This document shows, piece by piece, positions 1-64,000 of a DNA stretch of 64,000 nucleotides. Both the position numbers and the translations under genes were made by a program. The notes below the pieces were generated by a model. It worked only from the letters and a program-made list of their open reading frames with translations, did no database searches and was not told the origin of the DNA. The stretch spans positions 2,621,422 through 2,685,421 of the forward strand of contig OZ253471.1 of assembly GCA_965261715.1 (NCBI GenBank), in the 5' to 3' direction. How positions within the stretch are numbered: position 1 is the first letter of the stretch; the number at the start of each line of letters is the position of its first letter. The stretch is from Dehalococcoidia bacterium. Its GTDB lineage: Bacteria; Chloroflexota; Dehalococcoidia; Bin125.

Positions 1-96
1 TTGAGGTCTGGCTGGAGAACGACCGACTCGGTGTGACCACGCCTGGTTGGGCCACGGTTCGTCTGCCGAAGCGCAGCTAATCCAAGGGACACAGTA

Positions 97-1137
97 ATGA
101 CTCGAATCGGCATCATTGGAGCCGGCGCCATTGGCGGTGTCGTCGGTGGGATGCTCACGCGCGCCGGCTACGAGGTGACGCTGTTCGACCACTGGGTCGA
201 GCACATCAACGAGATGAAGCAGAACGGGTTGCGTCTGAGCGGTCCGCTGATTGGCGACATTCGCGTGCCCGTGGATGCGCGGCATTTGTATGAGGCGCAG
301 GCGATCTCGGAGCCGTTCGATATCGGCATTGTGTCGGTCAAGAGTTATGACACGGAGTGGGCGACGTCGTTCATATCGCCGCTGGTCAAGGATGCCAGTG
401 ATGGTGGGGCGGTCGTCGACTTCCAGAACGGGATCAACGACGAGCGTGTGGCGGCGATCGCCGGTCGCGAGCGGACGCTGGGTTGCGTGATCACGATCGG
501 CGCCGGCATGTACGACCCGGGTCATTGCATGCGCACCGACACGCGAACGCTGGGCTTCAAGGTCGGCGAGCTGGACGGCTCGGACTCGGATCGGGCGCGA
601 GAGATCGCGGCGATGATGAACAACGTGGCGGGGTCGGAGTCGACGACGAATCTGTGGGGCGAGCGCTGGGGCAAGCTGGCCGTCAATTGCATGGCCAATC
701 CAATTGCCGGGTTGTCGGGCTACGGCTCGGGCGAGGTCCGCAGTCGTGATGACACCCGGTGGTTGTGTATTCGGATTGCGGCTGAGGTGATTGAGGTTGG
801 CCGTGCGCACGGTCATCAGATCGATGGCGTGTGGGGAATAGATGCTCAGCGGTTTGTCGATGTCGCCAATGGAGGGGACTCGACGGAGTTGGATGCTGAG
901 TTGATTGCCGGGGCTCAGGCGCTGGGCGCAGGTCGTCCGAGCTTCCTGCAAGACGTGATTCGTCAGCGTCGGGTGGAGATTGATGCGCTCAATGGCTGGG
1001 TCGTTGAGCAGGGGAAGGCTGTCGAGGTCGCGACACCGGCGAATGCGGCGGTATCGGAGGTGGTTCGCAGCTTCGCGGTCGGTGAGCTGCGGTCGGACCC
1101 GGCGAATCTGGGGTTGATCATGGATCGCTTGATCTAG
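97..1137 (+). CDS. 2-dehydropantoate 2-reductase (ketopantoate reductase, ApbA/PanE family)
   Basis: 346-aa ORF; N-terminal Rossmann GxGxxG (IGIIGAGAIGG) and KPR-type C-terminal domain; AAGGGA RBS-like motif about 8 nt upstream of ATG. Confidence 0.7.
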   Translation: MTRIGIIGAGAIGGVVGGMLTRAGYEVTLFDHWVEHINEMKQNGLRLSGPLIGDIRVPVDARHLYEAQAISEPFDIGIVSVKSYDTEWATSFISPLVKDASDGGAVVDFQNGINDERVAAIAGRERTLGCVITIGAGMYDPGHCMRTDTRTLGFKVGELDGSDSDRAREIAAMMNNVAGSESTTNLWGERWGKLAVNCMANPIAGLSGYGSGEVRSRDDTRWLCIRIAAEVIEVGRAHGHQIDGVWGIDAQRFVDVANGGDSTELDAELIAGAQALGAGRPSFLQDVIRQRRVEIDALNGWVVEQGKAVEVATPANAAVSEVVRSFAVGELRSDPANLGLIMDRLI

Positions 1138-1593
1138 GGCCTGTTCACGTGGGGGTCCGTTCCTCTGGGCGGGACCAACCGTGAGGCGGTCAGACGGGGA
1201 ATTTTTGGTCGAATTGCACGGATGTGGCGCTGTGGGCTGGAAATTCTCGCCGGAGGTGTCCAGAACAGTCCAGATTTGTCCAGATTTGGATAGATTCCGC
1301 CAGATTTTGCTCGTGTGTTTCGGCGAATTGCTGCGAAATGCTCGGTGATGTCGGATGGGTTGGGCGGGGGACATGGGGTTCTCCTGGTTGCAGAACGAAG
1401 TTGGGCATCGCTCATTATATGCGCACGGCCGTTCGGATGACGCATTCGGGCTGGAGGCGAGCGCGGGCAATTTGGAGTTGTCGTCGGGGCGACAGTTGCG
1501 CCCCTCGCCTACGCGGGGCAGGCGACACCAGCCTGAGCCGTGTCGCAAGCGTGATGTGAACAGGCCCTAGTCTGACCCTAGGAGGTCTGAGGC

Positions 1594-1818
1594 ATGGCGC
1601 TGAACCCACTTCGCATTCATCGCAGCATTGTGGACATCGGCGCGTCCTCTGAGCAGGCCGACGAGTTCACGGAGGCTGTTCACGAAGGGTTTGAGGACCT
1701 CGCCACAAAGCAGGGCCTTGAGGCGCTGGAAGAGCACATCGTCAACCGGTTGTTGATCGCGATGATTGGTTTGGCGGCAGTGATCATCGGAGCCGTGGCC
1801 TTGTTGACGGAGTTGTGA
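1594..1818 (+). CDS. hypothetical small tail-anchored membrane protein (74 aa; acidic N-terminal part, single C-terminal TM helix)
   Basis: ORF preceded by AGGAGG about 9 nt upstream of ATG; hydrophobic C-terminus LLIAMIGLAAVIIGAVALL; no family recognised. Confidence 0.35.
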   Translation: MALNPLRIHRSIVDIGASSEQADEFTEAVHEGFEDLATKQGLEALEEHIVNRLLIAMIGLAAVIIGAVALLTEL

Positions 1819-1904
1819 TTGACTGACCGTGGCAGAGATTCAGAAAGTGCCGAGATTCCTTGCCTGAGAGGGGGCACACTGATTCGGCGATTCGGTAGCG
1901 TCGG

Positions 1905-2090
1905 TTGGCTATTGATGCGCTGAACTGTTGGGTCGTTGAGCAGGGAAAGTCCATCGACGTCGCAACACCGGCAAATGCTGCGGTGTCAGAGGTTCTGCGG
2001 AGCTATACGGTCGCAGAATTGCGGTCGGACCCGGCAAATCTGGGATTGATAGTGGATCAACCGGGCTGGGGCGACCAAAGTAGCTCACGA
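1905..2090 (+). pseudogene. diverged duplicate of the last ~53 codons of the ketopantoate reductase gene (3' gene fragment)
   Basis: translation IDALNCWVVEQGKSIDVATPANAAVSEVLRSYTVAELRSDPANLGLIVD aligns with IDALNGWVVEQGKAVEVATPANAAVSEVVRSFAVGELRSDPANLGLIMD at the C-terminus of the 97..1137 gene; homology stops where the intact gene stops. Confidence 0.6.
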
Positions 2091-2095
2091 ACACT

Positions 2096-4282
2096 TCACT
2101 TCCTTGCCGCATTAATTTCTCCCTGAGAAACCATTGCACTGTGTAACCGAGGCAAAATGCGATCAATCCTGCTCTGGTATTCCGCGAACAGCCGTGGCAC
2201 ATCCCTCGATTCATTGTGTCGGCGTGACATGCTATGGGTCACTATCGTCGTAGCCAGAATCTCAGCCAACATGGTTCGGAATGACAACATCTCTTGGCCA
2301 GGCCAACCATCTTCTTCCGCTCCAAGATAACGTGCAACGACTCTATCGGTGGCATTGACGATAACTGTAGAGCCTTCTTGACTCAACCACGCCCGACGTT
2401 CAATAGCACTCTGTTCAAACCGGATGGTCATTCCCTGAGTCCCACGCGTCGTTACAGCGATAGCGGCACTCGCCGTTTCATTCGCTATGGCTGCGCGAAT
2501 CCGAGCGCGGGCGCCAACCCTATCGCCCCGAACGGTAATCGTCCACACCCCCGCCTCCCTCATATGATCAAACCCGAACGTGCTCACCTGCTTCACAATA
2601 GCTACGCCATCATCGCCACCTAGCTCCACGCCGGGAACTACATCGCCCTGGGCAACCATGTCCCACGGCGCATACAGCAGAACCCGACGGGTACGACCCT
2701 CTCTTATCGAATAGTTGCCGTGATCAAACTCAAGTTTCTGGACGGCAGGGAATTCCCTGTACTTCCAACGCAATGTGGCTTCTACACTCCTACTCCTGAA
2801 CCGGACGCGTACACGCGCTATAGCACCCTCGTCGCGACCGTCCACCGCGATTGTCTTGCTGTAATACCCGTCCCGCTCATTCAGTGTCTCCTTGAATTCT
2901 AGCGGGTCATTGCCAGCAGATTCAACCGTTACGGAGACTTCCGGAGCTCCTGGGAGTTGCTGAGCATTGGGATCAGGGCGGTAACGCACCACCAGCGTGC
3001 CAGGGTGTCCTGGGTCTACTATTCGGCTTGTCGGGATAATCGCCAGTCCGTAGGATTCTCCCGTATTTTCTATGTTGCCCTCATCGCCTCCGTCAAGTTC
3101 CTCCTCGCGAAGGTATTCAGACAACACCCGTTCAGCATCTCGAAGCCTCTTTTGGTTCTCTGCCGAGATTTGAGGAGCTCGCTCGCTCTGCGCCTCCTGT
3201 CGAAGTCGGTCGACATGTGGTTCAAGAAACTCCTCAATCGCTGCGTAGAGTGACTCAACAAAGGGATGCTCGTCCCTGCCTACAAGCCCCTCTCGATCTC
3301 TCGACACTAGTCGAATAGGGTTGTTATCCGCGGGGGGCAAACTGTTGGTGGCTCTCTGATCATAATCGCGAATCAAGTCCGCTATCGCGGGTACATCAAC
3401 AACTCCAAAGAGTCGGCCGAGGTGTAATGAATCTGGCTCTCGGCCAAATGTTCCTCCTCCGAACATCTCATACGCTGAGCCTTGTGAGGTGACCAAAAGG
3501 GAATGCCTCCAGTAGGCTCTATCCCTGCCGTCATCTAATGTGACAGGCGACTGCCACAAGGATACGTTTGCCTCGACGTTGCTTGCACCCGCAACTGTTA
3601 GCTTCGCATCGTGCGCAAGTTGTTTGCCAACGGGTTCATTGTAAGACGCTGCCTCGAAGTTTCCTTGCCCTCTGCGGAGCAAAATGCTCGCACGTCTACC
3701 ATTTGTAAGGATCGGTCGCAAAGCGTAGTGTCTGTTCAATAGTTCCTTAAGGTTCGCGTGTTGTGGAATCGATACTCGGCGGTGAACCTCTAGATGTACG
3801 GTGGTTCCATGCTTCCGTCCAGCGACAGATAATCCCGGTGTGATTACGGTCTCGGTAGTAGCGCCATTGTTGTACACAATCTCAAACGTAGTTTCTTCAC
3901 CATCTTTCCAAGACTTCCACGAAACCGGACCAAAATGCACAACGTCTTTACCTCCTCTTCCGAACAATCCTCTTACATTTGTCCCCTGGTCGAAGCCACT
4001 TGTCTGCGCACCAATAAAGCCAAGACGCTTCTGCATATCCTCGAGCGTCATTCCCTCGGCTTGATCTGTGATCGTGATACTCGGGTGGCTCTCACCTCGA
4101 CGGTTCTGCACATCGATAGTAATCTCTCCAGGTTCGCCCAATCGAGTATACGAATCATCCGCATTTGTTGTGAGCTCAACAATAGCGCGGACGATGTCGG
4201 ACCGCATCGCCCTTTCGATGTCGTCGCGAAAGCTCCTTTCGGTGAGCGTCAAGCTGCCGTGAATCACGCTTGAGTTAGCCAT
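2096..4282 (-). CDS. GHKL-superfamily ATPase domain protein (Hsp90/MORC-like N-terminal ATPase, ~500-aa C-terminal region of unknown function)
   Basis: 728-aa ORF in visibly lower-GC DNA; N-box ELTTNADDS (ExxxNAxD), G1-like ITDQAEGMTLEDM...GFIGAQTSG resembling the Hsp90 DxGxGMT...GTIAKSGT region, G2-like GLFGRGGKD; start overlaps the upstream ORF by 19 nt. Confidence 0.6.
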   Translation of the reverse strand: MANSSVIHGSLTLTERSFRDDIERAMRSDIVRAIVELTTNADDSYTRLGEPGEITIDVQNRRGESHPSITITDQAEGMTLEDMQKRLGFIGAQTSGFDQGTNVRGLFGRGGKDVVHFGPVSWKSWKDGEETTFEIVYNNGATTETVITPGLSVAGRKHGTTVHLEVHRRVSIPQHANLKELLNRHYALRPILTNGRRASILLRRGQGNFEAASYNEPVGKQLAHDAKLTVAGASNVEANVSLWQSPVTLDDGRDRAYWRHSLLVTSQGSAYEMFGGGTFGREPDSLHLGRLFGVVDVPAIADLIRDYDQRATNSLPPADNNPIRLVSRDREGLVGRDEHPFVESLYAAIEEFLEPHVDRLRQEAQSERAPQISAENQKRLRDAERVLSEYLREEELDGGDEGNIENTGESYGLAIIPTSRIVDPGHPGTLVVRYRPDPNAQQLPGAPEVSVTVESAGNDPLEFKETLNERDGYYSKTIAVDGRDEGAIARVRVRFRSRSVEATLRWKYREFPAVQKLEFDHGNYSIREGRTRRVLLYAPWDMVAQGDVVPGVELGGDDGVAIVKQVSTFGFDHMREAGVWTITVRGDRVGARARIRAAIANETASAAIAVTTRGTQGMTIRFEQSAIERRAWLSQEGSTVIVNATDRVVARYLGAEEDGWPGQEMLSFRTMLAEILATTIVTHSMSRRHNESRDVPRLFAEYQSRIDRILPRLHSAMVSQGEINAARK

Positions 4283-4854
4283 CTTAGATACCTTTCAATC
4301 TCCCCCATGTGGGCTGTCCTGGCGCCGCTCAGCAGATCTTCCAGCGTGCGATTCACGGCTTCACTGGGAGCGTCGGGTAGGAGGCCGATTGCATCAGCGA
4401 CTTGTTCCTTCCCAGGAGGATCTGAATCCTGTCCCCAGCGATGAAACTCACGGTGTTCGGTCAACCTCCGAAGAGTCCTTGCCTGTTCGATCGAGAGATT
4501 GGTCGCTCCCTCGAACATTCCCACATCGGCGATGCCTGCAGCGTGTGTTTCGCTCCATGAGACACCTGCGGGGGTCAGTATCCAATCGTCTGCGGCAGTG
4601 CCATTAACGAATTGTCCGTTCCTTGACTTCTTTGCATCCGCAAGAGCGTCGCGCGCGCGTACTTCGCTCGGATATTCCGGATGGTCCCGCCAACAGAATC
4701 GCCGCGGCGCAAGCTCAAAGCACTTCAAAGCAATCGCTTGAGTGTCCTTGCGCCCAGTTCCACCGCCCACCAGATACAGAGCCAATGTGGCCAACTGAGC
4801 GTTGGACATCCTCTCAAGTGAAATGTGGTCTGCTGCTTCAACCAAAATACCCAC
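4264..4854 (-). CDS. hypothetical protein (196 aa), upstream operon partner of the GHKL ATPase
   Basis: ORF with GTG start a few nt after the stop of the upstream LLM gene; same low-GC segment; no recognisable motif. Confidence 0.45.
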   Translation of the reverse strand: MGILVEAADHISLERMSNAQLATLALYLVGGGTGRKDTQAIALKCFELAPRRFCWRDHPEYPSEVRARDALADAKKSRNGQFVNGTAADDWILTPAGVSWSETHAAGIADVGMFEGATNLSIEQARTLRRLTEHREFHRWGQDSDPPGKEQVADAIGLLPDAPSEAVNRTLEDLLSGARTAHMGEIERYLRWLTQA

Positions 4855-4860
4855 CTATCA

Positions 4861-6051
4861 TTAGCCGCCAAGGCCGCCGAACTCGGGGAGGACTTTTTCG
4901 GCGAAGTCTTCCATGCTTCTTAGGATTTGGCCTTGCGTGAGGAGGCCGTTGTATTGCCACATGAAGACCCAGCTCACGGGGGCCACGTCGAGCATGTTTT
5001 GGACTTGCCTTTTGACGCTGTCGAGGGTTCCGGCGAAGAGGAGGCCGTTGTCTAGTTGCTCTTCGAGGGTGAGCAGTTCTCCTCCCGGTGGGCGCAGGGC
5101 TTCGGCGAAGCCGAAGGGGGCGAACCAGGCTCCTCCGGCGAAGGCGGCGGAGTGGCGCCAGAGTTCGATGGCTTCTTCGTCGGTGTCGGTGATGATCACG
5201 TCTCTGAGGACTCCGAGGCCCTCGCCCGGCTTGAGGTTGCGGCCGGCGGCGGCGGCTTCTTCCTGGTAGACCTCGTAGAGACGGTTCTGCAGGTCGGGGT
5301 ACATCGGCGGGAGGATGGCGGTGATGCCCTCACGGGCGCACCAGCGGATGGTGCGTTCGGAGGAGGCGAAGGGCTGGAAGATCGGCGGATGCGGCTTCTG
5401 CAGCGGCTTGGGAACGACGCCGATTTGGCGGACGATGTTGTTCTCGTCGACGCCCTTGCCGTACATGCGGGTCGCTTCGATGTCCCAGGGCGTGCCCTCG
5501 GGCGGAATCTGCCAGGCCTGGCCCTTGTACTCGACCATCTCTTCGGTCCAGCACTTGCGAATGATCTGGAAGTGCTCCTCGAAGGCGGCGCGGTTGGCGG
5601 CGTCAATGGCGTCGTGGTTGCCGGGGTGCGCCGCGTGGACGCCGTGGATCTGCTGGGCGAGGGTGTCGACCCAGCGTCGCTGGTAGCCCCGCGCGAAGCC
5701 GGCGAGTGCGCGTCCGCCCGACATGTGGTCGAGCATGGCGATGTCTTCGGCCACGCGGATCGGATTATGCGCTGGCAGCACGAGGCCGAGCTGGCCGACG
5801 CGGATGCGTTCGGTCTGCATGGCCAGGTAGAGGTCGAGCATGATTGGGTTGGGCGAGACCTCGAAGCCCTCGATGTGGAAGTGGTGCTCAGTAAAGCTGA
5901 TCGAGTCGTAACCGAGGGCGTCGCCGGCTTTGGCGAAGGCGGACATGTCCGTAAGCATGTCCTGGTAGAGTTCGGGACGATTGCCGGCCATGCCGGCTTC
6001 GATGTCCGCTCGTGTACCGACTGAGGGAAGGAAGAAGAGACTGACCTGCAT
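4861..6051 (-). CDS. LLM-class flavin-dependent oxidoreductase (luciferase-like monooxygenase family)
   Basis: 396-aa ORF; TIM-barrel LLM signatures (MQVSLFFLP..., FTEHHF, GQLGLVLPAHNP). Confidence 0.75.
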   Translation of the reverse strand: MQVSLFFLPSVGTRADIEAGMAGNRPELYQDMLTDMSAFAKAGDALGYDSISFTEHHFHIEGFEVSPNPIMLDLYLAMQTERIRVGQLGLVLPAHNPIRVAEDIAMLDHMSGGRALAGFARGYQRRWVDTLAQQIHGVHAAHPGNHDAIDAANRAAFEEHFQIIRKCWTEEMVEYKGQAWQIPPEGTPWDIEATRMYGKGVDENNIVRQIGVVPKPLQKPHPPIFQPFASSERTIRWCAREGITAILPPMYPDLQNRLYEVYQEEAAAAGRNLKPGEGLGVLRDVIITDTDEEAIELWRHSAAFAGGAWFAPFGFAEALRPPGGELLTLEEQLDNGLLFAGTLDSVKRQVQNMLDVAPVSWVFMWQYNGLLTQGQILRSMEDFAEKVLPEFGGLGG

Positions 6052-6082
6052 GATGGGCTCCTAGCTCAGTGTGGCCCTCACC

Positions 6083-6868
6083 CTAGCCCTCTCCCGGAGG
6101 GAGAGGGAATGGGAGTTGGGAGAGGAACGATGTCACGGCGTCGTTGAAGGCGGGCGGGTTGTCGATGTTTGACGCGTGTCCGGCGTTGGGAACGACGACA
6201 TGGGTGTTGTTGGGGATCTTGTTGGCCATGTAGTCGGTGCCGGCGAGGAATGGCGTGTCGTTCTCGCCGACGAGCACGAGGGTCGGCTGGGGGATGGTCT
6301 TGAGCGACTGGATGATTCGGTTGTCGAACTGGGCCAACATGCCGCGGGCGGCTCGGGCGAGACCGTCGGCCGAGCGGTGCGTGGAGACGCGGACTTCCTC
6401 GGAGCCGCCGAGCGCTGCGAGGCCGTCACGCTCGAGCGCTTCGGCGCGAGGGACGGCCATGCCGGTGTTCCAGCCCTCGCGGGCCTTGGGGTTGTTGTAG
6501 CCGGGGCCGGTATCGAACAGCATCAGGGCTCGGGTGCGCTCGGGATGGGCGACCTGGAAGGCGAGCGCCATGTAGCCGCCCAGCGAGAGTCCGCCGATGA
6601 CGGCGCTATCGATGCCTTCGGCGTCGAGGATGGCGGCCATATCGGCGACAGTCTCGGCCTCGCTGTAGCAGGACTGATCTTCGGGAGAATCGGTCAGGCC
6701 GTGCCCGCGCATGTCCCAGACGATCAGGCGGTGATCGGCGGAAAGCAGGTCGATCTGGCCGGCCCACATCTGCGAGGTGGCGCCGTAGCCGTGCGAGAGG
6801 AGAATCGCGGGGCCTTCGCCGCTCGCTTCGTAGTAGATGCTGACTCCGTCGCGTTCGATGTTGGGCAC
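6083..6868 (-). CDS. alpha/beta hydrolase
   Basis: HGYG oxyanion motif and nucleophile elbow GLSLGG; likely GTG start preceded by GGGAGG; the longer table ORF (to 7003) has an N-terminus that is a translated MITE core. Confidence 0.65.
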   Translation of the reverse strand: MPNIERDGVSIYYEASGEGPAILLSHGYGATSQMWAGQIDLLSADHRLIVWDMRGHGLTDSPEDQSCYSEAETVADMAAILDAEGIDSAVIGGLSLGGYMALAFQVAHPERTRALMLFDTGPGYNNPKAREGWNTGMAVPRAEALERDGLAALGGSEEVRVSTHRSADGLARAARGMLAQFDNRIIQSLKTIPQPTLVLVGENDTPFLAGTDYMANKIPNNTHVVVPNAGHASNIDNPPAFNDAVTSFLSQLPFPLPPGEG

Positions 6869-6942
6869 TGCTGACCTCCCGTGGTCGTATCGGCTGTACT
6901 GCTGGCTAGGATAGGGGTCGAATTGCTGCCGTCGGGAGGAGG

Positions 6943-6988
6943 GGACCCCCTCAGCCTTCGGCAGCTCCCCCTTCAAGGGGGAGCGGAA
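6943..6988. repeat. MITE/REP-like core fragment (ccctcagccttcggcagctccccc...gggggagcgg)
   Basis: matches the core of repeat families A/B seen at many other sites. Confidence 0.6.
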
Positions 6989-7001
6989 ACAGGGGGAATC
7001 C

Positions 7002-8987
7002 ATGAAGACTCCGATTGGGCCGGAGATTGTGCTTGAGTTGGGCGGCGTGGGTTCGCCGGCGATTTCGCCGGATGGATCGGTGGTTGCCTATGTTCGCGGA
7101 CAGGTGGAGGACGGCACGCGGGTGTCGTGGATTGAGTGTGCTCCTTTCCAGGGCGGCGCGTCGAGGCGGTTGACTTCGGGCAACTCCGACTCTGGACCGG
7201 TCTGGTCTCCTGATGGATCGGTGTTGGCCTTTCTGCGGCCTTCGTCGGCTGAGGATGGTGCGCCTCGACAGATCTGGCTGCTTCCGACGGACGGCGGCGA
7301 GGCTCGCAGGCTGACGGACCTGGATCACTCTGTGGCGGGATTTGATTGGTTGCCGGATGGCTCGGGAATGATTGCGGTGGTCGATATCGATCCGCATCGC
7401 GGGAAGCGTGACGGCTCAAAGACGACAGTCGTTCGTGACACGTATTACCGGGGCGACACGCTGGGATATCGCGAGGGTGCCTGGCATCAGCTGTTTCGGA
7501 TTGACGCGTCGACGGGTACAGCGACGCAACTCACGACCGGGACATATAACCACGCGCATCCGATGGTCTCGCCGGATGGTCGCTGGGTGGCGTTTACGGC
7601 TGATCGCAACGTGGACCGCGAAGGTCGGCGTCCGTTTGGCTCTGAGTTGTGCGTGATGTCGACTCAAGGCGTTACTGGTGGCGGCCACGTGGAACGGCTG
7701 ACGCCGGGTGTGATGTCGGCGGGCCGGGCGTGTTGGTCGCCGGATGGGTTGGCGTTGGCGGTATCGGTGACCGATGCGTCGCAGCGTCACCAGGCGTACC
7801 TCGAGCGGATTGAGCGCTACAGCGGCAAGCGGACTCGATTGACAGACGATTCGATCAATCCGCAGTCGGGCTTCTTTCCGATATCCGGTCCTCCGACGAT
7901 GGTCTGGTCGGATGACGCGATCACGTTTGCGGCTGACATTCGTGGACGCTCGGGTGTGTATCGGGTGGCGGCCGACGGGTCGTCGGCGCCGGAGGCGATT
8001 CGGGCTGAGGCAGAACTGATTGGTGGCTTTGATGTGTCGGCCGACGGTGGGTCGATGGCGATCGTGTCGACGACTCCAGACGCTCCCGGCGAGATCGTGA
8101 CTTTGTGCGCTGGGGACCCTCCTCTGCCTTCGGCATCTCCCCCCAGAGGGGGGAGAAAAGAAACCGCGGTGACTAGTGCATCAGCCGATTTCGTTGGCGA
8201 GCATGAGATTGGTGACGTGGAGTTCTTCACGGTGGAGCGGGACGGCTGGGAGATTCCTTGTGGGCTGATGTATCCGCCGGGATTCGATCCTGAACAGTCG
8301 TATCCGCTCGTGATAGAGATTCACGGTGGCCCGAACGGTTTCTTTGGCGAGGGATTCAATGTGTTGCACCAGGTGATCGCTGGCGCGGGCTATCTGGTGC
8401 TGTTTGTCAATCCGCGCGGCTCGTCGACGTATGGCGCGGACTTCACCGATGCCGTGACCGAAGACTGGGGCGGTGAGGATTCGCTCGATCTGCTTCATGC
8501 GCTGGATGTGGTCTGTGAGCGTCTGTATGTGGATGCGTCGCGGTTGGGCGTTCATGGGTATTCGTACGGTGGATACATGACGACATGGTTGATTGGTCAT
8601 GTCGATAGATTCAAGGCGGCGATCGCGGGCGCTCCGGTGGTGAACCTGTGGTCGATGTGGGGCGTATCGGATATTGGTCCGTCGTGGGGCTCGTATCAGT
8701 GGGGCGACATGCCGGACAGCAACTTTAACTGGTATCGGGAGCGTTCGCCGATTACATACGTCGACAACGTGCGCTGTCCGGTGCTGATTATGCACGGCGA
8801 GTCAGACTGGCGCGTGCCGATCTCGCAGGGCGAGGAGTATTTCGCCGGGCTGCGGTACCGGGGCAAGAAAGCGGAGATGGTGCGCTTCCCGGGCTGCTCG
8901 CATTTGATGTTCCGGGTGGCTGATCCTGCGCTGGTCAAGGAGTACTACGAGCGGATGATTGGGTGGTTTGACCGCTATGTGAAGTGA
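7002..8987 (+). CDS. S9 family peptidase (prolyl oligopeptidase/acylaminoacyl-peptidase type; N-terminal beta-propeller plus C-terminal alpha/beta hydrolase)
   Basis: 661-aa ORF; repeated SPDG propeller motifs; catalytic GYSYGG nucleophile elbow; His near C-terminus. Confidence 0.8.
   Translation: MKTPIGPEIVLELGGVGSPAISPDGSVVAYVRGQVEDGTRVSWIECAPFQGGASRRLTSGNSDSGPVWSPDGSVLAFLRPSSAEDGAPRQIWLLPTDGGEARRLTDLDHSVAGFDWLPDGSGMIAVVDIDPHRGKRDGSKTTVVRDTYYRGDTLGYREGAWHQLFRIDASTGTATQLTTGTYNHAHPMVSPDGRWVAFTADRNVDREGRRPFGSELCVMSTQGVTGGGHVERLTPGVMSAGRACWSPDGLALAVSVTDASQRHQAYLERIERYSGKRTRLTDDSINPQSGFFPISGPPTMVWSDDAITFAADIRGRSGVYRVAADGSSAPEAIRAEAELIGGFDVSADGGSMAIVSTTPDAPGEIVTLCAGDPPLPSASPPRGGRKETAVTSASADFVGEHEIGDVEFFTVERDGWEIPCGLMYPPGFDPEQSYPLVIEIHGGPNGFFGEGFNVLHQVIAGAGYLVLFVNPRGSSTYGADFTDAVTEDWGGEDSLDLLHALDVVCERLYVDASRLGVHGYSYGGYMTTWLIGHVDRFKAAIAGAPVVNLWSMWGVSDIGPSWGSYQWGDMPDSNFNWYRERSPITYVDNVRCPVLIMHGESDWRVPISQGEEYFAGLRYRGKKAEMVRFPGCSHLMFRVADPALVKEYYERMIGWFDRYVK
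8113..8155. repeat. MITE family B core embedded in-frame inside the S9 peptidase CDS
   Basis: cctctgccttcggcatctccccccagaggggggag translated as PLPSASPPRGGR at the propeller/catalytic-domain junction. Confidence 0.6.
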
Positions 8988-9031
8988 AGCCAAGGGCGAG
9001 ATCCCCATCAGGCCGCTGTTCAGGTGAGCGT

Positions 9032-9152
9032 CTTAGGAATCCTCTGAACAACTGGTGTCGCAGGCTGAGCGAGGACCCCCCTTCAGCCTTCGGCAGCTTC
9101 CCCCGCAGAGGGGGGAAGCGGGGATCGGAGTTGTTCAGAGCATTCTTAGGAG
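9032..9152. repeat. MITE family A, complete copy (~120 bp) with terminal inverted repeats TAGGAATCCTCTGAACAAC / GTTGTTCAGAGCATTCTTAGGA
   Basis: perfect TIRs flanking the core ccttcagccttcggcagcttcccccgcagaggggggaagcgggga; near-identical copies at 30618-30731 and 62147-62264. Confidence 0.75.
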
Positions 9153-9162
9153 TCCAAGAGTC

Positions 9163-9197
9163 GTCATTCCCGCGCGTCGTCGCGGGTATGACGGGGG
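9163..9197. repeat. hairpin repeat family D (cgtcattcccgcg-N-cgcgggtatgacg)
   Basis: same hairpin occurs at 42853-43015, 47350-47510 and 62323-62358. Confidence 0.55.
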
Positions 9198-9200
9198 ATT

Positions 9201-10550
9201 CTACTTCTGAGGGCGGGTGATCGCGGCGATCGGGCGGAGGGTTCGGCGGAGGACTGCTTTGGCGGTCGGTACGTTGAATACGGGCGACTTCATTCTCAGG
9301 TACATCGTGCCGAAGATGATGCTGATCACGATCGCTGAGAGGCCCATCAGGAGGAACACGTCCTGCTCGCCGATGATGTCCGCGACTGCCCCAAAGCCTA
9401 GTCCGGTGAAGGATTGGACTCCGAAGGGGAGGAATGTCAGTGCTGTGACGCGGCCGTGAAACTCGGGATTTGACTGGCGGATGATTTCGGCCGTGTTCAG
9501 GGTCTGGAATCCTGAGAATCCCGAACCGACCAGGAAGACCACGGGCAGCATGACCAGCGCGTTGGGCGTCACTCCGAGCAGCGCGACACCGAGTCCGAAG
9601 GCGCAGCTCATGATCAGGAGGATGCCGCCCGACCATCGAGTGCCGACGACGCCGGCTACTGAGAGTCCAACAATGAATGAGCCAACTCCCATCGGCCAGG
9701 TCACCAGTCCAAGATTGCGCGGATCGATGTCGAACACGTGCTCAAGCAAGCCGGGCAGGATGTTCTGGTAGGGACCTGCGGTTGCCGAGACCAACAACAG
9801 GGTGGCGAGGAGCACACGCAGTCGCGGTTGGGACCAGGCATAGCGAAGGCCGAGCAGCAACTCGCGCGTGACTGATCCTCTGGGAACGTTGCGTGGGCTG
9901 CCGGGCGGCATCAGGAAGAGCGCGAAGATCGTCACGACCAGGATGCCGGACATGATGAAGTAGGCGCCCTCGGCTCGGATGAAGGGCGCGAATAGCAGCA
10001 ACGATCCGATCACGGGGCCGACCGACTGCGGGAAGGTCAGACCGGTCTGCAGCAGCGCGACGCCGTTGCCGACGAGACGAGGCGAGACGATATCGGCGAC
10101 GTAGGCCCGGCGCGAGGGCCCGGTGAACGCAAAGCACGCGCCAAGGAAGAGGGTGCTGACGGTCAGCCAGATGACCTCGATGCGTCCGATCAGAATGAGG
10201 AAACCGATCAAGGCGTAGTTGATCGCGATTGCGGTCTGGGCCAGGGCGATCAATCGACGTTTGGAGAGCCGGTCGGTCATGGCGCCGGCGAAGGGTCCGA
10301 TGAAGAACCAGGCGATGCCGTTGCCGGCCATCGCGATGGCGACCGACGAGTTGGTTCCGCCCAGATCGAAGGCAACGATTGGCAGGACAGTGAAGTTCAT
10401 CGAGAAGGCCATGAAGGCCATCACGGTGAGCATCCAGTGCAGCCGGAACGTGCCGATGCCGAAGGCCTCGAAAGTTTGTCCAATGCCAGCGCGAATCATG
10501 TTCCGTGATCGTATGCTGTGGTCAACGTTTACGTCAGATGTTGGAGTCAA
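9201..10550 (-). CDS. MFS transporter
   Basis: 449-aa ORF with about 12 hydrophobic segments and an MFS-like pattern; alternative start about 17 codons downstream (MIRAGIG). Confidence 0.7.
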   Translation of the reverse strand: MTPTSDVNVDHSIRSRNMIRAGIGQTFEAFGIGTFRLHWMLTVMAFMAFSMNFTVLPIVAFDLGGTNSSVAIAMAGNGIAWFFIGPFAGAMTDRLSKRRLIALAQTAIAINYALIGFLILIGRIEVIWLTVSTLFLGACFAFTGPSRRAYVADIVSPRLVGNGVALLQTGLTFPQSVGPVIGSLLLFAPFIRAEGAYFIMSGILVVTIFALFLMPPGSPRNVPRGSVTRELLLGLRYAWSQPRLRVLLATLLLVSATAGPYQNILPGLLEHVFDIDPRNLGLVTWPMGVGSFIVGLSVAGVVGTRWSGGILLIMSCAFGLGVALLGVTPNALVMLPVVFLVGSGFSGFQTLNTAEIIRQSNPEFHGRVTALTFLPFGVQSFTGLGFGAVADIIGEQDVFLLMGLSAIVISIIFGTMYLRMKSPVFNVPTAKAVLRRTLRPIAAITRPQK

Positions 10551-10558
10551 CTCGGTAA

Positions 10559-11104
10559 GTGAGTAGGGCTATGGATGTCGATCAGGCCATCCGAGAGCGA
10601 CGAACGATCGGGGTGTTCTCGCAGCGGGAGGTGTCACCGGCGTTGGTGGAAGAGCTGGTTGAGGCCGCGCGCTGGGCGCCGACTCACAAGCACACCGAGC
10701 CGTGGCGATTCCATGTGGTGTCGGGGTCGGCGCGAGAAGCGATGTGTGAGGCGATTCTCGACGGCGGCGGCGAATTCACCAAGGACCCTCGCGGCAAGCT
10801 GATGCGCTCACCGCTGTTCGTGGCGGTGACGCAGGAGGCGGTATTGGATGATCCGGTGCGGGATCGGGAGGACTACGCGGCCGTCTGCTGCGCGGTCCAG
10901 AACATGATGCTGGCGGCGACGTCGAGGGGTCTGGCGACGAAGTGGAGCACGGGGGCGCTGGCGGAGAATGCTGCGGCGAAGCGCTGGCTGGGGATCGGCG
11001 AGCAGGACCGGATAGTGGCGTATTTGTATCTGGGCTATGCACCGGAAGCGATGCGGGAGATGCCGGCTGAGCGTCGGCCGGCGGAGGTGGTTTGGCGGGA
11101 GTAG
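10559..11104 (+). CDS. nitroreductase family protein
   Basis: 181-aa ORF; nitroreductase fold signatures (RRTIGVF, ARWAPTHKHTEPWRFHVV). Confidence 0.7.
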   Translation: MSRAMDVDQAIRERRTIGVFSQREVSPALVEELVEAARWAPTHKHTEPWRFHVVSGSAREAMCEAILDGGGEFTKDPRGKLMRSPLFVAVTQEAVLDDPVRDREDYAAVCCAVQNMMLAATSRGLATKWSTGALAENAAAKRWLGIGEQDRIVAYLYLGYAPEAMREMPAERRPAEVVWRE

Positions 11105-11965
11105 CGTCGGGCACAACGACATCCTTCGTGATTCCTGCGTAGGCAGGAATCACGAGGCGCCCAACGCTGTGCGGGCATCTACCTGTCGCCGTCCTCGGAT
11201 CTCCGCGCGCGGTCGCTGAGCAACGGCAAAGGCTTCGCTGCCGGCGGGCGGGCGGAGGATCGCGATTCCTGCCTGCGCAGGAATGACGGAGTTGTGGTCC
11301 TCGATTGGAGAGAGTGGATGAACTTCGCGATCGCATCAGAGGTAAGTTCGCGATCCTGGCGTATCTGTACCTGGGCTACGCGCCGGAGGCAATGCGGGAG
11401 ATACCGGCGGAGCGTCGAGCGGCTGAGGTGATCTGGCGGGGGTTGCGTCAGACACAACGACATCCTTCGTGATTCCTGCCTACGCAGGAATCACGAGGCG
11501 CCCAACGCTGTGCGGGCATCTACCTGTCGCCGTCCTCGGATCTCCGCGCGCGGTCGCTGAGCAACGGCAAAGGCCTCGCTGCCGGCGGGCGGGCGGAGGA
11601 TCGCGATTCCTGCCTGCGCAGGAATGACGGAGTTGTGGTCCTCGATTGAAGAGTGTGGATGAACTTCGCGATCGCATCAGAGGTAAGTTCGCGATCGTGG
11701 CGTATCTATACCTGGGCTACGCGCCGGAGGCAATGCGGGCGATGCCGGCAGAGCGTCGGCCGGCGGGCGGCGGTAGCGACGGACACAACGACATACCTCG
11801 TCATTCCTGCGCACGCAGGAATCACGATCCTCTTGCTGCCGCCGGGCAGCGACCCCAATTGCCGTCGCTCAGAGATTGCGCGCGGGCTCTCCCAGAACGG
11901 CTATTGGATGTACTCCGAATCAAATTGGGTGCTTCGTGATTCCTGCCTACGCAGGAATGACGGAA
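11015..11965. repeat. tandem array (~344-bp unit, about 2.7 copies) that begins inside the 3' end of the nitroreductase gene; each unit carries two ~25-bp hairpins (ATTCCTGC-N3-GCAGGAAT)
   Basis: landmark gacacaacgacatccttcgtgattcctgc recurs at ~11108 and ~11452 with a diverged third copy at ~11785; the gene tail VAYLYLGYAPEAMREMPAERRPAEV is re-encoded twice. Confidence 0.7.
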
Positions 11966-11974
11966 GTGCGGTGC

Positions 11975-12616
11975 TTACTGGTGGGAGTGGATAAATTGGG
12001 AGATCGCTTCCGCTGCTAGCTCGCGGTTGCTTTCCTCGGTGTGGCCGGAGCGCTTTCTGGGGATGAGGCCGTGGTTGCCGTCGGGGATCCATTTGAGCTT
12101 GATGTTGGGTGAGAGGTCGTAGGCCTCGACCTCCTCACGGGTTCCGTATTCGTCTCGTTCTCCCTGGACGATGAGCGTGGGCGTGGCCATCTGCTCGAGG
12201 TGGATGGTTGCTGCCCGCGAGGGATCGTTGGGGGCGTGGAACGGGTAGCTGATGCAGACCATGCCGGCTGGCTCGGCGGCGTCGGCCAGGTAGCTGGCGA
12301 TGCGTCCGCCCATGCTTCGGCCTCCGATGAACAGCTTGGAGGTTGGCACTCCCTGCTCGGCGAGCTGTTGGATGACCTGAACCCAGGTTCCGGCGAGGAC
12401 ATCCTCGGGATCAGGCGGCCAGGGACGCCGGCCAGCCTCAATAGCCCGGCGCATGTAAGGGAAGTCGAAGCGGGCGACGCGAACGCCGCGTTCGGCGATC
12501 AGCTTGGCAAGGTGTGCGGTACTGGGATGACTTGCGGATGCGCCCGCGCCGTGGGTCAACGCCAGCGTCGGCGCGGGCGGTGACTTGGGCAGATTCCAGG
12601 TCAGAGGCGTTTCCAT
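11975..12616 (-). CDS. alpha/beta hydrolase (small predicted hydrolase family with GRSMGG nucleophile elbow)
   Basis: 213-aa ORF; GxSxG motif GRSMGG; acid and His positions consistent with a catalytic triad. Confidence 0.55.
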   Translation of the reverse strand: METPLTWNLPKSPPAPTLALTHGAGASASHPSTAHLAKLIAERGVRVARFDFPYMRRAIEAGRRPWPPDPEDVLAGTWVQVIQQLAEQGVPTSKLFIGGRSMGGRIASYLADAAEPAGMVCISYPFHAPNDPSRAATIHLEQMATPTLIVQGERDEYGTREEVEAYDLSPNIKLKWIPDGNHGLIPRKRSGHTEESNRELAAEAISQFIHSHQ

Positions 12617-12649
12617 AGGATCAAGGTCGGGTTTTCCATCTGAGGGGCG

Positions 12650-12705
12650 GAAGGGACCCCCTCAGCCTGCGGCAGCTCCCCCTGCAAGGGGGAGCGGGAG
12701 GGCTT
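12650..12705. repeat. MITE/REP-like core fragment
   Basis: ccctcagcctgcggcagctccccctgcaagggggagcggga. Confidence 0.55.
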
Positions 12706-13792
12706 ATGACGTTCGCGCGATGATTGGGGCCATCTCGTCGACCAGGTCGTTGGCGGCAGCAGGATCGAGCGCGGTCAGGGCCAGGTGATCAACGCCGTGG
12801 GACTCGGCGAGTTCCGACTTCTCGATGATTTGATCGGGCGTGCCGATGATCATGTCGTTGAGCCGGTCGGCGGTGATGAAGCGCTCCTCGCCTTCCTTGA
12901 GGTAGCTGTAATGACCCTCGTGGACATCGAGGTAGAGGCGGTCGAGCGGGCGGCCTCGCTCCTCGGCGTATTCGGTGATGTACTGGTTGTACTCGGCCGC
13001 GACGTCGGGGTTGACGCCCTTGAGGTTGCCGCCCCAGCCGCCGTACTCCGACTCCCAGAGGGTGTGGTTGTAGACGGCGGCGACCGCGCCGGCGCGGTGC
13101 AGGACGCGCTCGGACATGAGGTCCTCGCCTTCCTGCATCACGCAGGCGCCGGTCAGTCCGACGGTGTAGGGCTTCTCGGTCGAGCGACCGGCAGACTGCG
13201 CGGCCTGCTCGATGATTGGGAATCCGCTGTCCAACCACGGACCGGTACCGGAGGTGACCCAGCCGTCGCCGACCTCGCCGACGACCGCGGTGGCTCGCGG
13301 GCCGTTGGCGGCGATGTAGACCGGGATGTGATCCTTGATGTTGTAGAAGTCGGGATGGTCCGGGTGGATCAGCCGAATCCAGGTCTCGCGGCCGGTAACA
13401 TTGTCGGTGTGGAGGATGTCATTGCCGTCGAGCAGGTCGCGGACTTGCTGGGCGTACTCGCGGAACTTCTTGACCGGATACGAGGGCAAACCCATCGTGT
13501 TGCGTCCGGTGTAGCCGGTGCCGAGCGCGAGAATCGTGCGTCCAGGCGCGAGCTTGTTGATCGTCGCAATGGCGGAGGCGGTGACCGGCGCGATCCGGTT
13601 GGAGGGAATCGAAACCAGCGTGCCCAGCTTGATCGTCGAGGTGCGTTCGGCGGCCAGCGCCATGGCCGCGTAGCAGTCGGACCAGATCAGCTGAGAGTCG
13701 GGGAACCAGGCGTGTGTGAAGCCCGCCTCCTCGGCGCGGACGACTTCCTTCCACATGTCGATGTAGGTGGGAACGAGCAGTCCGTAGTCCAT
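12704..13792 (-). CDS. LLM-class (probably F420-dependent) oxidoreductase, paralog 1
   Basis: 362-aa ORF; TIKLGT and GTGYTGRN LLM signatures; tandem paralog of the next gene. Confidence 0.75.
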   Translation of the reverse strand: MDYGLLVPTYIDMWKEVVRAEEAGFTHAWFPDSQLIWSDCYAAMALAAERTSTIKLGTLVSIPSNRIAPVTASAIATINKLAPGRTILALGTGYTGRNTMGLPSYPVKKFREYAQQVRDLLDGNDILHTDNVTGRETWIRLIHPDHPDFYNIKDHIPVYIAANGPRATAVVGEVGDGWVTSGTGPWLDSGFPIIEQAAQSAGRSTEKPYTVGLTGACVMQEGEDLMSERVLHRAGAVAAVYNHTLWESEYGGWGGNLKGVNPDVAAEYNQYITEYAEERGRPLDRLYLDVHEGHYSYLKEGEERFITADRLNDMIIGTPDQIIEKSELAESHGVDHLALTALDPAAANDLVDEMAPIIARTS

Positions 13793-13826
13793 ATTGGTTG
13801 CCCTTCGATTTGTCTGGGTGGTTCGG

Positions 13827-14915
13827 CTAGCCGCGCTTTTGGATGACTTCGCGGGAGAAGTCGTCGATGATTTCTCGGGCGCCGGCGGGGTCGTTGGCGG
13901 TCAGCGCGATGTTGTCGACGCCGATTGATTCGAGGTGTTCGAGTTTCTCGATGATCTCAGACCCAGAGCCGACCAGGCTGCGCTCAAGCACCTGCGGGTA
14001 GATGAAGCGCTCCTCGCCGGGCTTGAGGTAGACCATGTGGCCCTCGTGGACATCGAGGTAGAGGCGGTCCTCGGGCGTGCCCTTGGCGGCGGAGTACTCG
14101 CGGATGTAGTTGTTGTACTCGCCGGCGAGGTCAGGGTTGTCCATGCCGAGGTTGGCGCCGGGGCCGTAGGCGGCCTCCCACATCGCGTGTACGCCGGGCA
14201 CCATGGCCGGTCCGAGGATGCTCATGACTCGCTGGGATTCGACCGACTCGCCGTCTTGCAGGACGAGTCCAGAAGTGAGGCCGACCGTGTACGGCTTATC
14301 GGTCGAGCGTCCAGCGGCTTCTGCCGCGGCGGCGATCGCAGGGAAGGACTGCTGCGCGTTGAGTCCCATGCCGGTCGTGACCCAGCCGTCGCCGACCTGT
14401 CCCACGACCTCCATCGCGCGCGGCCCGTTAGCCGCAACGTAGATGGGAATGAAGTCGTCGAGGTTGAGGAATTCGGAATGCTGGCCGTGGATCAGCCGGA
14501 TCCAGCGCTCGTTGCCGGTGACATCGTCGGTGTAGAGCACGTCCTCACCATTGAGCAGTCCGCGCACCTGCTGGGCGTACTCGCGGTAGCGCTTGATCGG
14601 GTAGGCGGGCAGGCCCATGGTGTTGCGCCCGGTGTAGCCGGTGCCGATACCGAGGATGATCCGTCCCGGCGCCAACTTGTTGAGCGAAGCGACGGCAGAG
14701 GCAGTGACGGGCGCGATCCGGTTGGAAGGGATGGCGACGAGGGTGCCCAGCTTGATCGTCGAGGTGTGATGCGCGGCGAGGGCCATCGCCGCGTAGACGT
14801 CGGAGTAGATCAGTTGTGAGTCGTAGAACCAGGCATGGGTGAAGCCGGCGGCCTCGGCGCGCTGCACTTCCTGATAGGCGTTGATCCAACTGGGGATTCC
14901 GATGCCGTAGTCCAT
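13827..14915 (-). CDS. LLM-class (probably F420-dependent) oxidoreductase, paralog 2
   Basis: 362-aa ORF collinear with the previous gene (roughly 60-65% aa identity by eye). Confidence 0.75.
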   Translation of the reverse strand: MDYGIGIPSWINAYQEVQRAEAAGFTHAWFYDSQLIYSDVYAAMALAAHHTSTIKLGTLVAIPSNRIAPVTASAVASLNKLAPGRIILGIGTGYTGRNTMGLPAYPIKRYREYAQQVRGLLNGEDVLYTDDVTGNERWIRLIHGQHSEFLNLDDFIPIYVAANGPRAMEVVGQVGDGWVTTGMGLNAQQSFPAIAAAAEAAGRSTDKPYTVGLTSGLVLQDGESVESQRVMSILGPAMVPGVHAMWEAAYGPGANLGMDNPDLAGEYNNYIREYSAAKGTPEDRLYLDVHEGHMVYLKPGEERFIYPQVLERSLVGSGSEIIEKLEHLESIGVDNIALTANDPAGAREIIDDFSREVIQKRG

Positions 14916-15019
14916 TGGTGGCTCCTTGCACTCGTTGGCTGGTCAGAGGCTAATGGGTGCGGGGACTGCCGCGGAATGAGTCGATGGAGGTGAGAGAAGT
15001 GGAAGCGCGATCGAAAACA

Positions 15020-15320
15020 ATGGAACAAAGAAATGGATCGTGTGCATTGTTTGGTGCATTTCCTCGTTGCTGAGACGCGAAATGGATCGGAGAAATGGAT
15101 CGCGTGCATTGTTTGGTGCATTTCCACGTCGCTGAGACGCGAAATGGATCGGAGAAATGGATCGCGTGCATTGTTTGGTGCATTTCCACGTCGCTGAGAC
15201 GCGAAATGGATCGGAGAAATGGATCGCATGCATTGTTTGGCGCATTTCCACGTCGCTGAGACGCGAAATGGATCAGAGAAATGGATCACGCGCATTGTTT
15301 GGCGCATTTTCCGCGTCGGC
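15020..15320. repeat. tandem repeat, 62-bp unit x ~4.7 (agaaatggatcgcgtgcattgtttggtgcatttccacgtcgctgagacgcgaaatggatcgg)
   Basis: head-to-tail copies starting near 15029, 15091, 15153, 15215 and 15277; lies between the 3' end of the 15273..17015 gene and the 5' region of the 13827..14915 gene. Confidence 0.8.
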
Positions 15321-17015
15321 TGGTTCGCGTTCGGGCGGGATTGGCACGTAATGCGATCCGCGACCGCGACCGCGCCGGTTGGCCAATCCGGCGATGCAGA
15401 GGTCGTTCATCAACCGACGCGCGCGGGCGCGGGAGTAGCCGGTCAAGAATCGGACATCGGCGTTGGCCAACTTGCCACGCGACCGCAGCTCACCGAGAAC
15501 CAGCGAGGAGGCGGCCTCGTGGTCAAGCGGACCGACCGTCTGATCTCGGGCTGCCTTAGACATCAGATACTGATAGTCCGTCGCCAGCCCATACAGGGTG
15601 TGCACTCCCCGTCCACGGGCACTGAGCATGCCTCGTTCTCGGAGCGAGACGAGCGTGTCCGCCGCCTCTGATTGGGGGAGTTGCAGCAGTGTGGCGGCGG
15701 TGTTGCGATTGAGGGCGCCTTCGTTGGCCACGCCGCGCATGGCCATCAGTTCGTTGAGGTTGAGCTGCGCCCCGCTGCGAATGACGGAGGTGACGAAGCG
15801 TGCGAATGCCTCGTCTGTCCGGGTCGGCAGGGTCAGTTCGATCGACAGTCCGGTATCGCGGTAACGCGGCATCTGCTTGCCCAGCGACAGGTGGTCTTCG
15901 ATGATCCGGTCGACGCCGAGTCCGGCGCGGTTCACGAGTCCGATTTTCTGCAGGACTTCAGCGAGCAGCGGATTGCGGCGTTCGGGGGCGTGGCGCAGGA
16001 GGTTGCTGGCGGTGATGCCGCGCACGAATCCGCCCGGGCTGGTAAAGACCAACCGATCCTCGTGCAGTTCGATCTGAATCGACGAACTGATCACATAGTC
16101 GCGGTGGACGATCGCATTGAGCAGCGCCTCGCGAGCTGTGAGATTTGAGACGATGGGGATCTCGCGATGGTAGAACCCGTCGTGGATCGTCGTGACGGCG
16201 AGATTAGGTTGGAGCCACTGATCGAACTCTTCCAGCAACGCCAGAATGGGGCTGCGCGAGTCTTTGCGCAGGTCGTATTGCGCCCCGCCGGACATCCGCA
16301 GCATGATGACTTCGTGTGCGGGCGCGGCGCGGCGGATCGCGGCCGGACTGCCCAACAGCAGGACCGCGGCCAAAGACAGTCCTCGGGACGAGGCGAGACC
16401 CAGGGCCGTCAGCAGCTCAGCGTCATCGAGCGCGAGCAGGTCGCGCTGACCGCCGTTGAGCGCGACGACGTTGCGTAGTCGCTCGATCTCGCGCGGCAGG
16501 AGATCCGACGGGTCGACATCTGATACGACCTCGGCGGAAAGGTCAAATAGGCCGCGGCCGGATATGATCTGAGCGAAGTCATGGCCGGTGATCGGTTTGC
16601 TGATGTTGCCGACCCGGATTTTGCCGATCCCTTCGGAGGTCGTATGAGGCGGAATGCCCGGCAGCACACGCAGCGCCACGACTCGTCCCTCGGGCTCATC
16701 GAAGATGTCGGGATAGACAAGAATGTGCGGCAACGTGCCATCGTGAATCTCGATCCGGAGGCGGTCAAGATTGAGATCGTCGACACCGTGAATCGCCTCG
16801 GCGCGCGTACGTTTGCGGTCGGCGACGCCGAGGATTAGCGTTCCGCCGGAAGCGTTGGCGAAGGCGACCACACTCTCGCGAATCGCGCGGATCCGATCCC
16901 GGGGCGAGCGCGGCTGTGGATTCCAGGACTTGAACTCGACGGTTTGCGATTCGATCTGGTCGGCGGTTTCGCCGTCGAGACGGGCAAGTAGTGCGCGGAC
17001 GTCGTCGAATTCCAC
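15273..17015 (-). CDS. AlbA_2 (Schlafen-like) plus HATPase_c_4 domain protein, putative ATP-binding transcriptional regulator
   Basis: 580-aa ORF; N-terminal ESQTVEFKSW...ESVVAFANASGGTLILGV matches the AlbA_2 divergent-AAA pattern; the C-terminal few codons read into the tandem repeat. Confidence 0.55.
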   Translation of the reverse strand: MEFDDVRALLARLDGETADQIESQTVEFKSWNPQPRSPRDRIRAIRESVVAFANASGGTLILGVADRKRTRAEAIHGVDDLNLDRLRIEIHDGTLPHILVYPDIFDEPEGRVVALRVLPGIPPHTTSEGIGKIRVGNISKPITGHDFAQIISGRGLFDLSAEVVSDVDPSDLLPREIERLRNVVALNGGQRDLLALDDAELLTALGLASSRGLSLAAVLLLGSPAAIRRAAPAHEVIMLRMSGGAQYDLRKDSRSPILALLEEFDQWLQPNLAVTTIHDGFYHREIPIVSNLTAREALLNAIVHRDYVISSSIQIELHEDRLVFTSPGGFVRGITASNLLRHAPERRNPLLAEVLQKIGLVNRAGLGVDRIIEDHLSLGKQMPRYRDTGLSIELTLPTRTDEAFARFVTSVIRSGAQLNLNELMAMRGVANEGALNRNTAATLLQLPQSEAADTLVSLRERGMLSARGRGVHTLYGLATDYQYLMSKAARDQTVGPLDHEAASSLVLGELRSRGKLANADVRFLTGYSRARARRLMNDLCIAGLANRRGRGRGSHYVPIPPEREPADAENAPNNARDPFL

Positions 17016-17076
17016 GGCCGAACTCCGTTAGGACTCATTTATATTAATGGATCATATCAATCTTGAATCATTCTTT

Positions 17077-17110
17077 TGCGCATTGGCGCATTTCTGAACG
17101 GGAAATGCGG
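17077..17110. promoter_or_regulatory. candidate operator in the promoter region of the AlbA_2-domain gene: direct GCGCATTG/GCGCATTT plus inverted CGCATTTC-N7-GAAATGCG
   Basis: AT-rich intergenic region; the same half-sites (GCATTTC / GAAATG) recur in every unit of the 62-bp tandem array downstream of the gene. Confidence 0.3.
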
Positions 17111-17126
17111 CGTAATCGGCGCTGAA

Positions 17127-18125
17127 TTAGCGCAATTGGTAGGTTGGCGGCTTCTTCCAACGATCTGTTGGGGGATTCTCTTGCTGGGCGAGGGCTTTGC
17201 CTCTCGCCTGTTTCTCCAGCTTCTTGCCCTGGCTGATGATGCGGCGATCGTCCTGCTGCTTGAGTTTGTTCATGGCGGCCGTCGTGGGATTCTGTATCCG
17301 TTTGATCCCTCGTGAAGCTCTGACAACGCCCGATTTCTGCAAGCTCTTCAGGTGAGCCTGGACGTTGCCGTCGGCGGCCCGGCGGAGGCGCTTGTCGATG
17401 CTGTCTCCGTAGATGTTTTCCATCATCTGCCAGGAGGTCTTGGGCTCGCCGTTCTGGAGCTGTTCGAGGATTTGGTCCTCGCGCATCTGGCGGTGAGCGA
17501 CGTACATTTCGAGCCGGTCGCGTGCTTTGCTGTCCTCGGTGTCGCGGATTAGTGGGCCGTGGCCGGGGCAGAGCACCTTGATGTTGGGCAGCTTGAGCAG
17601 GCGTCGAAGTGACGCCATGTAGGAGTTGATGTCGCCGACGACTGTGGTCGTGTTGCCGAGGATGGTGTCGCCGGTGAAGAGGATGCCTTCTTCCTCGATG
17701 TAGTAGCAGAGCGAGTCGACCGAGTGACCGGGGCTGGTCATGACCTGGACCCTGATGCCGCCGTCGAGGTTGATCGTGTCTCCATCGGTGTAGGTCTTGA
17801 CGCCCTCCTTGGGCAGGCGACCCTTGAGTAGCTTGACGGCGTTCTCGGGTACGGCGATCTCTGCCTTGAGGTGCTCGTTGACGTGCTTGAGGTTGCCGGA
17901 GTGGTCGAAATGGTGATGCGTGATTGCCGCGACGCCGATTTCGGAGTGGTCGATGGCCGCGAGGTATCCGCGCAGCATCCAACGGAACTTGTCGATTGCT
18001 TCGCCCGAGTCGATCGTCAGGGTCTGTCCGCCGCGCTGACCGATGATGTAGATGTTGGTCGAGGTCGGGCGCATCGGCTGGTCCTCGGGGACCGGGACCA
18101 TGCGGACGTTGTCGCTGATTTTCAT
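17127..18125 (-). CDS. MBL-fold metallo-hydrolase with lysine/arginine-rich C-terminal tail
   Basis: 332-aa ORF; HxHxDH motif THHHFDHSG; basic low-complexity C-terminus. Confidence 0.7.
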   Translation of the reverse strand: MKISDNVRMVPVPEDQPMRPTSTNIYIIGQRGGQTLTIDSGEAIDKFRWMLRGYLAAIDHSEIGVAAITHHHFDHSGNLKHVNEHLKAEIAVPENAVKLLKGRLPKEGVKTYTDGDTINLDGGIRVQVMTSPGHSVDSLCYYIEEEGILFTGDTILGNTTTVVGDINSYMASLRRLLKLPNIKVLCPGHGPLIRDTEDSKARDRLEMYVAHRQMREDQILEQLQNGEPKTSWQMMENIYGDSIDKRLRRAADGNVQAHLKSLQKSGVVRASRGIKRIQNPTTAAMNKLKQQDDRRIISQGKKLEKQARGKALAQQENPPTDRWKKPPTYQLR

Positions 18126-18152
18126 GATGTGACCTCTCGGCTTGATGCTGGA

Positions 18153-18680
18153 CTAGAAGTCGATCCGGGCCGGGTAGCCCATGACCGAACGCGTGTTGAG
18201 GATCTGGCCGAGGTGTCCGTTGCCGTGGGCGATGCAGGTCTGCAGGATCTGCTGGGACTTGGCCTGGTGGCCGAACTGGACGACGCGGACGGTCTCGGCG
18301 AGGTCGGCGTCGGTGGATGCGTTGAGGTATTGCATCACGTCTTCGTGTACGTCGTTGAAGTAGCCGATCAGATCGCCGGTAGAGGGAATCCGCAAGCCCT
18401 GGGCGTCGGAGCGCTCCATGTCGGTGCCTTGCGCGACCTTGGGGAAGCTCCAGGACTCGTTCAGTCCCTGTCGTAGCCAGACCGGCGGTTTGCGGTCCTG
18501 GCAGACGAAGTTGACGATGTTGTCCTTGGTACGGATGTAGTGCCAGGCGTGGAAGCCGGGCGAGACGGCGTTGTCGTCGTAGCGCCAGTTGAGTTGGTCG
18601 TCGTCGAGGTCGTCGAGCGCGGCGATGTAGCCGTTATGCAGCGCCTCCATGAAGTGGATGAGGAGTTCTTGGACGGTCAT
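18153..18680 (-). CDS. DinB/YfiT-like four-helix-bundle family protein (tentative)
   Basis: 175-aa ORF with spaced His residues (HFMEALH, WHYIRT, HGNGH) reminiscent of the DinB_2 family; weak call. Confidence 0.35.
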   Translation of the reverse strand: MTVQELLIHFMEALHNGYIAALDDLDDDQLNWRYDDNAVSPGFHAWHYIRTKDNIVNFVCQDRKPPVWLRQGLNESWSFPKVAQGTDMERSDAQGLRIPSTGDLIGYFNDVHEDVMQYLNASTDADLAETVRVVQFGHQAKSQQILQTCIAHGNGHLGQILNTRSVMGYPARIDF

Positions 18681-18691
18681 TCGGTACTCCC

Positions 18692-19693
18692 TTAGCTATG
18701 ACTGCCGATGGGGATGTTGGCGACCTGCGGCGCGACATCTCGGGCGAGGAATTCGGGGACGTCGTCGCGCTCGAACATGAAGTGCTGGAACTGGACCTCG
18801 GCGACCCCGGCTTCGGCCAGTTTGCCGAGGGCGTCCACGACTTCGTCGGCGCCGCCGACGAGGCGTCCCATTGCGTTGAACTCGGTCAGGAACTCGTCCA
18901 GTGGCTGACCGGGTCGTCCGAACATGCCCTGGACAAACTTGCCTCCCGCCTCAACCAGTTCGGGCGGACCGACGGCGTGGAACATCATCATTGAGTGTTC
19001 GATTTCGTCGGGATTGCGGTCGATGGCTTCGCAGGCTCGGGCCAGGACATCGCGCTTGTGTCCGTAGGCGTCGGGTGTGAGTGAGACGCAGTTCCACTCG
19101 TCGGCGTATTTCGCGGCCATGGGGATGGTTCGCTTCTCCCCGCCTCCGCCGATCAGGATGGGCGGTCGGCCCGGCTCGGGGTTGGGCAAGCAGTCTGCGC
19201 CGTCCAGTTGGTAGTACTCGCCGCTGTAGTTGGATTGGCCGGGGCTCCAGAGCGCTTGCATGAGGTTGATTGCGTCTTCGAGGCGGTCGAAGCGCTCTTT
19301 GGTCGGCGGGAAGTTGAGACCGTAGGCGTCGTGCTCGGCCTGGTTCCAGCCGGTGCCGAGACCCATGACGAAGCGGCCGCCGGAGAGTTGGTCGATCTGT
19401 GCGGCCATGCGTCCGACATCGACTGGTCGTCGGAAGGTGACCGGTGTGACCATTGGTCCGAAGCGCAGGTTGGAGGTCTGCTCGGCGGCCATGACGAAGC
19501 TGAGGAAGCACTCAAGGCTGTCCTGCTGGTTGCTCGCGATGGGGCCGGTGAAGTAGTGGTCGCTGCGGAAGAGGGAAGGGAAGTCCAGTCGGTCGGCGAG
19601 TTTGAGGATGTGACGCCAGCGATCCCAGGTGAGACCGTTCTGTCCTTCAACCATCAGGGCGACGCGCATCAGTAGTACTCCTGCCACGCGCAT
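18692..19693 (-). CDS. LLM-class F420-dependent oxidoreductase
   Basis: 333-aa ORF; LLM signatures (FGPMVTPVTFRRP, GGRFVMGLGTGW); start may be at MRVALMVEG. Confidence 0.7.
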   Translation of the reverse strand: MRVAGVLLMRVALMVEGQNGLTWDRWRHILKLADRLDFPSLFRSDHYFTGPIASNQQDSLECFLSFVMAAEQTSNLRFGPMVTPVTFRRPVDVGRMAAQIDQLSGGRFVMGLGTGWNQAEHDAYGLNFPPTKERFDRLEDAINLMQALWSPGQSNYSGEYYQLDGADCLPNPEPGRPPILIGGGGEKRTIPMAAKYADEWNCVSLTPDAYGHKRDVLARACEAIDRNPDEIEHSMMMFHAVGPPELVEAGGKFVQGMFGRPGQPLDEFLTEFNAMGRLVGGADEVVDALGKLAEAGVAEVQFQHFMFERDDVPEFLARDVAPQVANIPIGSHS

Positions 19694-19794
19694 CGGCGAT
19701 GCGCCGGTGTTGGCATGGTAAAGGGCAGTCGTACGACCAGACCCTATGCAATCAGAGGCGCCCGGGAATCTTCTGATTACCTCCTCTCGGTGGC

Positions 19795-20153
19795 CGATCG
19801 CCCCCCCTTCTCCCCCCTCGCGGGGGAGATGCCGGAGGCAGAGGGGGGTCTCTCCATTCCAAGGCGTATCTGGTCGCTGGCGGAGGACCCCCCCCCTCTG
19901 TCACTTCGTGACATCTCCCCCCGCAAGGGGGGGAGAGGGGATTTGTGAGTTTTGCAAAGGTCTCCTTGCGGGGGAGATGCCGAAGGCAGAGGGGGGTTCC
20001 CTATCGCAATGCCTATCTGGTCGTCGCCGGCGACCCCCCCTCTGTCACTCCATGACATGTCCCCCCGCACGGGGGGGAGAGCGGAACTGAGAGTTTTGCA
20101 AAGGTCTCCGCGAGGGGGGAAGCGGGGAATGGGGTTATTCAGAGCATTCCTAG
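19795..20153. repeat. cluster of two MITE family B copies plus a family A right end
   Basis: gggggagatgccg(a/g)aggcagagggggg ... cccctctgtcac(t/c)(t/c)cgtgacatctcccc units joined by the linker ttgtgagttttgcaaaggtctcc; ends with ggggttattcagagcattcctag. Confidence 0.75.
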
Positions 20154-21283
20154 CGAGTAAAGGCGATGGCGTCGTCAAGCACGATGACGTCGACAGGATC
20201 GTCGGGATGCCAGACGACTTCGGTGCGCAGTCTCGCTTCGACTTCGACTCCCGACTGCAATCGCACACGGACGACCTGATCGTGCCCGTAGTACTCGCTG
20301 CTGATCACATTGGCGCAGTCGGGGCCGTCATCCTGGCAGGGCTTGAGCGCGAGCTGCTCGGGACGGAGCAGGATGTCGATGGGCTCACCGGTGGATTCTG
20401 TTTGCGGATCGGTAATGACCACGAAGCCCAGCTCAGTCTGGGCGCCGCCGCGGACTCGTTCACCTGGGAGGATGTTGGCGTCGCCGACGAAGGTGCCGAT
20501 GAAGCGCGTCTCCGGGCGGTAGTAGATGTCGTCGGGCGCGCCGATCTGTTCGATTCTGCCATTGCGCATGACGGCGACGCGGTCGGCGAGGGAGAGGGCT
20601 TCCTCGCGGTCGTGCGTGACGAAGACGGCGGCGGTGTTGGCCGCCTTGAGGATGTTGCGCATGGCGAGACGGAGGCTGGCTCGGAGATTCTGGTCGAGGT
20701 TGCTGAAGGGCTCGTCCAGCAGGACCGCGGCCGGCTCGGGCGCGAGCGCCCGGGCGAGCGCCACGCGCTGGGCTTCGCCGCCTGAAAGCTCGTGCGGATA
20801 GCGCTGCGCGAAATCATCGAGGCCGACGAGTTCCAGCATTTCCCTGACGCGCGCGGGTTCCTCGGTGTGTCGGAACCGGCGCAGCGGGCGGCTCCACCAG
20901 GCGTGGTGGCCGTTGGGCAGGCCGAAGGCGATGTTCTCGGCAACGCTGAGGTGCGGGAAGAGGGCAAAGTCCTGGGCGACCATGCCGATGCGGCGTTGTT
21001 CGGGTGGTCGCCAAACTCCGGGTCCGACGGCGGTCTCGCCGTTGATCTGGACCAGACCGCGGTCGGGTCGCTCGAAGCCAGCGAGGACGCGCAGCGTCGT
21101 GGACTTGCCACAGCCGCTGGGTCCGAGCAGGGCGACGATCTCGCCGTGCTGGACCTGGAACGAGGCGTCGCGGACGGCGGCAGTTTCGGCGAACGACTTC
21201 GTTACCTCTCGCACGACCAGCGCCGGGGTGAGGTTGGGATGGCTCTCGGGTTGACTATGCGCGGAGGTCACGGTCTTGTCCAA
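20150..21283 (-). CDS. ABC transporter ATP-binding protein (Fe3+/polyamine importer type, C-terminal TOBE-like domain)
   Basis: Walker A GPSGCGKST, ABC signature LSGGEAQR, Walker B LLDEP. Confidence 0.8.
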   Translation of the reverse strand: MDKTVTSAHSQPESHPNLTPALVVREVTKSFAETAAVRDASFQVQHGEIVALLGPSGCGKSTTLRVLAGFERPDRGLVQINGETAVGPGVWRPPEQRRIGMVAQDFALFPHLSVAENIAFGLPNGHHAWWSRPLRRFRHTEEPARVREMLELVGLDDFAQRYPHELSGGEAQRVALARALAPEPAAVLLDEPFSNLDQNLRASLRLAMRNILKAANTAAVFVTHDREEALSLADRVAVMRNGRIEQIGAPDDIYYRPETRFIGTFVGDANILPGERVRGGAQTELGFVVITDPQTESTGEPIDILLRPEQLALKPCQDDGPDCANVISSEYYGHDQVVRVRLQSGVEVEARLRTEVVWHPDDPVDVIVLDDAIAFTR

Positions 21284-22862
21284 ACAGCAGGATCATCGGT
21301 ATTGCGGCGCAGCCGAGCAAGAGCAACGCGTCGGCCGCTGCTCGGGCGAAATACACATCTGCATGTTGTACCCAGAGGTCGGTGGCCAAGGTCTCGAAGC
21401 CAATCGGCGAAAGCAGCAGTGTGGCGGGTAGTTCTTTCATGGTCGTGAGGAAGACCAATGCGAACCCGGCCAGCACGCCGGGCGCGATTAGGGGAAGCGT
21501 AACGCCGTAGAAGGTTTGCCAGGAGTTTCGGCTGAGCGAGCGCGACGCCTCTTCCAGTCCCGGCTGCACCCGAACCAGGGAGGAACGGAGTCCGGAAATA
21601 GCCTGAGGCAAGAAGAGCACGACGTAGGCGAAGACGAGGATCGCGAGTGTTTGATACAGACCGGGAGTCACTCGCAACGAGAAGAAGATCAACGCGAAGG
21701 CGACCACGATTCCCGGTAGGGCGTACCCGACGTATGCAGCGCGGTCGATGATCCGCGAGAGGAAGCCGGGGCGACGGACGACGACGATCGCGACCGGCAG
21801 CGCCGCTGCGACAGCGACGGCTCCCGCGAGGGCTGATGCTTCCATGGAGTTGAGGGCGGCGGTCCAGAGTCCGGGGAAGGTCTCGCCCTGCTCGATGCCA
21901 TTCGCGAGCCAGTGGAACAACACCGCGACCGGGACGAGCAATGCGAGGGCTGAGATCACGAACAGACCGAACACGGCGGGCCAGCGCAGGCGTCGCAGTT
22001 GAATCAGTCTTGGAGTACGCGCTGCGCCACTGCCGAGCCGGTGATAGCGAGCGTTTCGTCGTTGCGACCAGTCAACGGCCAGGACGACGGCGATCAGGCC
22101 GACGAGCACGATGGAGAGGACGGCAAGGGTTGAGCGATCGAAGGTCGAACCGAAGCGCACATAGATGGCACGGGTGAAGGTGTCGAATCGCATCATTGAG
22201 ACTGCGCCGAAGTCGGAGATGACATAGAGGGCCACCAGCAGTCCACCGGCGGCAAGGGGCACACGCAACTGCGGCACGGTGACTCGCCAGAACGCTCCCC
22301 AGGCGGACTGCCCCAGCGAGCGGGCCGCTTCCTCGATTGCGGGGTCGAGATTGCGCAGCCCGGCCCTGATCACCAACAGCAGATAGGGATAGGTGAACAG
22401 GGTCAGCACGAGCCAGGAGCCAACGAAGCCGTAGAGGGAGGGGATGTGGTCCACGCCGAGAGGGGCGAGCAACTCCTGCAGCGAACCGTGGGGTCCAAGC
22501 GCGACGATGAAGGCGAATGCGCCGACATAGGAAGGAACGGCGAGCGGCATGATCGTGATCGAGCGCCACCAGCGGGCGAAGGGCAGATCGGTGCGCTCGG
22601 TCAGATAGGCCATCGGTAGGGCCAGGGCGGCTGAAGTGGCGGTAACCGAAACTGCGAGCGCAGCGGTGTTGAGCAGCAGTCGCAGGGTCTCCTTGGAGAC
22701 GATGTCGGCCCAGGCATCGGTATCGGCCTGGGCGGCTCGGACGATCAGGTAGATGAGTGGAATGCAGGCCGCAGCGGCTGCCGCGATTGCCAGGATCCAG
22801 ATGATGGGGATGTTGAAGCGGAGGCGCGATGGAATTTCGGCGGTTCCGCTGAGGAAGCTCAT
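21255..22862 (-). CDS. ABC transporter permease, duplicated-domain type (iron(III) permease FbpB-like)
   Basis: 535-aa ORF with about 12 TM segments as two repeated halves; overlaps the ATPase gene. Confidence 0.7.
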   Translation of the reverse strand: MSFLSGTAEIPSRLRFNIPIIWILAIAAAAAACIPLIYLIVRAAQADTDAWADIVSKETLRLLLNTAALAVSVTATSAALALPMAYLTERTDLPFARWWRSITIMPLAVPSYVGAFAFIVALGPHGSLQELLAPLGVDHIPSLYGFVGSWLVLTLFTYPYLLLVIRAGLRNLDPAIEEAARSLGQSAWGAFWRVTVPQLRVPLAAGGLLVALYVISDFGAVSMMRFDTFTRAIYVRFGSTFDRSTLAVLSIVLVGLIAVVLAVDWSQRRNARYHRLGSGAARTPRLIQLRRLRWPAVFGLFVISALALLVPVAVLFHWLANGIEQGETFPGLWTAALNSMEASALAGAVAVAAALPVAIVVVRRPGFLSRIIDRAAYVGYALPGIVVAFALIFFSLRVTPGLYQTLAILVFAYVVLFLPQAISGLRSSLVRVQPGLEEASRSLSRNSWQTFYGVTLPLIAPGVLAGFALVFLTTMKELPATLLLSPIGFETLATDLWVQHADVYFARAAADALLLLGCAAIPMILLFGQDRDLRA

Positions 22863-22934
22863 GGGTTGAGATTATCGGAGATAATTGTCATGAAGTAACA
22901 GAATCGCCGAAACGTCGATCTGGATAGGTTCAGG

Positions 22935-23200
22935 AATGGCTTATGGAACTCTGATCGGTGGCCGGCTTTCGGCAGCTTCCCGCGCGCGGAGACCCTTGCG
23001 TAAGTCGGCATCCCCCCCTTGGGGAGACCTTTGAAAAACTCCTCTTCTCCCCCCTTGCGGGGGAGATGCCGAAGGCAGAGGGGGGGCTCCCCATCTCAAG
23101 GCCTATCTGGTCGCTGGCGCCCCCCCTCTGTCACTCCGTGACATCTCCCCCCGCAAGGGGGGGAGAGGGGATCTGGATCGTTCGGAGCATGCTTATGGAA
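22935..23200. repeat. MITE family B composite cluster inserted between the substrate-binding and permease genes of the ABC operon
   Basis: cttatggaact...cggcagcttcc leader then ttgcgggggagatgccgaaggcagaggggggg...cccctctgtcactccgtgacatctccccccgcaaggggggagaggggat. Confidence 0.75.
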
Positions 23201-24344
23201 GTGCGCCGACTTCTCGGAGGAGATCGAGGGTGCCCTCGAGGTCGGAGAGCGAAGTTAATGCGAGGGACGGTGCGTTGAGCTCGGCCAGGGGGACGAGTTC
23301 AGCGCGGGCGTCGACGCCGGCGGCGACGGGGTACTCACTGGTCTCGTCGCGGAAGTAGGTCTGCCCCTCTTCACTGAGCAGGAAGCGAACGAAGGCAAGG
23401 GCGTTTTCGTCGTTGTCGGATGCGTTGAGGAGCGCGACGCCAGCGATGTTGATCAGGCCTCCGGCTGCGCCGGGGTCGGTGAAATGGTTGGCGGCGGGGA
23501 AGTTCGGATCTTCGGCGGTGAAGCGGAAGAGATAGTAGTGATTGACCATCCCGATATCGAGTTCGCCATCGCCGACGGCCTGAACTTGTGGCGAGTTCTT
23601 GGGATACTCGCGGACATCATTGGCAATCATGCCGCGCAGCCATTGCTCGGTTGCTTCGTCGCCGTGGATCTGTCGCATGGCAGTGACGAACGCCTGGAAG
23701 CTACCGTTGGACGGCGCCCAACCAACGCGGCCGCGCCATTCTTCGTTGACGAGGTCGAAGACGCTGTCGGGTGGGTTGGGGACACGCTCGGGCGAATAGA
23801 CCAGCACGCGGGCCCGTCCGGAAGTGGCGACCCAGCGACCCGAAGCGTCGGCGAATTGTTCTGAGACTCTGTCGATAATGTCGTCGGGGAGCTGGGTCAG
23901 CGCGCCGTTCTCGGCCAGGGCGGCGAGTGCGCCGGCGTCCTGCGCGTAGTAGACATCGGCGGGCGAGCGGCCGCCTTCTTCGAGAATGGCAGCGGCCAGC
24001 TCAGCAGTGCCGGCGTAGCGAACTCGGACCGTAATGCCGGTGAGCTCTTCGAATCGCTCGATGATCGGTCCGACCAGCGATTCACCGCGACCGGAGTACA
24101 CGGTCAGCTCGCCGGGGTCGACGGGTTCGTCCTGTTGTTCGTCTTGTGACCCGTTACTCGTAACGGTCGAAGCGGATTGCGCGGCGTCAGATGAGGAGGA
24201 GGCGCGATCGGCGGCTTCTGTTGCTTCGGAGTTGTCGGCTGTGCAGGCGCTCAGTGTGATCGAGGTGGCAACGATGAGCGCTATTGGGATGAAGAGCGCT
24301 CGTAGAGCGTGCAGGCGCGTCACGGCGATGCGAAGTCTGGACAT
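23193..24344 (-). CDS. Fe(3+) ABC transporter substrate-binding lipoprotein (FbpA/AfuA family)
   Basis: LTVYSGRGESLVGPIIERFEELTGITVRV pattern typical of iron(III) SBPs; signal peptide with lipobox LSAC; start taken at the MSRLR methionine. Confidence 0.65.
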   Translation of the reverse strand: MSRLRIAVTRLHALRALFIPIALIVATSITLSACTADNSEATEAADRASSSSDAAQSASTVTSNGSQDEQQDEPVDPGELTVYSGRGESLVGPIIERFEELTGITVRVRYAGTAELAAAILEEGGRSPADVYYAQDAGALAALAENGALTQLPDDIIDRVSEQFADASGRWVATSGRARVLVYSPERVPNPPDSVFDLVNEEWRGRVGWAPSNGSFQAFVTAMRQIHGDEATEQWLRGMIANDVREYPKNSPQVQAVGDGELDIGMVNHYYLFRFTAEDPNFPAANHFTDPGAAGGLINIAGVALLNASDNDENALAFVRFLLSEEGQTYFRDETSEYPVAAGVDARAELVPLAELNAPSLALTSLSDLEGTLDLLREVGALP

Positions 24345-24416
24345 TGGTGTGACGCTTCCCGACCGGCGAGCGCAGATGATCTGCACCTCATTCCGCCGAC
24401 AGGAGGATTATTTCCT

Positions 24417-24439
24417 AAACTTGCATTTATTGCAAGTTT
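24417..24439. promoter_or_regulatory. perfect 23-bp AT-rich palindrome aaacttgca-tttat-tgcaagttt upstream of the Fe(3+) ABC operon
   Basis: 9-bp perfect arms in an AT-rich island within GC-rich DNA, about 30-70 bp upstream of the candidate SBP start codons. Confidence 0.3.
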
Positions 24440-24472
24440 ATGAGGAATAAGAAGAAACCTGGCCCAAACCAA

Positions 24473-24775
24473 TCACCAGGAGCTCTTGCGGACGCCGGGC
24501 AAGAGGCCGAGTGAGGCCATCTCGCGGAAAGTGATGCGGCTGAGGCCAAACTTGCGCATGTAGGCGCGCGAGCGACCGGTCACGGCGCAGCGGTTCTTGA
24601 TCCGGGAGGGCGAGCTGTTACGCGGCAGCGCCTGCAGCTGGTACTGGATGTTCTGCTTCTCGCGCGGGTTGTTGGTTTCTTTGAGCTGCTGCTTGAGGGC
24701 CGCGCGGCGGCTCTTGTACTTGGCGTGCATCTCGCGACGCTTGAGGTCGCGGTGGATATTCGAGGTTCGGGCCAT
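24473..24775 (-). CDS. rpsN: 30S ribosomal protein S14 (long, non-zinc-ribbon form)
   Basis: 100-aa [27 protein letters not shown]...[10 protein letters not shown] matching the S14 family end to end; no CxxC zinc ribbon; not located in a ribosomal-protein operon. Confidence 0.85.
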
Positions 24776-24877
24776 GCGTCGTCCAGTGGTTGGGTGTGCA
24801 GATCGTTTTGATGAGCGTAACGGTGATCAGGCGGACAGAGCTAGACCGAGCTTCACAATTGTCATGTTGTGGGTCGA

Positions 24878-24937
24878 TTGCGTGCTGGGGAGCCCCCTCC
24901 GTCACTTCGTGACACCTCCCCCAGAGGGGGAGGTCTG
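24878..24937. repeat. partial MITE family B copy
   Basis: ggggagccccctccgtcacttcgtgacacctcccccagagggggagg. Confidence 0.55.
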
Positions 24938-24942
24938 GAACT

Positions 24943-25404
24943 CTAGTCTCGGCGCTTTCGCTTTTCGATTTTGCGGCCACTCTGCTCTTCGAGGCGGCCG
25001 AGGGCTCGGCCTTTGTCTGGGTGTGGGTCTTTGCGGACACCGTAGATGGCGATGCCTTCGTGATTTTCCGGGAGGTACTCGGTGATGGGAAGACCTTCCT
25101 CATCGCAGAAGAGTAGTCAATGGCAGTATTTCCAACGCTGCATCTCCTCGCAGGGACAGATCCAGGTGGACTCTTTGACCTCTTCGGCCTTGTCCTCGTA
25201 GAAGTTGCAGGGACAGAGCGGACGGCCGTAGTCGTCGATGTGCTTGGCCAGACCAATCACGAGGAATTCGGTGATGTCTTCCTGGGGGTGGAGGTAGGAC
25301 CCACTCTTGTCCGCGAATTTGGTCGCGAACTTGGTCATCTTGTTGAGGTTCTTTTCGGACGCTTGCTGTCGATCGCCCTCGCTGACTCTTTCAACTTCTG
25401 TCAT
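24943..25404 (-). CDS. ferredoxin-thioredoxin reductase catalytic-subunit homolog with an in-frame TGA at the conserved CHC cysteine (candidate selenocysteine; otherwise a pseudogene)
   Basis: table ORF 25117..25404 ends ...LCPCNFYEDKAEEVKESTWICPCEEMQRWKYCH-TGA; the same frame continues LLFCDEEGLPITEY... to TAG at 24943-24945; CPC-16-CPC-8-CH(TGA)-LF spacing matches cyanobacterial FtrC CPC...CPC...CHCMLF. Confidence 0.5.
25084..25104 (-). promoter_or_regulatory. candidate SECIS-like hairpin GAUG(A)GGAA-GGUC-UUCCCAUC beginning about 13 nt downstream of the in-frame UGA
   Basis: 8-bp stem with one bulged A and a GGUC apical loop containing GU, in the position where bacterial SECIS elements occur. 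Confidence 0.3.
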
Positions 25405-25482
25405 CGCGCTCCGCCCGTCTATCCGAATTTCAACTTCGTCGGCAGGTTCACTGTACGTCTTGGGGGATCGAACCGATGGCGG

Positions 25483-26370
25483 CTAGTCGTTGGCGCTGTC
25501 GCCGCCTTTTCGGAAGAAGTCTTCGAGGTCGGCGATCAAGGCGTCGGCGCTGGGCAGCTCGCTCTCCGCTTGCTCCTGTTGTGGCGCGGGACTGGCGGCC
25601 TCGAGACGAGCGACGTAATCGCGCAGGTCGTTGTTATCGCGCAGCGCCTCTTCAAGCTGGGAATGGAATCGATGGATGCCGCGCTCGAGGGGATCGAGGT
25701 CGAAGGTGAGTCCGGTCATGTCGCTGACGACGCGCAACAGCGCCTGCGCGCCGACCGGATTGGTGATGCCCGGCAGATAGTGCGGCACCGAGGCCCAGAG
25801 CGAGACTCCGGCGACGCCCTGTCGTCGGCAGTGGTCGTGGAAGACGCCGACGATCCCGGAAGGTCCTTCGAAGCGGGACGGGTGCATGTTGTATCGCTGG
25901 GCAAGCTCGGAGTTGTTGGCCGAGCCGCGTACGTGTACCGGCTGGGTGTGCGGCGTACCGGCTGCGACCGAACCGAGCGACAGAATCAGCTTGGCGCCGA
26001 TGGCGTCGACGAGCTCGGACATGGCCGCCATGTAGCGCTTCCAGCGATACTGCGGCTCGATGCCGATCCCGACCACGATGTCGCGACCGCTGGAGGAGGG
26101 GCGGAGGTGGACGAACTCGGTGTCGGGCCAGGAGATATAGCGTTCTCCGTTTTGATAGCGGGCCATGGGCCGCGCGTCCGTAAAGTCGTAGAATTCCTCT
26201 GGGTCGATGGTGGCGAACGGCTTCACGCCCAACTGTTGAATCAGATACTGGGCAGCGCTGGAGGCCGATTCGCCGGCGTCGTTCCAGCCTTCCCAGGCCA
26301 TAATCAGGACTGGGTCGGTGAGATTGGGGAGTTCCTCAATATTGAGGTCAGGTGAGGTGGTCATGAGCAA
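25483..26370 (-). CDS. PAC2-family protein (proteasome-assembly-chaperone-2-like)
   Basis: 295-aa ORF; N-terminal ...LIMAWEGWNDAGESASSA and overall length typical of actinobacterial PAC2 proteins. Confidence 0.55.
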   Translation of the reverse strand: MLMTTSPDLNIEELPNLTDPVLIMAWEGWNDAGESASSAAQYLIQQLGVKPFATIDPEEFYDFTDARPMARYQNGERYISWPDTEFVHLRPSSSGRDIVVGIGIEPQYRWKRYMAAMSELVDAIGAKLILSLGSVAAGTPHTQPVHVRGSANNSELAQRYNMHPSRFEGPSGIVGVFHDHCRRQGVAGVSLWASVPHYLPGITNPVGAQALLRVVSDMTGLTFDLDPLERGIHRFHSQLEEALRDNNDLRDYVARLEAASPAPQQEQAESELPSADALIADLEDFFRKGGDSAND

Positions 26371-27229
26371 AGTTTACTCCAGCGCCAACGGCGCAACAGC
26401 CATGCAACTGACGCAGGCGTGGGCTGTGCGCGTCGTGGGAAATCGGGAACAGGCGGAACGGGTACGGGAGGAATCGGACGGTGGCGATCACTACCGCCCG
26501 ATCGCGTCGGCGTTCCGCGCCGATCCTCGGCGCACGGGCGACGCGGCGTTGGAGGCACTGCTGGAGCTGGCGTCGAAGGATGACGTCTGGGTTGACGTTG
26601 GCGCCGGGGCCGGCAGATTCGCTCTGCCGCTGGCTCTGCATGTCCAGAAGGTGATCGCGGTTGAGCCGTCGCGGGGCATGAGGGCGGAGTTGGCGCAGAT
26701 GCAAGTGGAGCACGGCGTGTTGAACGTCGAGGTGCGCGAACAGCGTTGGCCGTCGGATGATCCGGAGATCTCGGGCATGGCCGATGTGGCGTTGATCTCG
26801 CATGTTGCCTACGACATCGAACCGATCGGCGAGTTCCTGGACGCGCTGGAGCGGTCGGCGACGAGGGAGTGCGTGGCGATTCTCTACGATCGCTCGCCCG
26901 GATCACTGTTCTGGGAGGTCTGGCCGGCGGTCCACAGCGAGGAACAAGTGCATCTGCCAGGAGGCAATGAGTTTGTCGAGCTGCTGGAAGCGCGTGGCGC
27001 GCAGGTTGATGCGGTCGAGATTGGGCGCGGGGGAGACCGACAACGATTCATGTTCGGCTCGCCCGATGACGCGATGGGATGGGCGCGACGGCGACTATGG
27101 TTGGCTAAGGATTCGTCGCGGTTGCCGGTGTTGCGCGATGCGGTGGCGGAACTATTGATTGAACGGGACGGCTCGTGGTCGTTGCCGGATCAACCGAAAC
27201 AGATGCTGATTCGCTGGAGGACAAGATGA
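26363..27229 (+). CDS. class I SAM-dependent methyltransferase
   Basis: motif I VDVGAGAGRFALPLA; start at MSKVY, or alternatively MQLTQ at 26402 to avoid divergent overlap with the neighbouring gene. Confidence 0.6.
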   Translation: MSKVYSSANGATAMQLTQAWAVRVVGNREQAERVREESDGGDHYRPIASAFRADPRRTGDAALEALLELASKDDVWVDVGAGAGRFALPLALHVQKVIAVEPSRGMRAELAQMQVEHGVLNVEVREQRWPSDDPEISGMADVALISHVAYDIEPIGEFLDALERSATRECVAILYDRSPGSLFWEVWPAVHSEEQVHLPGGNEFVELLEARGAQVDAVEIGRGGDRQRFMFGSPDDAMGWARRRLWLAKDSSRLPVLRDAVAELLIERDGSWSLPDQPKQMLIRWRTR

Positions 27230-27816
27230 ACCGAGTTACACCGATGACAACCGCCGAGCTGCTGGAGGCGGCGCCGTATCTGTCGGCCATTCATAACAAC
27301 GGAGGCACGATTCCCACGTCGTTCCATGTCCTGGGACGGCGGCCGAAGGTGCTGGAAGCATTCCAGCCGTTCTTCGGTTCAATCATGCGGGAAGGAACGG
27401 TGCCGCCAGGTCTGAAGCAACTGATTGCGCACGTGGTCTCGCGTACGGCCGGGTGTCTGTACTGCCAGGCGCATACGGGACACTTTGCGCACACGCTTGC
27501 GGGCGAGACCTACGAGCGAGTCGAAGCAGTGTGGGCGTTTGAGACGTCGGAGTTGTTCTCAGAGGCCGAACGCGCTGCGTTGCGGGTCGCTCGCGACTCC
27601 GGCGGCGTACCGAATGCTACGACGGATGAGCAGTTCGACGAACTGCGGAAGTACTGGTCGGACTCGGAGATGGTTGAGATTGTTTGCGTGATCTCGATGT
27701 TTGGATTCCTCAATCGGTTCAATGACACGTTGGCGAACGAGCTGGAGCCGGACGCGGTTGAGTTTTCGGACGCTCATCTGGTGCAGGCGGGCTGGTCGGT
27801 CGGCAAGCACGGCTGA
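27226..27816 (+). CDS. carboxymuconolactone decarboxylase (AhpD-like) family protein
   Basis: CxxC(x)H motif CLYCQAH; start ATG overlaps the previous stop (ATGA). Confidence 0.65.
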   Translation: MNRVTPMTTAELLEAAPYLSAIHNNGGTIPTSFHVLGRRPKVLEAFQPFFGSIMREGTVPPGLKQLIAHVVSRTAGCLYCQAHTGHFAHTLAGETYERVEAVWAFETSELFSEAERAALRVARDSGGVPNATTDEQFDELRKYWSDSEMVEIVCVISMFGFLNRFNDTLANELEPDAVEFSDAHLVQAGWSVGKHG

Positions 27817-27869
27817 GATTGGCTGCGCTGCATACACAACCCGACCGTTTGGGGTCATTCCCTTTGCTC

Positions 27870-27966
27870 CCCCTCCCAGGGGGATCTGCCGAAGGCTGAG
27901 GGGGTTCCCCAGCGCTGGCGACCCCCTCAGTCGCTCCGCGACAGCTCCCCCTGGAAGGGGGATCTC
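27870..27966. repeat. MITE family B variant (agctcc subtype)
   Basis: ccccctcccagggggatctgccgaaggctgagggggttcccc...ccccctcagtcgctccgcgacagctccccctggaagggggatctc. Confidence 0.65.
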
Positions 27967-27993
27967 TTGGGAAGGATTGCTGGTCGCCTGTGC

Positions 27994-28890
27994 TCAGCGG
28001 GGCTTGTCTTCCATTGGGTTTTCGACTCCGTGGAAGAAGGCTCCTCGGTAGATCTTTGTGTCTCCTCGAACTCTGGCTTCCCATTCCTGGTCCGTCATGG
28101 CTTCTCTGAGGCGGATGGTTTGGATTGTGTCTTCTCCGATGGGCCAGCGCATGGGGAGTAGCTGTTCGAGTTCGACGATGTCGGCGACGGCGGTGGCGAC
28201 GGAGCGGGAGCCGGGGCGCGTGGCGGCTCGGGTGCGGAACGTGTTGAGGGCGTGGTCGGCGGATTCCTGGTAGGGCGAACGGCCCTCGCGCACTGCCTGG
28301 GCGACGTCAAGGTTGGTGGTCTGCCAGTCGGAGGCGTACATGCCGGGTTCGAGGATCGTGACATCGACGTTCCAGCGCGAAACCTCGTAGCGCAGGGCCT
28401 CGGACATTGCCTCGACGGCCCATTTTGAGGCGGCGTAGAGGCCCATCATCGGCGCGACGATCCGTCCAGCGAGTGATGAGACGTTGATGATCTTGCCGTG
28501 ATGCTGGTCTCGCATCGCGGGCAACACGGCGCGCGCCATGCGAATCTGACCGACGAAGTTGGTGTCCATCTGGCGCGTGACTTCTTCGTCGGACATGTCC
28601 TCGACCGGGCCGTAGAGTCCGTAGCCGGCATTATTGAATAGCGCGTCGACGCGTCCGAATCGTTTGAGTCCGGCGTCGACGGCCACTTCGATGGATGCCG
28701 GGGCGGTGACATCGCATTGGGCGATCTCGACTAGTTCCGGGTCGATGTTGGCCAGGTTCGGGCGGTCGCGGTCGGGATTGCGCATGGTCGCAATGACGGG
28801 ATGTCCTCGAAGCGTGAGCTCTTCCGTGGCGGCGAGGCCGAAGCCGCGCGATGCGCCGGTGACTAGCGTGACCTGTCGCTCAAGTACCAT
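27994..28890 (-). CDS. SDR family oxidoreductase
   Basis: TGASRGFG cofactor-binding motif; YxxxK active site. Confidence 0.8.
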   Translation of the reverse strand: MVLERQVTLVTGASRGFGLAATEELTLRGHPVIATMRNPDRDRPNLANIDPELVEIAQCDVTAPASIEVAVDAGLKRFGRVDALFNNAGYGLYGPVEDMSDEEVTRQMDTNFVGQIRMARAVLPAMRDQHHGKIINVSSLAGRIVAPMMGLYAASKWAVEAMSEALRYEVSRWNVDVTILEPGMYASDWQTTNLDVAQAVREGRSPYQESADHALNTFRTRAATRPGSRSVATAVADIVELEQLLPMRWPIGEDTIQTIRLREAMTDQEWEARVRGDTKIYRGAFFHGVENPMEDKPR

Positions 28891-28907
28891 GATTCAGCCT
28901 CCGCATC

Positions 28908-29831
28908 TTGTCCTGCTCGCGTCTGATGATGGTAGTGAGTGGGCCGCTGGCAAGGGACGTCGTGGACTGGCTGACCGATCCGTGGTCGTTTGAATTCATG
29001 CAACGCGCGCTGTTGGCGGGTGTGATCGTGTCGATAGCGTCGGCGATGGTCGGCGTCTTTGTGGTGTTGCGCGGACTGGCCTTCCTCGGCGATGCGGTGG
29101 CTCATACGCAACTTGCCGGCGCTGCTGTGGCGCTGGTGCTCGGTGGCGGCGCGGTGCTGATTACCCTCGGCGCCGGAATCGCTGCGGTGTTGACTGCGCT
29201 TGGCGTCGCACTGCTGACGATTCGCGGGCGGCTGCGCGAGGACACGGCGATCGGCATTATGTTTGCCGGATTCTTCGCGTTGGGGGTGATGCTGATCTCT
29301 CGAGAGCGGACGTTTGCTGTGGACCTGGGTTCGCTGCTTGTTGGTCACATTCTTGGGGCGTCGTGGACCGATCTGATTGTGATGGCGATCCTGACCAGCG
29401 TCGTTCTGATTGCCGTGCTGGCGTTTTTGCCGGAGTTGCGGTTGACGGCCTATGACTCGGAGATGGCAGCAGTATCGGGTGTACCGGTCACGTTGATGCA
29501 AGTGGGGCTGCTGGTGCTGATTGCCGTGGCGACAGTGGTTGCGTTTCGGCTGGTCGGGGTGATCCTGGCGGTGGCGATGCTGGTCACGCCTGCGGCGGCG
29601 GCGGCGATGGCGGTTCGGCATTTGGGTCAGATGATGATCCTGTCTGCCGTGTTCGGTGTCGCGGCGACGTTGATCGGCCTGTACTCGTCGTTCCATTTCG
29701 ACCTGGCAGCGGGGCCGTCGATTGTGCTCGCTGCCGTGATGATTATGGCCTTGACATTTGTGCTCAGCCCACGGGGTCTGTTCAGTGCGCTCCGTGGCGA
29801 AACGACGGTCGGTTCATCGCAGGAGCGGTAG
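28908..29831 (+). CDS. metal ABC transporter permease (ABC-3 family, ZnuB/MntB-like)
   Basis: FEFMQRALLAGVIVSIASAMVGVFVVLRGLAFLGDAVAH pattern typical of ABC-3 permeases; the table start is TTG, so the true start is probably further downstream. Confidence 0.7.
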   Translation: MSCSRLMMVVSGPLARDVVDWLTDPWSFEFMQRALLAGVIVSIASAMVGVFVVLRGLAFLGDAVAHTQLAGAAVALVLGGGAVLITLGAGIAAVLTALGVALLTIRGRLREDTAIGIMFAGFFALGVMLISRERTFAVDLGSLLVGHILGASWTDLIVMAILTSVVLIAVLAFLPELRLTAYDSEMAAVSGVPVTLMQVGLLVLIAVATVVAFRLVGVILAVAMLVTPAAAAAMAVRHLGQMMILSAVFGVAATLIGLYSSFHFDLAAGPSIVLAAVMIMALTFVLSPRGLFSALRGETTVGSSQER

Positions 29832-29841
29832 AGCGCCGCGG

Positions 29842-30405
29842 CTAGAGATCAGCGTCACGGAAGATGTGATCTCGATACCAGCGCAGCTCGTCGATCGATT
29901 CGCGGATGTCGTCGAGGGCGCGGTGATTTTCCTGCTTGACGAATCGTTCGAGATTCGGATACCAGCGCTTGGCCAGCTCCTTGATCGTGGAGACATCGAC
30001 GATCCGGTAGTTGAGCCAGTCGACCAGTTTGGGCATTTCGCCGTAGAGGAAGCGCTTGTCCTGGTGGACCGAGTTGCCGCAGAGCGGCGCGGCTCGCTCG
30101 ACTGTCCACTGTTGGACGAACTCGACGATCTCGGCCTCGGCTTGCTTAATCGTGGTGTCTGAGGCCTTGACGCGCTGGATCAATCCCGAGCCGTGATGCG
30201 TCCGCCGGTTCCAGGCGTTCATCACGCTCAGTTCTTCGTCCGTGCGCTGAATCGCGAAGTCTGGTCCGTCGGCGATGATGTTGAGTTTGGCGTCTGTGAT
30301 GATGACGGCGGCCTCGATGATGACGTCTTGCGAGGGATCGAGGCCGGTCATCTCAAGGTCGATCCAGACCATATTGCTCTTGGACGGGTTGGCGGTAGCG
30401 GGCAT
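29842..30405 (-). CDS. orn: oligoribonuclease (DEDDh 3'-5' exonuclease)
   Basis: WIDLEMTGLDP, ICGNSVHQDKRFL and the C-terminal H motif; the likely start is the MVWIDLEM methionine 11 codons downstream. Confidence 0.8.
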   Translation of the reverse strand: MPATANPSKSNMVWIDLEMTGLDPSQDVIIEAAVIITDAKLNIIADGPDFAIQRTDEELSVMNAWNRRTHHGSGLIQRVKASDTTIKQAEAEIVEFVQQWTVERAAPLCGNSVHQDKRFLYGEMPKLVDWLNYRIVDVSTIKELAKRWYPNLERFVKQENHRALDDIRESIDELRWYRDHIFRDADL

Positions 30406-30417
30406 GGGGTCAGGCTA

Positions 30418-30616
30418 GTGGGTGTCTCAGAAGTCCTTCCTGCGGAGAGTTTCTCCAGTCCCCGCCTCCGAGCGGGGACCCGTTCCTCTGCGGCCGTGGT
30501 ACGGGCTGACACCTGTCTCATCTGACAGGTCCGGGTTGGCAGCGTCGACCGCACAGCACCGATACCGAGCGGGTCCCGGCTCGGCGGCCGGGACGGGAGG
30601 ATATGAGACACCCTTA
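30418..30616. repeat. ~190-bp element bounded by inverted repeats gggtgtctca/tgagacaccc containing hairpin family C (gtccccgc-ctccga-gcggggac; gggtcccggc-tcggcg-gccgggac)
   Basis: terminal IRs seen directly; the internal hairpins recur at 49595-49620, 54537-54562 and 51396-51422. Confidence 0.55.
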
Positions 30617-30617
30617 T

Positions 30618-30731
30618 TAGGAATGCTCTGAATAGCTGTCGCCGGTGGCCGCTCGGGGACCCCCCTTCAGCCTGCGGCAGCTTCCCCCGCAAGGGGGGAA
30701 GCGGGGATCAGAGTTGTTCAGAGCATTCCTA
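30618..30731. repeat. MITE family A, complete copy
   Basis: taggaatgctctgaatagc...ccttcagcctgcggcagcttcccccgcaaggggggaagcggggatcagagttgttcagagcattcctag. Confidence 0.75.
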
Positions 30732-30765
30732 GAGGCGCCCCTAGCACGTGCTGTAGTGCGCTTCG

Positions 30766-31725
30766 CTACTGTTCTGCGATTGCCTTCGCATTGGCGATCA
30801 GGATTTCAATGAACGTGGGCTTGTCGTCTGTTGGCTGTGACCGGATGGTTGCTCGCTTGGCGCCTGTTTCATCGGAGATGGTGTTGAGAATGGCGGAATC
30901 GAACTGTGGCTCGTGGAAGACGGTCTCGACGCCTTCGTGCTCGATGAGTTCGATCAGCTCGGTGATCGACTCGGCGCTGACGCCCTGTTCCGGTCCTTCG
31001 ACGACGAATCCAACGATTTGCAGGCCATAGCGACGGGCGAAGTAGCCGAAGGCGTCGTGGAAGGTGACGAGCAGGCGTTGGTTTGCTGGTAGGACGGACA
31101 AGATGGCGCGCGCTTCTTCGTCGGCTTCTTCGATTTCCGCGACGTAGGCGACTAACCGACCGCCGATCGCTTCGGCGTCGGATGGGCGCAACTCGATCAG
31201 CTCGGCCGCGATGGCTTTGACCGCCGCCTGCGCGATGTCTGTGTCGAACCAGAAATGCGGATCTTCGTCGCCGGGTTCGTGCTCAGACTCTGCCTGCTGG
31301 TCCTGCTGATGCAGGTCGTGCTCGTCCGCCATCATGCCTTCGAATGGGTGCAGCTCCTCGCCCATTGCTTCCACGGCTCCGGCGAGATCGAGGGTGCGTT
31401 CGGCGTTCTCTTCGATCACATCCTCGTAGGACGCTTCGAGTCCCGCGCCGTTGATGATCACGAGATCGGCATCGGCGATGGCGCGGATGTCGTCGACGGT
31501 GAGTTCGAGGGTGTGTGCGTCGGCGCCGGCAGGAACGAGGGTGCGGACCGTGACATCGTCGCCTCCAACCTGGCGAACCCAGTCGGCAATGACCTGGGTT
31601 GAGGCCACGACGCTGAGTGTGTCGTCCGTTGATGATTCATCATCGGAGGAACAGGCAGCAACCATCACTGCCGCAAGCGGCACCAAGATGACGACGCGAA
31701 GCGCCAATCTAAAGAACCAAAACAT
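30766..31725 (-). CDS. metal ABC transporter substrate-binding lipoprotein (ZnuA/TroA-like, with His/Asp/Glu-rich loop)
   Basis: cluster-9 SBP pattern; lipobox VMVAACSS; acidic/His-rich insert HDLHQQDQQAESEHEPGDEDPH typical of zinc-specific ZnuA. Confidence 0.7.
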   Translation of the reverse strand: MFWFFRLALRVVILVPLAAVMVAACSSDDESSTDDTLSVVASTQVIADWVRQVGGDDVTVRTLVPAGADAHTLELTVDDIRAIADADLVIINGAGLEASYEDVIEENAERTLDLAGAVEAMGEELHPFEGMMADEHDLHQQDQQAESEHEPGDEDPHFWFDTDIAQAAVKAIAAELIELRPSDAEAIGGRLVAYVAEIEEADEEARAILSVLPANQRLLVTFHDAFGYFARRYGLQIVGFVVEGPEQGVSAESITELIELIEHEGVETVFHEPQFDSAILNTISDETGAKRATIRSQPTDDKPTFIEILIANAKAIAEQ

Positions 31726-31761
31726 TCCGGGGATCGATCTAGGCGGACGAAGTTTGTTGCG

Positions 31762-32235
31762 TCAGCGGCCTGTCCGCAAGGCCTTGAGGACCGCTTGCCC
31801 GTGGTCGGCGGCATTGGCGCGCTTCCAGACCTTGGTCAGCACACCGTCCGGTCCGATGACGAATGTAGCACGGGTCATGCCGATGCTCTTGCGCCCGTAG
31901 AGCGTCTTCTCGCCCCAGGCGCCGTAGCGCGTGGATACCTCGGTATCCGTGTCAACGAGGAGCGGAAAGTTGAGGTCGTACTTGTCGCGGAACTTCTGGT
32001 GCGAGTCGGCGCTGTCAATAGAGACGCCAAGCACGATTGCGCCTTCCGCCGCGATCTCGTCCATGTCGTCGCGGAACGAACAGGCCTGCTTGGTGCATCC
32101 TGGAGTGTCGTCGCGAGGATAGAAGTAGAGGACGACGGTCTGTCCGGCGTAGTCGGCGAGCTTGTGAGTGTTGCCATCCTGATCGGAAAGCAGGAAGTCG
32201 GGCGCTTGATCGCCTTTGGCGAGTGTGACGGACAT
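31762..32235 (-). CDS. bcp: thioredoxin-dependent thiol peroxidase (peroxiredoxin Bcp/PrxQ)
   Basis: FYPRDDTPGCTKQAC peroxidatic-Cys motif; 157 aa. Confidence 0.85.
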   Translation of the reverse strand: MSVTLAKGDQAPDFLLSDQDGNTHKLADYAGQTVVLYFYPRDDTPGCTKQACSFRDDMDEIAAEGAIVLGVSIDSADSHQKFRDKYDLNFPLLVDTDTEVSTRYGAWGEKTLYGRKSIGMTRATFVIGPDGVLTKVWKRANAADHGQAVLKALRTGR

Positions 32236-32256
32236 GGCTGATTCTTTCGTTGTCGA

Positions 32257-32691
32257 TTAATCGGTGTGCAGGACCGGGCTGCCGTGATGGTGAATGAGCA
32301 GCCAGGTGTTTTCCGGCGTGTCGGCATTGTCGGTCAGGTCGGCGCTCTGCGAGCGCTGGTAGATGTTGGTCGCCACGATCGGCACACCGGCCACCACCTC
32401 ACGTCCGGCGACGATGCCGATGTCGCCGACGACGCGCGCGTCCTCGGCGGCGAACACGATCTTGGGCTGGTCGGGATTGGTCAGGATTGCGCGCCAGGTG
32501 CGCTGGATGTCGGCGTGTCCCTTGGTCACGTTGCGGTGCGGATGGACGCAGGTCACTTCGTCGCCGCGTTGCCAGAGGTCGGCCATGGCCTCGATGTCGC
32601 GGGCGTTGAAGGCCTCATAGAAGGCCCGATTGGATTCGAGCACGGCGCGGCGATCTTCTGCGGGGTCGGGACTCGATTCATCGGCGGGCAT
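32257..32691 (-). CDS. SnoaL-like/NTF2-like (DUF4440-type) protein
   Basis: conserved part begins MPADESS...AVLESNRAFYEAFNARDIEAMADLW; the table ORF has an unsupported 79-aa N-terminal extension. Confidence 0.5.
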   Translation of the reverse strand: MPADESSPDPAEDRRAVLESNRAFYEAFNARDIEAMADLWQRGDEVTCVHPHRNVTKGHADIQRTWRAILTNPDQPKIVFAAEDARVVGDIGIVAGREVVAGVPIVATNIYQRSQSADLTDNADTPENTWLLIHHHGSPVLHTD

Positions 32692-32782
32692 GCGAGAGCT
32701 CCGGATTCGACCGAGACGTGAGCAAAGAACGACGACCCGGCGCAGGATGCTGATCGACGAGCCGGCGCGTATGCTCGGGGTT

Positions 32783-34300
32783 ATGAAAATCATACGGAAC
32801 TTTGCGCGCACGGTCGGTATGGCTGGGGTTTTGGTTGGCATTGCCGGGCTATCGTTTGCTGCGTGCAACGACGAGATTGAAGAAGCGGCACAGCGACAAT
32901 CGGTGTCCGTCGCTGAACAGCAAGACATGCAGAGTGGCGAACAAAGCGCCGAGCAAGGCGCCGAGCAGGCGGAGCAAGAGCCAGCGGCTCAACCGGCGCA
33001 GGAATCGGAGCAGGCGGCCTCGCAATCGAATCAAGAGCAGGCTGACCAGCCCCAACAGACGCAGCAGGCCCGACAGAGTGAGGCGGAACAGCAGGACACG
33101 CGACAGCAGGCGGCTGCTCCGTTGTCGGCGAGCAACACCTTTTTGCCGCTGGACGCGACTGAAACTGCTGAAGGCATCGTGATCATCCGCGACTCCGAGA
33201 GGCCGCAATATTTCGGTCTCGATTGGGGCACCGCCTGGAATATCCGGCTGGTTGACCTGGGCGAGCTGGCGCAGGGAGCGGCGCGCGACGCGATCCCGGC
33301 CCTTTCCGGTCCGCTCTATGTTTCGCTGCTGGAGGCGTCGGACTACTACACCGACAACGTGCCGTTGGTGCAGGTCAACGTGAACGGCGACGTGCGCGGA
33401 TTCCCGCTGGAGATCCTGACCTGGCATGAAATTGTCAACGATGTCATCGGCGGCGTACCGGTCACGGTGACGTTCTGCCCGCTCTGCAATACGGCCATCG
33501 CGTTTGAGTCACAGATCGACGAAGAGGTGTACAAATTCGGCGTCTCGGGCTTGCTGCGCAATTCCGATCTCGTGATGTACGACCGCAACACGGAATCGTT
33601 GTGGCAACAGTCGTCGGGCCGGGCAATTGTCGGGACGATGGTTGGCGCTCGGTTGAAGTACGTGCCAGCGTCGGTGGTGACCGTGGGCCAGTTGCGCTTC
33701 GCCTATCCCGACGCGCTCGTCATGTCGCGGGATACCGGATGGGCCAGAGCCTACGGCCAGAATCCCTACCGCGGATATGACAATCCCGAGAGCGGCGGTC
33801 CCTACTCATTCTTCTTCGACCGCGACAACATCGATGAGCGTCTGCCACCAGCGGAGAGAGTCGTGAGCATCGAGGGGCCCTCGGGCGCAGCGATTGCGTA
33901 TGGGTGGTCGGCCTTGTCGGAACGGCGGGTGATTCACGATTCGTTTGACGGCATCGACCTGGTCGTGTTCTGGACTCCCGGCGCGTTATCGATTCTCGAC
34001 ACGGGCATCCTCCGCGATGCGCGCGAGGTCGGGACGACGGCGGTGTTCGAGTCCTCGCTGGACGGTCGGGCGTTGACCTTCGCCCCGAATCCAGATGATG
34101 CCGACGGTCAGACCTTTGTCGATGAAGAGACGGGCTCGGTCTGGGACATCTTCGGTCGTGCGATTTGGGGCGAGCTTGAGGGCTCGCAGCTCACGCGGGT
34201 GATCCACTCGGACCACTTCTGGTTTGCCTGGCAGGCGTTCCATCCGGACACCGAGGTGGTGTCGCTGGCGGCTGCGGAGGGTGGGCTGGAGGAGGGCTAG
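32783..34300 (+). CDS. DUF3179 domain lipoprotein with glutamine-rich linker
   Basis: signal peptide with lipobox LSFAAC; low-complexity Q/E/A stretch; C-terminal TFCPLCNTAIAFE and HSDHFWFAWQAFHP patterns recalled for DUF3179. Confidence 0.5.
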   Translation: MKIIRNFARTVGMAGVLVGIAGLSFAACNDEIEEAAQRQSVSVAEQQDMQSGEQSAEQGAEQAEQEPAAQPAQESEQAASQSNQEQADQPQQTQQARQSEAEQQDTRQQAAAPLSASNTFLPLDATETAEGIVIIRDSERPQYFGLDWGTAWNIRLVDLGELAQGAARDAIPALSGPLYVSLLEASDYYTDNVPLVQVNVNGDVRGFPLEILTWHEIVNDVIGGVPVTVTFCPLCNTAIAFESQIDEEVYKFGVSGLLRNSDLVMYDRNTESLWQQSSGRAIVGTMVGARLKYVPASVVTVGQLRFAYPDALVMSRDTGWARAYGQNPYRGYDNPESGGPYSFFFDRDNIDERLPPAERVVSIEGPSGAAIAYGWSALSERRVIHDSFDGIDLVVFWTPGALSILDTGILRDAREVGTTAVFESSLDGRALTFAPNPDDADGQTFVDEETGSVWDIFGRAIWGELEGSQLTRVIHSDHFWFAWQAFHPDTEVVSLAAAEGGLEEG

Positions 34301-34304
34301 CTCA

Positions 34305-34595
34305 GTTTCTTATGGAACTTCTGGACAATAGGGTCGGTGGCCGAGCGGGACCCTCCCCATCAGCCTTCGGCAGCTTCCCCCGCAAGGAGACCTTTGCAGA
34401 ACTCACAAATCCCTTCTCCCCCCCTTGCGGGGGGAGATGTCACGGAGTGACAGAGGGGGGGTCCGCCGCCAGCGACCAGATAGGCCTTGAGATGGGGAGC
34501 CCCCCCTCTGCCTGCGGCATCTCCCCCGCAAGGGGGGCGAAGAGGACTTATGCAAAGGTCTCCGCAAGGGGGGAAGCGAGGATCACGGAGCCGGG
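34305..34595. repeat. MITE family B composite cluster (inverted orientation relative to 19795-20153)
   Basis: cttatggaacttctgg...cagccttcggcagcttcccccgcaaggagacctttgcag...ggggagatgtcacggagtgacagagggggg... Confidence 0.7.
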
Positions 34596-34596
34596 C

Positions 34597-35463
34597 CTAG
34601 TCGAGCAGCTCGACCTTGTCTCCGACGCTGATTTGGCCCGCTTCCAGCACGTTGCAGTAACTGCCGAGATGCTGCTTTGTGTTCTCGATTAGGGCTCGGC
34701 CGACGGCTCGGCTGGAGCCGAAGTCTCTCTGCGCGTGCGCGGGCACGGCGCAACGGACGGTTGTGGTCATCATCTCGATCAGGACCTCGCCCAGCCGCAG
34801 TTTCTTACCGGTCCAGTCGACTTCCAGCAGACCCTCGGCGTCGCCGGTGTCGATCAGGATGTTGGGGCGGAAGCGCCGCACATCAACGTCATCGCCTCCG
34901 CCTGCGGCGGCCAGCGCGTTGAGCGACGATGTCGTCATGATGTGGACGGGATAGCAGTCGAAGTACGTGCCAGGGGGCGAGGAGAAACCCTGTAGCGCCT
35001 TGGGTAATCCGGACAAGTCGGGCAGCGGGTCATTTTCTTCCATTCCGAGCAACTGGCGCAGCGCCGCCATCGGGTCGACACCCTCCGGCATCGGGCCACG
35101 CGCGTACCAGGCCAGGTCGTCGGACGGATGCAGGGGCGTGAGCGTGACCGCGCGACCAACGGCGTCGGACAACTGCGTGTGAATGTCTTCCTGGCCCGAC
35201 TCGATGCGGCCGTCGTCCGGAGTCGTGATCTCCAGCGCCGGGGAACGTGAGTCGACGCTGGGCGAGGTCGTGTATGCGGCGCGGAAGTGGAGCAGTCTGG
35301 GAATCTGCCGGGCGCTGCGGGTTTCGTCGCCCTCAGTTTCGCGGACGGCCCAGCCACGGTCGCCGGCGACGCCGTTTTGGTCGACTTCGGTCGATTCGAT
35401 CTGTTCTCCACCCATCGACTTGACGGGATAGCGCCAGAGCTGGCTCACGGTTCCGACGGACAT
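34597..35463 (-). CDS. MOSC domain-containing protein
   Basis: LWRYPVKSMGGE N-terminal beta-barrel motif followed by a MOSC-type C-terminal part. Confidence 0.65.
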   Translation of the reverse strand: MSVGTVSQLWRYPVKSMGGEQIESTEVDQNGVAGDRGWAVRETEGDETRSARQIPRLLHFRAAYTTSPSVDSRSPALEITTPDDGRIESGQEDIHTQLSDAVGRAVTLTPLHPSDDLAWYARGPMPEGVDPMAALRQLLGMEENDPLPDLSGLPKALQGFSSPPGTYFDCYPVHIMTTSSLNALAAAGGGDDVDVRRFRPNILIDTGDAEGLLEVDWTGKKLRLGEVLIEMMTTTVRCAVPAHAQRDFGSSRAVGRALIENTKQHLGSYCNVLEAGQISVGDKVELLD

Positions 35464-35615
35464 TGCGCACCCCTCATCATGCGATCGGTGAGTTTCGTTT
35501 CCGATCTGTAATTCGTTTCACTGGCAAGCAGGATAGTTGGTAGATTCATATATGAGTGATCTAGTAAAGTTTGTCAAGATTGAAGACGCGATTGAGCGGT
35601 GGCAGTGAGGACGAG

Positions 35616-36539
35616 ATGACCACGACCGCGAGCCGGCCGGCCTCTGTGGACACGCTGTCATGGCTCGAGGCGGAGGGGATCCACATCATCCGCGAGGTCG
35701 CGGCAGAACTGGAACGACCTTGCCTGCTCTTCTCGGGCGGCAAGGACTCGATTGTGATGCTGCGATTGGCCGAGAAGGCGTTCTGGCCGGCGCGGATTCC
35801 GTTTCCCGTGATGCACGTCGACACCGGCCACAACTTTCCCGAGGCGATTGAATTCCGCGACCGCCGAGCCTCCGAGCTTGAACTGGAACTGATTGTCGCC
35901 TTGGTGCAGGACTCGATTGATCAGGGTCGCGTGGTCGAAGAGGTCGGACCGCGGGCTTCACGCAATCGCTTGCAGACGGTGACCTTGCTGGACGCGGTGC
36001 TCGAGCACAACTTCGACGCGCTCTTTGGCGGCGCGAGACGGGACGAGGAGAAGGCGCGGGCGAAGGAGCGCATCTTCTCGTTCCGCGACGCCTTTGGTCA
36101 GTGGGATCCGTCCAACCAGCGCCCGGAGCTGTGGAATCTGTACAACGGCCGACTGACGCGGGGGGAACACATTCGGGCGTTTCCTCTGTCGAACTGGACC
36201 GAGCTCGATGTCTGGCAGTACATCAAGCGGGAACGGCTGGAGATTCCTTCGATCTATTTCGCGCATGAACGGTCGATGTTCAAACGCGACGGGATGTTGT
36301 TTCCGACGTCGGACTTCGTTCCTCGGCTGCCAGGCGAGGATCCATTTGACGCAAGCGTGCGCTTCCGCACCGTCGGCGACATGACTTGCACGGCCGGTGT
36401 GTTGTCGCAGGCCGAGACGCTGGACGCGGTGGTGGCGGAGATTGCGGCGACGCGGATCACCGAACGCGGTGAGACGCGGGCCGACGACCGCTTCTCGGAG
36501 GCGGCGATGGAGGATCGTAAGCGCGAGGGGTACTTCTAG
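35616..36539 (+). CDS. cysD: sulfate adenylyltransferase subunit 2
   Basis: PAPS-reductase-like fold LLFSGGKDSIVMLRLA, VMHVDTGHNFPE; collinear with CysD over its length; start taken at MTTTAS. Confidence 0.85.
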   Translation: MTTTASRPASVDTLSWLEAEGIHIIREVAAELERPCLLFSGGKDSIVMLRLAEKAFWPARIPFPVMHVDTGHNFPEAIEFRDRRASELELELIVALVQDSIDQGRVVEEVGPRASRNRLQTVTLLDAVLEHNFDALFGGARRDEEKARAKERIFSFRDAFGQWDPSNQRPELWNLYNGRLTRGEHIRAFPLSNWTELDVWQYIKRERLEIPSIYFAHERSMFKRDGMLFPTSDFVPRLPGEDPFDASVRFRTVGDMTCTAGVLSQAETLDAVVAEIAATRITERGETRADDRFSEAAMEDRKREGYF

Positions 36540-37855
36540 TGAGCACAGGATTGAATGGCGCTGCGAACGCGTCGCCCGAAGAGGTGTTGGGGCTGGATCA
36601 GCGGACGCTGCTGCGCCTGGCGACGGCCGGGTCGGTCGATGACGGTAAGTCGACGCTGATCGGTCGCTTACTGTTCGATTCCAAGCAGATATTCATCGAT
36701 CAGATGGAGGCGATTGAACGGACGTCCCGGACTCGGGGCGAAGAAGATGTCAACTTGGCCTATCTGACCGATGGACTGCGCTCGGAGCGCGAGCAGGGCA
36801 TCACGATCGACGTGGCCTATCGCTACTTTTCCACACCTCGTCGCAAGTTCATCCTGGCCGACACACCGGGTCACGTGCAGTACACACGCAACATGGTGAC
36901 CGGCGCATCGACGGCCGACGCCGCGTTGCTGCTCGTTGATGCTCGGCGAGGCGTGCTGGAGCAGACACGGCGGCACGCGTACCTGTCCAATCTGCTGGGC
37001 ATTCGGCATTTCGTGCTTTGCGTGAACAAGATGGACCTGGTCGGGTGGGATCGGGCGGTGTTCGACGAGATCACGGAGGAGTTGACGCGCTTCGCCTCAC
37101 GCATGGGCGTCACCGATGTACGCGCGATCCCGATCTCGGCGAAATTCGGCGACTGGGTCGTTGATCCTTCCGAGCGCATGGCTTGGTACCCAGGGCCGCC
37201 GTTGCTGGAACAGCTTGAGACGCTTGAGGCATCCGAGCCGCCGCAGCACCAGGCATCGCGATTTCCGGTGCAGTATGTGATTCGTCCGCTGCGAGACGAG
37301 TACCACGACTACCGCGGATACGCCGGGACGATGGCGTCGGGCGTGTTGCGGGTCGGCGATCGGGTCAAGGTGATGCCCTCGGGCGCGGAGACGAGGGTCG
37401 CAGGGATTGACGCCTTCAACCAGCAGTTGGCGGAGGCGACGCCACCGATGGCGATCACGGTTCGGCTCGCCGATCAGTTGGATGTGCGTCGCGGTTCGAT
37501 GATTGTGTCGGCTGAACATCCACCGGTCGCCGCTACGTCTATTGACGCTCACATCTGCTGGATGAGCGAGCGGGTTCCCCTGCGCGCGCGGGATCGATTG
37601 GTGTTGAAGCTGACGACGCAGACCACACGCGCGCTGGTCGAAGAAGTCGGCGCTCGGCTTGATGTGAATACGCTGGAATACGACTTGACTGCGTCGCAGT
37701 TGTCCTTGAACGAAATCGGACGGGTCCGGCTGCGACTCATGGCCCCATTGTCGGTTGACCCATACGCTGAGTCGCGGGAGACGGGGGCGTTCATCCTGAT
37801 TGATGAAGCGACGTCAGCGACCGTCGGCGCAGGGATGATCACCTCCGGGGAATAG
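36539..37855 (+). CDS. cysN: sulfate adenylyltransferase subunit 1 (GTPase)
   Basis: G1 GSVDDGKST, G3 DTPGH, G4 NKMD; GTG start immediately after the cysD stop. Confidence 0.85.
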   Translation: MSTGLNGAANASPEEVLGLDQRTLLRLATAGSVDDGKSTLIGRLLFDSKQIFIDQMEAIERTSRTRGEEDVNLAYLTDGLRSEREQGITIDVAYRYFSTPRRKFILADTPGHVQYTRNMVTGASTADAALLLVDARRGVLEQTRRHAYLSNLLGIRHFVLCVNKMDLVGWDRAVFDEITEELTRFASRMGVTDVRAIPISAKFGDWVVDPSERMAWYPGPPLLEQLETLEASEPPQHQASRFPVQYVIRPLRDEYHDYRGYAGTMASGVLRVGDRVKVMPSGAETRVAGIDAFNQQLAEATPPMAITVRLADQLDVRRGSMIVSAEHPPVAATSIDAHICWMSERVPLRARDRLVLKLTTQTTRALVEEVGARLDVNTLEYDLTASQLSLNEIGRVRLRLMAPLSVDPYAESRETGAFILIDEATSATVGAGMITSGE

Positions 37856-37873
37856 TCCATCGGGGGAATTGGA

Positions 37874-38773
37874 ATGAGCCGAGTACGCGTACTGGGCTGG
37901 CTACTGCTAGTCGTGTTGCTGGTCGTGCTCCTGGCATCTGGTTTGACGGTCGCCTGCGGCGGTGAGCCCGGATACAACGAGGATGAGCTGATCCTCGCGA
38001 CGACGACATCGCTCAACGACTCGGGTCTGCTTGACGAACTGGTCCCGATCTTCGAGGAAGAAGAGGGGATCACGGTCAAGATCATCTCCGTCGGCACAGG
38101 CGCCGCGCTGCGGATGGGGGCGGAAGGCAACGCCGACATCCTATTGACGCACGCGCCGCCCTCGGAGCAGAAGCTGGTCGAGGCGGGCGACGTGACCAGC
38201 CGGACGCTGGTGGCCTACAACGACTTCGTGATCGTTGGACCGCTCGATGATCCCGCAGGCGTCGCAGGAATGAGCGACGTCGCCGAAGCACTGACCCAGA
38301 TTGCCAGGTCGGAAGCGGTCTTTGCCTCAAGAGGCGACGACAGCGGTACGCATAAGAAGGAGCGGGCGCTGTGGGACGAGGCAGGCTTGTCGCCATCGGT
38401 GGACAGTGATGATTGGTACCTGGAAGTGGGACAAGGCATGTCGGCGACGCTGACTGTCGCGAATCAGCTCGGGGCGTACACGCTCACGGATCGAGGGACG
38501 TATCTGTCGCTATCCGACGATGTGGCCGAGTTAACCACGTTGGTCGAGGGCGATCCGCTGCTGCTGAACTTTTACAGCGTGATGGAGGTGGATGGGGCGA
38601 AGGGTCGGATCAATACGGTGGCGTCGGAAGCGTTCAGGGAGTTTCTGCTGCGCGACGACATCCAGGCGATGATCGGCGACTACTTGCGCGAGGAATACGG
38701 TCAGCCGTTGTTTAATCCGGCTGCCGGGGAGACTGAGGCGTCGATCGCGCAGCGAGGCGCGGCCTCGGGCTGA
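37874..38773 (+). CDS. ABC transporter substrate-binding lipoprotein, TupA/WtpA-like oxyanion-binding family (specificity uncertain)
   Basis: lipoprotein signal with LTVACGG; ILATTTSLNDSGLLDEL with the TTTS motif recalled for tungstate-binding TupA; sits next to cysDN, so sulfate or another oxyanion cannot be excluded. Confidence 0.55.
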   Translation: MSRVRVLGWLLLVVLLVVLLASGLTVACGGEPGYNEDELILATTTSLNDSGLLDELVPIFEEEEGITVKIISVGTGAALRMGAEGNADILLTHAPPSEQKLVEAGDVTSRTLVAYNDFVIVGPLDDPAGVAGMSDVAEALTQIARSEAVFASRGDDSGTHKKERALWDEAGLSPSVDSDDWYLEVGQGMSATLTVANQLGAYTLTDRGTYLSLSDDVAELTTLVEGDPLLLNFYSVMEVDGAKGRINTVASEAFREFLLRDDIQAMIGDYLREEYGQPLFNPAAGETEASIAQRGAASG

Positions 38774-38799
38774 GTGACACCACGTCGGTGCGCAGCGCG

Positions 38800-39035
38800 G
38801 ACCCCTGTCTGTCACTCCGTGACATCTCCCCCCTTGCGGAGACCTTTGAAAAACTCCCCTTCGCCCCCCTTGCGGGGGAGATGCCGTAGGCAGGGGGGGC
38901 TCCTCATCCCCTGGCATATCTAGTCGCTGTGCGCGGACCCCCCCTCTGTCACTCCGTGACATCTCCCCCCGCAAGGGGGGGAGAGGGGATTTGTGAGTTT
39001 TGCAAAGGTCTCCTTGCGGGGGGTGAGGGGATCTC
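38800..39035. repeat. MITE family B cluster inserted between the SBP and permease genes of the oxyanion ABC operon
   Basis: two units with ...cccctgtctgtcactccgtgacatctcccccc... and ...ttgcgggggagatgccgtaggcaggggggg...cccctctgtcactccgtgacatctccccccgcaaggggggagaggggatttgtgagttttgcaaaggtctcc. Confidence 0.75.
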
Positions 39036-39057
39036 TTGTCACAAGTAGGATCGCGGC

Positions 39058-39756
39058 ATGGATTTGATTTGGGATGGCATTCGTGAGGCGGCTCGGCTGT
39101 GGTGGTCGGGGGATGGGGAGATCATTGAGATCACGCTGCGGACGCTGGCGATTTCGTCCTCGGCGACGGCGTTGGCGTTGATCGCGGGCATCCCCCTGGG
39201 CGCGGTGTTGGCTTTGCGCCGCTTTTGGGGCCGTGGACTTCTTGTCGCGGCCGTCAACACGGGCATGGGTATGCCGCCGGTGGCGATCGGTCTGTTTGTG
39301 GCTCTGATCCTCTGGCGCACTGGTCCTCTCGGCGGACTCAACCTGATCTACACGCCGACCGCGATGGTGGTCGCGCAACTGTTACTGAGCCTGCCGATGG
39401 TTGTGGGGTTCTCCTTGGCTTCGATTCAATCGGTGAACCCTCGACTGATTGGTCAGATGTGGGCGATGGGGGCGAATCGATTGCAGGTGCTGTGGCTGCT
39501 CGTTCGCGAGACCCGGCTTGGTCTGCTGGCAGCGGTGATGGCGGGATTTGGCGCGGCGATTTCGGAGGTCGGCGCGTCGATGCAGGTTGGCGGCAACCTG
39601 GCGGGCGAGACTCGCGTCTTGACGACGGCGACGGTGCTGGAGACAGGCCGGGGCAACTTTGAGGTCGCGATTGCCTTGTCGTTGGTGTTGGTTGTCCTGG
39701 CGTTCCTTGTCAATCTCGTGCTGACGACCGTGCAGCAACGTCGGCCCGTCACATGA
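39058..39756 (+). CDS. ABC transporter permease (TupB/ModB-like)
   Basis: 232-aa ORF, about 5-6 TM segments, binding-protein-dependent permease pattern. Confidence 0.75.
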   Translation: MDLIWDGIREAARLWWSGDGEIIEITLRTLAISSSATALALIAGIPLGAVLALRRFWGRGLLVAAVNTGMGMPPVAIGLFVALILWRTGPLGGLNLIYTPTAMVVAQLLLSLPMVVGFSLASIQSVNPRLIGQMWAMGANRLQVLWLLVRETRLGLLAAVMAGFGAAISEVGASMQVGGNLAGETRVLTTATVLETGRGNFEVAIALSLVLVVLAFLVNLVLTTVQQRRPVT

Positions 39757-40835
39757 CAACTCGCCCAGATGCTCATCTACAGGTCCGCGACCTTGTCGTG
39801 CAACGCGGCGGCGTGACGGTGCTGGAGATCGACTCGCTGGACATCCCGCGTGGGTTGGTGACCGTGTTGATCGGTCCCAACGGTTCGGGAAAATCGACGC
39901 TGCTGGGGGCGCTGCAACTTGTGCTTCACCCGCTGCGTGGCACGTTGACGCTCGATGGCGAACCGATGGACGCCGATCCTGTTGGCACACGGCGCCGCAT
40001 GTCAGCGGCGTTTCAGGAGCCGCTGCTACTGAGCATGTCCGTGCGCGCGAACGTCGAACTGCCGCTCAGGCTTCGCGGCGTCGACAAACGACGGCGGCGG
40101 GAACTAGCGGAGCACTGGCTGGAGCGATTTGGGATTGCCTCACTGTCCCGACGTCACGCGCGGCAACTGTCCGGTGGCGAGGCTCAACGGGTGAGTCTGG
40201 CGCGGGCCTTTGCCTCGCAGCCGGAAGTGATGCTGTTGGATGAGCCGTTCGCCGGCGTCGATGCGCCGACGCGCGAGGGACTGATTGAGGACTTCGCCGA
40301 GATTCTCTCGGAGACGCGGCCGACGACCGTTCTGGTCACGCACGACCGAGACGAAGCGTTGCGACTCGGCGATCAAGCCGCCTTGTTGATCGGCGGTCGC
40401 GTTCGCCAGATCGGGCCACCGCTGGAGGTGTTCGACCGGCCCGCCGATCGCGCTGTCGCGGAGTTTGTCGGGATGGAGAATGTCTGGCTCGGGCAGCGCT
40501 CTGAGTCTGGCGTCTATCGCGCAGGAGGCGTCCGACTGGCTTCCACGGACAAGTCAATTGCGCTGGGCGCGCCCGCGCTGCTCTGTGTCCGCCCTGAACG
40601 CATCGTCCTGACGCGAGAGGGTCAGTCAGCCCAGAACAAGATACGAGCAGTCGTCCGCAAGGTCCGACCGCGCGGACCGGTCGTACGAGCGGAGTTGAAG
40701 AGCGCAGGATTGACCTTGACCTCTGACGTGCCGTTGGTGATGTGGGACGAACTGAACTTGTCGGTGGGTGAGGAAGTCTTCGCGAGAATCGCCCCCACCG
40801 ACCTGCACGTCATCGGCGACGACGCAACAGGTTGA
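39753..40835 (+). CDS. ABC transporter ATP-binding protein with C-terminal TOBE-like domain
   Basis: Walker A GPNGSGKST, signature LSGGEAQR, Walker B LLDEP; overlaps the permease stop. Confidence 0.8.
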   Translation: MTTRPDAHLQVRDLVVQRGGVTVLEIDSLDIPRGLVTVLIGPNGSGKSTLLGALQLVLHPLRGTLTLDGEPMDADPVGTRRRMSAAFQEPLLLSMSVRANVELPLRLRGVDKRRRRELAEHWLERFGIASLSRRHARQLSGGEAQRVSLARAFASQPEVMLLDEPFAGVDAPTREGLIEDFAEILSETRPTTVLVTHDRDEALRLGDQAALLIGGRVRQIGPPLEVFDRPADRAVAEFVGMENVWLGQRSESGVYRAGGVRLASTDKSIALGAPALLCVRPERIVLTREGQSAQNKIRAVVRKVRPRGPVVRAELKSAGLTLTSDVPLVMWDELNLSVGEEVFARIAPTDLHVIGDDATG

Positions 40836-41211
40836 GCGGGCTGTTGCTCCCGCCTGTTTCTTCGGAATCGCCGATGTTAAAGATGCTGGCGAGCTCGGAA
40901 CGGCTGGGCTCGGTGGTGACGTGCTCGCCGTCGATCAGGATGGTCGGCGTGGAGCGGCTGCCGCGATTGAGCGACTCGACCACGCGGGCGGCTTCAGCGT
41001 CCTGGTCGATGTCGATGGTTCGGTAGGGAATCTCGAACTCGTCCAGGAAACGAACGGCTCGCCGGCAATCGCCGCACCAGACGGTGAGGTAGACGAGGAC
41101 ATCGCGCTCGGCATTGGGATCGGCCTCACGCGACGCGATCGGGCCCGCAGCCGGATCGATTTCGCAGGCTTCGCCGATTTGTACGTCAAGTTGCGGTGTG
41201 TCGTCGGTCAT
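40810..41211 (-). CDS. glutaredoxin-family (NrdH/mycoredoxin-like) protein
   Basis: VYLTVWCGDCRR CxxC motif in a Grx-like fold; start taken at MTDDTPQ (the table ORF has a 54-aa unsupported extension). Confidence 0.55.
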   Translation of the reverse strand: MTDDTPQLDVQIGEACEIDPAAGPIASREADPNAERDVLVYLTVWCGDCRRAVRFLDEFEIPYRTIDIDQDAEAARVVESLNRGSRSTPTILIDGEHVTTEPSRSELASIFNIGDSEETGGSNSPLNLLRRRR

Positions 41212-41245
41212 CTGGTCTCCCCGGTTCGTCACGCTCTTACTCAGT

Positions 41246-42694
41246 TCAGGATATCGAGGCCGGCACACGGTGAAGCTTGAGGAAGTTGGTGGGCTCGCCC
41301 TGACCCAGGGGAAATCCGCCGGTGAGTACGATTTGATCGCCCGCCTTGAGGCCGAGCGCGTCAACTGATGCACGTTCGACCTCTCTCAGCATCCCCTCGA
41401 TATCGCCGGGTGGCGGGCAGCGGTGCGGTTCGACGCCCCACATGAGCGCCAGACGCTGCAGGACAGCGTCCTCGGGTGCGAGCACGAGTACCGGCACGGG
41501 GAGACGAACGTGGGATATCAGGCGTCCTGAACGCCCGCTGATGGTGAACACGATCACTGCTCGGACCTGGGGGTGCTGATCGACCGCGGCGGCGACGGCG
41601 CTGGCGACGGTTCGAGCGGTGTCGGCCTTGAGCTCGATCGGCCGGGCGACCGCCGTGCGTCCGGCGTCGCCGGATTCGGCGCGGCGGATGATGTCGTCCA
41701 TCATGGCGACGACCTCGACCGGGTGGCGCCCGACGGCGGTCTCGGCGGAGAGCATGAGGGCGTCAGCGCCATCCCAGACAGCGTTGGCGACATCGGAGGC
41801 TTCTGCGCGCGTCGGTCGTTGGCGCTGGACCATCGATTCAAGCATCTGGGTGGCGATAATGACAGGCAGTAAGGCGCGTCCGGCGGCTTCGATGATGCGC
41901 CGCTGCAGGACTGGCACTTCAGCCGGCCCCACTTCGACGCCGAGGTCACCGCGAGCGACCATGACACCGTCGGAGACGGCGATGATCTCCTGCAGGTCAT
42001 GAATGGCGGAGAGCGTTTCGATTTTGGCAATCAGGGGGATTTCGCCCCCTGCTGCGTGGACTCCAGCGCTGGCTTCAGCCAGATCGAGGGCGCTGCGCAC
42101 AAATGAGAGGGCGAGGAAGTCGAAGCCGTGCCGGACGGCAAAGCCGATGTGCTCACGATCCCGGGCCGTCACCGCAGGCAAGTGTTTGCCCGCGCCGGGC
42201 GCGTGCAGTCCAGCCCGAGCGGTAAGCAGGCCGCCGCCGCGGACTGTCGTGCGGAGCCGATTGCCAACAATCTCCTCGATCAACAGATCGAGTTCGCCGT
42301 CGCGCAGGTACACGCGACCGCCCGTCTCGACCTCATCGACGAGCGCCGCATAGTTGCAGCTGATGGTCAAGCAGGCGCCGTCATACTCGGCTCCTGCGTT
42401 GCTTCCGACGAGGACGTCGACTCGCTCTCCGCGCGCGATCTCCGTGCCGTCGGGCACCGAACCGATGCGTATCTTGGGTCCCTGCAGATCGCCGAGAATA
42501 GCGACCGGCTTGCCCGTCTCGGCCTGGGCGCGACGGATGGAGTGGACTGCGCGGGTCCAGGAGGATTCATCTCCGTGGGAAAAGTTAATTCGGGCGACGT
42601 CGAGTCCGGCTTCAACCAGTGCGCGAACCGTTTCCGGATTGCCGGATGCGGGACCGAGCGTGGCGACGATCTTGGCGCGGCGTCGTGAGGTCAT
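41246..42694 (-). CDS. pyk: pyruvate kinase
   Basis: RRAKIVATLGP, ARINFSHG, KIENxEG-type motifs; start taken at MTSRRR. Confidence 0.85.
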   Translation of the reverse strand: MTSRRRAKIVATLGPASGNPETVRALVEAGLDVARINFSHGDESSWTRAVHSIRRAQAETGKPVAILGDLQGPKIRIGSVPDGTEIARGERVDVLVGSNAGAEYDGACLTISCNYAALVDEVETGGRVYLRDGELDLLIEEIVGNRLRTTVRGGGLLTARAGLHAPGAGKHLPAVTARDREHIGFAVRHGFDFLALSFVRSALDLAEASAGVHAAGGEIPLIAKIETLSAIHDLQEIIAVSDGVMVARGDLGVEVGPAEVPVLQRRIIEAAGRALLPVIIATQMLESMVQRQRPTRAEASDVANAVWDGADALMLSAETAVGRHPVEVVAMMDDIIRRAESGDAGRTAVARPIELKADTARTVASAVAAAVDQHPQVRAVIVFTISGRSGRLISHVRLPVPVLVLAPEDAVLQRLALMWGVEPHRCPPPGDIEGMLREVERASVDALGLKAGDQIVLTGGFPLGQGEPTNFLKLHRVPASIS

Positions 42695-42852
42695 TTGTAG
42701 AGAGTCTTTAATGTGGCCTTGAGCCAGCTTAAGGCGACACGCAAGCAAGCATCATGTTCTGCGTGTAAGCAGCGCGTCTGTGGTACAGAGCAATGAGAGT
42801 GGATCGCCGTCGTTCCGGTCCTCGCATCCTGAGTCTGCTCCAAGTGTGAGAA

Positions 42853-43015
42853 GTGTTCCTAAATTCGTCATTCCCGCGCCCCGTCGCGGGAATCTCGCCG
42901 AGTTCTACACCGACGCTCGAGCATGAGGAAGCGCGGTCGTTTCGATCGCACAGCCGGCTCCAGGCCTTCCTGCCGAGCACAGCGAGATACCCGCGGCGGA
43001 GCGCGGGTATGACGG
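42853..43015. repeat. pair of family D hairpins in inverted orientation bounding ~100 bp (MITE-like)
   Basis: cgtcattcccgcgccccgtcgcgggaatctcgc ... cgagatacccgcggcggagcgcgggtatgacgga. Confidence 0.6.
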
Positions 43016-43090
43016 AGATGGAAGCCGAGTGACTTCTGAGTCACACTCCGGGGGCGGGGACGGGAGCACGGGCTGGGAGTGCGGACGCAA

Positions 43091-43125
43091 AACGGGCCGC
43101 TCCCGTGGGAGCGGCCCGTTTGTTG
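43091..43125 (-). terminator. rho-independent terminator downstream of groEL (GC-rich hairpin cgggccgctccc-acg-ggagcggcccg followed by UUUUG)
   Basis: perfect 11-bp stem followed by a T-run on the groEL coding strand, about 30 nt after the stop. Confidence 0.55.
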
Positions 43126-43153
43126 GTCGCCGTTGATTGGCGGTTGGCTGGGT

Positions 43154-44803
<1,650 letters not shown>

Positions 44804-44813
44804 TTACGTGTTC

Positions 44814-44840
44814 CTAGCACTCGCATAGCGAGAGTGCCAA
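44814..44840. promoter_or_regulatory. CIRCE element (HrcA operator) ctAGCACTC-N9-GAGTGCcAA upstream of groEL
   Basis: matches the TTAGCACTC-N9-GAGTGCTAA consensus with a 9-nt spacer, about 50-75 bp upstream of the groEL start. Confidence 0.75.
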
Positions 44841-45024
44841 CGCGTGTATTGTGTCGAATTTGTTGCGCCAGCGCAAGTGGCGCGGACGTTATCGTTTCGT
44901 GCCCTCACGACTATGCAACGGCGCTGTTAAATCGGCTACAGCGGCATGGCTCTGCAGGCCCCTTCAGCTCTCCGTTCAGGCCGGGGACAGGCGTTCGGTA
45001 GCTTCCACCGCAACGAGGCCTGTG

Positions 45025-45170
45025 AACACTCCCCTTCGCCCCCCTTGCGGGGGAGATGCCGTAGGCAGAGGGGGGGCTCCCAATCTCGTGGCCTATCTGG
45101 TCGCTGCCGGAGCCCCCCTCTGTCACTCCGTGACATCTCCCCCCGCAAGGGGGGGAGAGGGGAACAAAGT
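45025..45170. repeat. MITE family B copy
   Basis: ccccttgcgggggagatgccgtaggcagagggggggctcc...cccctctgtcactccgtgacatctccccccgcaagggggggagagggga. Confidence 0.75.
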
Positions 45171-45173
45171 CGT

Positions 45174-45473
45174 TCAGAGCAGCAGTCGAGGCGTAGGCAG
45201 CAGCTTGAACAGCGCGACCGCGCGTATCTGATCGTCGTGCACCGCGCCGAAGCGTCGGCTGTCGGTGCTGCGGGTTGGGTTGTCACCGACGACGAACCAA
45301 CCATCGCCCTCTCGGGTCAGGGCGCGTTTGATGAAGAGGTCGGCCCGGCGTCGGAAGGCGATGACGCGTCCCGGTTCCACGGTTAGCAGTTTGGGCGACA
45401 GAGCCAGCAGACGGTCTCCGTCGCGCAGCGTCGGGGACATGGAGTCGCCCTGGACCCGGAGGAAGTAGATCAT
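45174..45473 (-). CDS. small S24/S26-family serine peptidase-like protein
   Basis: 99-aa ORF with VQGDSMSPTL and a downstream Lys (FIKRA), i.e. a Ser/Lys dyad pattern. Confidence 0.45.
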   Translation of the reverse strand: MIYFLRVQGDSMSPTLRDGDRLLALSPKLLTVEPGRVIAFRRRADLFIKRALTREGDGWFVVGDNPTRSTDSRRFGAVHDDQIRAVALFKLLPTPRLLL

Positions 45474-45515
45474 CTGAGGCGCCGGTCTAAGGAACCATTG
45501 AACAACTAGCTCCGC

Positions 45516-45580
45516 TGGCCAAGCGGGACCCCCCCTCTGTCACTCCGTGACATCTCCCCCCGCAAGGGGGGGAAGGGAGC
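45516..45580. repeat. MITE family B half copy
   Basis: ccccctctgtcactccgtgacatctccccccgcaagggggggaaggg. Confidence 0.6.
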
Positions 45581-45585
45581 ATGGG

Positions 45586-45885
45586 CTAGAAGTCGTCCAT
45601 GCCGAAGTCGTCGTGGCCGTGGTCGTGACCGTGGCCGCCCATGCCCATGCCACCCATGTCGGGCATGCCACCCATGTCAGGCATGCCGCCCATGGCTCCC
45701 ATATCGAAGTCATCGAACGATGAGCCGCCTGATCCCGTGTGGATCGCGACGCCGGCGCCGAAGACGCGGGCGCCGACTCCACCTTCGCAAGCGGGGCAAT
45801 CGGGCGTGTCGGGCGCCTGACCCATTTTGGCGAGGACATCGAAGACGTTGGTGCACTGGGGGCACTTGTACTCGTACATCGGCAT
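45586..45885 (-). CDS. FmdB-family zinc-ribbon protein with Gly/Met/His-rich C-terminal tail
   Basis: MPMYEYKCPQC...CPAC zinc ribbon; tail GMPDMGGMPDMGGMGMGGHGHDHGHDDF. Confidence 0.5.
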   Translation of the reverse strand: MPMYEYKCPQCTNVFDVLAKMGQAPDTPDCPACEGGVGARVFGAGVAIHTGSGGSSFDDFDMGAMGGMPDMGGMPDMGGMGMGGHGHDHGHDDFGMDDF

Positions 45886-46006
45886 AAGGTGTTCCCTCCC
45901 TTGAGGATGCTGAGCTGTGGTTGGTCGTTGGGTCATATCTTACGACGGTGACCCGCGATTCCGACGCGGCGTACTGAACAGGGGAACCGATCAAAGGAGT
46001 GGGGCG

Positions 46007-47314
46007 ATGCCTGACCTACGAGATTTCTGTGATCGACTGTGGCGCGGTGAGATCGACACGATTCACGAGGCGCACCCGGTGACCTCGACGTGGAACAACC
46101 GCGAGCCGGAGGAACTGGACGACGGCTTCCTCTACATCAAGTCGGCGGCGTCGATGAACACGATTGACACCGGCGACGGTCTGGTGATGCTGGACACGGG
46201 CACTGCGCGGGACGCGGAGGGCCTGTACTCGGCCGTTCGCGGTTGGCGTCCGGATACTCCTCTGCGGGCAGCCGTCTTTTCCCATCACCATGTCGACCAC
46301 ATCTTCGGCGTGAACAAGTTCGACGAGGAGGCGGCCGAGAAGGGTCAGTCGCGGCCGGTTGTCTATGGCCAGCGCCACATCCCGGCTCATTTCGATCGCT
46401 ATAAGCGGACGGTCGGCTACAACACAGCGATCAACTCTCGGCAGTTCATCCGTCCCGGCATGGACGCGACTCAGGTTCGCCTGCCCTGGCCGGATCAGTT
46501 TCGCTACCCGGACGTGACCTTCGACAACACGGTCCGGTTTGCCGTCGGCGACCTGACCTTTGAGGTCACGCATACGCGCGGCGAGACGGAGGATGCCGCC
46601 TGGACCTGGGTTCCTGAGCGTAAGTGGCTCTTTCCCGGCGACCTGTTTATCTGGGCGGTGCCGAATGCCGGCAATCCGCAGAAGGTGCAGCGCTGGGTCG
46701 GCGAGTGGGCGGAGGGACTGCGACAGATGGCGGGCAAGGGCGCTGAAGTCATGAGTCCGGGTCACGGCTTCCCGATCTTTGGCGCGGACCGCGTCGCCGA
46801 GGCGCTGAACGACACGGCCGACCTGCTCGATGAGATCGAGAATCAGACGCTGGCGTTGATGAACCTGGGCTACACGCTGGATCGTGTGTTGCACTCAATC
46901 GAGATGCCGCAGCGATTGTTGGGCAAGCCCTGGCTGCGGTCGGCCTACGACCATCCCGAGTTCATCGTGCACAGCGTCTGGCGCTACTACGGAGGCTGGT
47001 ACGAAGGTGAGCCGGATCGTCTGTTGCCTGCGCCGCGTTCGGCGGAAGCTGCCGAGTGGGTCACATTGGCCGGTGGTCTGCAGCCGGTGATGGATCGGGC
47101 TCGGGCGCACATGCAGAACGGCAATCTGCAGCTGGCTTGTCACTTGATCGAGGGGGCGGCGCTGGCTGCGCCGAACAGCCCTGATGTGCATGGTCTGAGG
47201 GCGGAAATCTATGACGCCAGGGCGAATGAACAGGACTCGTCAATGGCACGGGGGATCTTTGCGTTCGCCGCGTCGTCGAGCCGGAACGGCAAGCGGGACG
47301 TGTTCAATCCGTAG
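46007..47314 (+). CDS. MBL-fold metallo-hydrolase, alkyl/aryl-sulfatase (BDS1/SdsA1-like) type without the C-terminal SCP2 domain
   Basis: HxHxDH FSHHHVDHIFG; downstream region with alkyl-sulfatase dimerisation-domain-like patterns; start taken at MPDLRDF. Confidence 0.5.
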   Translation: MPDLRDFCDRLWRGEIDTIHEAHPVTSTWNNREPEELDDGFLYIKSAASMNTIDTGDGLVMLDTGTARDAEGLYSAVRGWRPDTPLRAAVFSHHHVDHIFGVNKFDEEAAEKGQSRPVVYGQRHIPAHFDRYKRTVGYNTAINSRQFIRPGMDATQVRLPWPDQFRYPDVTFDNTVRFAVGDLTFEVTHTRGETEDAAWTWVPERKWLFPGDLFIWAVPNAGNPQKVQRWVGEWAEGLRQMAGKGAEVMSPGHGFPIFGADRVAEALNDTADLLDEIENQTLALMNLGYTLDRVLHSIEMPQRLLGKPWLRSAYDHPEFIVHSVWRYYGGWYEGEPDRLLPAPRSAEAAEWVTLAGGLQPVMDRARAHMQNGNLQLACHLIEGAALAAPNSPDVHGLRAEIYDARANEQDSSMARGIFAFAASSSRNGKRDVFNP

Positions 47315-47349
47315 GCCGTCTCTTCCCGGGTTAGTCGCAATCCGCCTAC

Positions 47350-47510
47350 TTCCGTCATACCCGCGCTTGCCGCGGGTATCTCGCTGCGAGCAGCAAGAAT
47401 GCCAAGTACTAGCCAAGCGACTCGGGGGCGGACAATTTACTCGGGAACTAACGTCGGTGCAGAACTCGGCGAGATTCCCGCGGCGGAGCGCGGGTATGAC
47501 GATGAAACGA
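47350..47510. repeat. pair of family D hairpins in inverted orientation (MITE-like)
   Basis: cttccgtcatacccgcgcttgccgcgggtatctcgc ... gagattcccgcggcggagcgcgggtatgacgatg. Confidence 0.6.
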
Positions 47511-47540
47511 TGGCTGAGCGATACGTAATGTGAGCTAATC

Positions 47541-48206
47541 CTAAAGCAACCGTTCAGTGCGGAAGTGATGGGCGGCGAACGCGGTTCCAACTGAGATCTG
47601 GATCATCGCCCGATCGTTGATCAGTTCGTTTGAAGTGCCCTCGTTCAGACCTCGGATGAATGTCGCATCCTGGAGCGGCCACTTGAGGCCGACTGTTGTG
47701 ATGCCTTCGACCGTCTCGCTGACGGCGGTGATGGTCACGTAGTCGCCGATGTTTCCCTGGAAGTGGGCCTGCGAGACTCCGTCTCCGTTGAGCACGGTGA
47801 GGGCGGTCCAGCCGTCGACGGTCCAGGTGGGGGTCTGGCGCAGGCTGGGATGCGTGAGCAGGTAGAGGTTGGCGACGGCGTGGTCGTAGCGCGGGCCTCC
47901 GAAGAGACCGACGATGATGATGCTGGTTGCGCCTCGTTTGAGGGCGTATTCGATGGCGACGTCGCCGTCGGTGCGCTGTTCTGGATCGGGGTGATGCTCG
48001 AACTCGACGCCGACCGATTTGAGATGGAAGAGGTCTTCGCCCGCGAGCGAGTCGAAGTCGCCGATTACGACGTGCGGCAGGATGCCGAGTTTGCGCAGGC
48101 GATTTGCGCCGCTGTCGGCGGCGACGATCAGGCCTGCGCCGTTGAGCGCGCTGCGGACGAGAGGAGAATCGTGGATCTCGCCCGCCAGCGCGACAACGGC
48201 TTGCAC
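47541..48206 (-). CDS. thiamine pyrophosphokinase
   Basis: VVIGDFDSL, GGPRYDHAVAN and the C-terminal thiamin-binding domain pattern; 221 aa. Confidence 0.7.
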   Translation of the reverse strand: MQAVVALAGEIHDSPLVRSALNGAGLIVAADSGANRLRKLGILPHVVIGDFDSLAGEDLFHLKSVGVEFEHHPDPEQRTDGDVAIEYALKRGATSIIIVGLFGGPRYDHAVANLYLLTHPSLRQTPTWTVDGWTALTVLNGDGVSQAHFQGNIGDYVTITAVSETVEGITTVGLKWPLQDATFIRGLNEGTSNELINDRAMIQISVGTAFAAHHFRTERLL

Positions 48207-48236
48207 TGCTCTCTTCGTTCTCTTCTGAGAACGCGA

Positions 48237-49499
48237 CTAGTCAGCGACTGGTTCTGCTTCGGCCTTGGCTCCTGTGCCGTTGCTCGACGCCTCGGCGCCG
48301 TTGGCTTCGGCAGCGGCAGCTTCCTGAGCCTCACGCATCGCCTCGGGCAGTTCCTTGCCGGCGTCGGCGAAGGCTTTAGCCATCGCTTTGGCGCCTGCGC
48401 CGAAGATGTCGAGCTGGCGGTCTTCGACGAAGTCGCGCGAGGCGACGAGTCGGTCGAGCTGGCCCTGGTACTTCGGCGCGACGTAGCGCATCAGCAACTC
48501 AAAGCTGCGATTGGTGGCGTCAGTCGAAGCCCACTCATGGTGCATGCCCAGCAGCCCACCGATGCCGCCGGAGCGCTCGTGCATCGCCTCGATCTGGTCG
48601 ACGGCGTCCTCGGGCGAACCGACAATCACCATGTTCTTGTCGATCGCTTCCTCGATCGTGTCGGCCATCTGCAAGGAGATGCCACCGCGGCGGCCGGGAT
48701 CGCGAACGTCGCCAACGTAGGCGCGCTTGAGGAAGCCGGCGCGCACATCCTCGATTGCCTGGGCTCGGGTTTCAGCGACGTGGATCGCGGTGACGACGCG
48801 CCAGTTCTTGCGCGAGACCTCGTGGCCGTTCTCTACTGCGGCCTCTTCGTACCAATCCCAGACATTCTTCATGCCCTCGGAGTCGGCGCCAGCGACGGAG
48901 AGCAGGCTGGCGCCGTGCTTGCCGGCGAGCTGTGGCCCAGACGGCGTGAGGATCACGGCGACGGCCAGCTCGGGATGCGGGTCGGAGTACCAGGCCATCT
49001 GCAGTCGAGCCTCGGTTAGCGAGAACCAGTCGGTCTCAATCGAGACGGGCTCGTCGTCGCGGGCGAGCTGGACGATGGCGTCGAACGCCTCGGCCATGCG
49101 CTTGCGCTGCGTCGTGGGTTCGATGCCCATTTGCACCGCGTCGGAGGTCAGCGCGCCGGGTCCAACGCCCAACATCACGCGGCCACGGGTCATGTGGTCG
49201 AGTTGGAGCAGGTCGTCGGCGATCATCAGCGGGTTGTGGTACGGCAGCGAGACGACGCCGGTGCCCAGCTTGATGTGCTTGGTGCGCTCGGCCAGTGCGG
49301 CGATGAAAATCATCGGGTTGGAGATGGTCTCGCGGGCAAAGGAGTGGTGCTCGCCAATCCAGGCCTCGTCGTAGCCGAGGTTGTCGAGGTGCTCAATCAG
49401 CTCGACATCGCGCTGGAGCGCGAGGGTGGGATGCTCGCCGACACGGTGGAATGGAGCGAGGAAGAGTCCAAATTTCATGCGCTTGGGTCGCCAGGACAT
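48237..49499 (-). CDS. LLM-class flavin-dependent oxidoreductase with Ala-rich C-terminal tail
   Basis: MKFGLFLAPFH..., HIKLGTGV LLM signatures; start taken at MSWRP/MKFGL; the table ORF extension reads into a repeat. Confidence 0.7.
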   Translation of the reverse strand: MSWRPKRMKFGLFLAPFHRVGEHPTLALQRDVELIEHLDNLGYDEAWIGEHHSFARETISNPMIFIAALAERTKHIKLGTGVVSLPYHNPLMIADDLLQLDHMTRGRVMLGVGPGALTSDAVQMGIEPTTQRKRMAEAFDAIVQLARDDEPVSIETDWFSLTEARLQMAWYSDPHPELAVAVILTPSGPQLAGKHGASLLSVAGADSEGMKNVWDWYEEAAVENGHEVSRKNWRVVTAIHVAETRAQAIEDVRAGFLKRAYVGDVRDPGRRGGISLQMADTIEEAIDKNMVIVGSPEDAVDQIEAMHERSGGIGGLLGMHHEWASTDATNRSFELLMRYVAPKYQGQLDRLVASRDFVEDRQLDIFGAGAKAMAKAFADAGKELPEAMREAQEAAAAEANGAEASSNGTGAKAEAEPVAD

Positions 49500-49559
49500 G
49501 GTGATGCGTCCGTTTCTATCGGGTGCGGGATCGTATGAGTTTGAGGATAGCGGTGTCAA

Positions 49560-50060
49560 CGAACGAATCGCTGAATGGGTGGCAACCCGTCCCCGCCTCC
49601 GAGCGGGGACCCGTTCGGGGGCGAGAGGCAATGGCGTCGTGATCACTCGCCACCGGATATGCACCACCCCCTGGCCGTTTGGCCTGCGGGGATGGGGGCA
49701 GGTCGCCGCTCGGGGGCGAGGACGGGGAAACGGCAGCGCTGGAGTTTCTCAAGGGTCTCCGCAAGGGGGGGGGAGAGAGACTCGACTCATGAGTTTTGCG
49801 ACAGCTTCCTACACAAGGGGCTGAGGGGGAGTGGGCGTGCTCTCCTTCGCGCGGGGCGGGGGACCCCCTCCGCTGCTTCGCAGCACCTCCCCCTGCAAGA
49901 GACCAATGCGTAACTCCCCTTCTCCCCCCTTGCGGGGGAGATGCCGCAGGCTGGGGGGTGTCTCCCTATCGCAAGGCCTATCTGGTCGCTGGCGGCGGAC
50001 CCCCCCCTGTCACTCCGTGACATCTCCCCCCGCAAGGAGACCTTTGAAAAACTCTGGAGG
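49560..50060. repeat. repeat-rich region: family C hairpin plus several family B MITE units
   Basis: gtccccgcctccgagcggggac at ~49598; ...tgcgggggagatgccgcaggctggggggtg...ccccctgtcactccgtgacatctccccccgcaaggagacctttgaaaaactc. Confidence 0.7.
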
Positions 50061-50062
50061 AT

Positions 50063-51209
50063 GAGCGATCATAGGCGTATTGGTTCGAGTTGCTGAGGGA
50101 GCGCGTGATGCATCGCAATATGGGACAGCGGTCGTTGGCGGAGGCCTGGTTGCCGGAGCGACTGGGGAGCAATCGCCGCCTGGAGGGCGTCAACGAGGTG
50201 GTCGACTGGAGCTGTTTTGAGCGCTTGTTGGCCGAGATTCACTCGGCCCGCACGGGTCGCCCCAGCTATCCGCCGTTGCTGATGTGCAAGGTCCTGCTGC
50301 TGCAGCAGTGGTACAACCTGAGCGATGTCGAGCTGGAGGAGGCGTTGGCCGACCGGCTCTCGTTCCGCCGCTGCGTCGGTCTGGGTCTGGAGGACCCGAC
50401 GCCGGACCACTCGACGATGAGCCGTTTCCGCGAGACGCTGGTCGAGCGCGGTCTGGGCCAGGCGCTGCTGGCCGAGTTCGAGCGCCAGTTGGACGAGCGC
50501 GGCCTGTTGCTCAAGCAGGGCACGCTGCTGGACGCGAGTGTGGTCGAGGCGCAGGTGCGGCGGCCGCCGCACGCGGCCGGCCGGGGGGCGCGGCACGCGC
50601 GCGACCCGGAGGCGAGCTGGACGGCGACCGGGACCCGGCGCGGCCGGCGCTCGTGGTTCGGCTACAAGATTCACTGCGGGGTGGATCTGGGCAGCGGCTT
50701 CGTGCGGCGCGCCTTCCTAACCCCGGCCAACATCAATGAAAGCGAGGTGGCGGACACACTGATCTGCGCTGACGAGCGTGCGGTCTACGCGGACAAGGCG
50801 TATGACTCGAAGCGGCGCCGTCAGCGGCTGCGCGGGCGTGGGGTCAAGGACCGGATCAAGCATCGGGCGAACAAGTGGCATCCGCAGCTGCCGCACTGGC
50901 AGGAGCGGCGCAATCAGCTGATCGAACCGCGGCGCAGCGCCGTGGAGCGGCTCTTCGGCACGCTCAAGCGCAGTTACGGCTACCGGCGCGTGCGCTGTCG
51001 CGGCGTGGCCCGCAACGAACTGGAGCTGTGCGTCAAAGTGCTCGCCTACAACCTGCGCAAGGCGGACCAGTTGAGCGCCGCGGCCGCCTGAAGTCGAAGC
51101 GACAAGCGGCCGGCCGCGGCAGGCCGGCCGCGGCAGACCGGCCACGACCGCCCCCACCCGGCGACCGACGCGACCGGCGCGCAAAGTAGACCAAGCAAAT
51201 CACTCGCTC
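50063..51209 (+). mobile_element. IS5-family insertion sequence (~1.15 kb) with imperfect terminal inverted repeats
   Basis: left end gagcgatcataggcgtattgg versus right end (reverse complement) gagcgagtgatttgcttgg; a single transposase gene inside; boundaries approximate. Confidence 0.55.
50090..51091 (+). CDS. IS5-family DDE transposase
   Basis: LLMCKVLLLQQWYNLSDVELEEALADRLSFRRCVGL closely parallels the IS5 N-terminal region; DDE_Tnp_1-type C-terminal part; 333 aa. Confidence 0.85.
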   Translation: MLRERVMHRNMGQRSLAEAWLPERLGSNRRLEGVNEVVDWSCFERLLAEIHSARTGRPSYPPLLMCKVLLLQQWYNLSDVELEEALADRLSFRRCVGLGLEDPTPDHSTMSRFRETLVERGLGQALLAEFERQLDERGLLLKQGTLLDASVVEAQVRRPPHAAGRGARHARDPEASWTATGTRRGRRSWFGYKIHCGVDLGSGFVRRAFLTPANINESEVADTLICADERAVYADKAYDSKRRRQRLRGRGVKDRIKHRANKWHPQLPHWQERRNQLIEPRRSAVERLFGTLKRSYGYRRVRCRGVARNELELCVKVLAYNLRKADQLSAAAA

Positions 51210-51274
51210 ACGCCAGCTTCAACCAGGTGACCCAATCCACTCCCCGTCCAAAGTCACCAACAACAGCAGTTATT

Positions 51275-51422
51275 CAAAGGTCTCCGCAAGGGGGGGGGGG
51301 GAGAGAGAGAGAGGGGAACTGAGAGTTTTGCAAAGGTCTCTGCAAGGGGGAGGATTGAGGGGCGGCCAGAGGCAGGACTGGCGAACGCAGAGACCAAGCG
51401 GGTCCCGGCTCGGGGGCCGGGA
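51275..51422. repeat. MITE family B fragment plus family C hairpin (gggtcccggctcgggggccgggac)
   Basis: ttcaaaggtctccgcaagggggggggg...gaactgagagttttgcaaaggtctc; the hairpin lies at 51396-51422. Confidence 0.6.
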
Positions 51423-51463
51423 CTGGGAGATATTCGACAGCCTCCGTCGGCGGGGACTGGAGG

Positions 51464-52423
51464 TTAGCCGAGGACCTCGGGATTGACGATCGCCTCGGGA
51501 CGGTTGCCATTGACGACGTTTACGACGTTCCGAGTCGCCAGGGCTCTCATCGCGTAGCGCGTTTCTTCGGTCGCGGTGCCGATGTGGGGGAAGGTGATCA
51601 CGTTGGGCAGCTTGACGATTGGCTCGTCGGGGTCGGGCGGTTCGTCCTCGAGCACGTCGAGGCCCGCGCCGGCGATCTGGTTGGCGACGAGGGCGTCGTG
51701 GAGGGCCTTCTGGTCGACGGCGGGGCCTCGCGAGGTGTTGATCAGGTAGGCGGTCGGTTTCATCAGCGCGATCTCGCGCGCGCCGATCATGTGGCGCGAG
51801 GCCTGGTTAAGGTCGGTGTGGACGCTGACGAAGTCGGACTCAGCCAGCAGTTCGTCGAGTGTTCGCTTCTCAGCAGGCGGCGCGTCGGCCGGCGGGTTGT
51901 CGTAGATGTCGTACCAGATCGCCTTCATGCCGGCGAAGTTCGCGCGACGCGCGACTTCCTGGCCGATCCGTCCGAATCCGACGATGCCAATCGTCTTGCC
52001 CAGCGGGTCGTTGGCCAGCCCGGGATACGGCTCACGGCGTCCCCAGCCGCCGGAGCGGTTGTAGGCCTCGAACTCCATCAGGTGCCGCGAGAGCATTAGC
52101 AGGAAGGCCATGGTCAGGTCGGCGACGGCGGCGCTGAGGACTCCCGGCGTGTTGCAGAGCGCGACGCCGTTGGCGGTCAGGAAGGGCACATCGAATGCAT
52201 CAAAGCCGACTGAGGTCGTGGCTACGACCTTCAGGTCGGGCGCGAGGTCGACGACCTGCTGGTCGATCTTGACGAGCGGATTGAGCAGCACGCCGTCCGC
52301 ATCTTTGACGGCTTCGATAAACGCGCCGCGGTCGCGTCCGTCAACGACGCGTACATCGCCGGCGGCAGCGAGCATGTCGTGGAGTTCATCTTCAATCGGC
52401 ACGGCCTGGACGATGGTGGTCAT
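51464..52423 (-). CDS. D-isomer-specific 2-hydroxyacid dehydrogenase (glyoxylate/hydroxypyruvate reductase-like)
   Basis: NAD-binding GIVGFGRIGQEVARRA; catalytic R/E/H pattern; 319 aa. Confidence 0.8.
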   Translation of the reverse strand: MTTIVQAVPIEDELHDMLAAAGDVRVVDGRDRGAFIEAVKDADGVLLNPLVKIDQQVVDLAPDLKVVATTSVGFDAFDVPFLTANGVALCNTPGVLSAAVADLTMAFLLMLSRHLMEFEAYNRSGGWGRREPYPGLANDPLGKTIGIVGFGRIGQEVARRANFAGMKAIWYDIYDNPPADAPPAEKRTLDELLAESDFVSVHTDLNQASRHMIGAREIALMKPTAYLINTSRGPAVDQKALHDALVANQIAGAGLDVLEDEPPDPDEPIVKLPNVITFPHIGTATEETRYAMRALATRNVVNVVNGNRPEAIVNPEVLG

Positions 52424-52475
52424 GGTTGGGGCTTTCGTTGTTGATGTTGCTGGCTGAATGGTAGGACAGGTCCAG

Positions 52476-52593
52476 AGAGCTCCCCCTCTGGGGGAGCTCC
52501 CGCGCAGCGGGTGAGGGGCCCGGCTCGGCGTCGTGCAGATGGCGGGCGGCCCCCTCAGTCACTTCGTGACAGCTCCCCCAAAGGGGGAGCTCT
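52476..52593. repeat. MITE family B variant (agctcc subtype), complete
   Basis: agagctccccctctgggggagctccc...gccccctcagtcacttcgtgacagctcccccaaagggggagctct. Confidence 0.7.
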
Positions 52594-52601
52594 TGAACCC
52601 T

Positions 52602-53621
52602 CTAATGCGTTTCTAGCCGATACACCCTCAGCGCGGTGTCGTGGAACATCGCGTTCTTCTCGTCTGCGGGGTAATCGGCGACGAGCTTGAAGAACTGGTT
52701 GTACATGTTCGTGTAGCTGCAGGAGGCCTTGTCGACCGGGAAGTTGCTTTCGAACATGCAGCGGTCGGGGCCGAACGACTGGATGGTGTGCTCGTACCAG
52801 CGACGGTTTGCTTCCAACATCTCGTCGGAGGATGGCGCCCGCTCCTGCTCGTGCCAGCCGAAGCCGTTGATCACCATCTGGATTCCGCCTACTTTTGCGA
52901 CGACGTTCTCACAGGTTGCGAGTTCAGTGATTGATTCTCGCCACTCGGCGAACACATCGTCGTGGCGCCCCGCGTATGGACCGATACCGAGTGGGCCACC
53001 GAGGTGATTGAGGATGATGGTGGTGTCGGGGAAGGCGCGGGCGAGATCGGTCAGCTCAGGAATCTGCGGATGGTAGAGCCAGCCCTCGAAGCTGAGGTTT
53101 CGCTTGCCGAGCTCGGCGAAGCCCTCGCGGTAAGTCTCGTTGAGGTAGACGTGCGGTCCCGGCTCGATCCGCGAGTTGGGCACGTCGGGCGACAGGTCCC
53201 AGCTCGCGTGATGGCGGATGCCGCGGAATCGCGAACTGATCTCCATGTGCGCGTCGAGCACGTCGCCGACGGCAGCGCCGAGCATCAGGTTGGCGTGTCC
53301 GACGATGCCGGTGCAGGCGCGCATCTCGCCGTAGATGCCACTGGCGCTTTGTGCCGATACGCCCGCCACATACTCGGTCTCTCCGACCGGTCGCATGTGT
53401 TCTGGACCATCGGCGCGGTACATCGCACTGCACTCGATGAAAACTGTCTGGCGCACGTTCAGGTCGTTGGTGTCTTCCAACAACTCGTCGAGGAAATAGC
53501 GCAGCAGCCGTCCATCGGCTCGCCCATCCCAGAGATGGTGGTGCGGGTCGATGATTGGTTGGTCGGGGTCAAATGCAGGCTCGACCGTCGTGGCGAGCCA
53601 GTCAAAGTTGTCGGTAACCAT
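52602..53621 (-). CDS. amidohydrolase-2 family protein (ACMSD-like metal-dependent hydrolase/decarboxylase)
   Basis: IIDPHHHLW N-terminal metal-binding HxH; TIM-barrel pattern with downstream His/Asp. Confidence 0.7.
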   Translation of the reverse strand: MVTDNFDWLATTVEPAFDPDQPIIDPHHHLWDGRADGRLLRYFLDELLEDTNDLNVRQTVFIECSAMYRADGPEHMRPVGETEYVAGVSAQSASGIYGEMRACTGIVGHANLMLGAAVGDVLDAHMEISSRFRGIRHHASWDLSPDVPNSRIEPGPHVYLNETYREGFAELGKRNLSFEGWLYHPQIPELTDLARAFPDTTIILNHLGGPLGIGPYAGRHDDVFAEWRESITELATCENVVAKVGGIQMVINGFGWHEQERAPSSDEMLEANRRWYEHTIQSFGPDRCMFESNFPVDKASCSYTNMYNQFFKLVADYPADEKNAMFHDTALRVYRLETH

Positions 53622-53630
53622 CGTGAACTC

Positions 53631-54437
53631 CTATGCGTCGTCGATAAGGGCGCGGAGACCCTTGCCGAGCTCGGTGTAGCCCTGGTTGAGCAGGAAGCGG
53701 TCCCAGCCAATGCAGAAGTGCTTGACGCCGAGGTCGAGGTAGCGCTGCGCCTGCTCGACGGCGCCGATCTCAATGCGCGGCGCGACGCCGTACTCGATCG
53801 ACTTGGCAATCGTCTTCTCTTCGGCCTCGCGGATCTCCTCGGGATTGGGTCGCTCGTCGAACGAGAAGCCGTAGTCGGCGGGTCCCCATTGCGTCATGTC
53901 GACGCCGAGCTCTGCGGCGCGTTCGAGGATGGCGTCGATGTCTTCCAACGCGACGCGTTTCTCGATCATGATTACGGTCACGATCCCATCGAGGTCAGCG
54001 CCATAGTCGCCGGCGGAGTAGCCGGCGAGCGCCGGACGTCGGGTCTTGACGCCCATGTGGCCGCCCAGGTCGCCGAGCGTGCTGGGCTTGTCAGGACGGA
54101 TGGCCTGCATCGCGAGGTCGACGTCGTCGGGTGTGCGGATGTCGGTGTAGAGCATGGCTTTGAAGCCGGCGCCGAGCGCGGCCTGGGCCCAGAAGGTCTG
54201 GTTGGCCTGGTCGAGCTTGATCATCAGCGGCAGATCGCCGCACTGCGCCGCTCGGGCGAGGTGGTAGAGCGTCTTCATGTCGAAGGTCGAGTACTCGGCG
54301 ACATACTCGCCATAGTCGAACTGGCCGGTGTCGCCAATCAGCTCGGCAATATCGGGGTCGTTGAACAGGAAGTGGGTGCCGATCGTCGGTTCGCCGGCAT
54401 CGAGCTTCTCGCGAAAGGTGTTTGCAAGCACGGCCAT
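53631..54437 (-). CDS. HpcH/HpaI-family 2-keto-3-deoxy-acid aldolase
   Basis: 268-aa ORF; pattern of divalent-metal-dependent class II aldolase (LMIKLDQ..., VIMIE). Confidence 0.7.
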   Translation of the reverse strand: MAVLANTFREKLDAGEPTIGTHFLFNDPDIAELIGDTGQFDYGEYVAEYSTFDMKTLYHLARAAQCGDLPLMIKLDQANQTFWAQAALGAGFKAMLYTDIRTPDDVDLAMQAIRPDKPSTLGDLGGHMGVKTRRPALAGYSAGDYGADLDGIVTVIMIEKRVALEDIDAILERAAELGVDMTQWGPADYGFSFDERPNPEEIREAEEKTIAKSIEYGVAPRIEIGAVEQAQRYLDLGVKHFCIGWDRFLLNQGYTELGKGLRALIDDA

Positions 54438-54578
54438 AGGTTGGGTCTCCTTGGTTGAGATTCGTCAGTTGGTACGGAGGCTAGGTTAGACGCGGACTAC
54501 GCACGCCGTCGTCGGACGGGGTCGAGGCGCTCCCCAGTCCCCGCCACCGTGCGGGGACCAGCCCCCTTACCTCCTCAC

Positions 54579-54929
54579 CTATTGAATCGTCTGGATCGAG
54601 TAATCCATCTGCCGACGCTTGCACCAGCGTTGGGCAGCCTCCCGCTTTCGCTGAACCGAGTCCGAGTCAATCTGGTTGGAACCCTTAACCTCGATCAGCT
54701 CCACGCCTCCGTGGTTGTACTCCACCAGGAAATCCGGCCGATAGTTGTGACGCTTGCCCTTCGGATCGATCCAGGGGATCACGATGCCGTGCTTCTTCGT
54801 CCACTTGCGAACGATGTGATCAGCCTCCAGGCGCTCCATCATCTTGCGTTCTAGGCCGCTGTCGTAGACCTCGAAGTTGTAGGCGCTCTTGGTTGGATCC
54901 ATGAAGTTCCCGCGCTCAATCGTCGGCAT
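54579..54929 (-). CDS. small PD-(D/E)xK nuclease, VRR-NUC-like, last gene of the R-M-like operon
   Basis: 116-aa ORF; RPDFLVEYNHGGVELIEVKG (PD ... ExK) followed by ...QRKREAAQRW; start overlaps the helicase stop by 14 nt. Confidence 0.55.
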   Translation of the reverse strand: MPTIERGNFMDPTKSAYNFEVYDSGLERKMMERLEADHIVRKWTKKHGIVIPWIDPKGKRHNYRPDFLVEYNHGGVELIEVKGSNQIDSDSVQRKREAAQRWCKRRQMDYSIQTIQ

Positions 54930-56922
54930 ATTCGATCATCCCTCCTACGACATCGCCCCGTTGGACCAGGAATCGCTCCAAATCTCCCAGCGACCGAAAG
55001 GTTCGCCGAAGATCGTCCTCGGCCGCAAAGGCCACCGATTCTTCCGCCAGGAATCGCTGTTCCACGTGACGCAGCGCCGCGCTGTAGACCCAGCGCTGGT
55101 CGATCAACGAATAGCCGTGCCGAGTCGTCGCCTCAGCGGAGATCGTCTTCACCCGTTCCCGGATGCTCTCAGCCAGGTCATCGCGCGACAACTCGCCCAC
55201 CTTTAGCTCAGTGACGCCGTCCGGTCCGCTCAGGTGCTTCGTCCAGCCTCCGGCGCTCAATTCCTGGCCAGTAACCTCGGAAATCGTCTGGTCCGTGATC
55301 TCGACGAATTCGGAACTGTATTCCAGATCCCCGAGTACATTGCGCCACTCCCGGCTTGGCTCATCCGATGCTGGAACCACGACGGGTTCGAAATCGCCCG
55401 TGTCGTCGGTCGGCTCGGGAATCTGAATGATCAAATCCGTGCTGACGACCTCTTGTCGCGGCTTGGGTTCGGGCAACTCCTTCAGAGCATCGAATTCCTG
55501 TTCGACCCCAACGTTCTTCTCAATCTTGGCCTGCAACAGATCCCACAGCCAGTCGTGCTCGAGCTTAGGATGATCAACCACTGCGCAGATCTGTGGTTCT
55601 TCGTCGGTGATGTCTGGTCGGCGCACCCGCCGAAGGCCGCGCCCGATGATCTGCGGGCCGTAGACACGGCTGCCCATCTTGCGTAGTGGCAGGATCACCG
55701 CGACTTCTGGCACGTCCCAGCCTTCGCGGAGCATGGCCACCGACACGACCGCGTCGTACTTGTTCTGCCTGGCGATCTCCGCCGCCTCTTTGCGAGCCGA
55801 GTCTTCTTCATCCTCGGTCACCAGCAGGGTGCGCAGGTTGAATTGACCCTTGAGCATCGCCTGCGCTTTCTTCGCATCGGCTTTGCAGACCGCGACAACG
55901 AACAAGATCGGTCGATAGCGTCCGTTTGCGTGCAACTTTGCTTCCTTGAGCCGGTTGCAAGCGATCTCAATCTGCTGCGACATCGGCTTGGTGTCGGTGA
56001 CCCACTGCGTCGATGTCAGTCCCTTCCGGTCGACTTCGTCCCAGTCGATCTCCTCGACACGGCGCTGCTCGCCGCTGTTGGCGTCGGTGTAGGTCAACTC
56101 AACGACATCGATGCTGGGCTGGTAGACGACGGGTGTCGCAATCACGTGATCGTTCAGCGCTGCAGGAATGTCGTACTCGAAGATCATCTTGCTGTCGATC
56201 TGCTGTTCGTCGGCGCGGTCCGGCGTTGCGGTCGTATCGAGCCGGTACTTCATCGCGCCGTGTTCGGCCAGCGTTTCCAGTGTGCGATCGTATTCGGCCG
56301 CCGGAGTGTTGTGGGCCTCGTCGTTGAAGATCGCAAACGGGGTCTGATTCATCGCGAGGAACGCGGCCAGGTTGCGCTTGCCGGTCTTGCTGTTCTGGTA
56401 GAACTGGTGAATGTTGGCGAGGACCACATTCGAGCCAAACAGATCGCTGGCTGTGCTCTTTGAATCGCCACCTAATGTCGTCAGGGCGAAGTCGCCCGCC
56501 GAGACGACGACGTCGGGCGGAATCAGTTCGCGGTCGACAAAAACCTTGCCCTGCTGAAAATCGTCCTCAAGCCGATCGCGGACGATCAAGTTGGGACAGA
56601 GGATCAGGAAGCGCTGGACATCGTGGGCCAGCCGCAGCCAGACCATCGTCGCCGCGATCAACGCTGTCTTGCCGCCGCCCGTGACGATGTTGACCAACAA
56701 CCCGTCGGACCAGAACGACCGCTTCAGCACCTCGCGCGTGTAGACGACCCGAAGCAACGCGTCCCACTGATGCGGCCACAGCCCACCCGGCCTTGGGCGC
56801 CGCTCGTCCTCCGGGTCGGCGAGGAAGCGCAGGTACTCAACCGTCTCCGGTTCGGCGAGGGGGTAGCCGGACTCGACCCACTCGCGAAACTTATCCTCAT
56901 GCGGCAGGAACTCGTTGAGCAC
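54916..56922 (-). CDS. SF2 helicase of the ResIII (Type III restriction Res-subunit) family, lacking its own endonuclease domain
   Basis: motifs I TGGGKT, Ia LILCPN, II FNDEAHN (DEAH), III TATP, V LREGWDVP, VI QIIGRGLRR; no PD-(D/E)xK in the C-terminal 240 aa. Confidence 0.75.
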   Translation of the reverse strand: MLNEFLPHEDKFREWVESGYPLAEPETVEYLRFLADPEDERRPRPGGLWPHQWDALLRVVYTREVLKRSFWSDGLLVNIVTGGGKTALIAATMVWLRLAHDVQRFLILCPNLIVRDRLEDDFQQGKVFVDRELIPPDVVVSAGDFALTTLGGDSKSTASDLFGSNVVLANIHQFYQNSKTGKRNLAAFLAMNQTPFAIFNDEAHNTPAAEYDRTLETLAEHGAMKYRLDTTATPDRADEQQIDSKMIFEYDIPAALNDHVIATPVVYQPSIDVVELTYTDANSGEQRRVEEIDWDEVDRKGLTSTQWVTDTKPMSQQIEIACNRLKEAKLHANGRYRPILFVVAVCKADAKKAQAMLKGQFNLRTLLVTEDEEDSARKEAAEIARQNKYDAVVSVAMLREGWDVPEVAVILPLRKMGSRVYGPQIIGRGLRRVRRPDITDEEPQICAVVDHPKLEHDWLWDLLQAKIEKNVGVEQEFDALKELPEPKPRQEVVSTDLIIQIPEPTDDTGDFEPVVVPASDEPSREWRNVLGDLEYSSEFVEITDQTISEVTGQELSAGGWTKHLSGPDGVTELKVGELSRDDLAESIRERVKTISAEATTRHGYSLIDQRWVYSAALRHVEQRFLAEESVAFAAEDDLRRTFRSLGDLERFLVQRGDVVGGMIEYADD

Positions 56923-56927
56923 AGCGC

Positions 56928-58757
56928 CTACTCCACCTTGACGACGATGGAGTCCATACCCTCGCCGCCCTTGTCGTCCTGGACCTTACAAGCGACGGTG
57001 AACGTCCCCCTGTGCGGGAAGGTGTGCTGTGCCTCCAACGTTGGACCAGCGTTCTTGCCCTTCTTCTTGCCAAACCAGGTGTCGGGCTCTGCGTGGAAGA
57101 CACCGTCGCGATGGTTGAAGTCCCACTGCACATTGATCAGCTTGGCGCCGGCATTGAAGACCTGAGAACCGCCTGCGCTGAAGTTGTAGGTGGCGCCACG
57201 CACCCGCTGGTGTGCAATCTCGACGAGCGGCGGCTGGACGAAGGTGAGGAACTCCGAGTAGTCGCCCCTCTCAGTGGACTGGCCGCTGATATGACTCCGG
57301 AATTCGGGCGAGTCCAGCGCCACCTGGTTGAGCCGCACCAGGCCGATCTCAAGTCCGTCCCGGTTGCGCAACAGCTCGGCTGCCTCCCGTGCGTCTTGGC
57401 GGAATCCCCAGGCGAGCATCGTGCCGTCGCGAAGGCCCTCATCTCCCTTGTACCGGTCCAGCCTGGCGATTGCCTGGGCAAACGCGTTCACATCCTGCGC
57501 CGTTGCTCGCTCCCGGCGCTTCGGCGATCCAACCCAGACCGGGATTCGCGCGCCCGACCCCTTGTACCCGTGAATGCCAGGGTCTTCAGAGCGAATTCGC
57601 GCGTCGTAGCAATGCAACACGAATTGGCGAAAGTCATCGGCGGGCATTTGCGAGAGCTTGTCCGCTTCGTAGACGCCCCAGTGTTCGATCGTGAAATCAG
57701 ATAGGGGTTGGTCGCCGAACTCGCGCGTCGTGGCATCGTTCTTCAGGCGCTCGGCAGTTACGGCCACAGCGACACGCGATTGATCAATTGAGATCCAACT
57801 GCGTCCGAATCTCTGAGCCACAACCCCTGTCCCGCCTCCGCCGGAGAATGCGTCAAGTACCACGTCACCGGGATTGCTGGACGCAGTAACGATGCGTTGT
57901 AAGAGGGCTTCAGGCTTCTGTGTCGGAAACCCAATGCGCTCCTTAGCGATGGGGGCGATAATGCCGATATCCCAGACATCCGACATCGGCGCACCGGGGG
58001 TCTCCTTGTCAGTCTGGCTAGGCTTGCGCCTTCCAGAAGAGAAATCTGCGACTTGTTGCTTGGTTCCCCAAGTTTCTACCGTTGACTGCGCAAGACCTTC
58101 AAACTGTTGATTGAATCGATCCAATGGTCCAGGCCTTTTGCCATAAAGGAGCACGGCATCATGCATCTTTTGAAAGCGGCGTTGCTTTGAAGGCCACCTC
58201 CGATATCGCCAAACGATCTCGTTCTGGAAGTTCTCGTAACCGAAAATCTTGTCCATTTCTACCTTGATGTAATGGCTCGCATGCCAGTCGCAATGGACGT
58301 AGATAGAACCTGTCGGCTTAAGCAAACGCTTCATCTCGTACAAGCGAGCGTTGAGCCAAACCAGATAGCCGTCCAGACCGCCCTCCCAGATGTCTGAGAA
58401 TGAGCGCTCCTCGTTCTGGTCGCCCCAGATGACGTTGTAGTTGCGGTTCGAGAAGAAGGGCGGGTCAATGTAGATCAGGTCGACCGATTCTGAGGGCAAT
58501 TGTCGCATCACGTGGAGGTTGTCGCCCCAGATCAAGCGGTTGGGTTCGAGGTCGGGCGCGCCGAAGGAGACACGGTCAACGATCTGCGTCGGCAGGTTGA
58601 TCACCGGATAGTGATTGCGGAATCCGGGATTCTTCGGGTCCCAGCCCATGGGTGGCCGCTCTACGGGGATGTTGCCGAAGCGGGCCGGTGCCCGGAAGAG
58701 CTTCTCCTGGTCGGGGAGTTCGACCTGCGCTTCGCTGTCGATGTAGTCAGTTGTCAT
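56928..58757 (-). CDS. beta-class N6-adenine/N4-cytosine DNA methyltransferase (Type III Mod-like) with ~280-aa C-terminal extension
   Basis: NRLIWGDNLHVMRQL...VDLIYIDPPF (motif IV DPPF) precedes motif I FPTQKP...VLDAFSGGGGTG; start at MTTDYID supported by GGAG 9 nt upstream; the table ORF starts 38 codons further upstream. Confidence 0.75.
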   Translation of the reverse strand: MTTDYIDSEAQVELPDQEKLFRAPARFGNIPVERPPMGWDPKNPGFRNHYPVINLPTQIVDRVSFGAPDLEPNRLIWGDNLHVMRQLPSESVDLIYIDPPFFSNRNYNVIWGDQNEERSFSDIWEGGLDGYLVWLNARLYEMKRLLKPTGSIYVHCDWHASHYIKVEMDKIFGYENFQNEIVWRYRRWPSKQRRFQKMHDAVLLYGKRPGPLDRFNQQFEGLAQSTVETWGTKQQVADFSSGRRKPSQTDKETPGAPMSDVWDIGIIAPIAKERIGFPTQKPEALLQRIVTASSNPGDVVLDAFSGGGGTGVVAQRFGRSWISIDQSRVAVAVTAERLKNDATTREFGDQPLSDFTIEHWGVYEADKLSQMPADDFRQFVLHCYDARIRSEDPGIHGYKGSGARIPVWVGSPKRRERATAQDVNAFAQAIARLDRYKGDEGLRDGTMLAWGFRQDAREAAELLRNRDGLEIGLVRLNQVALDSPEFRSHISGQSTERGDYSEFLTFVQPPLVEIAHQRVRGATYNFSAGGSQVFNAGAKLINVQWDFNHRDGVFHAEPDTWFGKKKGKNAGPTLEAQHTFPHRGTFTVACKVQDDKGGEGMDSIVVKVE

Positions 58758-59186
58758 CGGTGGAATCTCCAGTAGTGCAGTCGGATGATACCGATTTGTA
58801 TGGCTTACAGAATAGGTGCGGTTATCTTGAGCGAACAGCGCGCAGCCCTCGCCGACCTCCGCCAGGCCCACCAGTCTCCGCTACGATGAACCCAGAACAA
58901 GTGAGCTATGAGGCTCGGGAGGTCCCGTTTTTTCTCCCAGCGCCCCAGAAAAAAGTTCACCCTGAAACCTGAAAGCCGACACGAAACCCTGCAACACACA
59001 GGGAATCTGCAATCGAAAGGGACGAAACACCCTGAAAAAACCTGAAAAACCTGAAGCCCCATCCGCTCAAGCGCCCACGCGGCGGCAGGTCGGTCGGGAA
59101 TGCCGCAGGATTCCGCCGTGTCTGGTCCAGGTCGCCGGGACTACCCTGCACCGGTACGAGCATGTGCCAAGCAGCGAGACTAAATC

Positions 59187-59858
59187 ATGGATCTTTACGA
59201 ACACCGCGTGACGATGGTCGAGCCGGGGCGATTTCGCGAGTATCGCCAGCTCTTTCTTGAGCAGACCTGGCCTCGGTTGATTGAGGCTGGACATCGGCCT
59301 CTGTGTCTACTGAATCCCACCATCGGCGGCACGCCGGAAGAAGTACACAGCTTCGTTGGTTTTGCCACATGGGACGACTGGCGCGCAGGCCAGGAGATCA
59401 TGGTCGGATTGGGCGACGATGCCTATCGCCGTGTTCGGCGCGAGCTGATTGTGAATGAGACAGCCAGACCGAAAATCCCGTACTCAGGGCGACCGTTGGC
59501 GGAGACTCCCGACTCCGATCGCCGGGCCGTCTATGGTCTGCGCCGCTGGACGATTGACCCGGACAACTGGGAGCGATTCTCAGAGCTCACAGAGTTCGGC
59601 GTCTGGCCGGCGATGGACGCGATGGGGCACCGGGTGCTGGGCAACTTCCACGACGCCGTGCTGAGCGATGACATGGAAGTGACCAACCTGGCCGGCTACC
59701 ACAGCGTCGGCAACTGGCACGCGACACGGACGCCGGAGGATCCGGGCTCTGGAGTGTCTGAGGAGATACTCAAGCTGTTCCAGGAAAGCGCTCGTGAGCG
59801 GCACTCCCTGACCCGTCACACCTGGGTGCAATTGATGAATGCTCATTGGCCTGAGTAA
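59187..59858 (+). CDS. NIPSNAP-family (dimeric alpha/beta-barrel) protein, tentative
   Basis: 223-aa ORF with two half-domains of similar pattern; weak call. Confidence 0.4.
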   Translation: MDLYEHRVTMVEPGRFREYRQLFLEQTWPRLIEAGHRPLCLLNPTIGGTPEEVHSFVGFATWDDWRAGQEIMVGLGDDAYRRVRRELIVNETARPKIPYSGRPLAETPDSDRRAVYGLRRWTIDPDNWERFSELTEFGVWPAMDAMGHRVLGNFHDAVLSDDMEVTNLAGYHSVGNWHATRTPEDPGSGVSEEILKLFQESARERHSLTRHTWVQLMNAHWPE

Positions 59859-60308
59859 TCGTCGTGGCCGGAATGTCATTCCGCTCAAGCGGAACTCATG
59901 CAGAACCGATCAGCCGTATGGCAGCGTGTTCTGGCAGAACTTTACAAAGTGACTTGTGGCGATGTATGTGCATCCTGCTGATAGGCTCTTCTCATCCCGG
60001 TCCAGGCGAAAGCCACCGGGACACGCCGGTGCACGAGGCGGCAGTAGGCATGGATTGCGATATATCCTTTCGAACGTCGTGTTCACGTCTCCTGCTGAAA
60101 AAGGCGGCATAGCTCTAGTGGCTCCACGGATTTTTTTGCCGGTGCGCGTTCACGCGCTCACCTTCCTAACAGTCATTGCAGTTCTACCGTTCCTTGTTGC
60201 ACCGGTGTTCAGACGTTATTCCGTTCTCTCAGGTTGCTCGCACGCTCCAAGGCAGGACGCCCGTTAGAAGCATCCTGCCAGTAGTCTCGGCGCGCCAGAA
60301 TCAACTAC

Positions 60309-61124
60309 CTAGCTCGGATCGGCGTTCCAACGGTAGGCTCGGCGGGCGTTTTCGACGAAGAAGTCGTTTGTGACTGTTTCTCGAAGCTGTAGGGCGTCGA
60401 TTTCGTCTCGCGCACGCGGCCAGGAGATTGTTGGATACTCCGTGCCGAACATCATCTTCTGCTTGCCGCGCGTGTTGATGAATTGGACGAAGTTGGGCGC
60501 CCAGTACTTCGGCGCGACCGACGTGCAGGACATGTAGACGTGGTCCCAGTGGGCGATGGTGGAGATTGTCTCTTCGATCCACGGTTGACCGCAGTGGGTC
60601 ATGATCAGGCACAGCTCGGGGAAGTGGTAGGCGACCTCGTCGTAGTGCAGCGGGTTCTGGACCCATCCCGGCCTACGCGGGCCGGGCATACCGGCGTTCA
60701 TTGAGACGGCGATCTCAAGCTCCATCGCCTTGACGTAGAAGGGCCAGTAGACGCGGTCGGTCGGCGGCAGGGTGTAGCGGAAGGGCGGAATGCGCAGGCA
60801 ACGGACTCCGTAGCGCTCGTAGTAATCGACGACCTTACGGATTTCGTCGTAGCCGTTGAGTGGGTTGACGATCATCGCGGGCAGGATCTTGTCGGGAAAC
60901 TGCTTGTGCGCCTCCCCGACCCATGCTGCGTGGTCCGGCTGCATGATTGAGATCACGCAGGCGCCGATGTCCGACTGGTCCAGCACTTCCAACAGTTGCT
61001 CAGGGGTCTCGATTGCGTTTCGTCCCTCAATGCCTTTGAAGAGATAGCTCAGGGCGTTGTCGCCGGAGGGATCGAGGAATGTCGAATTGACGAGGGAGTC
61101 GATGGCGCGGATTCGATCGGTCAC
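60309..61124 (-). CDS. amidohydrolase-2 family protein
   Basis: TIM-barrel metal-dependent hydrolase pattern (…MTHCGQPW…; HxH-like N-terminal region). Confidence 0.65.
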   Translation of the reverse strand: MTDRIRAIDSLVNSTFLDPSGDNALSYLFKGIEGRNAIETPEQLLEVLDQSDIGACVISIMQPDHAAWVGEAHKQFPDKILPAMIVNPLNGYDEIRKVVDYYERYGVRCLRIPPFRYTLPPTDRVYWPFYVKAMELEIAVSMNAGMPGPRRPGWVQNPLHYDEVAYHFPELCLIMTHCGQPWIEETISTIAHWDHVYMSCTSVAPKYWAPNFVQFINTRGKQKMMFGTEYPTISWPRARDEIDALQLRETVTNDFFVENARRAYRWNADPS

Positions 61125-61135
61125 TGGCCGCCCAA

Positions 61136-62125
61136 TCAGATTTGACCGCGCGGCTTCATACCCGCAGCTCGGTACACGTTGTCGATCACTCTCATACTGA
61201 TCACGCCATCCTCGGCGTCGGTCGGCATCGGCTTGTCGCCATTGATCGCGTCGATGAAGGCCTGGAGTTGGTAGTTGAAGGTCGGGGTCTTAGTCACCGT
61301 TTCAATTCGTCTGCCCCAGGTGGTATGCAGTTCGATCCGGTGGATCTCGCGCTGCGGAACGAGCGGGTTGACCACCTTCATCCAACCGGCGTCGCCGTAG
61401 ACGTTGACTTCGCTGGAAAATCCGCCCGCCGCATTCATGCGCGAAGAAATCCTGGCCGGAATGTTACCGGGGAAGAGCAACTCGGCCTCAAGTTCGAGGT
61501 CGATGTGTTCATGCACGGTCGCGGCTTTGGCCGAGAGGACCTGTGGTTCAGCGCCGAATGTGTGGCGCAGAAAGTGGAGCGGATAGCTGCCGAGATCCAT
61601 CGTTGCGCCACCGCCCAGTTCGATTCGGTAGCGAATCTGGCTGGGGACGTCGACAACCGTGTTCTGGAAGTGGGCGTCGGCGAACCGAACCTTGCCCAGC
61701 AATCCGCTCTGCACGATCTCGCGCATCCGCCGCGAGAGCGGATGGTAGTAGTAGTGGAACGCCTCGGCGCAGACGAGACCCGACTGCTGGGCCGCGTCTG
61801 CCATTTCCCGCGCTTCGGCCTCATTCATTGCGAACGGCTTCTCACAGAGAACGTGTTTGCCCGCGTTGAGCGCCTTGATCGTCCACTCGTTGTGTCCGCT
61901 GATCGCGAGCGGGTTGTAGATCGCGTCGACATTGGGATCGGTGACGACTTCGTCGTAGGTGTCGTGGACGGTGGGGATGCCGGCTCGAGCAGCGAACGAC
62001 TCGGCACGCTCCCGATCGCGGGCGGCCATGCAGACGATTTCGACGTCGGGGAATTCCTCGACTGGTTTGATCAGGGCGCGCGGCGTGATCGCCGCAGCTC
62101 CGAGGATGCCGAAGCGGAGGGTCAT
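61136..62125 (-). CDS. Gfo/Idh/MocA-family oxidoreductase
   Basis: N-terminal Rossmann LRFGILGAAAI; EKP motif CEKPFA; 329 aa. Confidence 0.8.
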   Translation of the reverse strand: MTLRFGILGAAAITPRALIKPVEEFPDVEIVCMAARDRERAESFAARAGIPTVHDTYDEVVTDPNVDAIYNPLAISGHNEWTIKALNAGKHVLCEKPFAMNEAEAREMADAAQQSGLVCAEAFHYYYHPLSRRMREIVQSGLLGKVRFADAHFQNTVVDVPSQIRYRIELGGGATMDLGSYPLHFLRHTFGAEPQVLSAKAATVHEHIDLELEAELLFPGNIPARISSRMNAAGGFSSEVNVYGDAGWMKVVNPLVPQREIHRIELHTTWGRRIETVTKTPTFNYQLQAFIDAINGDKPMPTDAEDGVISMRVIDNVYRAAGMKPRGQI

Positions 62126-62146
62126 GGCGAATCCTTCATATTCGCT

Positions 62147-62264
62147 TTAGGAATCCTCTGAACAACTGGTGTCGCAGGCTGAGCAGGGACCCCCCTTCAG
62201 CCTTCGGCAGCTTCCCCCGCAGAGAGGGGGGAAGCGGGGATCGGAATTGTTCAGAGCATTCCTA
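62147..62264. repeat. MITE family A, complete copy
   Basis: taggaatcctctgaacaactggtgtcgcaggctgagc...ccttcagccttcggcagcttcccccgcagagaggggggaagcggggatcggaattgttcagagcattcctag. Confidence 0.75.
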
Positions 62265-62322
62265 GCCCATCCTGCGCCCACCCGCTCCGGCATTGCCGCG
62301 TTCCGTCGCGGCAATCTCGACG

Positions 62323-62358
62323 AACGTGCAGAAAGCGGCGAGATACCCGCGGCAAGCG
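62323..62358. repeat. family D hairpin
   Basis: gcgagatacccgcggcaagcgcgggtatgacg. Confidence 0.55.
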
Positions 62359-62398
62359 CGGGTATGACGAAACTGGAGCAAGAACCACGCTGTCTCAG

Positions 62399-63457
62399 TT
62401 ATGCGTTGAACTGTGGCAGCGGGTAGTCGAGGTCCTTGTTGTAGATCTGGACTCGGCCTCGGCCGCCGTCACCGATGACGATTCGGTCCTGACCGTCGAT
62501 TGCGATGCCTCGCGGGCGGTCGAAGATGCCGAAGTTAATCAGCTCGACGGGGTTGACTCGTTTGAACGCGCGCATGTAGTCGGCATTCACATCCATGACC
62601 TTCTGCGCCGCCTTGGAGAAGCCGTGGGCGTCTCCGTAGAGACCGCAGACGATGTCTCCGTCGGGGTAGTAGACCTGAACGCGGCGGTTGCCCCAATCGG
62701 CGACGTAGACATCGCCCTCGCTGTCGATTGCGACATCGGCGGGATGATTGAGCGCGCCGCCGTCGTCGACTCCCTCGAACTGCGAGCCGAAGCGGACCAG
62801 CGGCTCGCCGTCAGGAGTGAATTTCTGCACGCGATCATTGCCCCAGTCGGCGACGTAGACCGCGCCTGCCGGGTCGATGGTTAGCCCCCAGGGTTGGTCG
62901 AGCTCACCGATCGCGCTGCCTTCGGAACCCCATGCGCCCAGGAACTCGCCGTCCTTGGTGAACTTCTGGACCCGGTGATTGAGGCTGTCGACGACGAACA
63001 CGTTGTCATCGGCGTCGAATGCGATGCCCGCGGGTCGGTTGAACTGTCCGTCGCCGGTCCCGAACTCGCCCCAATCGCCGATTGGTGCGCCCTCGGTGTC
63101 GTAACCGTAGATGCGGTGGTTAAATGCGTCGGCGCACCAGACCGAGCCGTCGCGAGCGAGGGCGAGGCCCTGGGGCCAGACCAGGTCGCCTTGGCCCATC
63201 TCGCCGAGGAATTCATCCTCGATCCGGTACTTGAAAATCTTGGCCGGGTAACCCTCGGCCATGCCGATGTCGGCGATATAGATGGTTCCACCGGCCGTGG
63301 CCGCGATCGGCGACGGATAGGTGAATCCTTGCGGCCCGACGAAATGACCGATCGAATGGCTGAAATGCCACGTGCGTCCGGCGACTGATTTGGTCAACAT
63401 GGCTGAACCTTCCGCTGATTCCTCATTCGTTCGCGTGTCCGACATTCCCGTCTTCAC
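62399..63457 (-). CDS. NHL-repeat beta-propeller protein
   Basis: six repeats of the (F/L)xxPxG(I/V)A(V/I)D...G(N/D)(V/I)Y(V/I)AD type. Confidence 0.7.
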   Translation of the reverse strand: MKTGMSDTRTNEESAEGSAMLTKSVAGRTWHFSHSIGHFVGPQGFTYPSPIAATAGGTIYIADIGMAEGYPAKIFKYRIEDEFLGEMGQGDLVWPQGLALARDGSVWCADAFNHRIYGYDTEGAPIGDWGEFGTGDGQFNRPAGIAFDADDNVFVVDSLNHRVQKFTKDGEFLGAWGSEGSAIGELDQPWGLTIDPAGAVYVADWGNDRVQKFTPDGEPLVRFGSQFEGVDDGGALNHPADVAIDSEGDVYVADWGNRRVQVYYPDGDIVCGLYGDAHGFSKAAQKVMDVNADYMRAFKRVNPVELINFGIFDRPRGIAIDGQDRIVIGDGGRGRVQIYNKDLDYPLPQFNA

Positions 63458-63514
63458 GGGAATGTCGCGTTCGTCGGGGGGCAGTGCTACTGAGTAGCCT
63501 TTCGGGCGCCGGGT

Positions 63515-64000
63515 CTAGGCATTGAACTGCGGGAGCGGGTAGTCGAGGTCCTTGGCGTAGACCTGCACCCGCCCACGACCGCCGTCGCTGATGGCGATCC
63601 GGTCCTGACCGTCAATGGCGATGCCTCGGGGCCGATCGAAGTTGCCCAGGTTAATCAGTTCGACCGGCGTCACCCGGTTGAATGCGCGCCCGTAATCGGC
63701 GTTGACATCCATGACTAGTTGACCCGACTTCGAGAAGACGCGTGCATCACCGTAGAGCGCGCAGATGATGTCGCCGTCGGGGTAGTAGATCTGGATGCGG
63801 TGATTGCCCCAGTCGACGACGTAGACATCGCCTTCACTGTCGACCGCCACGTCCGAAGGACGGCTGAGCGCCCCGCCATCGTCGACGCCCTCGAACTGCG
63901 AACCGAAGCGGACGAGGAACTCTCCGTCGGGGGCGAACTTCTGCACGCGGTCGTTGGCCCAGTCGGCGACGTAGACTCCGCCCTCCTGGTCAATGGTCAG
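63515..64000 (-). CDS. NHL-repeat protein paralog (C-terminal part; runs off the window end)
   Basis: C-terminus near-identical in pattern to the previous gene (…RPRGIAIDGQDRI…QVY…KDLDYPLPQFNA). Confidence 0.6.
   Translation of the reverse strand: MTIDQEGGVYVADWANDRVQKFAPDGEFLVRFGSQFEGVDDGGALSRPSDVAVDSEGDVYVVDWGNHRIQIYYPDGDIICALYGDARVFSKSGQLVMDVNADYGRAFNRVTPVELINLGNFDRPRGIAIDGQDRIAISDGGRGRVQVYAKDLDYPLPQFNA

Follow-up and report, generated by a model that had tools for sequence, protein, structure and literature searches.

A still-recombining three-unit tandem array with copied gene tails and hairpin pairs between two convergent genes of a Chloroflexota bacterium

The strongest tandem array across the 64-kb window, i.e. 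the whole stretch of DNA that was analysed, lies at the 3' end of a nitroreductase gene (gene A), which converges there with a gene coding for an Abhydrolase_11-family hydrolase (gene B). The array is a real, inherited and still-recombining variant of known ingredients and not a new kind of system. It is probably a non-coding structural variant that arose by three-fold tandem amplification of the convergent-gene junction and was later reshaped by recombination. We found no evidence for a programmed function.

Tandem Repeats Finder (TRF) reported positions 11016-11827 as a tandem repeat with a period of 341, 2.4 copies, 90% matches and a score of 1316. The original prediction, which had described a unit of ~344 bp present in ~2.7 copies, was right about the periodicity and the head-to-tail arrangement, but the period is 341 bp and the array consists of three full units spanning positions 11011 to ~12030. 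Each unit is made of the final 30 nitroreductase codons, a pair of inverted hairpins (H1 and H2) separated by a 114-116-nt spacer, and the last ~17-20 codons of the convergent gene B on the minus strand; in unit 3, this closing element is the real end of gene B. The three copies of the nitroreductase tail are present as quoted. The third copy, which had been described as diverged, has lost 10 nt from its gene tail and has a reverse-complement spacer, which together put it out of register, but it is complete rather than partial. The tail of the second gene, the inversion of the spacer and the two-haplotype structure were absent from the earlier description.

Features of the array and of the flanking genes. 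Type I and type II designate the two junction haplotypes proposed in the text.
Feature	Position	Strand	Description
Gene A, nitroreductase	10571..11104	+	177 aa; Pfam PF00881, E=1.2e-25
Unit 1	11011..11351		341 bp; real A tail, 22-nt flank, H1, inverted type II spacer, H2, pseudo B-tail b1
Expressed gene A tail c1 (last 30 codons)	11015-11104	+	First element of unit 1
H1, unit 1	11127..11154	+	CGTG-ATTCCTGC-GTAG-GCAGGAAT-CACG; 13-bp stem; DNA fold -15.7 kcal/mol, z=-7.1
Spacer, unit 1	11151..11264		114 nt; type II orientation; twin at 11492-11605, 113/114 identical
H2, unit 1	11261..11288	-	CGTC-tagged on the minus strand (CGTCATTCCTGCGCAGGCAGGAATCGC)
Pseudo gene B tail b1	11289..11351	-	…DRELTSDAIAKFIHSLQS, stop lost; twin b2 at 11630-11692
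Unit 2	11352..11692		341 bp; pseudo A-tail c2, flipped-loop H1, type II spacer, H2, pseudo B-tail b2
Silent nitroreductase tail c2	11356..11445	+	ILAYLYLGYAPEAMREIPAERRAAEVIWRG, no stop; 87/90 identical to the expressed tail of L136
H1, unit 2	11468..11495	+	Loop CTAC, the flipped form of GTAG
H2, unit 2	11602..11629	-	CGTC-tagged on the minus strand
Unit 3	11693..12030		Pseudo A-tail c3 (10-nt deletion), H1, forward type I spacer, H2, real gene B tail
Silent nitroreductase tail c3	11697..11776	+	Frame lost after codon ~22 via the 10-nt deletion
H1, unit 3	11799..11826	+	CGTCATTCCTGCGCACGCAGGAATCAC; CGTC-tagged on the plus strand
Spacer, unit 3	11823..11938		116 nt, in type I orientation; ~70% identity to spacers 1 and 2 when reverse-complemented
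H2, unit 3	11935..11962	-	CGTC-tagged on the minus strand
Gene B, Abhydrolase_11-family hydrolase	11975..12616	-	213 aa; Pfam PF20408, E=1.2e-60

Comparison of the units, which differ among themselves by 1-30%, revealed a mosaic. Units 1 and 2 share ~98-99% identity when each position x is compared to x+341 from 11112 to 11410, whereas the spacer of unit 3 is ~69% alike and inverted; it aligns to spacers 1 and 2 as a reverse complement (84/120 identical) and gives no direct alignment. The six hairpins bound blocks of 114, ~186, 114, ~173 and 116 bp. The junction between the gene B tail of one unit and the gene A tail of the next (B'-A'), TTCGCGATC(C/G)TGGCG, was found twice in the window and likewise in L136, a near-clonal strain, and was absent from L001, the closest distinct relative. 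This junction can be read as a B part joined to an A part of the L001/L136 type (GGATCGTGGCG) with at most ~3 nt of shared sequence. A scan of JGI metagenomes returned zero matches to it, and the metagenome scan with protein alignment returned only relatives of at most 46% identity, too distant to be of use for this array. The slipped or unequal duplication proposed originally agrees with the periodicity, with this novel junction and with the single unit of L001 compared to three here. However, a single slippage cannot give the mosaic, because units 1 and 2 are nearly identical yet carry an inverted and diverged spacer relative to unit 3, and because they carry tail types that are real in other strains.

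The six ATTCCTGC-N4-GCAGGAAT hairpins are located at 11131, 11265, 11472, 11606, 11803 and 11939. Their number was predicted correctly, but the proposed 11-bp stem and N3 loop gave way to an 8-bp stem core, which reaches 13 bp in the H1 hairpins of the first two units, and a 4-nt loop. A search for further copies found none outside the array in the 64 kb, even at 3 mismatches (chance expectation 0-0.23), and this ATTCCTGC sub-type is thus confined to the array locus within the window. Four of the six hairpins bear a CGTC tag (H1 of unit 3 on the plus strand and all three H2 on the minus strand), and H1 of units 1 and 2 have CGTG instead; these two are exact reverse complements of each other over 30 nt. 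Folded as DNA, the array hairpins have z-scores of -2.4 to -8.4. Furthermore, the H1-spacer-H2 module of unit 1 folds as a single long hairpin (-106.6 kcal/mol, z=-4.7), and the long-hairpin folds of the inverted-pair modules have z-scores of -4.7 and -6.7. CGTC-tagged hairpins are abundant in the window, 11 compared to 0.1 in shuffles, and include two further inverted doublets (42866/43014 and 47353/47501); the spacers of different doublets are unrelated to one another. The family crosses phyla and has an oriented consensus.

The suggestion that these hairpins are REP-type sites holds and can be refined: they are CGTC-tagged REPs of dRS3/NTS type that occur in inverted pairs. CGTC-1 REPs consist of a CGTC tag (or TGTC/CCTC), an 8-bp stem starting with AT and a 4-nt loop (Di Nocera et al. 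2013, PMC3733652). The array hairpins share these three features, as well as a mostly head-to-head dimeric arrangement and a location between convergent genes. Unlike CGTC-1 REPs, they have a CCTGC stem instead of CCCGC, a CAC/CGC tail that retains only the first C of CCA (the CCA tail is found in relatives from other phyla whose stem is the same), a long dimer spacer of 114-116 nt and, in H1 of units 1 and 2, a CGTG that gives a perfect 13-bp palindrome. In Neisseria, the NTS hairpin is cut by the GIY-YIG-type nuclease Ssn, and cutting and binding by SsnA are reported to depend critically on an upstream GTC and on the cytosine directly after the palindrome (Nat Commun 2025, PMC11893778). The array hairpins are similarly oriented, with both the upstream GTC and the post-palindrome cytosine, and belong to a family found in many phyla, but neither the NTS nor the SRM search pattern, as published, matches them, owing to the CCTGC/GCAGG pair; the sole match to the SRM pattern in the window is a canonical hairpin at 42866-42897. 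In regular-expression and phmmer searches, neither the 64-kb window nor the orthologous loci yielded an ssn or GIY-YIG (cd10448) gene. By sequence, the array hairpins belong to the cross-phylum family of CGTC-tagged REPs and Neisseria dRS3-NTS elements, and nuclease cutting here is putative.

REPINs are inverted REP doublets mobilised by RAYT transposases. Like REPINs, the modules described here comprise two inverted REPs and a spacer folding as one long hairpin, and several doublets are dispersed in the genome; unlike them, they carry a CGTC tag instead of GTAG, and the spacers of the doublets are mutually unrelated. No RAYT (Y1 transposase), reverse transcriptase or recombinase was found among the ORFs of the window, and no enzyme acting on the array hairpins was found in the 64 kb. 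By inspection, Xer/dif-like and integron attC sites were rejected, as the 8-bp stem and 4-nt loop are unfit and no recombinase lies nearby. The window contains no tRNA or tmRNA gene; therefore, the array is not the remnant of an integration site. Rfam gave no match at gathering thresholds over the whole window and only chance-level matches (E up to 10) at 10900-12100, and promoter and intrinsic-terminator scans gave zero matches between 10400 and 12800.

The array is inherited and varies in copy number. A second contig (L007) showed 0 mismatches to the window over 4906 bp, array included, and the near-clonal closed 75x genome of L136 carries a homologous array of three units and six hairpins with 13-, 3- and 70-nt deletions, the 70-nt loss falling in c2. 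TRF calls no array in L136 because of these indels, and its units were resolved by alignment. The number of modules is three in the window, L007 and L136, one in L001 (94% aa identity) and zero in L004 and L133; the single-copy relative envisaged in the original prediction does exist. Read at the DNA level in two strains plus the single-unit relative, the array measures 198, 785 or 870 bp, with 870 vs 785 bp between the clonal strains. In L004 and L133, and apparently also in the P0049 lineage, genes A and B overlap by 4 bp. The junction of L132 holds one loop-less palindrome built from the outer half-sites, and those of L002/3, L005, L009 and L134/5 have other hairpin or IS fillings. The stems of L009 were considered as a case of compensatory evolution, but are better explained by a different doublet sub-family, the same as that of the window's doublet at 62.3 kb.

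Unit 3 is identical in L136 and the window, and matches the single unit of L001 at 180/198 positions (spacer, 108/116). Conversely, the spacer of unit 1 matches those of unit 3 and L001 at 85/122-125 positions, solely as a reverse complement, and units 1 and 2 form an outgroup to the pair of unit 3 and L001. Unit 3 thus appears to be the ancestral intergenic module. Its conservation (91-93%) exceeds that of third-codon positions (77-84% identical), which hints at some constraint on the sequence that a purely neutral account does not need.

Among relatives, the tail of each of the two genes comes in two forms, and type II is the genuine end of gene A in P0115 and P0117 and of gene B in P0127, P0129 and P0133. 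Specifically, the RRAAEVIWRG end of c2 is the real gene end in P0115, and the FIHSLQ end of the pseudo B-tail is the real end in P0127 and P0129. The pseudo gene B end DRELTSDAIAKFIHSLQ occurs twice in the array, and the real gene B ends in NRELAAEAISQFIHSHQ followed by the stop. With gene B tails aligned in a fixed codon register, pseudo and real tails differ mostly by synonymous changes or by substitutions also present in orthologues, and the pseudo B-tail differs from known real type II tails at 5/17 residues. Gene A orthologues of 177 aa begin at the same MDVD, and the nitroreductase tail variants differ by 3 conservative residues at the extreme C-terminus. The stop codon of c2 is mutated to TTG. 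A small protein produced from the fused tails was also considered and rejected, since the 55- and 97-aa ORFs begin at TTG and are broken by the L136 deletions; no genes were called over these ORFs.

We observed that the expressed tail of the nitroreductase was swapped between the two near-clonal strains. The expressed tail of L136 is identical to the silent c2 of the window at 87/90 positions, compared to 77/90 for c1. Gene A of L136 and of the window differ at 3/440 positions in the body and 14/94 in the tail (Fisher p=5e-9), and the divergence step starts at 11014, the edge of the unit. These observations lend indirect support to the proposal that the silent tails could serve as templates for C-terminal variation. 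Within the window, c1 is unlike c2 over a 45-nt patch (11069 to 11111) that no single-crossover model fitted, and the comparison with L136 explains this patch as a later allelic replacement; c1 also bears six private synonymous changes without a source inside the array. Furthermore, 4/11 substitutions between the arrays of the window and L136 are states borrowed from another unit, and the window differs from the clonal strain in three discrete divergent patches within 8.6 kb.

From these observations we infer the following order of events. The nitroreductase and hydrolase genes would originally have abutted or overlapped by 4 bp, and two CGTC-tagged REP hairpins of the dRS3/NTS type, paired as an inverted, REPIN-like doublet, would have come between them. 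Illegitimate recombination at the level of microhomology may then have duplicated a 341-bp segment whose limits fall within the 3' ends of genes A and B. No other duplication leaves the two genes intact, hence the dead back-to-back tails of both genes in the extra units. The array now holds two diverged junction haplotypes: type II (units 1 and 2), with an inverted spacer, an RRAAEVIWRG-type A tail and a FIHSLQ-type B tail, and type I (unit 3), with the layout seen in the one-unit relative L001. Units 1 and 2 would be later duplicates of each other by RecA-type unequal crossover, the palindromic hairpins, acting as inverted repeats, could have flipped the spacer and the 4-nt loop, and patches may have been traded between units by gene conversion. 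At least once in the population, the expressed tail has been swapped with the repeated segment or replaced at its edge. The array probably has no selected function. The array resembles other tandem duplication-amplifications in its head-to-tail units, novel junction, variable copy number and concerted evolution between units. It departs from them in being unusually long-lived, with inheritance across strains and a divergence between units of up to 30%, and in combining two haplotypes, one of which is internally inverted.

The divergence between types I and II speaks against this amplification account, as it reaches ~30%, about twice the neutral in-place decay since the split from L001. Either the duplication is old and was lost by L001, or type II was imported. 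The pseudo B-tail retains all conserved residues, which argues against long decay, although the test is weak (~2.3 hits expected, 0 seen); a once-functional allele fits better. It is possible, though we consider it the less probable course, that the array is a composite in which the type II units come from the orthologous junction of a different strain or species, acquired by transformation-type recombination, for example through a single crossover of a donor fragment carrying the B'-A' junction, or of a circularised 341-bp fragment, beside the resident type I. The functional type II ends in related genomes, the mostly synonymous or orthologue-attested differences between pseudo and real tails, the outgroup position of units 1 and 2 and the heavy recombination in the population, with its three patches per 8.6 kb between clonal strains, all agree with such an import, and NTS/dRS3 hairpins modulate just this kind of integration in Neisseria. 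However, a tandem-duplication or circularisation step is still required to create the B'-A' junction, no donor was identified, the 5 residues by which the pseudo B-tail departs from known type II tails count against it, and an old array sorted into single-copy descendants predicts an identical present state.

Could amplification have produced a variation device comparable to those of Neisseria? NIME arrays consist of dRS3 hairpins flanking RS blocks of 19-214 bp (Bentley et al. 2007, PMC1797815). The hairpin described here is nearly the same 20-mer (ATTCCT-N8-AGGAAT vs ATTCCC-N8-GGGAAT), and, as in NIME arrays, where 20-bp inverted repeats bound blocks of ~50-150 bp, dRS3-type repeats bound the blocks of the array, those of 114-116 and ~186 bp falling within the RS size range. 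Likewise, the array lies downstream of genes, varies in length between strains and adjoins a gene segment with extra divergence, and an allele-replacement tract ends inside it. In contrast to NIME arrays, the host belongs to the Chloroflexota, there are just three units without any link to surface antigens, one of the block types consists of a pair of gene tails fused together, in place of an anonymous RS family, and the array is a true head-to-tail duplication rather than a genome-wide mosaic of many RS families. We consider it unlikely that the locus is a NIME-like device outside Neisseria, in which dRS3/NTS-type hairpins would bound modules containing silent 3' cassettes of both genes, would set the limits of recombination tracts, possibly via an Ssn-type nuclease that acts on single strands of DNA entering the cell, and would allow expressed C-termini to be traded for array copies or for the alleles of other strains. 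If true, a mechanism regarded as peculiar to Neisseria would also operate in an unrelated phylum and on housekeeping enzymes.

Even less likely is a programmed cassette system that would keep the silent tails as alternative C-termini of the nitroreductase and the hydrolase and use the hairpins as recombination signals. The equivalence of the L136 expressed tail and c2, the step at the unit edge, the dimorphism of both genes' tails and the precedent of the NIME arrays and silent C-terminal cassettes (pilS, mafB/fhaB) of Neisseria would fit such a system. Nevertheless, the 3 varying residues are conservative and lie at the very C-terminus of a redox enzyme of the cytoplasm, decay is under way in the silent copies (stop lost in c2, 10-nt deletion in c3, 70 nt missing from c2 of L136), no recombinase is encoded nearby, and most relatives have no array. 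A diversity-generating retroelement, with the gene tail as variable repeat, the downstream copy as template repeat and the hairpin as homing structure, has next to no credibility: the likeness is superficial, limited to a re-copied 3' end followed by a hairpin, the mutation spectrum already refutes it (4/16 differences at template adenines, in either direction), the 64 kb encode no reverse transcriptase, and the tail of the other gene was copied too. Finally, an assembly artefact in the form of a repeat expanded by the assembler found no supporting point and can be practically dismissed given the identical array of L007, the differently deleted one of the closed L136 genome, and units 1-30% apart that are not collapsed or expanded copies of one sequence.

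Under the preferred account of amplification followed by recombination, the array accounts for the spurious ORFs (VIPAYAGIT / SFLRRQESR peptides) found in annotation, and likewise explains frameshifted or read-through nitroreductase calls in related assemblies. It also provides a clean natural example of the rule that, where two convergent genes abut, a tandem duplication spanning them has to include the ends of both, and shows that such duplications can persist and go on recombining. NIME-type arrays were not observed outside Neisseria in a 2007 comparative study; for Chloroflexota, a small NIME-like array is now documented, together with CGTC-tagged hairpins of the dRS3/NTS type and their inverted doublets. 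As two near-clonal strains differ exactly at the edge of the repeat, this locus is well suited to test the proposed role of hairpins in delimiting recombination tracts.

Tandem Repeats Finder confirmed a tandem array at the end of the nitroreductase gene (gene A) as the strongest tandem repeat of the 64-kb window (11016–11827, 2.4 copies, 90% matches, score 1316), with a period of 341 bp instead of the ~344 bp proposed in the original prediction. Relative to spacers 1 and 2, the third spacer (11823–11938) is reverse-complemented, with 84/120 identical positions in that orientation and no direct alignment; the array contains an inversion bounded by inverted palindromes. The third copy is complete, although its silent A tail (c3) carries a 10-nt deletion, and the full array thus comprises three units from 11011 to ~12030, not ~2.7 copies with a diverged third one. 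Each unit runs from a gene A tail through a 22-nt flank, hairpin H1, a spacer and hairpin H2 to an antisense tail of the convergent hydrolase gene (gene B). The gene B tail copies, encoded on the minus strand at 11289–11351 and 11630–11692 as DRELTSDAIAKFIHSLQ, duplicate the real gene B end (NRELAAEAISQFIHSHQ and stop). The predicted unit content was thus right for the A tail, all three quoted nitroreductase tail peptides being present in the window, and for the two hairpins, but missed the tail of gene B.

Features of the window, state of the A/B junction in relatives, and same-family arrays elsewhere
Locus	Feature	Position	Description
Window	Gene A, nitroreductase	10571–11104	PF00881
Window	Gene B, Abhydrolase_11 family	11975–12616	Minus strand; PF20408
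Window	Six array hairpins	11131, 11265, 11472, 11606, 11803, 11939	ATTCCTGC-N(2-6)-GCAGGAAT
Window	Inverted CGTC doublet	42866–42896 with 42984–43014	Arms ~120–135 bp apart
Window	Inverted CGTC doublet	47353–47382 with 47471–47501	Arms ~120–135 bp apart
Window	Other CGTC-tagged (NTS/dRS3-like) hairpins	9162–9193; 62340–62369	
Window	Two tandem paralogous luciferase-like monooxygenase (LLM) genes	12704–13792; 13827–14915	~72% identical DNA
Window	At least three further LLM genes	4861; 18692; 48237	
Window	62-bp unit x 4.7	15029–15318	95% match; 3' of second LLM gene; also in L001 and L136; yields spurious minus-strand ORFs with recurring peptide
Window	Second dispersed palindromic family, GGGACCCCCTCAGCCTTCGGCAGCTCCCCCTTCAAGGGGGAGCGG	6934–6986; 9066–9118; 12645–12697; partial 8106–8158	Intergenic
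Window	144-bp unit x 2.1	19816–20118	Composition resembling GGGACCCCCTCAGCCTTCGGCAGCTCCCCCTTCAAGGGGGAGCGG family
Window	IS5-type DDE transposase	50090–51091	DDE_Tnp_1 + DUF772
Window	Restriction-modification-like cluster	54579–58871	TnsA-like endonuclease N domain, ResIII helicase, N6/N4 DNA methylase
L004, L133	A/B junction		A 85–86% aa identity; A and B overlap 4 bp, zero intergenic DNA
L001	A/B junction		A 94% aa identity; 198 bp, exactly one unit, spacer oriented as window unit 3
L132	A/B junction	2707–2730	A 83% aa identity; one loop-less doubly tagged perfect palindrome CGTCATTCCTGC/GCAGGAATGACG (CGTCATTCCTGCGCAGGAATGACG)
L009	A/B junction		A 86% aa identity; inverted doublet of other sub-family (ATTGCCGC, ATACCCGCG stems), same type as window 62.3 kb
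L002/3, L005, L134/5	A/B junction		A 83–88% aa identity; other GGGGGAGC-type palindrome, 48-bp tandem repeats, IS in L005; gap occupied by GGGGGAGCAAATT palindromes related to GGGACCCCCTCAGCCTTCGGCAGCTCCCCCTTCAAGGGGGAGCGG
L010 (GCA_022824765.1)	A/B junction	3700–3920	A 82% aa identity; own pseudo-copy of last ~55 A codons (ASKWSTGALDENSEARRWLGIGERDRIGAFLHLGYLREEIWEMPAERRPAEVVWHR and stop) between real A and B, without hairpins
L056 (Flavobacteriaceae GF1)	Family hairpins in array after typA	6469–7878	301 bp x 4.7
L088	Same-family hairpin array	1–431	186 bp x 2.3
L058	Same-family hairpin array	169–478	129 bp x 2.4

A pattern search over the window recovered the six hairpins, two per unit, that had been predicted, and no further match elsewhere in the window even with three mismatches (expected 0 to 0.23). 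As single-stranded DNA they are predicted to fold at −8.4 to −15.7 kcal/mol (z −2.4 to −8.4 versus shuffles). Within every unit the H1 tag is on the plus and the H2 tag on the minus strand, which makes the pair a REPIN-like inverted doublet; H1, spacer and H2 together can fold as a single long hairpin (z = −4.7 and −6.7). H1 of unit 1 and H1 of unit 2 are exact reverse complements over 30 nt and differ by a loop flip only (GTAG versus CTAC).

The exact core was found at at least 120 loci of a one-genome-per-species collection, the matches listed including Bacteroidota, Nitrospirota, Chloroflexota, Rickettsiales, candidate phyla and others. By our own arithmetic, chance would account for ~140 matches to 16 specified bases in 596 Gb; despite this, 123 of the 138 core matches listed share an oriented consensus, TGTCATTCCTGCGAAGGCAGGAATCCA, that extends past the bases searched for, and the hairpin family is therefore real. 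The consensus matches two published elements, in agreement with the REP-type nature originally suggested. In Neisseria, the small GIY-YIG nuclease SsnA cuts the dRS3/NTS element, CGTCATTCCCGCGMAVGCGGGAATCYRG, as single-stranded DNA just 5' of the hairpin, and the element modulates how transforming DNA integrates (PMC11893778). The CGTC-1 REP family, with a CGTC tag, an 8-bp stem starting with AT, a 4-nt loop and a short tail, occurs mostly as head-to-head dimers, with clusters in Neisseria and Wolbachia (PMC3733652). In the array hairpins CCTGC/GCAGG replaces CCCGC/GCGGG, and because of this pair they miss the published degenerate pattern of Ssn-related motifs (SRM), a pattern that does match a canonical element at 42866–42897. 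A structure-based scan detected 11 CGTC-tagged hairpins in the window versus 0.1 in shuffles; one of those outside the array is doubly tagged and lies in the convergent peptidase/MFS gap. Also among the 11 are the doublets 42866/43014 and 47353/47501, which have ~24 nt of inner flank in common and spacers unlike the array module. The 64 kb contains no GIY-YIG gene, Y1 transposase, reverse transcriptase or site-specific recombinase. The array was assigned to no Rfam family, and its identification as a DGR was likewise rejected.

Homologues at 60–94% identity come from Chloroflexota/Dehalococcoidia metagenome-assembled genomes, and every relative read keeps the order MFS transporter (−), A (+), B (−) and two LLM genes. 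Comparison of these loci shows genes A and B abutting in the ancestral arrangement. The varied fillings among relatives indicate that the junction was invaded repeatedly and independently, and the independent pseudo-copy in L010 that tail duplication arose at this junction more than once. The L132 palindrome corresponds to the outer half-sites of H1 and H2 and represents a doublet that collapsed or else the stage preceding a spacer-bearing insertion. As for whether related strains have one copy, the nearest relative, L001, does, and unit 3 is the orthologue of its single module (180/198 identical overall, 108/116 in the spacer). The hairpin doublet is thus single-copy in the nearest relative, and the window's array is head-to-tail and inherited, with a novel B'/A' junction between adjoining units.

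Homologous proteins revealed two versions of the junction. Among the 11 members of the nitroreductase 90% identity cluster, P0115 is identical to the window protein at 174/177 residues, all three differences falling within the last ten, and its C-terminus, AERRAAEVIWRG, is the sequence of the silent tail of unit 2 (c2), while P0117 reads through into SVGHNDILRDSCVGRNHEAPNAVRASTCRRPRISARGR, that is, the unit 1 flank, hairpin and spacer in inverted orientation. Hydrolases P0127, P0129 and P0133 (200–202/213 identical) end in AIAEFI(H/N)SLQ, as do the pseudo B tails b1 and b2; P0131 and the L001 hydrolase end in AISQFIQSH(Q/L), matching the real B tail of the window in type. Since these tail types are real gene ends in relatives, two junction versions exist, and the window array carries both: type I (unit 3), with a forward spacer and an AISQFIHSHQ-type B tail, and type II (units 1–2), with an inverted spacer, an RRAAEVIWRG A tail and an FIHSLQ B tail. 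The type II spacer is ~69% identical to unit 3 and to L001 alike, making it an outgroup to that pair.

P0115 is encoded on a closed 3.53-Mb, 75x contig (L136) that is clonal with the window, without differences over 8400–10600 (2.2 kb; compared 6571–15190). Differences are confined to three patches in 8.6 kb, at 7600–8300 (~9%), ~10786–11750 and ~12150–13400 (~5%), a pattern indicating very frequent homologous recombination in the population. L136 has a homologous array of three units and six hairpins and the array is also on a second contig, which led us to reject an assembly artefact. The A/B gap is 785 bp in L136 versus 870 bp in the window. Unit 1 of L136 has a 13-nt deletion just upstream of H1, b1 a 3-nt deletion, c2 is mostly removed by a 70-nt deletion and one loop has a single additional base; unit 3 is identical. 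Furthermore, 4/11 inter-array substitutions (11575, 11616, 11649, 11654) are states of another unit, the expected signature of gene conversion between units. The array thus undergoes both deletions and inter-unit conversion.

The expressed A tail of L136 is 87/90 identical to silent c2 of the window but 77/90 to its expressed tail (c1). Gene A differs at 3/440 body versus 14/94 tail positions (Fisher p=5e-9), with a step at 11014, where the repeat unit has its left border; the expressed tail has changed type between these two clonal strains precisely at that border. At 2/3 body differences the state in L136 is the majority or outgroup one; the window lineage is therefore the probable recipient, and probably received a new allele over ~10786–11108 at least. 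Identity between positions x and x+341 is patchy, ~83% across c1 versus c2, 98–99% over 11112–11410, and then the register is lost. Units 1 and 2 were near-identical full duplicates in the common ancestor of both genomes and c1 was overwritten later, which explains this mosaic.

We propose that a 341-bp segment was duplicated by illegitimate recombination at the level of microhomology. Its junction, TTCGCGATCGTGGCG, can be divided into a B part, TTCGCG, and an A part, GATCGTGGCG (L001/L136 allele), sharing at most ~3 nt; both tails would have been copied because the two genes are spared only if the segment ends within the 3' end of each. Inverted hairpins may then have mediated the spacer and loop flips, the unit 1/unit 2 pair could derive from unequal crossover, and homologous recombination of the ordinary kind, among units as well as with other strains, would account for the remainder. 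Slipped or unequal recombination of the gene end plus hairpin element, as first suggested, is consistent with the head-to-tail order, novel junction and single unit in L001, but does not cover the mosaic and the inversion. As to the origin of type II, it may have evolved as an orthologous allele and been imported, a reading favoured by the ~30% divergence, by substitutions of a coding-like pattern and by the occurrence of real alleles of this type in relatives. Even so, a duplication or circularisation is needed at some point to form the B'/A' junction. Alternatively, type II may have diverged inside an old array, which L001 would have lost afterwards.

We found no evidence of a role for the extra units from tail decay, ORF conservation or protein variants. 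The idea that extra tails template C-terminal variation agrees with the c2-type tail expressed in L136, but the silent copies are decaying (stop lost in c2, frameshift in c3, deletions in L136) and three conservative replacements separate the nitroreductase variants; the fused-tail ORFs lack conservation in L136. The ancestral module is 91–93% identical between the window and L001, above third codon positions (16–23% divergent); the B-LLM intergenic region is likewise conserved (95%), and we do not over-read the former value. The doublet may serve to end transcripts from both directions or to bind a protein or a nuclease; no intrinsic-terminator pattern occurs at the locus.

The array is best filed under kinds already known, as a tandem amplification and as an array of REP doublets of the CGTC/dRS3 type. 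Among described architectures the neisserial intergenic mosaic element (NIME) comes closest: dRS3 hairpins flank 19–214-bp blocks, and the arrays vary between strains and are linked to additional divergence in adjacent genes and to ends of allele-replacement tracts (PMC1797815). The window array resembles NIME in hairpin type, block sizes, strain-to-strain dynamics and adjacent-gene divergence, but is a true local duplication, holds gene tails and resides in Chloroflexota. That silent C-terminal cassettes are exchanged here within hairpin bounds, in the manner of NIME but in a non-neisserial phylum, seems quite unlikely. NIME were stated in 2007 to be absent outside Neisseria (PMC1797815); the L056, L088 and L058 arrays, in distant phyla, are NIME-like arrays outside that genus.

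Follow-up and report, generated by a model that had tools for sequence, protein, structure and literature searches.

A copy-number-variable 62-bp tandem array beside a predicted Schlafen-HisKinase-winged-helix gene in Dehalococcoidia: a probable amplified operator module

Introduction

The locus described here lies in a 64-kb stretch of Dehalococcoidia DNA, called the window below. Between the stop codon of a gene for a 580-aa protein and the next gene, coding for a luciferase-like (LLM) oxidoreductase, there is an array of near-identical 62-bp units. A preliminary description made from the letters of this DNA had read the array as an iteron-like cluster of binding sites of the 580-aa protein and a possible regulon link to the LLM gene. 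The question raised by the locus is whether these units are binding sites at all, or a selectively neutral minisatellite, and if they are sites, what binds there.

Gene neighbourhood and structure of the array

The genes of the neighbourhood, in their direction of reading, are:

18692-19693, minus strand, LLM gene (Pfam)
18153-18680, minus strand, ORF of a DinB_2 gene, placed via the genes called in loci L001-L003 and a tblastn match
17127-18125, minus strand, MBL-fold gene (Pfam)
15273-17015, minus strand, gene of the 580-aa AlbA_2 + HATPase_c_4 protein (Pfam, alignment invariants, PDB 3LMM relative, translation)
13827-14915, minus strand, luciferase-like (LLM, F420/flavin-type) oxidoreductase gene 3' of the array (Pfam, NCBIfam)
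12704-13792, minus strand, LLM paralogue (Pfam)
11975-12616, minus strand, hydrolase gene, after the two LLM genes

The flanks of the 580-aa gene are relatively AT-rich, and no second copy of the gene was found in the 64-kb window. The tetranucleotide GATC occurs 494 times in the window against 477 expected and is neither avoided nor enriched.

Tandem Repeats Finder places the array at 15029-15318, with a period of 62, 4.7 copies, 95% matches, no indels, and a score of 501; the consensus agrees with the one given in the preliminary description. A second repeat search returned the identical 62-bp register, and since the whole unit is repeated head to tail the array is a minisatellite, as it had been called in the preliminary description. 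The units are 94-100% identical to one another. A CRISPR, already dismissed in that description, was rejected on the same grounds, as the whole unit repeats and there are no unique spacers; a coding repeat was rejected because 62 is not a multiple of 3. The features of the array are:

15029-15318, minus strand, 62-bp minisatellite of 4.7 copies (Tandem Repeats Finder, repeat search, units aligned in register)
15318-15257, 15256-15195, 15194-15133 and 15132-15071, minus strand, complete units in gene orientation (units in register)
15071-15318, minus strand, four full composite modules (motif matches, anchored alignment with orthologous modules)
15009-15070, minus strand, decayed, degenerate fifth module, closest to the LLM gene, its second reverse site now GTTCCATTGT

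The array had been placed downstream of the 580-aa gene. It does lie between the stop codon of this gene and the next LLM gene, and is intergenic for most of its length; the reading frame, however, enters the first unit by 46 nt, so that unit 1 encodes the last 15 codons and the stop of the 580-aa gene, with the TGA at 15273-15275.

Every 62-bp unit contains GYGCATTG-N4-GYGCATTT and two copies of GAAATGGATC. All nine matches of GAAATGGATC in the 64-kb window fall within the array, and of the matches of GYGCATTK nine are in the array and two at 17078-17093, with just three in the rest of the 64 kb. The spaced pair GATCCATTTCNNNGATCCATTTC has four exact matches, where 0.00 are expected. In each module of the window the half-sites GAAATGCRCC and ACAATGCRYG come first, in forward orientation and 12 bp from each other, and are followed by GATCCATTTC-NNN-GATCCATTTC in reverse, 13 bp apart. 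Of this last element the preliminary description gave only an "inverted GAAATGG", while the best conserved part of the unit is the direct pair GATCCATTTC-N3-GATCCATTTC.

Copy number among close relatives

The same locus was recovered from several assemblies by exact-protein look-up. A reservation applies to the contig of the window, which has a coverage of only 3x. The window and L001, which is 99.98-100% identical to it, both have 4.7 copies; the ENA contig ERZ25068833:ctg52355 matches the window at 99.98-100% identity. L002 (98-99% identical, on a circular 3.5-Mb contig at 75x) has 5.7 copies, the extra unit being an interior one, and L004 (92-94% identical) has 6.8 copies with a 124-bp higher-order pattern. 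In two further Dehalococcoidia MAGs, each about 94.7% identical, the array reaches the edge of the locus and counts at least 5.5 copies (L016) and at least 6.5 copies (L021). Because copy number differs at 92-100% flank identity, this uncultured lineage of Dehalococcoidia (Chloroflexota) has a true VNTR in the array, with the polymorphism between strains that the preliminary description had suggested looking for. An assembly artefact is ruled out by the presence of the array in independent assemblies, including the circular contig at 75x. Further VNTRs were located by Tandem Repeats Finder near the array, at 11016-11827 and 19816-20118.

The module in orthologous loci

The gene order MBL - regulator - LLM - LLM - hydrolase is kept in L005/L018, L007, and L008/L012, where the homologue of the 580-aa protein (the "regulator" of this order) is 73-78% identical. 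No high-identity array was found in any of these loci. Their spacer of 330-400 bp is otherwise unalignable, yet it contains modules: three in L005/L018, two in L007, and one in L008/L012. When the modules are anchored on GATCCATTTC-NNN-GATCCATTTC, in an alignment that spans lineages with regulator proteins 73-97% identical, GAAATG-like sites are always present at -23 and usually at -11. These two sites are 12 bp apart and have the orientation opposite to that of the GATCCATTTC pair, and the half-site offsets across syntenic modules are -23, -11, 0, and +13. The functional unit, as judged from this alignment, is a four-half-site module of about 47 bp, and the 62-bp unit of the window is accordingly read as this module plus a 15-bp linker. 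Since four half-sites stay at fixed offsets while their flanks decay, purifying selection on the sites is indicated.

This conservation bears on the reading of the array as a selectively neutral minisatellite, in which an old site was duplicated by slippage or unequal crossing-over and the extra copies, and the array as such, have no function. The units are 94-100% identical and their number differs between near-identical strains, the 124-bp pattern of L004 is typical of unequal exchange, there are the other VNTRs nearby, and distant relatives lack a high-identity amplification, all of which would suit neutrality. It accounts for the amplification, but not for a module kept as one to three diverged copies in sister lineages, and as an explanation of the whole it is quite unlikely. 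Limited to copy number, neutrality is plausible and compatible with the explanation preferred below.

The specificity of the module for this locus was examined with the 23-mer GATCCATTTCNNNGATCCATTTC, scanned in 185,579 species genomes (one genome per species). Multi-copy matches were found in five Dehalococcoidia MAGs only, and in four of the five they lie in the same orthologous locus. The fifth, Ca. Spongiihabitans, has a 13-bp microsatellite of about five copies of GATCCATTTCTCC, which precedes an unrelated, oxygenase-like gene; within 8 kb of it there is no regulator homologue. Nine single matches to the 23-mer were found in unrelated phyla; no regulator homologue (tblastn, E below 1e-5) lies beside them, and they were taken as chance or local 13-bp duplications.

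A dispersed or mobile repeat of the MIRU, REP, or MITE kind, a replication iteron, or a CRISPR-like array is hardly credible here. The unit size, within 40-100 bp, and the intergenic, operon-like position resemble those of MIRUs, and the relatively AT-rich flanks of the 580-aa gene also speak for a reading of this kind; the core, however, is absent elsewhere in the 64-kb window and is multi-copy almost only at the orthologous locus in the species scan. MIRU, REP, and MITE were rejected, as the unit is single-locus in the window and its core nearly so in the species-genome scan. An iteron or origin was also rejected: no rep or transposase gene was named by Pfam among the neighbours scanned, the cumulative GC skew is monotonic, with no switch, and the contigs that carry the locus include circular ones of chromosome size (2.46 and 3.5 Mb). 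What is left of the term "iteron-like" is a loose analogy, with no replication context.

The 580-aa protein

The protein has a SLFN_AlbA_2 domain at residues 22-142 (PF04326, E = 3.4e-16) and a HATPase_c_4 domain, minimal GHKL/HisKinase-like, at residues 311-396 (PF13749, E = 9.7e-20). Its C-terminal 190 residues have winged-helix matches to TrmB, DIP2311-like_C, IclR, and MarR, all below Pfam gathering thresholds, and its homologues carry precomputed HTH families; two putative C-terminal winged-helix domains are predicted from these matches. In the Schlafen motif E22-x4-E27-x-K29, the first glutamate is invariant and E27 and K29 are at least 90% conserved (49 sequences). The sole solved relative, PDB 3LMM, is annotated as "uncharacterized protein", and NCBIfam has no family for the 580-aa protein. 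PADLOC returned weak partial matches to the pAgo and Aga models, over the HATPase part. Some relatives are named "RNA-binding domain-containing protein" by NCBI.

From its predicted domains, the protein belongs to the Slfn-HisKinase-HTH class. In the sections of PMC13056530 that deal with such proteins, E-x4-(E/D)-x-K is given as the Schlafen nuclease motif and "HisKinase-HTH" fusions as 19.2% of prokaryotic Schlafens, and the assays in that area are of HisKinase fusions without HTH only. PMC12839542, in the part concerned, describes Slfn RNase - minimal HisKinase - wHTH proteins near BREX loci. Both papers, in these parts, treat the Slfn-HisKinase-wHTH class as defence or RNase effectors and not as transcription factors. 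No cis motif or operator described for the class was found in a literature search. The plain label "regulator", used in the preliminary description, is thus an assumption, because the protein has the Schlafen motif and falls in a class of effectors. Possibly it is an RNase effector that binds DNA and, in addition, regulates its own gene.

The region upstream of the 580-aa gene

Half-sites of the array recur ahead of the gene, where the following features were recognized:

17016-17126, minus strand, upstream (promoter) region of the 580-aa gene, sharing half-sites with the array
17102-17109, minus strand, GAAATGCG in the upstream region (from the sequence)
17088-17094, minus strand, GCATTTC half-site in the upstream region (from the sequence)
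17078-17093, minus strand, GCGCATTG/GCGCATTT in the upstream region (from the sequence)

The element TTGCGCATTGGCGCATTTCtgaacggGAAATGCGGC was found at about 17076-17111, as quoted in the preliminary description. Overlooked there was TGATCCATT at 17046-17054, which is elsewhere confined to the array (3 matches vs. 0.39 expected). With GYGCATTK and TGATCCATT present at both places, the claim that array and upstream region have half-sites in common holds, and the sharing is non-random. The promoter palindrome of that description is present as well, but CGCATTTC/GAAATGCG (17087-17109) is confined to the lineage of the window, and what is conserved upstream across orthologues is a series of RAATG sites and one GATSCATTT site. 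Several RAATG sites and one reverse site, GATCCATT(T) or GATGCATTT, precede the regulator gene in every lineage, and a core common to all orthologous lineages reads AAATGATTCA-N6-TGATATGATSCATTT. GGAT and GCAT swap at the same position between orthologues, and this interchange ties the GAAATGGATC of the array to the more general RAATGCAYC. As would be expected of an operator, the motif is found again ahead of the gene itself, in the window as well as in the orthologues and in 17 distant relatives.

The motif in distant relatives

A metagenome scan with the 49-sequence family alignment yielded 61 loci from unrelated environments, with relatives 32-52% identical. Motif density was computed for 39 non-redundant loci from unrelated metagenomes, at roughly 40-52% identity. 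In the 150 bp after the stop codon, RAATG[CG] has a density of 12.9/kb (75 observed vs. 9.3 +/- 3.0 shuffled, with a maximum of 18 in 500 shuffles); in the 120 bp before the start codon it is 5.1/kb (24 observed vs. 8.6 +/- 2.9 shuffled, maximum 17), and the background of CDS and far flanks is 1.5/kb. The enrichment is thus about 8-fold just 3' of the stop and about 3-fold in the promoter of these 39 relatives. Among 20 AAATG permutations, AATGA, AAATG, and ATGAA are by far the commonest in upstream regions, and clusters of at least three AAATG/CATTT are found almost only directly upstream of the gene or, more often, directly downstream of it. Neutral non-coding DNA would be randomised at roughly 40-52% protein identity, and the motif is therefore under selection and travels with the gene. 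No high-identity amplification of the module was detected by Tandem Repeats Finder in the 61 distant loci.

Upstream of the gene, nearly all 61 loci have a conserved promoter-like module, for which the consensus of 17 relatives is CATTnnAATGAnTATTGACGCATTnnnnnAATGnnnTATTAT. In these 17, both the -35 and the -10 hexamer are bracketed by AATG/CATT elements. Only about 8-10 nt separate the -10 element from the start codon, and for this reason the mRNAs of these relatives are probably leaderless.

Downstream, direct RAATGCRCC repeats and the inverted pair RAATGCNCC-N4-6-GGNGCATTY were recognized, and a RAA|TGA half-site takes in the TGA stop codon in many loci. The half-sites are oriented forward in 49 cases and in reverse in 26, with a preferred spacing of 9 bp in direct pairs and 15-16 bp in inverted pairs. 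The inverted pairs keep the half-site consensus alone, without full complementarity. The GAAATGGATC reverse half-site of the array has one mismatch to the family consensus RAATGCNYC. The downstream cluster is present whatever gene follows, be it a DEAD/DEAH helicase (at least 11 loci), an nSTAND-like gene, a YhcG nuclease, or an LLM gene.

Occurrence in both orientations and inverted pairs restricted to the half-site fit recognition of double-stranded DNA by a protein better than an RNA stem. An element acting at the RNA level (a 3'-UTR, a 5'-leader, or an sRNA, either with a structure of its own or with sites that the Schlafen RNase domain binds or cleaves) would find some footing in the position of the array between co-directional genes, where it is probably transcribed, in the NCBI names given above, and in the conserved Slfn catalytic motif. 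Against it, a scan of 10000-22000 found no Rfam match in the array, folding is not clearly more stable than in shuffles (z = -1.9 for the gene strand, 0.02 for its complement), the half-sites occur in both orientations with inverted pairs lacking complementarity beyond their consensus, and the same motifs are found in the untranscribed promoter region; it is very unlikely. The Rfam scan gave sub-threshold matches to miRNA models only, on an unrelated palindromic repeat at 19812-19997.

The binder of a functional cis-element could also be another factor, such as a different transcription factor or a nucleoid protein, or the motif could be promoter architecture itself. The fivefold GATCCATTTCTCC of Ca. 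Spongiihabitans, with no regulator homologue within 8 kb, allows a different trans-acting binder, and the -35 and -10 hexamers lie interspersed among the AATG elements. Across phyla, however, the motif clusters lie almost only beside genes of one protein family, and on both sides of them; a global factor would have to be conserved across phyla and still act only at these genes, and a promoter element would not be expected in several copies and in either orientation. Another binder is therefore considered unlikely.

The LLM promoter side

On the side of the LLM gene, two features were annotated:

14947-14976, minus strand, putative LLM promoter, with TTCCGC at 14971-14976, an 18-nt spacer, and TAGCCT at 14947-14952
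14973-14982, minus strand, lone proximal half-site GACTCATTCC (GGAATGAGTC on the plus strand), overlapping the putative LLM -35

TAGCCT, about 37 nt before the LLM ATG, is invariant in six lineages, which also have in common a TTCYGC-like hexamer 17-18 nt above it and a Shine-Dalgarno sequence. The promoter assignment is putative and follows from these conserved hexamers. A strict sigma-70 scan returned no promoter-like site in 14800-17300, the putative LLM promoter included. A scan for intrinsic terminators found none in the array and four terminator-like sites outside it, at 16381-16398 and 17153-17288.

Equivalents of the proximal half-site are GACCCATTCC in L004, GATCCAATTCC in L008/L012, and ATCGTTTC in L007, and its overlap with the putative -35 suggests that it may have a regulatory role. 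The modules end 149-247 bp before the LLM ATG. A distance of 150-250 bp is far for a simple repressor and counts against an operator; the layout is compatible with one proximal operator and distal sites that act cooperatively or titrate the protein. The regulon link proposed in the preliminary description found no support beyond this locus, as no further site cluster was recognized in the 64-kb window and hence no wider regulon is visible there.

Discussion

The array probably arose by amplification of an operator module at which the adjacent Slfn-HisKinase-wHTH protein binds. The preliminary description had called the motif the operator of the AlbA_2 protein, and the conservation of the module, the upstream half-sites, and the family-wide enrichment argue in the same direction; binding itself is what we infer from them. 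Direct observations are the array, its variation in copy number, the module's conservation, and the fact that motif and gene occur together throughout the family.

The following mechanism is proposed. One composite module of about 47 bp, with a forward pair and a reverse pair (GATCCATTTC-N3-GATCCATTTC) of RAATG-type half-sites, would most likely be the dsDNA docking site of the protein encoded directly upstream, a Slfn/AlbA_2 - minimal HisKinase (GHKL) - winged-helix protein that would dock via its C-terminal wHTH domains. The half-sites in the gene's own promoter bracket the -35 and -10 elements, which would imply autoregulation by promoter occlusion. A second half-site cluster starts at the stop codon, ahead of whatever gene comes next. 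In this Dehalococcoidia clade the next gene belongs to an LLM oxidoreductase operon, and here the proximal half-site overlaps the putative -35. By unequal recombination or replication slippage, one module would have become five to seven or more near-identical 62-bp units in a recent, lineage-specific event. The resulting 18-28 or so half-sites might raise local occupancy or titrate the protein. The identity of the binder is thus a prediction from sequence patterns, and so are the sense in which it might regulate and a possible influence of copy number.

A wider reading, in which RAATG modules serve Schlafen RNase-HisKinase-wHTH proteins throughout the family as a "home-locus docking platform" not described before, is doubtful at present. 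If it were true, the protein would sit on repeats that bracket its own gene, on the promoter side and on the stop-codon side, autorepression would be coupled to the control of a potentially toxic RNase, which would be either sequestered or activated, and the hypervariable copy number of the 62-bp unit would set the amount of protein held on DNA and the insulation or control of the LLM operon. The layout of the motif suggests tight autoregulation of these proteins and control of the following gene, and RAATG[C/G]NYC, which flanks their genes on both sides across phyla, is a concrete, testable candidate ligand for the winged-helix domains. A natural allele series is available at the locus, with 1, 2, 3, 5, 6, and 7 or more modules. 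If the predicted binding is wrong, an ordinary single-locus VNTR remains.

Comparison with known systems

MIRUs are a dispersed family of about 40 loci in Mycobacterium, the units of which carry in-phase short ORFs. The mycobacterial MIRU VNTRs, e.g., the 77/53-bp repeats between senX3 and regX3, were reportedly the subject of work by Supply et al. in 1997 and 2000. Like MIRUs, the present array consists of tandem units of 40-100 bp between co-directional genes, has a variable copy number, and supplies the upstream stop codon in its first unit. Unlike them, its unit occurs at one orthologous Dehalococcoidia locus, is not a multiple of 3, and is built of predicted protein-binding half-sites.

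Plasmid iterons and the 11-bp repeat sets of ParR-parC are multi-site operator arrays of autoregulated DNA-binding proteins. With these the array has in common short half-sites at a spacing of about one turn, direct and inverted, beside or within the promoter of the presumed binder. It differs from them in that there is no replication or partition context, the 47-bp four-site module is itself amplified, and the binder is putative.

In the hmw system of Haemophilus influenzae, promoter-proximal 7-bp repeats tune expression by copy number; repeat tracts of this kind have units of 1-7 bp and act via spacing or phase variation. The array resembles them as a set of variable tandem units that follows one gene and precedes the promoter of another. 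Its units, in contrast, are 62 bp long, each with a complete site module, and are known here from sequence alone.

With the pSlfn HisKinase-HTH class, the 580-aa protein shares the Slfn/AlbA_2 domain with E-x4-E-x-K, HATPase_c_4, and a predicted C-terminal wHTH. Compared with members of this class as far as they are covered in the relevant parts of the published accounts, it differs in its metabolic neighbours (LLM, MBL-fold, DinB) and in the conserved DNA motif that flanks its gene. What is new at this locus is a tandemly amplified composite module of predicted binding sites, together with a cis-motif undescribed for this protein class.

C-terminal end of the regulator

The 580-aa regulator, an AlbA_2/HATPase_c_4/wHTH protein, is 14–18 residues longer than its relatives of 562–566 aa. 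At window positions 15273-15318 its reading frame enters repeat unit 1 of the 62-bp tandem array, so that the protein ends with the tail ...ADAENAPNNARDPFL and its TGA stop codon lies inside the unit. In many distant relatives encoded at metagenome loci (L024, L025, L026, L028, L031, L032, L048, L070, L072, and others), the TGA stop is itself part of an RAA|TGA half-site, and the downstream motif cluster thus starts exactly where the coding sequence ends.

Other repeats in the window and at related loci

Repeats other than the 62-bp array were recorded as follows:

Window 11016-11827: 341-bp repeat, 2.4 copies, 90% identity
Window 19816-20118: 144-bp repeat, 2.1 copies, the unit composed of G-run/C-run palindromes, GGGGGGAGA...TCTCCCC
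L005 (syntenic sister locus) 5939-6002: 10-bp microsatellite GGTTTCGCCG, 6.4 copies
L018 (syntenic sister locus) about 5430-5475: 10-bp microsatellite GGTTTCGCCG, about 4.4 copies
L011 (Ca. Spongiihabitans sp., NZ_OZ252047.1) 2685-2745: 13-mer GATCCATTTCTCC, about 5 copies

The microsatellite of both loci of this sister lineage lies within the spacer between the regulator and LLM genes, the counterpart of the spacer that holds the array in the window, and this spacer is therefore repeat-prone in more than one way.

The 341-bp repeat begins within the 3' end of a nitroreductase-like ORF (10559-11104, + strand) and occupies the convergent spacer towards a hydrolase gene. The corresponding repeat in L002, a strain of 98–99% identity, has 2.0 copies with a period of 269 bp. 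The 62-bp array thus has another variable repeat at a distance of 3 kb. The 144-bp repeat separates the first LLM gene from an ABC-transporter gene. Window alignments to two Dehalococcoidia MAGs of about 94.7% identity (L016 and L021) are interrupted there, and Rfam returned only miRNA-model matches for it, all sub-threshold.

The 13-mer of L011 is identical to part of the 62-bp unit. It is located immediately 5' of an oxygenase-like gene and 3' of a ferritin-like gene, with no homologue of the 580-aa protein within 8 kb. The match may be coincidental, or a related factor may recognise the repeat in trans.

Promoter and neighbours of the distant relatives

At L051, two copies of CGCAATAAAATGAATA..GCATT..GAAATGTT.TATTATC are present at about 2380-2500, 5' of the gene for a distant relative. 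This promoter module appears to be tandemly duplicated, with an offset of about 75 bp as counted by eye on the sequence; TRF did not report the duplication at its threshold.

In at least 11 distant relatives, the downstream ORF, 3' of the regulator gene, encodes a large DEAD/DEAH-box helicase (L024, L026, L028, L033, L035, L037, L054, L062, L066, L070, and L072) with the conserved N-terminus NIPQAVRELIxEYRRFLRTSYRFLD. In others, the next gene is nSTAND-like or codes for a YhcG-type nuclease. Neighbourhoods with helicase, nSTAND-like, or YhcG-type genes are defence-like, whereas that of the regulator in the window is metabolic.

Follow-up and report, generated by a model that had tools for sequence, protein, structure and literature searches.

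The window, that is the whole 64-kb stretch of DNA that was analyzed, contains two operons in which a repeat separates a gene for an SBP from the permease gene downstream of it. In the first, the SBP gene (23193-24386, minus strand) is followed by a repeat, by the permease gene (21255-22862, minus strand) and then by the ATPase gene (20150-21283, minus strand). In the second, a repeat lies between a PBP_like_2 gene (37874-38773, plus strand) and a permease gene (39058-39756, plus strand). Both assignments are based on Pfam and uphold the first-pass annotation of this DNA, in which two repeat clusters had been placed between cistrons of an operon.

The window was searched by BLAST with consensus units, which revealed 17 repeat clusters comprising 2228 nt (3.5% of the window). 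All cluster ranges that had been listed before were recovered and are mutually related, and the density described as unusually high is confirmed at about one cluster per 3.8 kb. A repeat search of the window gave 12 copies of the core CCCCCTCTGTCACTYCGTGACATCTCCCCC, all in register, a 136-nt unit in five copies and several families composed of a sequence that had been regarded as a linker. The 19-nt end pattern GGAGACCTTTGNANAACTC was found 13 times in the window with up to three mismatches, compared to 0.10 occurrences expected from shuffles. The clusters had been described as a single dominant family; instead, they are a mixture of at least four things in nested layers, namely solo hairpin modules (H), H doublets without ends, true copies of a family termed B, and pieces located within a second, TA-flanked MITE. 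H, A-type and B elements show one orientation at a ratio of 14:1, on the strand with a strongly positive GC skew.

The H module has a length of about 50 nt and contains two hairpins. It consists of GGGACCCCCC-TC, a small hairpin (GCC-TTC-GGC or GTCAC-TYC-GTGAC), a second hairpin of the type C6-GCAA-G6 (CTCCCCC-GCAA-GGGGGAG) and a terminal GGGGAT. The spacing of the G- and C-runs is not canonical for a G-quadruplex or an i-motif. The H modules in the window start with GGGACCCCCC and carry neither a GTAG nor a CGTC tag; true CGTC-type REPs are located elsewhere in the window, e.g., at 9160-9195. Inverted doublets of the palindrome form the core of B and also occur without terminal inverted repeats (TIR) at 27862-27975 and 52476-52597. 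The arms co-vary (CTGAGGGGG/CCCCCTCAG in the doublet at 27862-27975 vs. CAGAGGGGG/CCCCCTCTG in B), and the H subfamilies retain their pairing via coordinated changes. Across species the arms are nearly invariant, their conservation exceeding that of the TIRs.

The H modules at 6934, 12645, and 24884 are solo. Furthermore, H is found inside a 111-bp TA-flanked MITE with the ends GGAATSCTCTGAACAAC (9036-9146, 30620-30729, and 62150-62262) as well as within a protein-coding gene. The latter copy had been reported as in-frame at 8113-8155, which is correct, and the host gene was assigned to peptidase S9 by Pfam and an ortholog alignment. According to this alignment, H is present, absent or in the opposite orientation at this site among the orthologs.

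Family B has a length of about 177 bp and consists of an inverted pair of H modules between 19-nt TIRs. The ends GGAGACCTTTGMAAAACTC and GAGTTTTGCAAAGGTCTCC bound both full copies (38838-39013 and 34386-34563). The first half comprises the left end GGAGACCTTTGAAAAACTC, the hairpin CCCCCC-TTGC-GGGGGAG, the arm GGGGGAGATGCC-GNA-GGCAGAGGGGGGG and a spacer of about 38 nt, and the second half comprises the arm CCCCCCCTCTGTCAC-TCC-GTGACATCTCCCCCC, the hairpin loop GCAA-GGGGGGGAGAGGGG and the right end GAGTTTTGCAAAGGTCTCC. Across genomes, the two ends co-vary within copies. The 19-nt sequence formerly described as a linker joining the units is the TIR of a mobile unit. The imperfect inverted pair that had been recognized does exist, but as the internal core or cargo and not as the transposon ends. 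With seven full or partial copies in 64 kb, of which the full ones have 176-178 bp and no coding content, and with TIRs and target duplications, B is a MITE family, as had been proposed. The coordinates of all features are given in Table 1.

Table 1. Repeat elements and the insertion sequence in the 64-kb window.
Feature	Coordinates	Strand	Remarks
Further solo or embedded H modules	6934-6986; 12645-12698; 45499-45577		
H module in frame in peptidase S9 gene (7002-8987)	8106-8158	+	approx. aa 369-386; from ortholog alignment
Composite array	19764-20152	+	cluster 19795-20153 of the first-pass annotation; from sequence and motif coordinates
B1	19801-19965		right TIR 19947-19965
B2	19970-20109		right TIR 20091-20109
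B copy without right TIR	23023-23172	+	left TIR 23023-23041
Solo H module, GTCAC type	24884-24940	+	
H doublet, no IS5-type ends	27862-27975	+	inverted pair, 17-nt spacer
Full B copy, 178 bp, reversed	34386-34563	-	GCAA flanks 34382-34385 and 34564-34567
Full B copy, 176 bp	38838-39013	+	left TIR 38838-38856, right TIR 38995-39013
B copy without right TIR	45014-45163	+	degenerate left TIR 45014-45031
Solo IS5-type TIR	49742-49760	-	followed by GCAA and G9 (3' half of hairpin)
B copy interrupted by the insertion sequence	49899-51341	+	left part 49899-50035 with degenerate TIR GAGACCAATGCGTAACTC; right part 51290-51341
Autonomous IS5-family insertion sequence, 1250 bp	50036-51285	+	TIRs 50036-50054 and 51267-51285
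Second H doublet, no IS5-type ends	52476-52597	+	immediately downstream of amidohydrolase stop codon

Full B copies are flanked by one 4-mer in direct orientation, either TTGC...TTGC or GCAA...GCAA, and outside of these 4-mers lie the hairpin halves CATCTCCCCCC/GGGGGGTGAGGGG or GCTTCCCCC/GGGGGGAAGC. Since the 4-mer and the hairpin halves are present on both flanks, B is located in the loop of an H hairpin. The copy at 38838-39013, with TTGC at 38834-38837 and 39014-39017, lies in the loop of an H hairpin (38795-38837 and 39014-39035) between the SBP and the permease genes, and the copy at 34386-34563 lies within the hairpin GCTTCCCCC-GCAA-GGGGGGAAGC of an A-type element starting at about 34310. 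Each of the 12 real TIR ends in the window adjoins either a C-run plus loop or a loop plus G-run. Three insertions show both arrangements of B and loop sequence, so that a fixed relative orientation was rejected.

Other clusters are composite. The units at 19795-20153, which appear to be in tandem with a period of 144 nt, belong to an array bounded by the ends of a TA-flanked A-type MITE, a degenerate left one at 19764-19781 and a right one at 20134-20150; the TA flanking the latter is part of the ABC ATPase stop codon. This array holds two B copies, both without a left TIR, which are joined by TTGC (19966-19969). Positions 20110-20130 behind them consist of GCGA and the A-type hairpin's 3' half. 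The copy at 23023 lies between SBP and permease genes. It is enclosed by A-type outer ends (about 22941-23196), and a second, degenerate TIR (22988-23006) is located in front of it. The copy at 45014 is preceded by ...CTTCCACC-GCAA and fused to a degenerate A-type right end. The solo TIR at 49742-49760 is the end of a different MITE, which is related to L040 (4055-4229). Most of the B copies in the window lack one end and are therefore immobile now.

The insertion sequence (IS) contains an intact transposase ORF (50108-51091), which encodes 327 aa when read from its ATG; as called, the ORF starts at TTG 50090. The protein matches the Pfam families DUF772 and DDE_Tnp_1 (E about 1e-26) and the NCBIfam equivalog NF033581 (IS5 family), the latter with 262 bits at a cut-off of 140 and over profile positions 6-284 of 285. 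The IS begins with GGAGACCTTTGAAAAACTC, which is identical in 19 of 19 nt to the left TIR of the B copies at 23023 and 38838, and its right end is CAGTTATTCAAAGGTCTCC. It is flanked by GCAA on both sides and interrupts a B copy in its right-hand hairpin; in silico removal of the IS restores the complete right end of this copy. The interrupted copy, in turn, is flanked on both sides by the 5-bp repeat TGCAA and lies inside a solo H hairpin (49862-49898 and 51342-51360). From the sequence, a three-level nest of IS in B in H is reconstructed at 49862-51360. The clusters 49730-50060 and 51275-51360, which had been listed separately, are thus one array split by the 1250-bp IS. An association with IS5 elements, which had been suggested as a check, was found in the form of this intact IS5-family element with the same 19-nt ends.

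Clean empty sites are present in related genomes, so that the presence/absence polymorphism proposed as a further check is evident. In L122, an ENA contig obtained via protein homologs and with genes 91-95% identical at the nucleotide level to positions 28102-40510 of the window, there are empty sites for both full B copies. Between the SBP and the permease genes, the spacer has 104 bp in L122 vs. 284 bp in the window, and the same hairpin that is split by B in the window is intact (...GTGACATCTCCCCTC-GCAA-GGGGGGAGATG...). Between the DUF3179 and the MOSC genes, L122 contains GCAGCTTCCCCC-GCGA-GGGGGGGAAGCGAGGATCACGG, and GCAA-B-GCAA is found at the equivalent point of the window. At both sites, the difference between filled and empty is exactly the element plus one loop repeat. 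Checked against these single-loop sites, the target duplications read TTGC-B-TTGC and GCAA-B-GCAA, with a length of 4 or 6 bp. As the duplicated loop at 38838 is TTGC and the empty site in L122 has GCAA, an earlier flip of the loop is required.

The syntenic relatives L119 and L120, with genes about 85% identical, lack the whole array 19764-20152. The spacers between the luciferase-like and the ATPase genes have 238 and 449 bp of unrelated sequence there and contain neither B nor A-type ends. In the more distant L112 (about 83%), the only close ortholog from the metagenome scan, the spacer between the SBP and the permease genes holds a different nest, with B inside a reversed B. Taken together, the empty sites in L122, the missing array in L119 and L120 and the different nest in L112 indicate that the elements are lineage-specific and recent. 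Judged from these comparisons, the repeat is a recently mobile miniature transposon. The possibility raised before that the copies are old, neutral relics fixed in all relatives does not agree with L122, L119, and L120, which are without them.

The reading best supported by these data, to which we assign a probability of about 85%, is that B is an IS5-derived MITE which nests in the loops of H hairpins and is moved in trans by the transposase of the IS. The same ends bound B and the IS, and from these shared ends we infer that the DDE transposase of the IS5-family element would mobilize B, a non-autonomous, non-coding MITE of about 177 bp. Both integrate at the apexes of GC-rich hairpins and duplicate the loop (GCAA or TTGC). 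This duplication has 4 bp, or 6 bp with the closing C-G pair when GAGACC is taken as the start of the end, as in published relatives. The target would be the H hairpin module, a separate and older repeat; as B carries two H hairpins itself, old copies are hit by new ones. Subsequent deletions between C- and G-runs, deduced from the arrangement and not observed, would have stripped the inner ends. Nesting and deletions together would result in nested, seemingly tandem arrays between genes, including those between cistrons, and any effect on expression would be a by-product. Against this reading count the arrangement of the copies in the window, which needs these secondary deletions, the earlier loop flip required at 38838, the higher conservation of the H arms compared to the TIRs, the H doublets without TIRs, the 14:1 orientation bias, which a symmetric DDE mechanism does not predict, and the ambiguous length of the duplication (4 or 6 bp, in other copies 3 or 5 bp).

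The distribution of the 19-nt end was analyzed in a scan that covered one genome per species and gave at least 111 loci. Among the matches listed, the end occurs mostly in MAGs of Chloroflexota or 'Dehalococcoidia', and a few MITEs carrying it are found in Desulfobacterales, Lysobacterales and other groups. The sequence adjacent to the end varies widely between genomes; hence, only the ends are common. Elements of about 1.2 kb with B-type ends and an IS5 transposase are present in L056, L073, and L012, and such an element in L056 resembles positions 50095-51054 of the window with 70% nucleotide identity (BLAST). B-like copies with 80-94% identity were found in at least nine other genomes or contigs (including L016, L011, L103, L095, L087, L003, L046, and L112). 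In L006, a B-like MITE contains an IS110-family gene as a secondary insertion. An IS110 or IS200/IS605-type mechanism, which makes no duplication, was rejected because TIRs, duplications and a DDE partner are present.

Among the matches listed (at least 111 loci), 44 elements are bounded by TIRs and have flanking direct repeats, and 23 of these 44 are hosted by a hairpin with at least five further contiguous stem pairs. The host stems are of several unrelated kinds (CCCTCTCC/GGAGAGGG, ATTCCCGC/GCGGGAAT, ATTCCTGC/GCAGGAAT, CTTCCCCC/GGGGGAAG, and C6/G6), of which ATTCCCGC/GCGGGAAT matches the CGTC-1 REP type (PMC3733652). That unrelated stems are hit suggests a recognition of shape or symmetry. 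Among the same matches, none of the six MITEs from outside the Chloroflexota lies in a hairpin.

In the IS5 family, target duplications are short and of fixed length, with 2-9 bp depending on the subgroup. Here, some direct repeats have 4/6 bp and others 3/5 bp, depending on the placement of the end and on the odd or even length of the hairpin loop. The host palindrome is continued by the terminal G...C of the end, which makes the length ambiguous by one base per side. If GGAGACC is taken as the start of the end, the repeat has 4 bp for even and 3 bp for odd loops; with a start at GAGACC, the one published for ISNme1 and ISPg1, it has 6 or 5 bp. In four MITEs from outside the Chloroflexota, the first base is variable and agrees with the opposite flank, which favors the GAGACC start for those elements. 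Under either placement, the duplication is centered on the hairpin axis.

A more far-reaching explanation is put forward only tentatively, as we consider it rather doubtful in its entirety. A lineage of IS5-family transposases in the Chloroflexota might pick its targets by DNA shape, on the dyad of a hairpin or cruciform with unrelated stems, and the length of the duplication might follow the parity of the loop (3/5 vs. 4/6 bp). The MITEs would then have taken the target hairpin as cargo, leading to self-nesting 'safe-haven' arrays, and H would be separately mobile, strand-biased, RPE-like and nearly invariant across species.

For both full B copies, filled and empty sites are distinguished by exactly the stretch from TIR to TIR plus the loop repeat. 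B thus moves as a TIR-bounded unit, which makes it unlikely that the inverted pair of H hairpins is itself the replicating unit, a REP/REPIN-type core spread by a single-strand (HUH/RAYT-like) or other route with IS5-type ends as later captures. Several properties of H would nevertheless fit such a core: doublets without IS5 ends (27862-27975 and 52476-52597) exist alongside solo modules, H has been gained or lost alone and in either orientation in the peptidase gene, the arms co-vary between subfamilies and are more conserved than the TIRs, and the bias for one strand is strong. A one-strand bias is also seen in single-strand transposons. By the tag definition in PMC3733652, however, H lacks a GTAG or CGTC tag, and neither a scan of 20 window proteins nor the gene tables of L119-L122 showed a RAYT/Y1 transposase. 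In view of the doublets without TIRs and the higher conservation of the arms, part of the core spread may bypass the IS5 ends. The invariance and covariation of the H arms, their gain and loss without ends, the orientation bias and the loop flip at 38838 leave room for an independent spread of H, for which a REPIN-like mechanism is possible.

In the first-pass annotation, a differential expression of the SBP versus the membrane components had been inferred; the elements would then act as mRNA stabilizers or attenuators that set the ratio of SBP to permease. Such a role, for which they would be kept as cis-regulatory RNA structures, is improbable for B: the 91-95% identical relative L122 is without B in the same operon, so that B is not a conserved regulatory part, and the array 19764-20152 is missing from L119 and L120. 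The position of two clusters directly after SBP genes and before permease genes is in line with it, and so are the very stable hairpins. Folded as DNA, the stretch 38795-39035, which comprises an element and its host hairpin, reaches -71 kcal/mol (z = -7.3), and a consensus reaches -91 kcal/mol as RNA; these very stable folds mean that the element is structured if transcribed. However, the same elements also occur where two genes converge, in front of genes and within an ORF. A scan of 19500-39400 gave 18 terminator-like sites, a number not above that in shuffles (13.4 ± 3.7); none of them lies in a B element. The whole window gave 0 Rfam matches at the gathering score. Only the older H hairpin is common to the window and L122 at the position between the SBP and the permease genes. 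The REP between malE and malF is an established precedent for a repeat at such a position, and the intercistronic H hairpin could act like it.

Slippage, unequal recombination or gene conversion among G/C-run palindromes, leading to a BIME-like mosaic without transposition, would suit the tandem-looking units with a period of 144 nt at 19795-20153, the many copies without one end and the loop flipped between relatives (GCAA vs. TTGC), but is hardly credible and largely refuted as the primary mechanism by the precise TIR-to-TIR insertions with duplicated loops compared to empty sites, by the autonomous IS, which shares its ends and its kind of target with B, and by the same ends bounding unrelated cargos in many genomes, and is likely as a secondary trimming of nested copies.

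With B as an IS5-derived MITE nesting in H hairpins, G/C-rich intergenic palindromes in Chloroflexota MAGs are to be seen as layered mobile DNA and not as regulatory RNAs. The 19-nt end can be used as a simple marker for the IS5-type family across many MAG species. The window and L122 represent a natural experiment on relative cistron expression, as they are closely related and differ between the SBP and permease genes only by a 176-bp structured insert. Furthermore, the preference for hairpin apexes combined with a self-carried target is a tidy safe-haven case and shows how BIME-like mosaics can arise. The current understanding of transposons is unchanged by these findings. In the literature on MITEs in Chloroflexi or nested IS5 MITEs, no description of family B was found.

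Elements with properties of H and B are known from several bacteria. In Rickettsia palindromic elements (RPE), a palindromic repeat is located in frame in a protein-coding gene without destroying it. The H module at 8106-8158 is likewise in frame in an intact gene, but differs in lineage and sequence and, depending on the relative, has one or the other orientation at the same site. Correia/NEMIS, ERIC, and RUP are small MITEs with TIRs that are co-transcribed with their neighbors and form long hairpins, and RNA-level processing or regulation is documented for some elements of this type. B resembles them as a small TIR element with a long hairpin fold. Both the RPE and these MITEs are named in PMC3733652. 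H and B share with REP, REPIN, and BIME (PMC3733652) that they are short, extragenic, GC-rich and palindromic, that singlets exist alongside inverted doublets, and that they form mosaic clusters and are found in operons. H is unlike REP and REPIN in that it has no GTAG/CGTC tag and no RAYT in the scanned proteins and gene tables, and B is unlike REPINs due to its DDE-type TIRs and target duplications.

The targeting of extragenic palindromes is known for the five IS families IS3, IS110, IS4, IS256, and IS5 and was experimentally proven for IS1397 and IS621 (Tobes & Pareja 2006, PMC1525189). IS1397 has its target within the palindromic unit of BIMEs, and the IS5-family element IS1106 is listed as REP-associated (PMC1525189). 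As for IS1397 and ISKpn1 (IS3 family), an extragenic palindromic repeat is the preferred target of B and the IS described here; the transposase belongs to another family than in the experimentally proven cases, and the preference is shared by a MITE, which carries its own target and therefore nests within itself.

The closest counterparts are IS5-family elements with their MITEs. ISNme1 has the ends GAGACCTTTGCAAAA / TTTTGCAAAGGTCTC and is the proposed parent of the Neisseria MITE ATR, and ISPg1/ISPg9 and the MITE BrickBuilt have near-identical ends, with 12-nt TIRs sharing the start GAGACCTTTGCA (PMC4596501). The ends of the IS in the window match this ISNme1/ISPg1 TIR (GAGACCTTTGCA(AAA)), and a Mesorhizobium IS5-family element with 46% identity has the related ends TGGGCCTGTTGCGTAATT. 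The BrickBuilt/MITE239-type elements of Porphyromonas gingivalis and ATR of Neisseria share the terminal sequence with B. Like B, they are non-coding, have an unrelated interior and a full-length IS5-family partner in the genome and nest in other elements; B differs by its cargo, an inverted pair of GC-rich hairpins, by its host, which has 62% GC and, judged from relatives and hit names, probably belongs to the Chloroflexota, and by the concentration of its insertions in hairpin loops. The kind of element is thus already known, and specific to family B are the H-doublet cargo, the concentration in hairpin loops and the self-nesting.

A second MITE family, termed A-type, was found in the window beside B, the ~177-bp MITE carrying an inverted pair of H modules (~50-nt two-hairpin repeats). 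It is 111 bp long, has the ends GGAATSCTCTGAACAAC flanked by TA, and carries one H module as cargo. The flanking TA frequently lies within a stop codon, and the TA duplication suggests an IS630/Tc1-type element. The orthologous sites in the syntenic relative L120, in L121 and in L122, a contig with genes 91-95% identical, are without the A-type MITE. An autonomous partner was not found among the sequences examined.

A third MITE-like element, bounded by GGGTGTCTCAGAAGTCC ... GGATATGAGACACCC, contains the hairpins GTCCCCGCC-TCCGA-GCGGGGAC and GGTCCCGGCTCGGCGGCCGGGAC; the orthologous spacer in L122 is without it. Furthermore, REP-like palindromes tagged with CGTC (CGTCATTCCCGCG...CGCGGGTATGACG) are present, as is a tandem-repeat block with GATTCCTGC-N4-GCAGGAAT hairpins, which is far shorter or missing in L120 and the other syntenic relative, L119. 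This hairpin type is a preferred target of the same IS5-type ends (the 19-nt inverted repeats bounding B) in other Chloroflexota MAGs.

Features of the window beside the B elements
Feature	Coordinates	Strand	Remark
A-type MITE, copies	9036-9146; 30620-30729; 62150-62262		
A-type MITE, degenerate ends	19764-19781/20134-20150; ~22941/23196; 34310; 45487		
Third MITE-like element	30418-30612		also at ~2600 of locus L123
REP-like palindromes	9160-9195; 62340-62375		
Three ~341-bp tandem repeats	11011-11975		
Segment of ~2.2 kb	14930-17130		
Four 62-nt tandem repeats	15019-15328		within the ~2.2-kb segment
580-aa gene, Schlafen AlbA_2 and HATPase_c_4 domains	15273-17015	-	within the ~2.2-kb segment
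Paralogous genes	62399-63457 (-); 63515-63946 (-)		pair at 62400-63994
H module in peptidase S9 gene (7002-8987)	8106-8158		in-frame, ~aa 369-386

Apart from these elements, the ~2.2-kb segment listed in the table is also missing from L119 and L120. Two neighbouring paralogous genes are ~80% identical over 300 nt, and repeats of ~150 nt (families D9 and D14) occur within them; the pair has no relation to the B and H repeats. Across the whole window the + strand shows a strongly positive GC skew (+0.02 to +0.15), even though most genes are located on the - strand. The H, A and B elements favour one orientation by ~14:1.

At one orthologous H hairpin the loop reads GCAA in L122 (~11985), whereas in the window (38834-39017) the reverse complement, TTGC, flanks B at either end, a sequence difference which suggests that loop inversion occurs in these palindromes. 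Upstream of the peptidase gene, L119 has an H module (orthologous window site 6955-6965) whose small hairpin contains an extra ~24-nt palindrome, CCCGTTCAAGCCGGGGGCAGGCTC (L119 9935-9960), which is a further small insertion into a hairpin loop. Locus L006 has, at 1197-2522, a B-like MITE that shares the IS5-type ends and has related arms; inside it lies a 318-aa ORF, judged by its sequence to be putatively IS110-family-like, which would add one more nesting layer within these palindromic elements.

Inside the peptidase S9 gene, the in-frame H module separates the propeller from the catalytic domain. In the ortholog comparison, it is found in forward orientation in the window and L119 (P0001-3) and in reverse orientation at the same site in L121 (P0012), P0005 and P0015. 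Longer forms of the insert are present in P0003, P0017 and P0031, and the peptidases of L120 and the outgroups are without it. This in-frame module resembles the Rickettsia palindromic elements.
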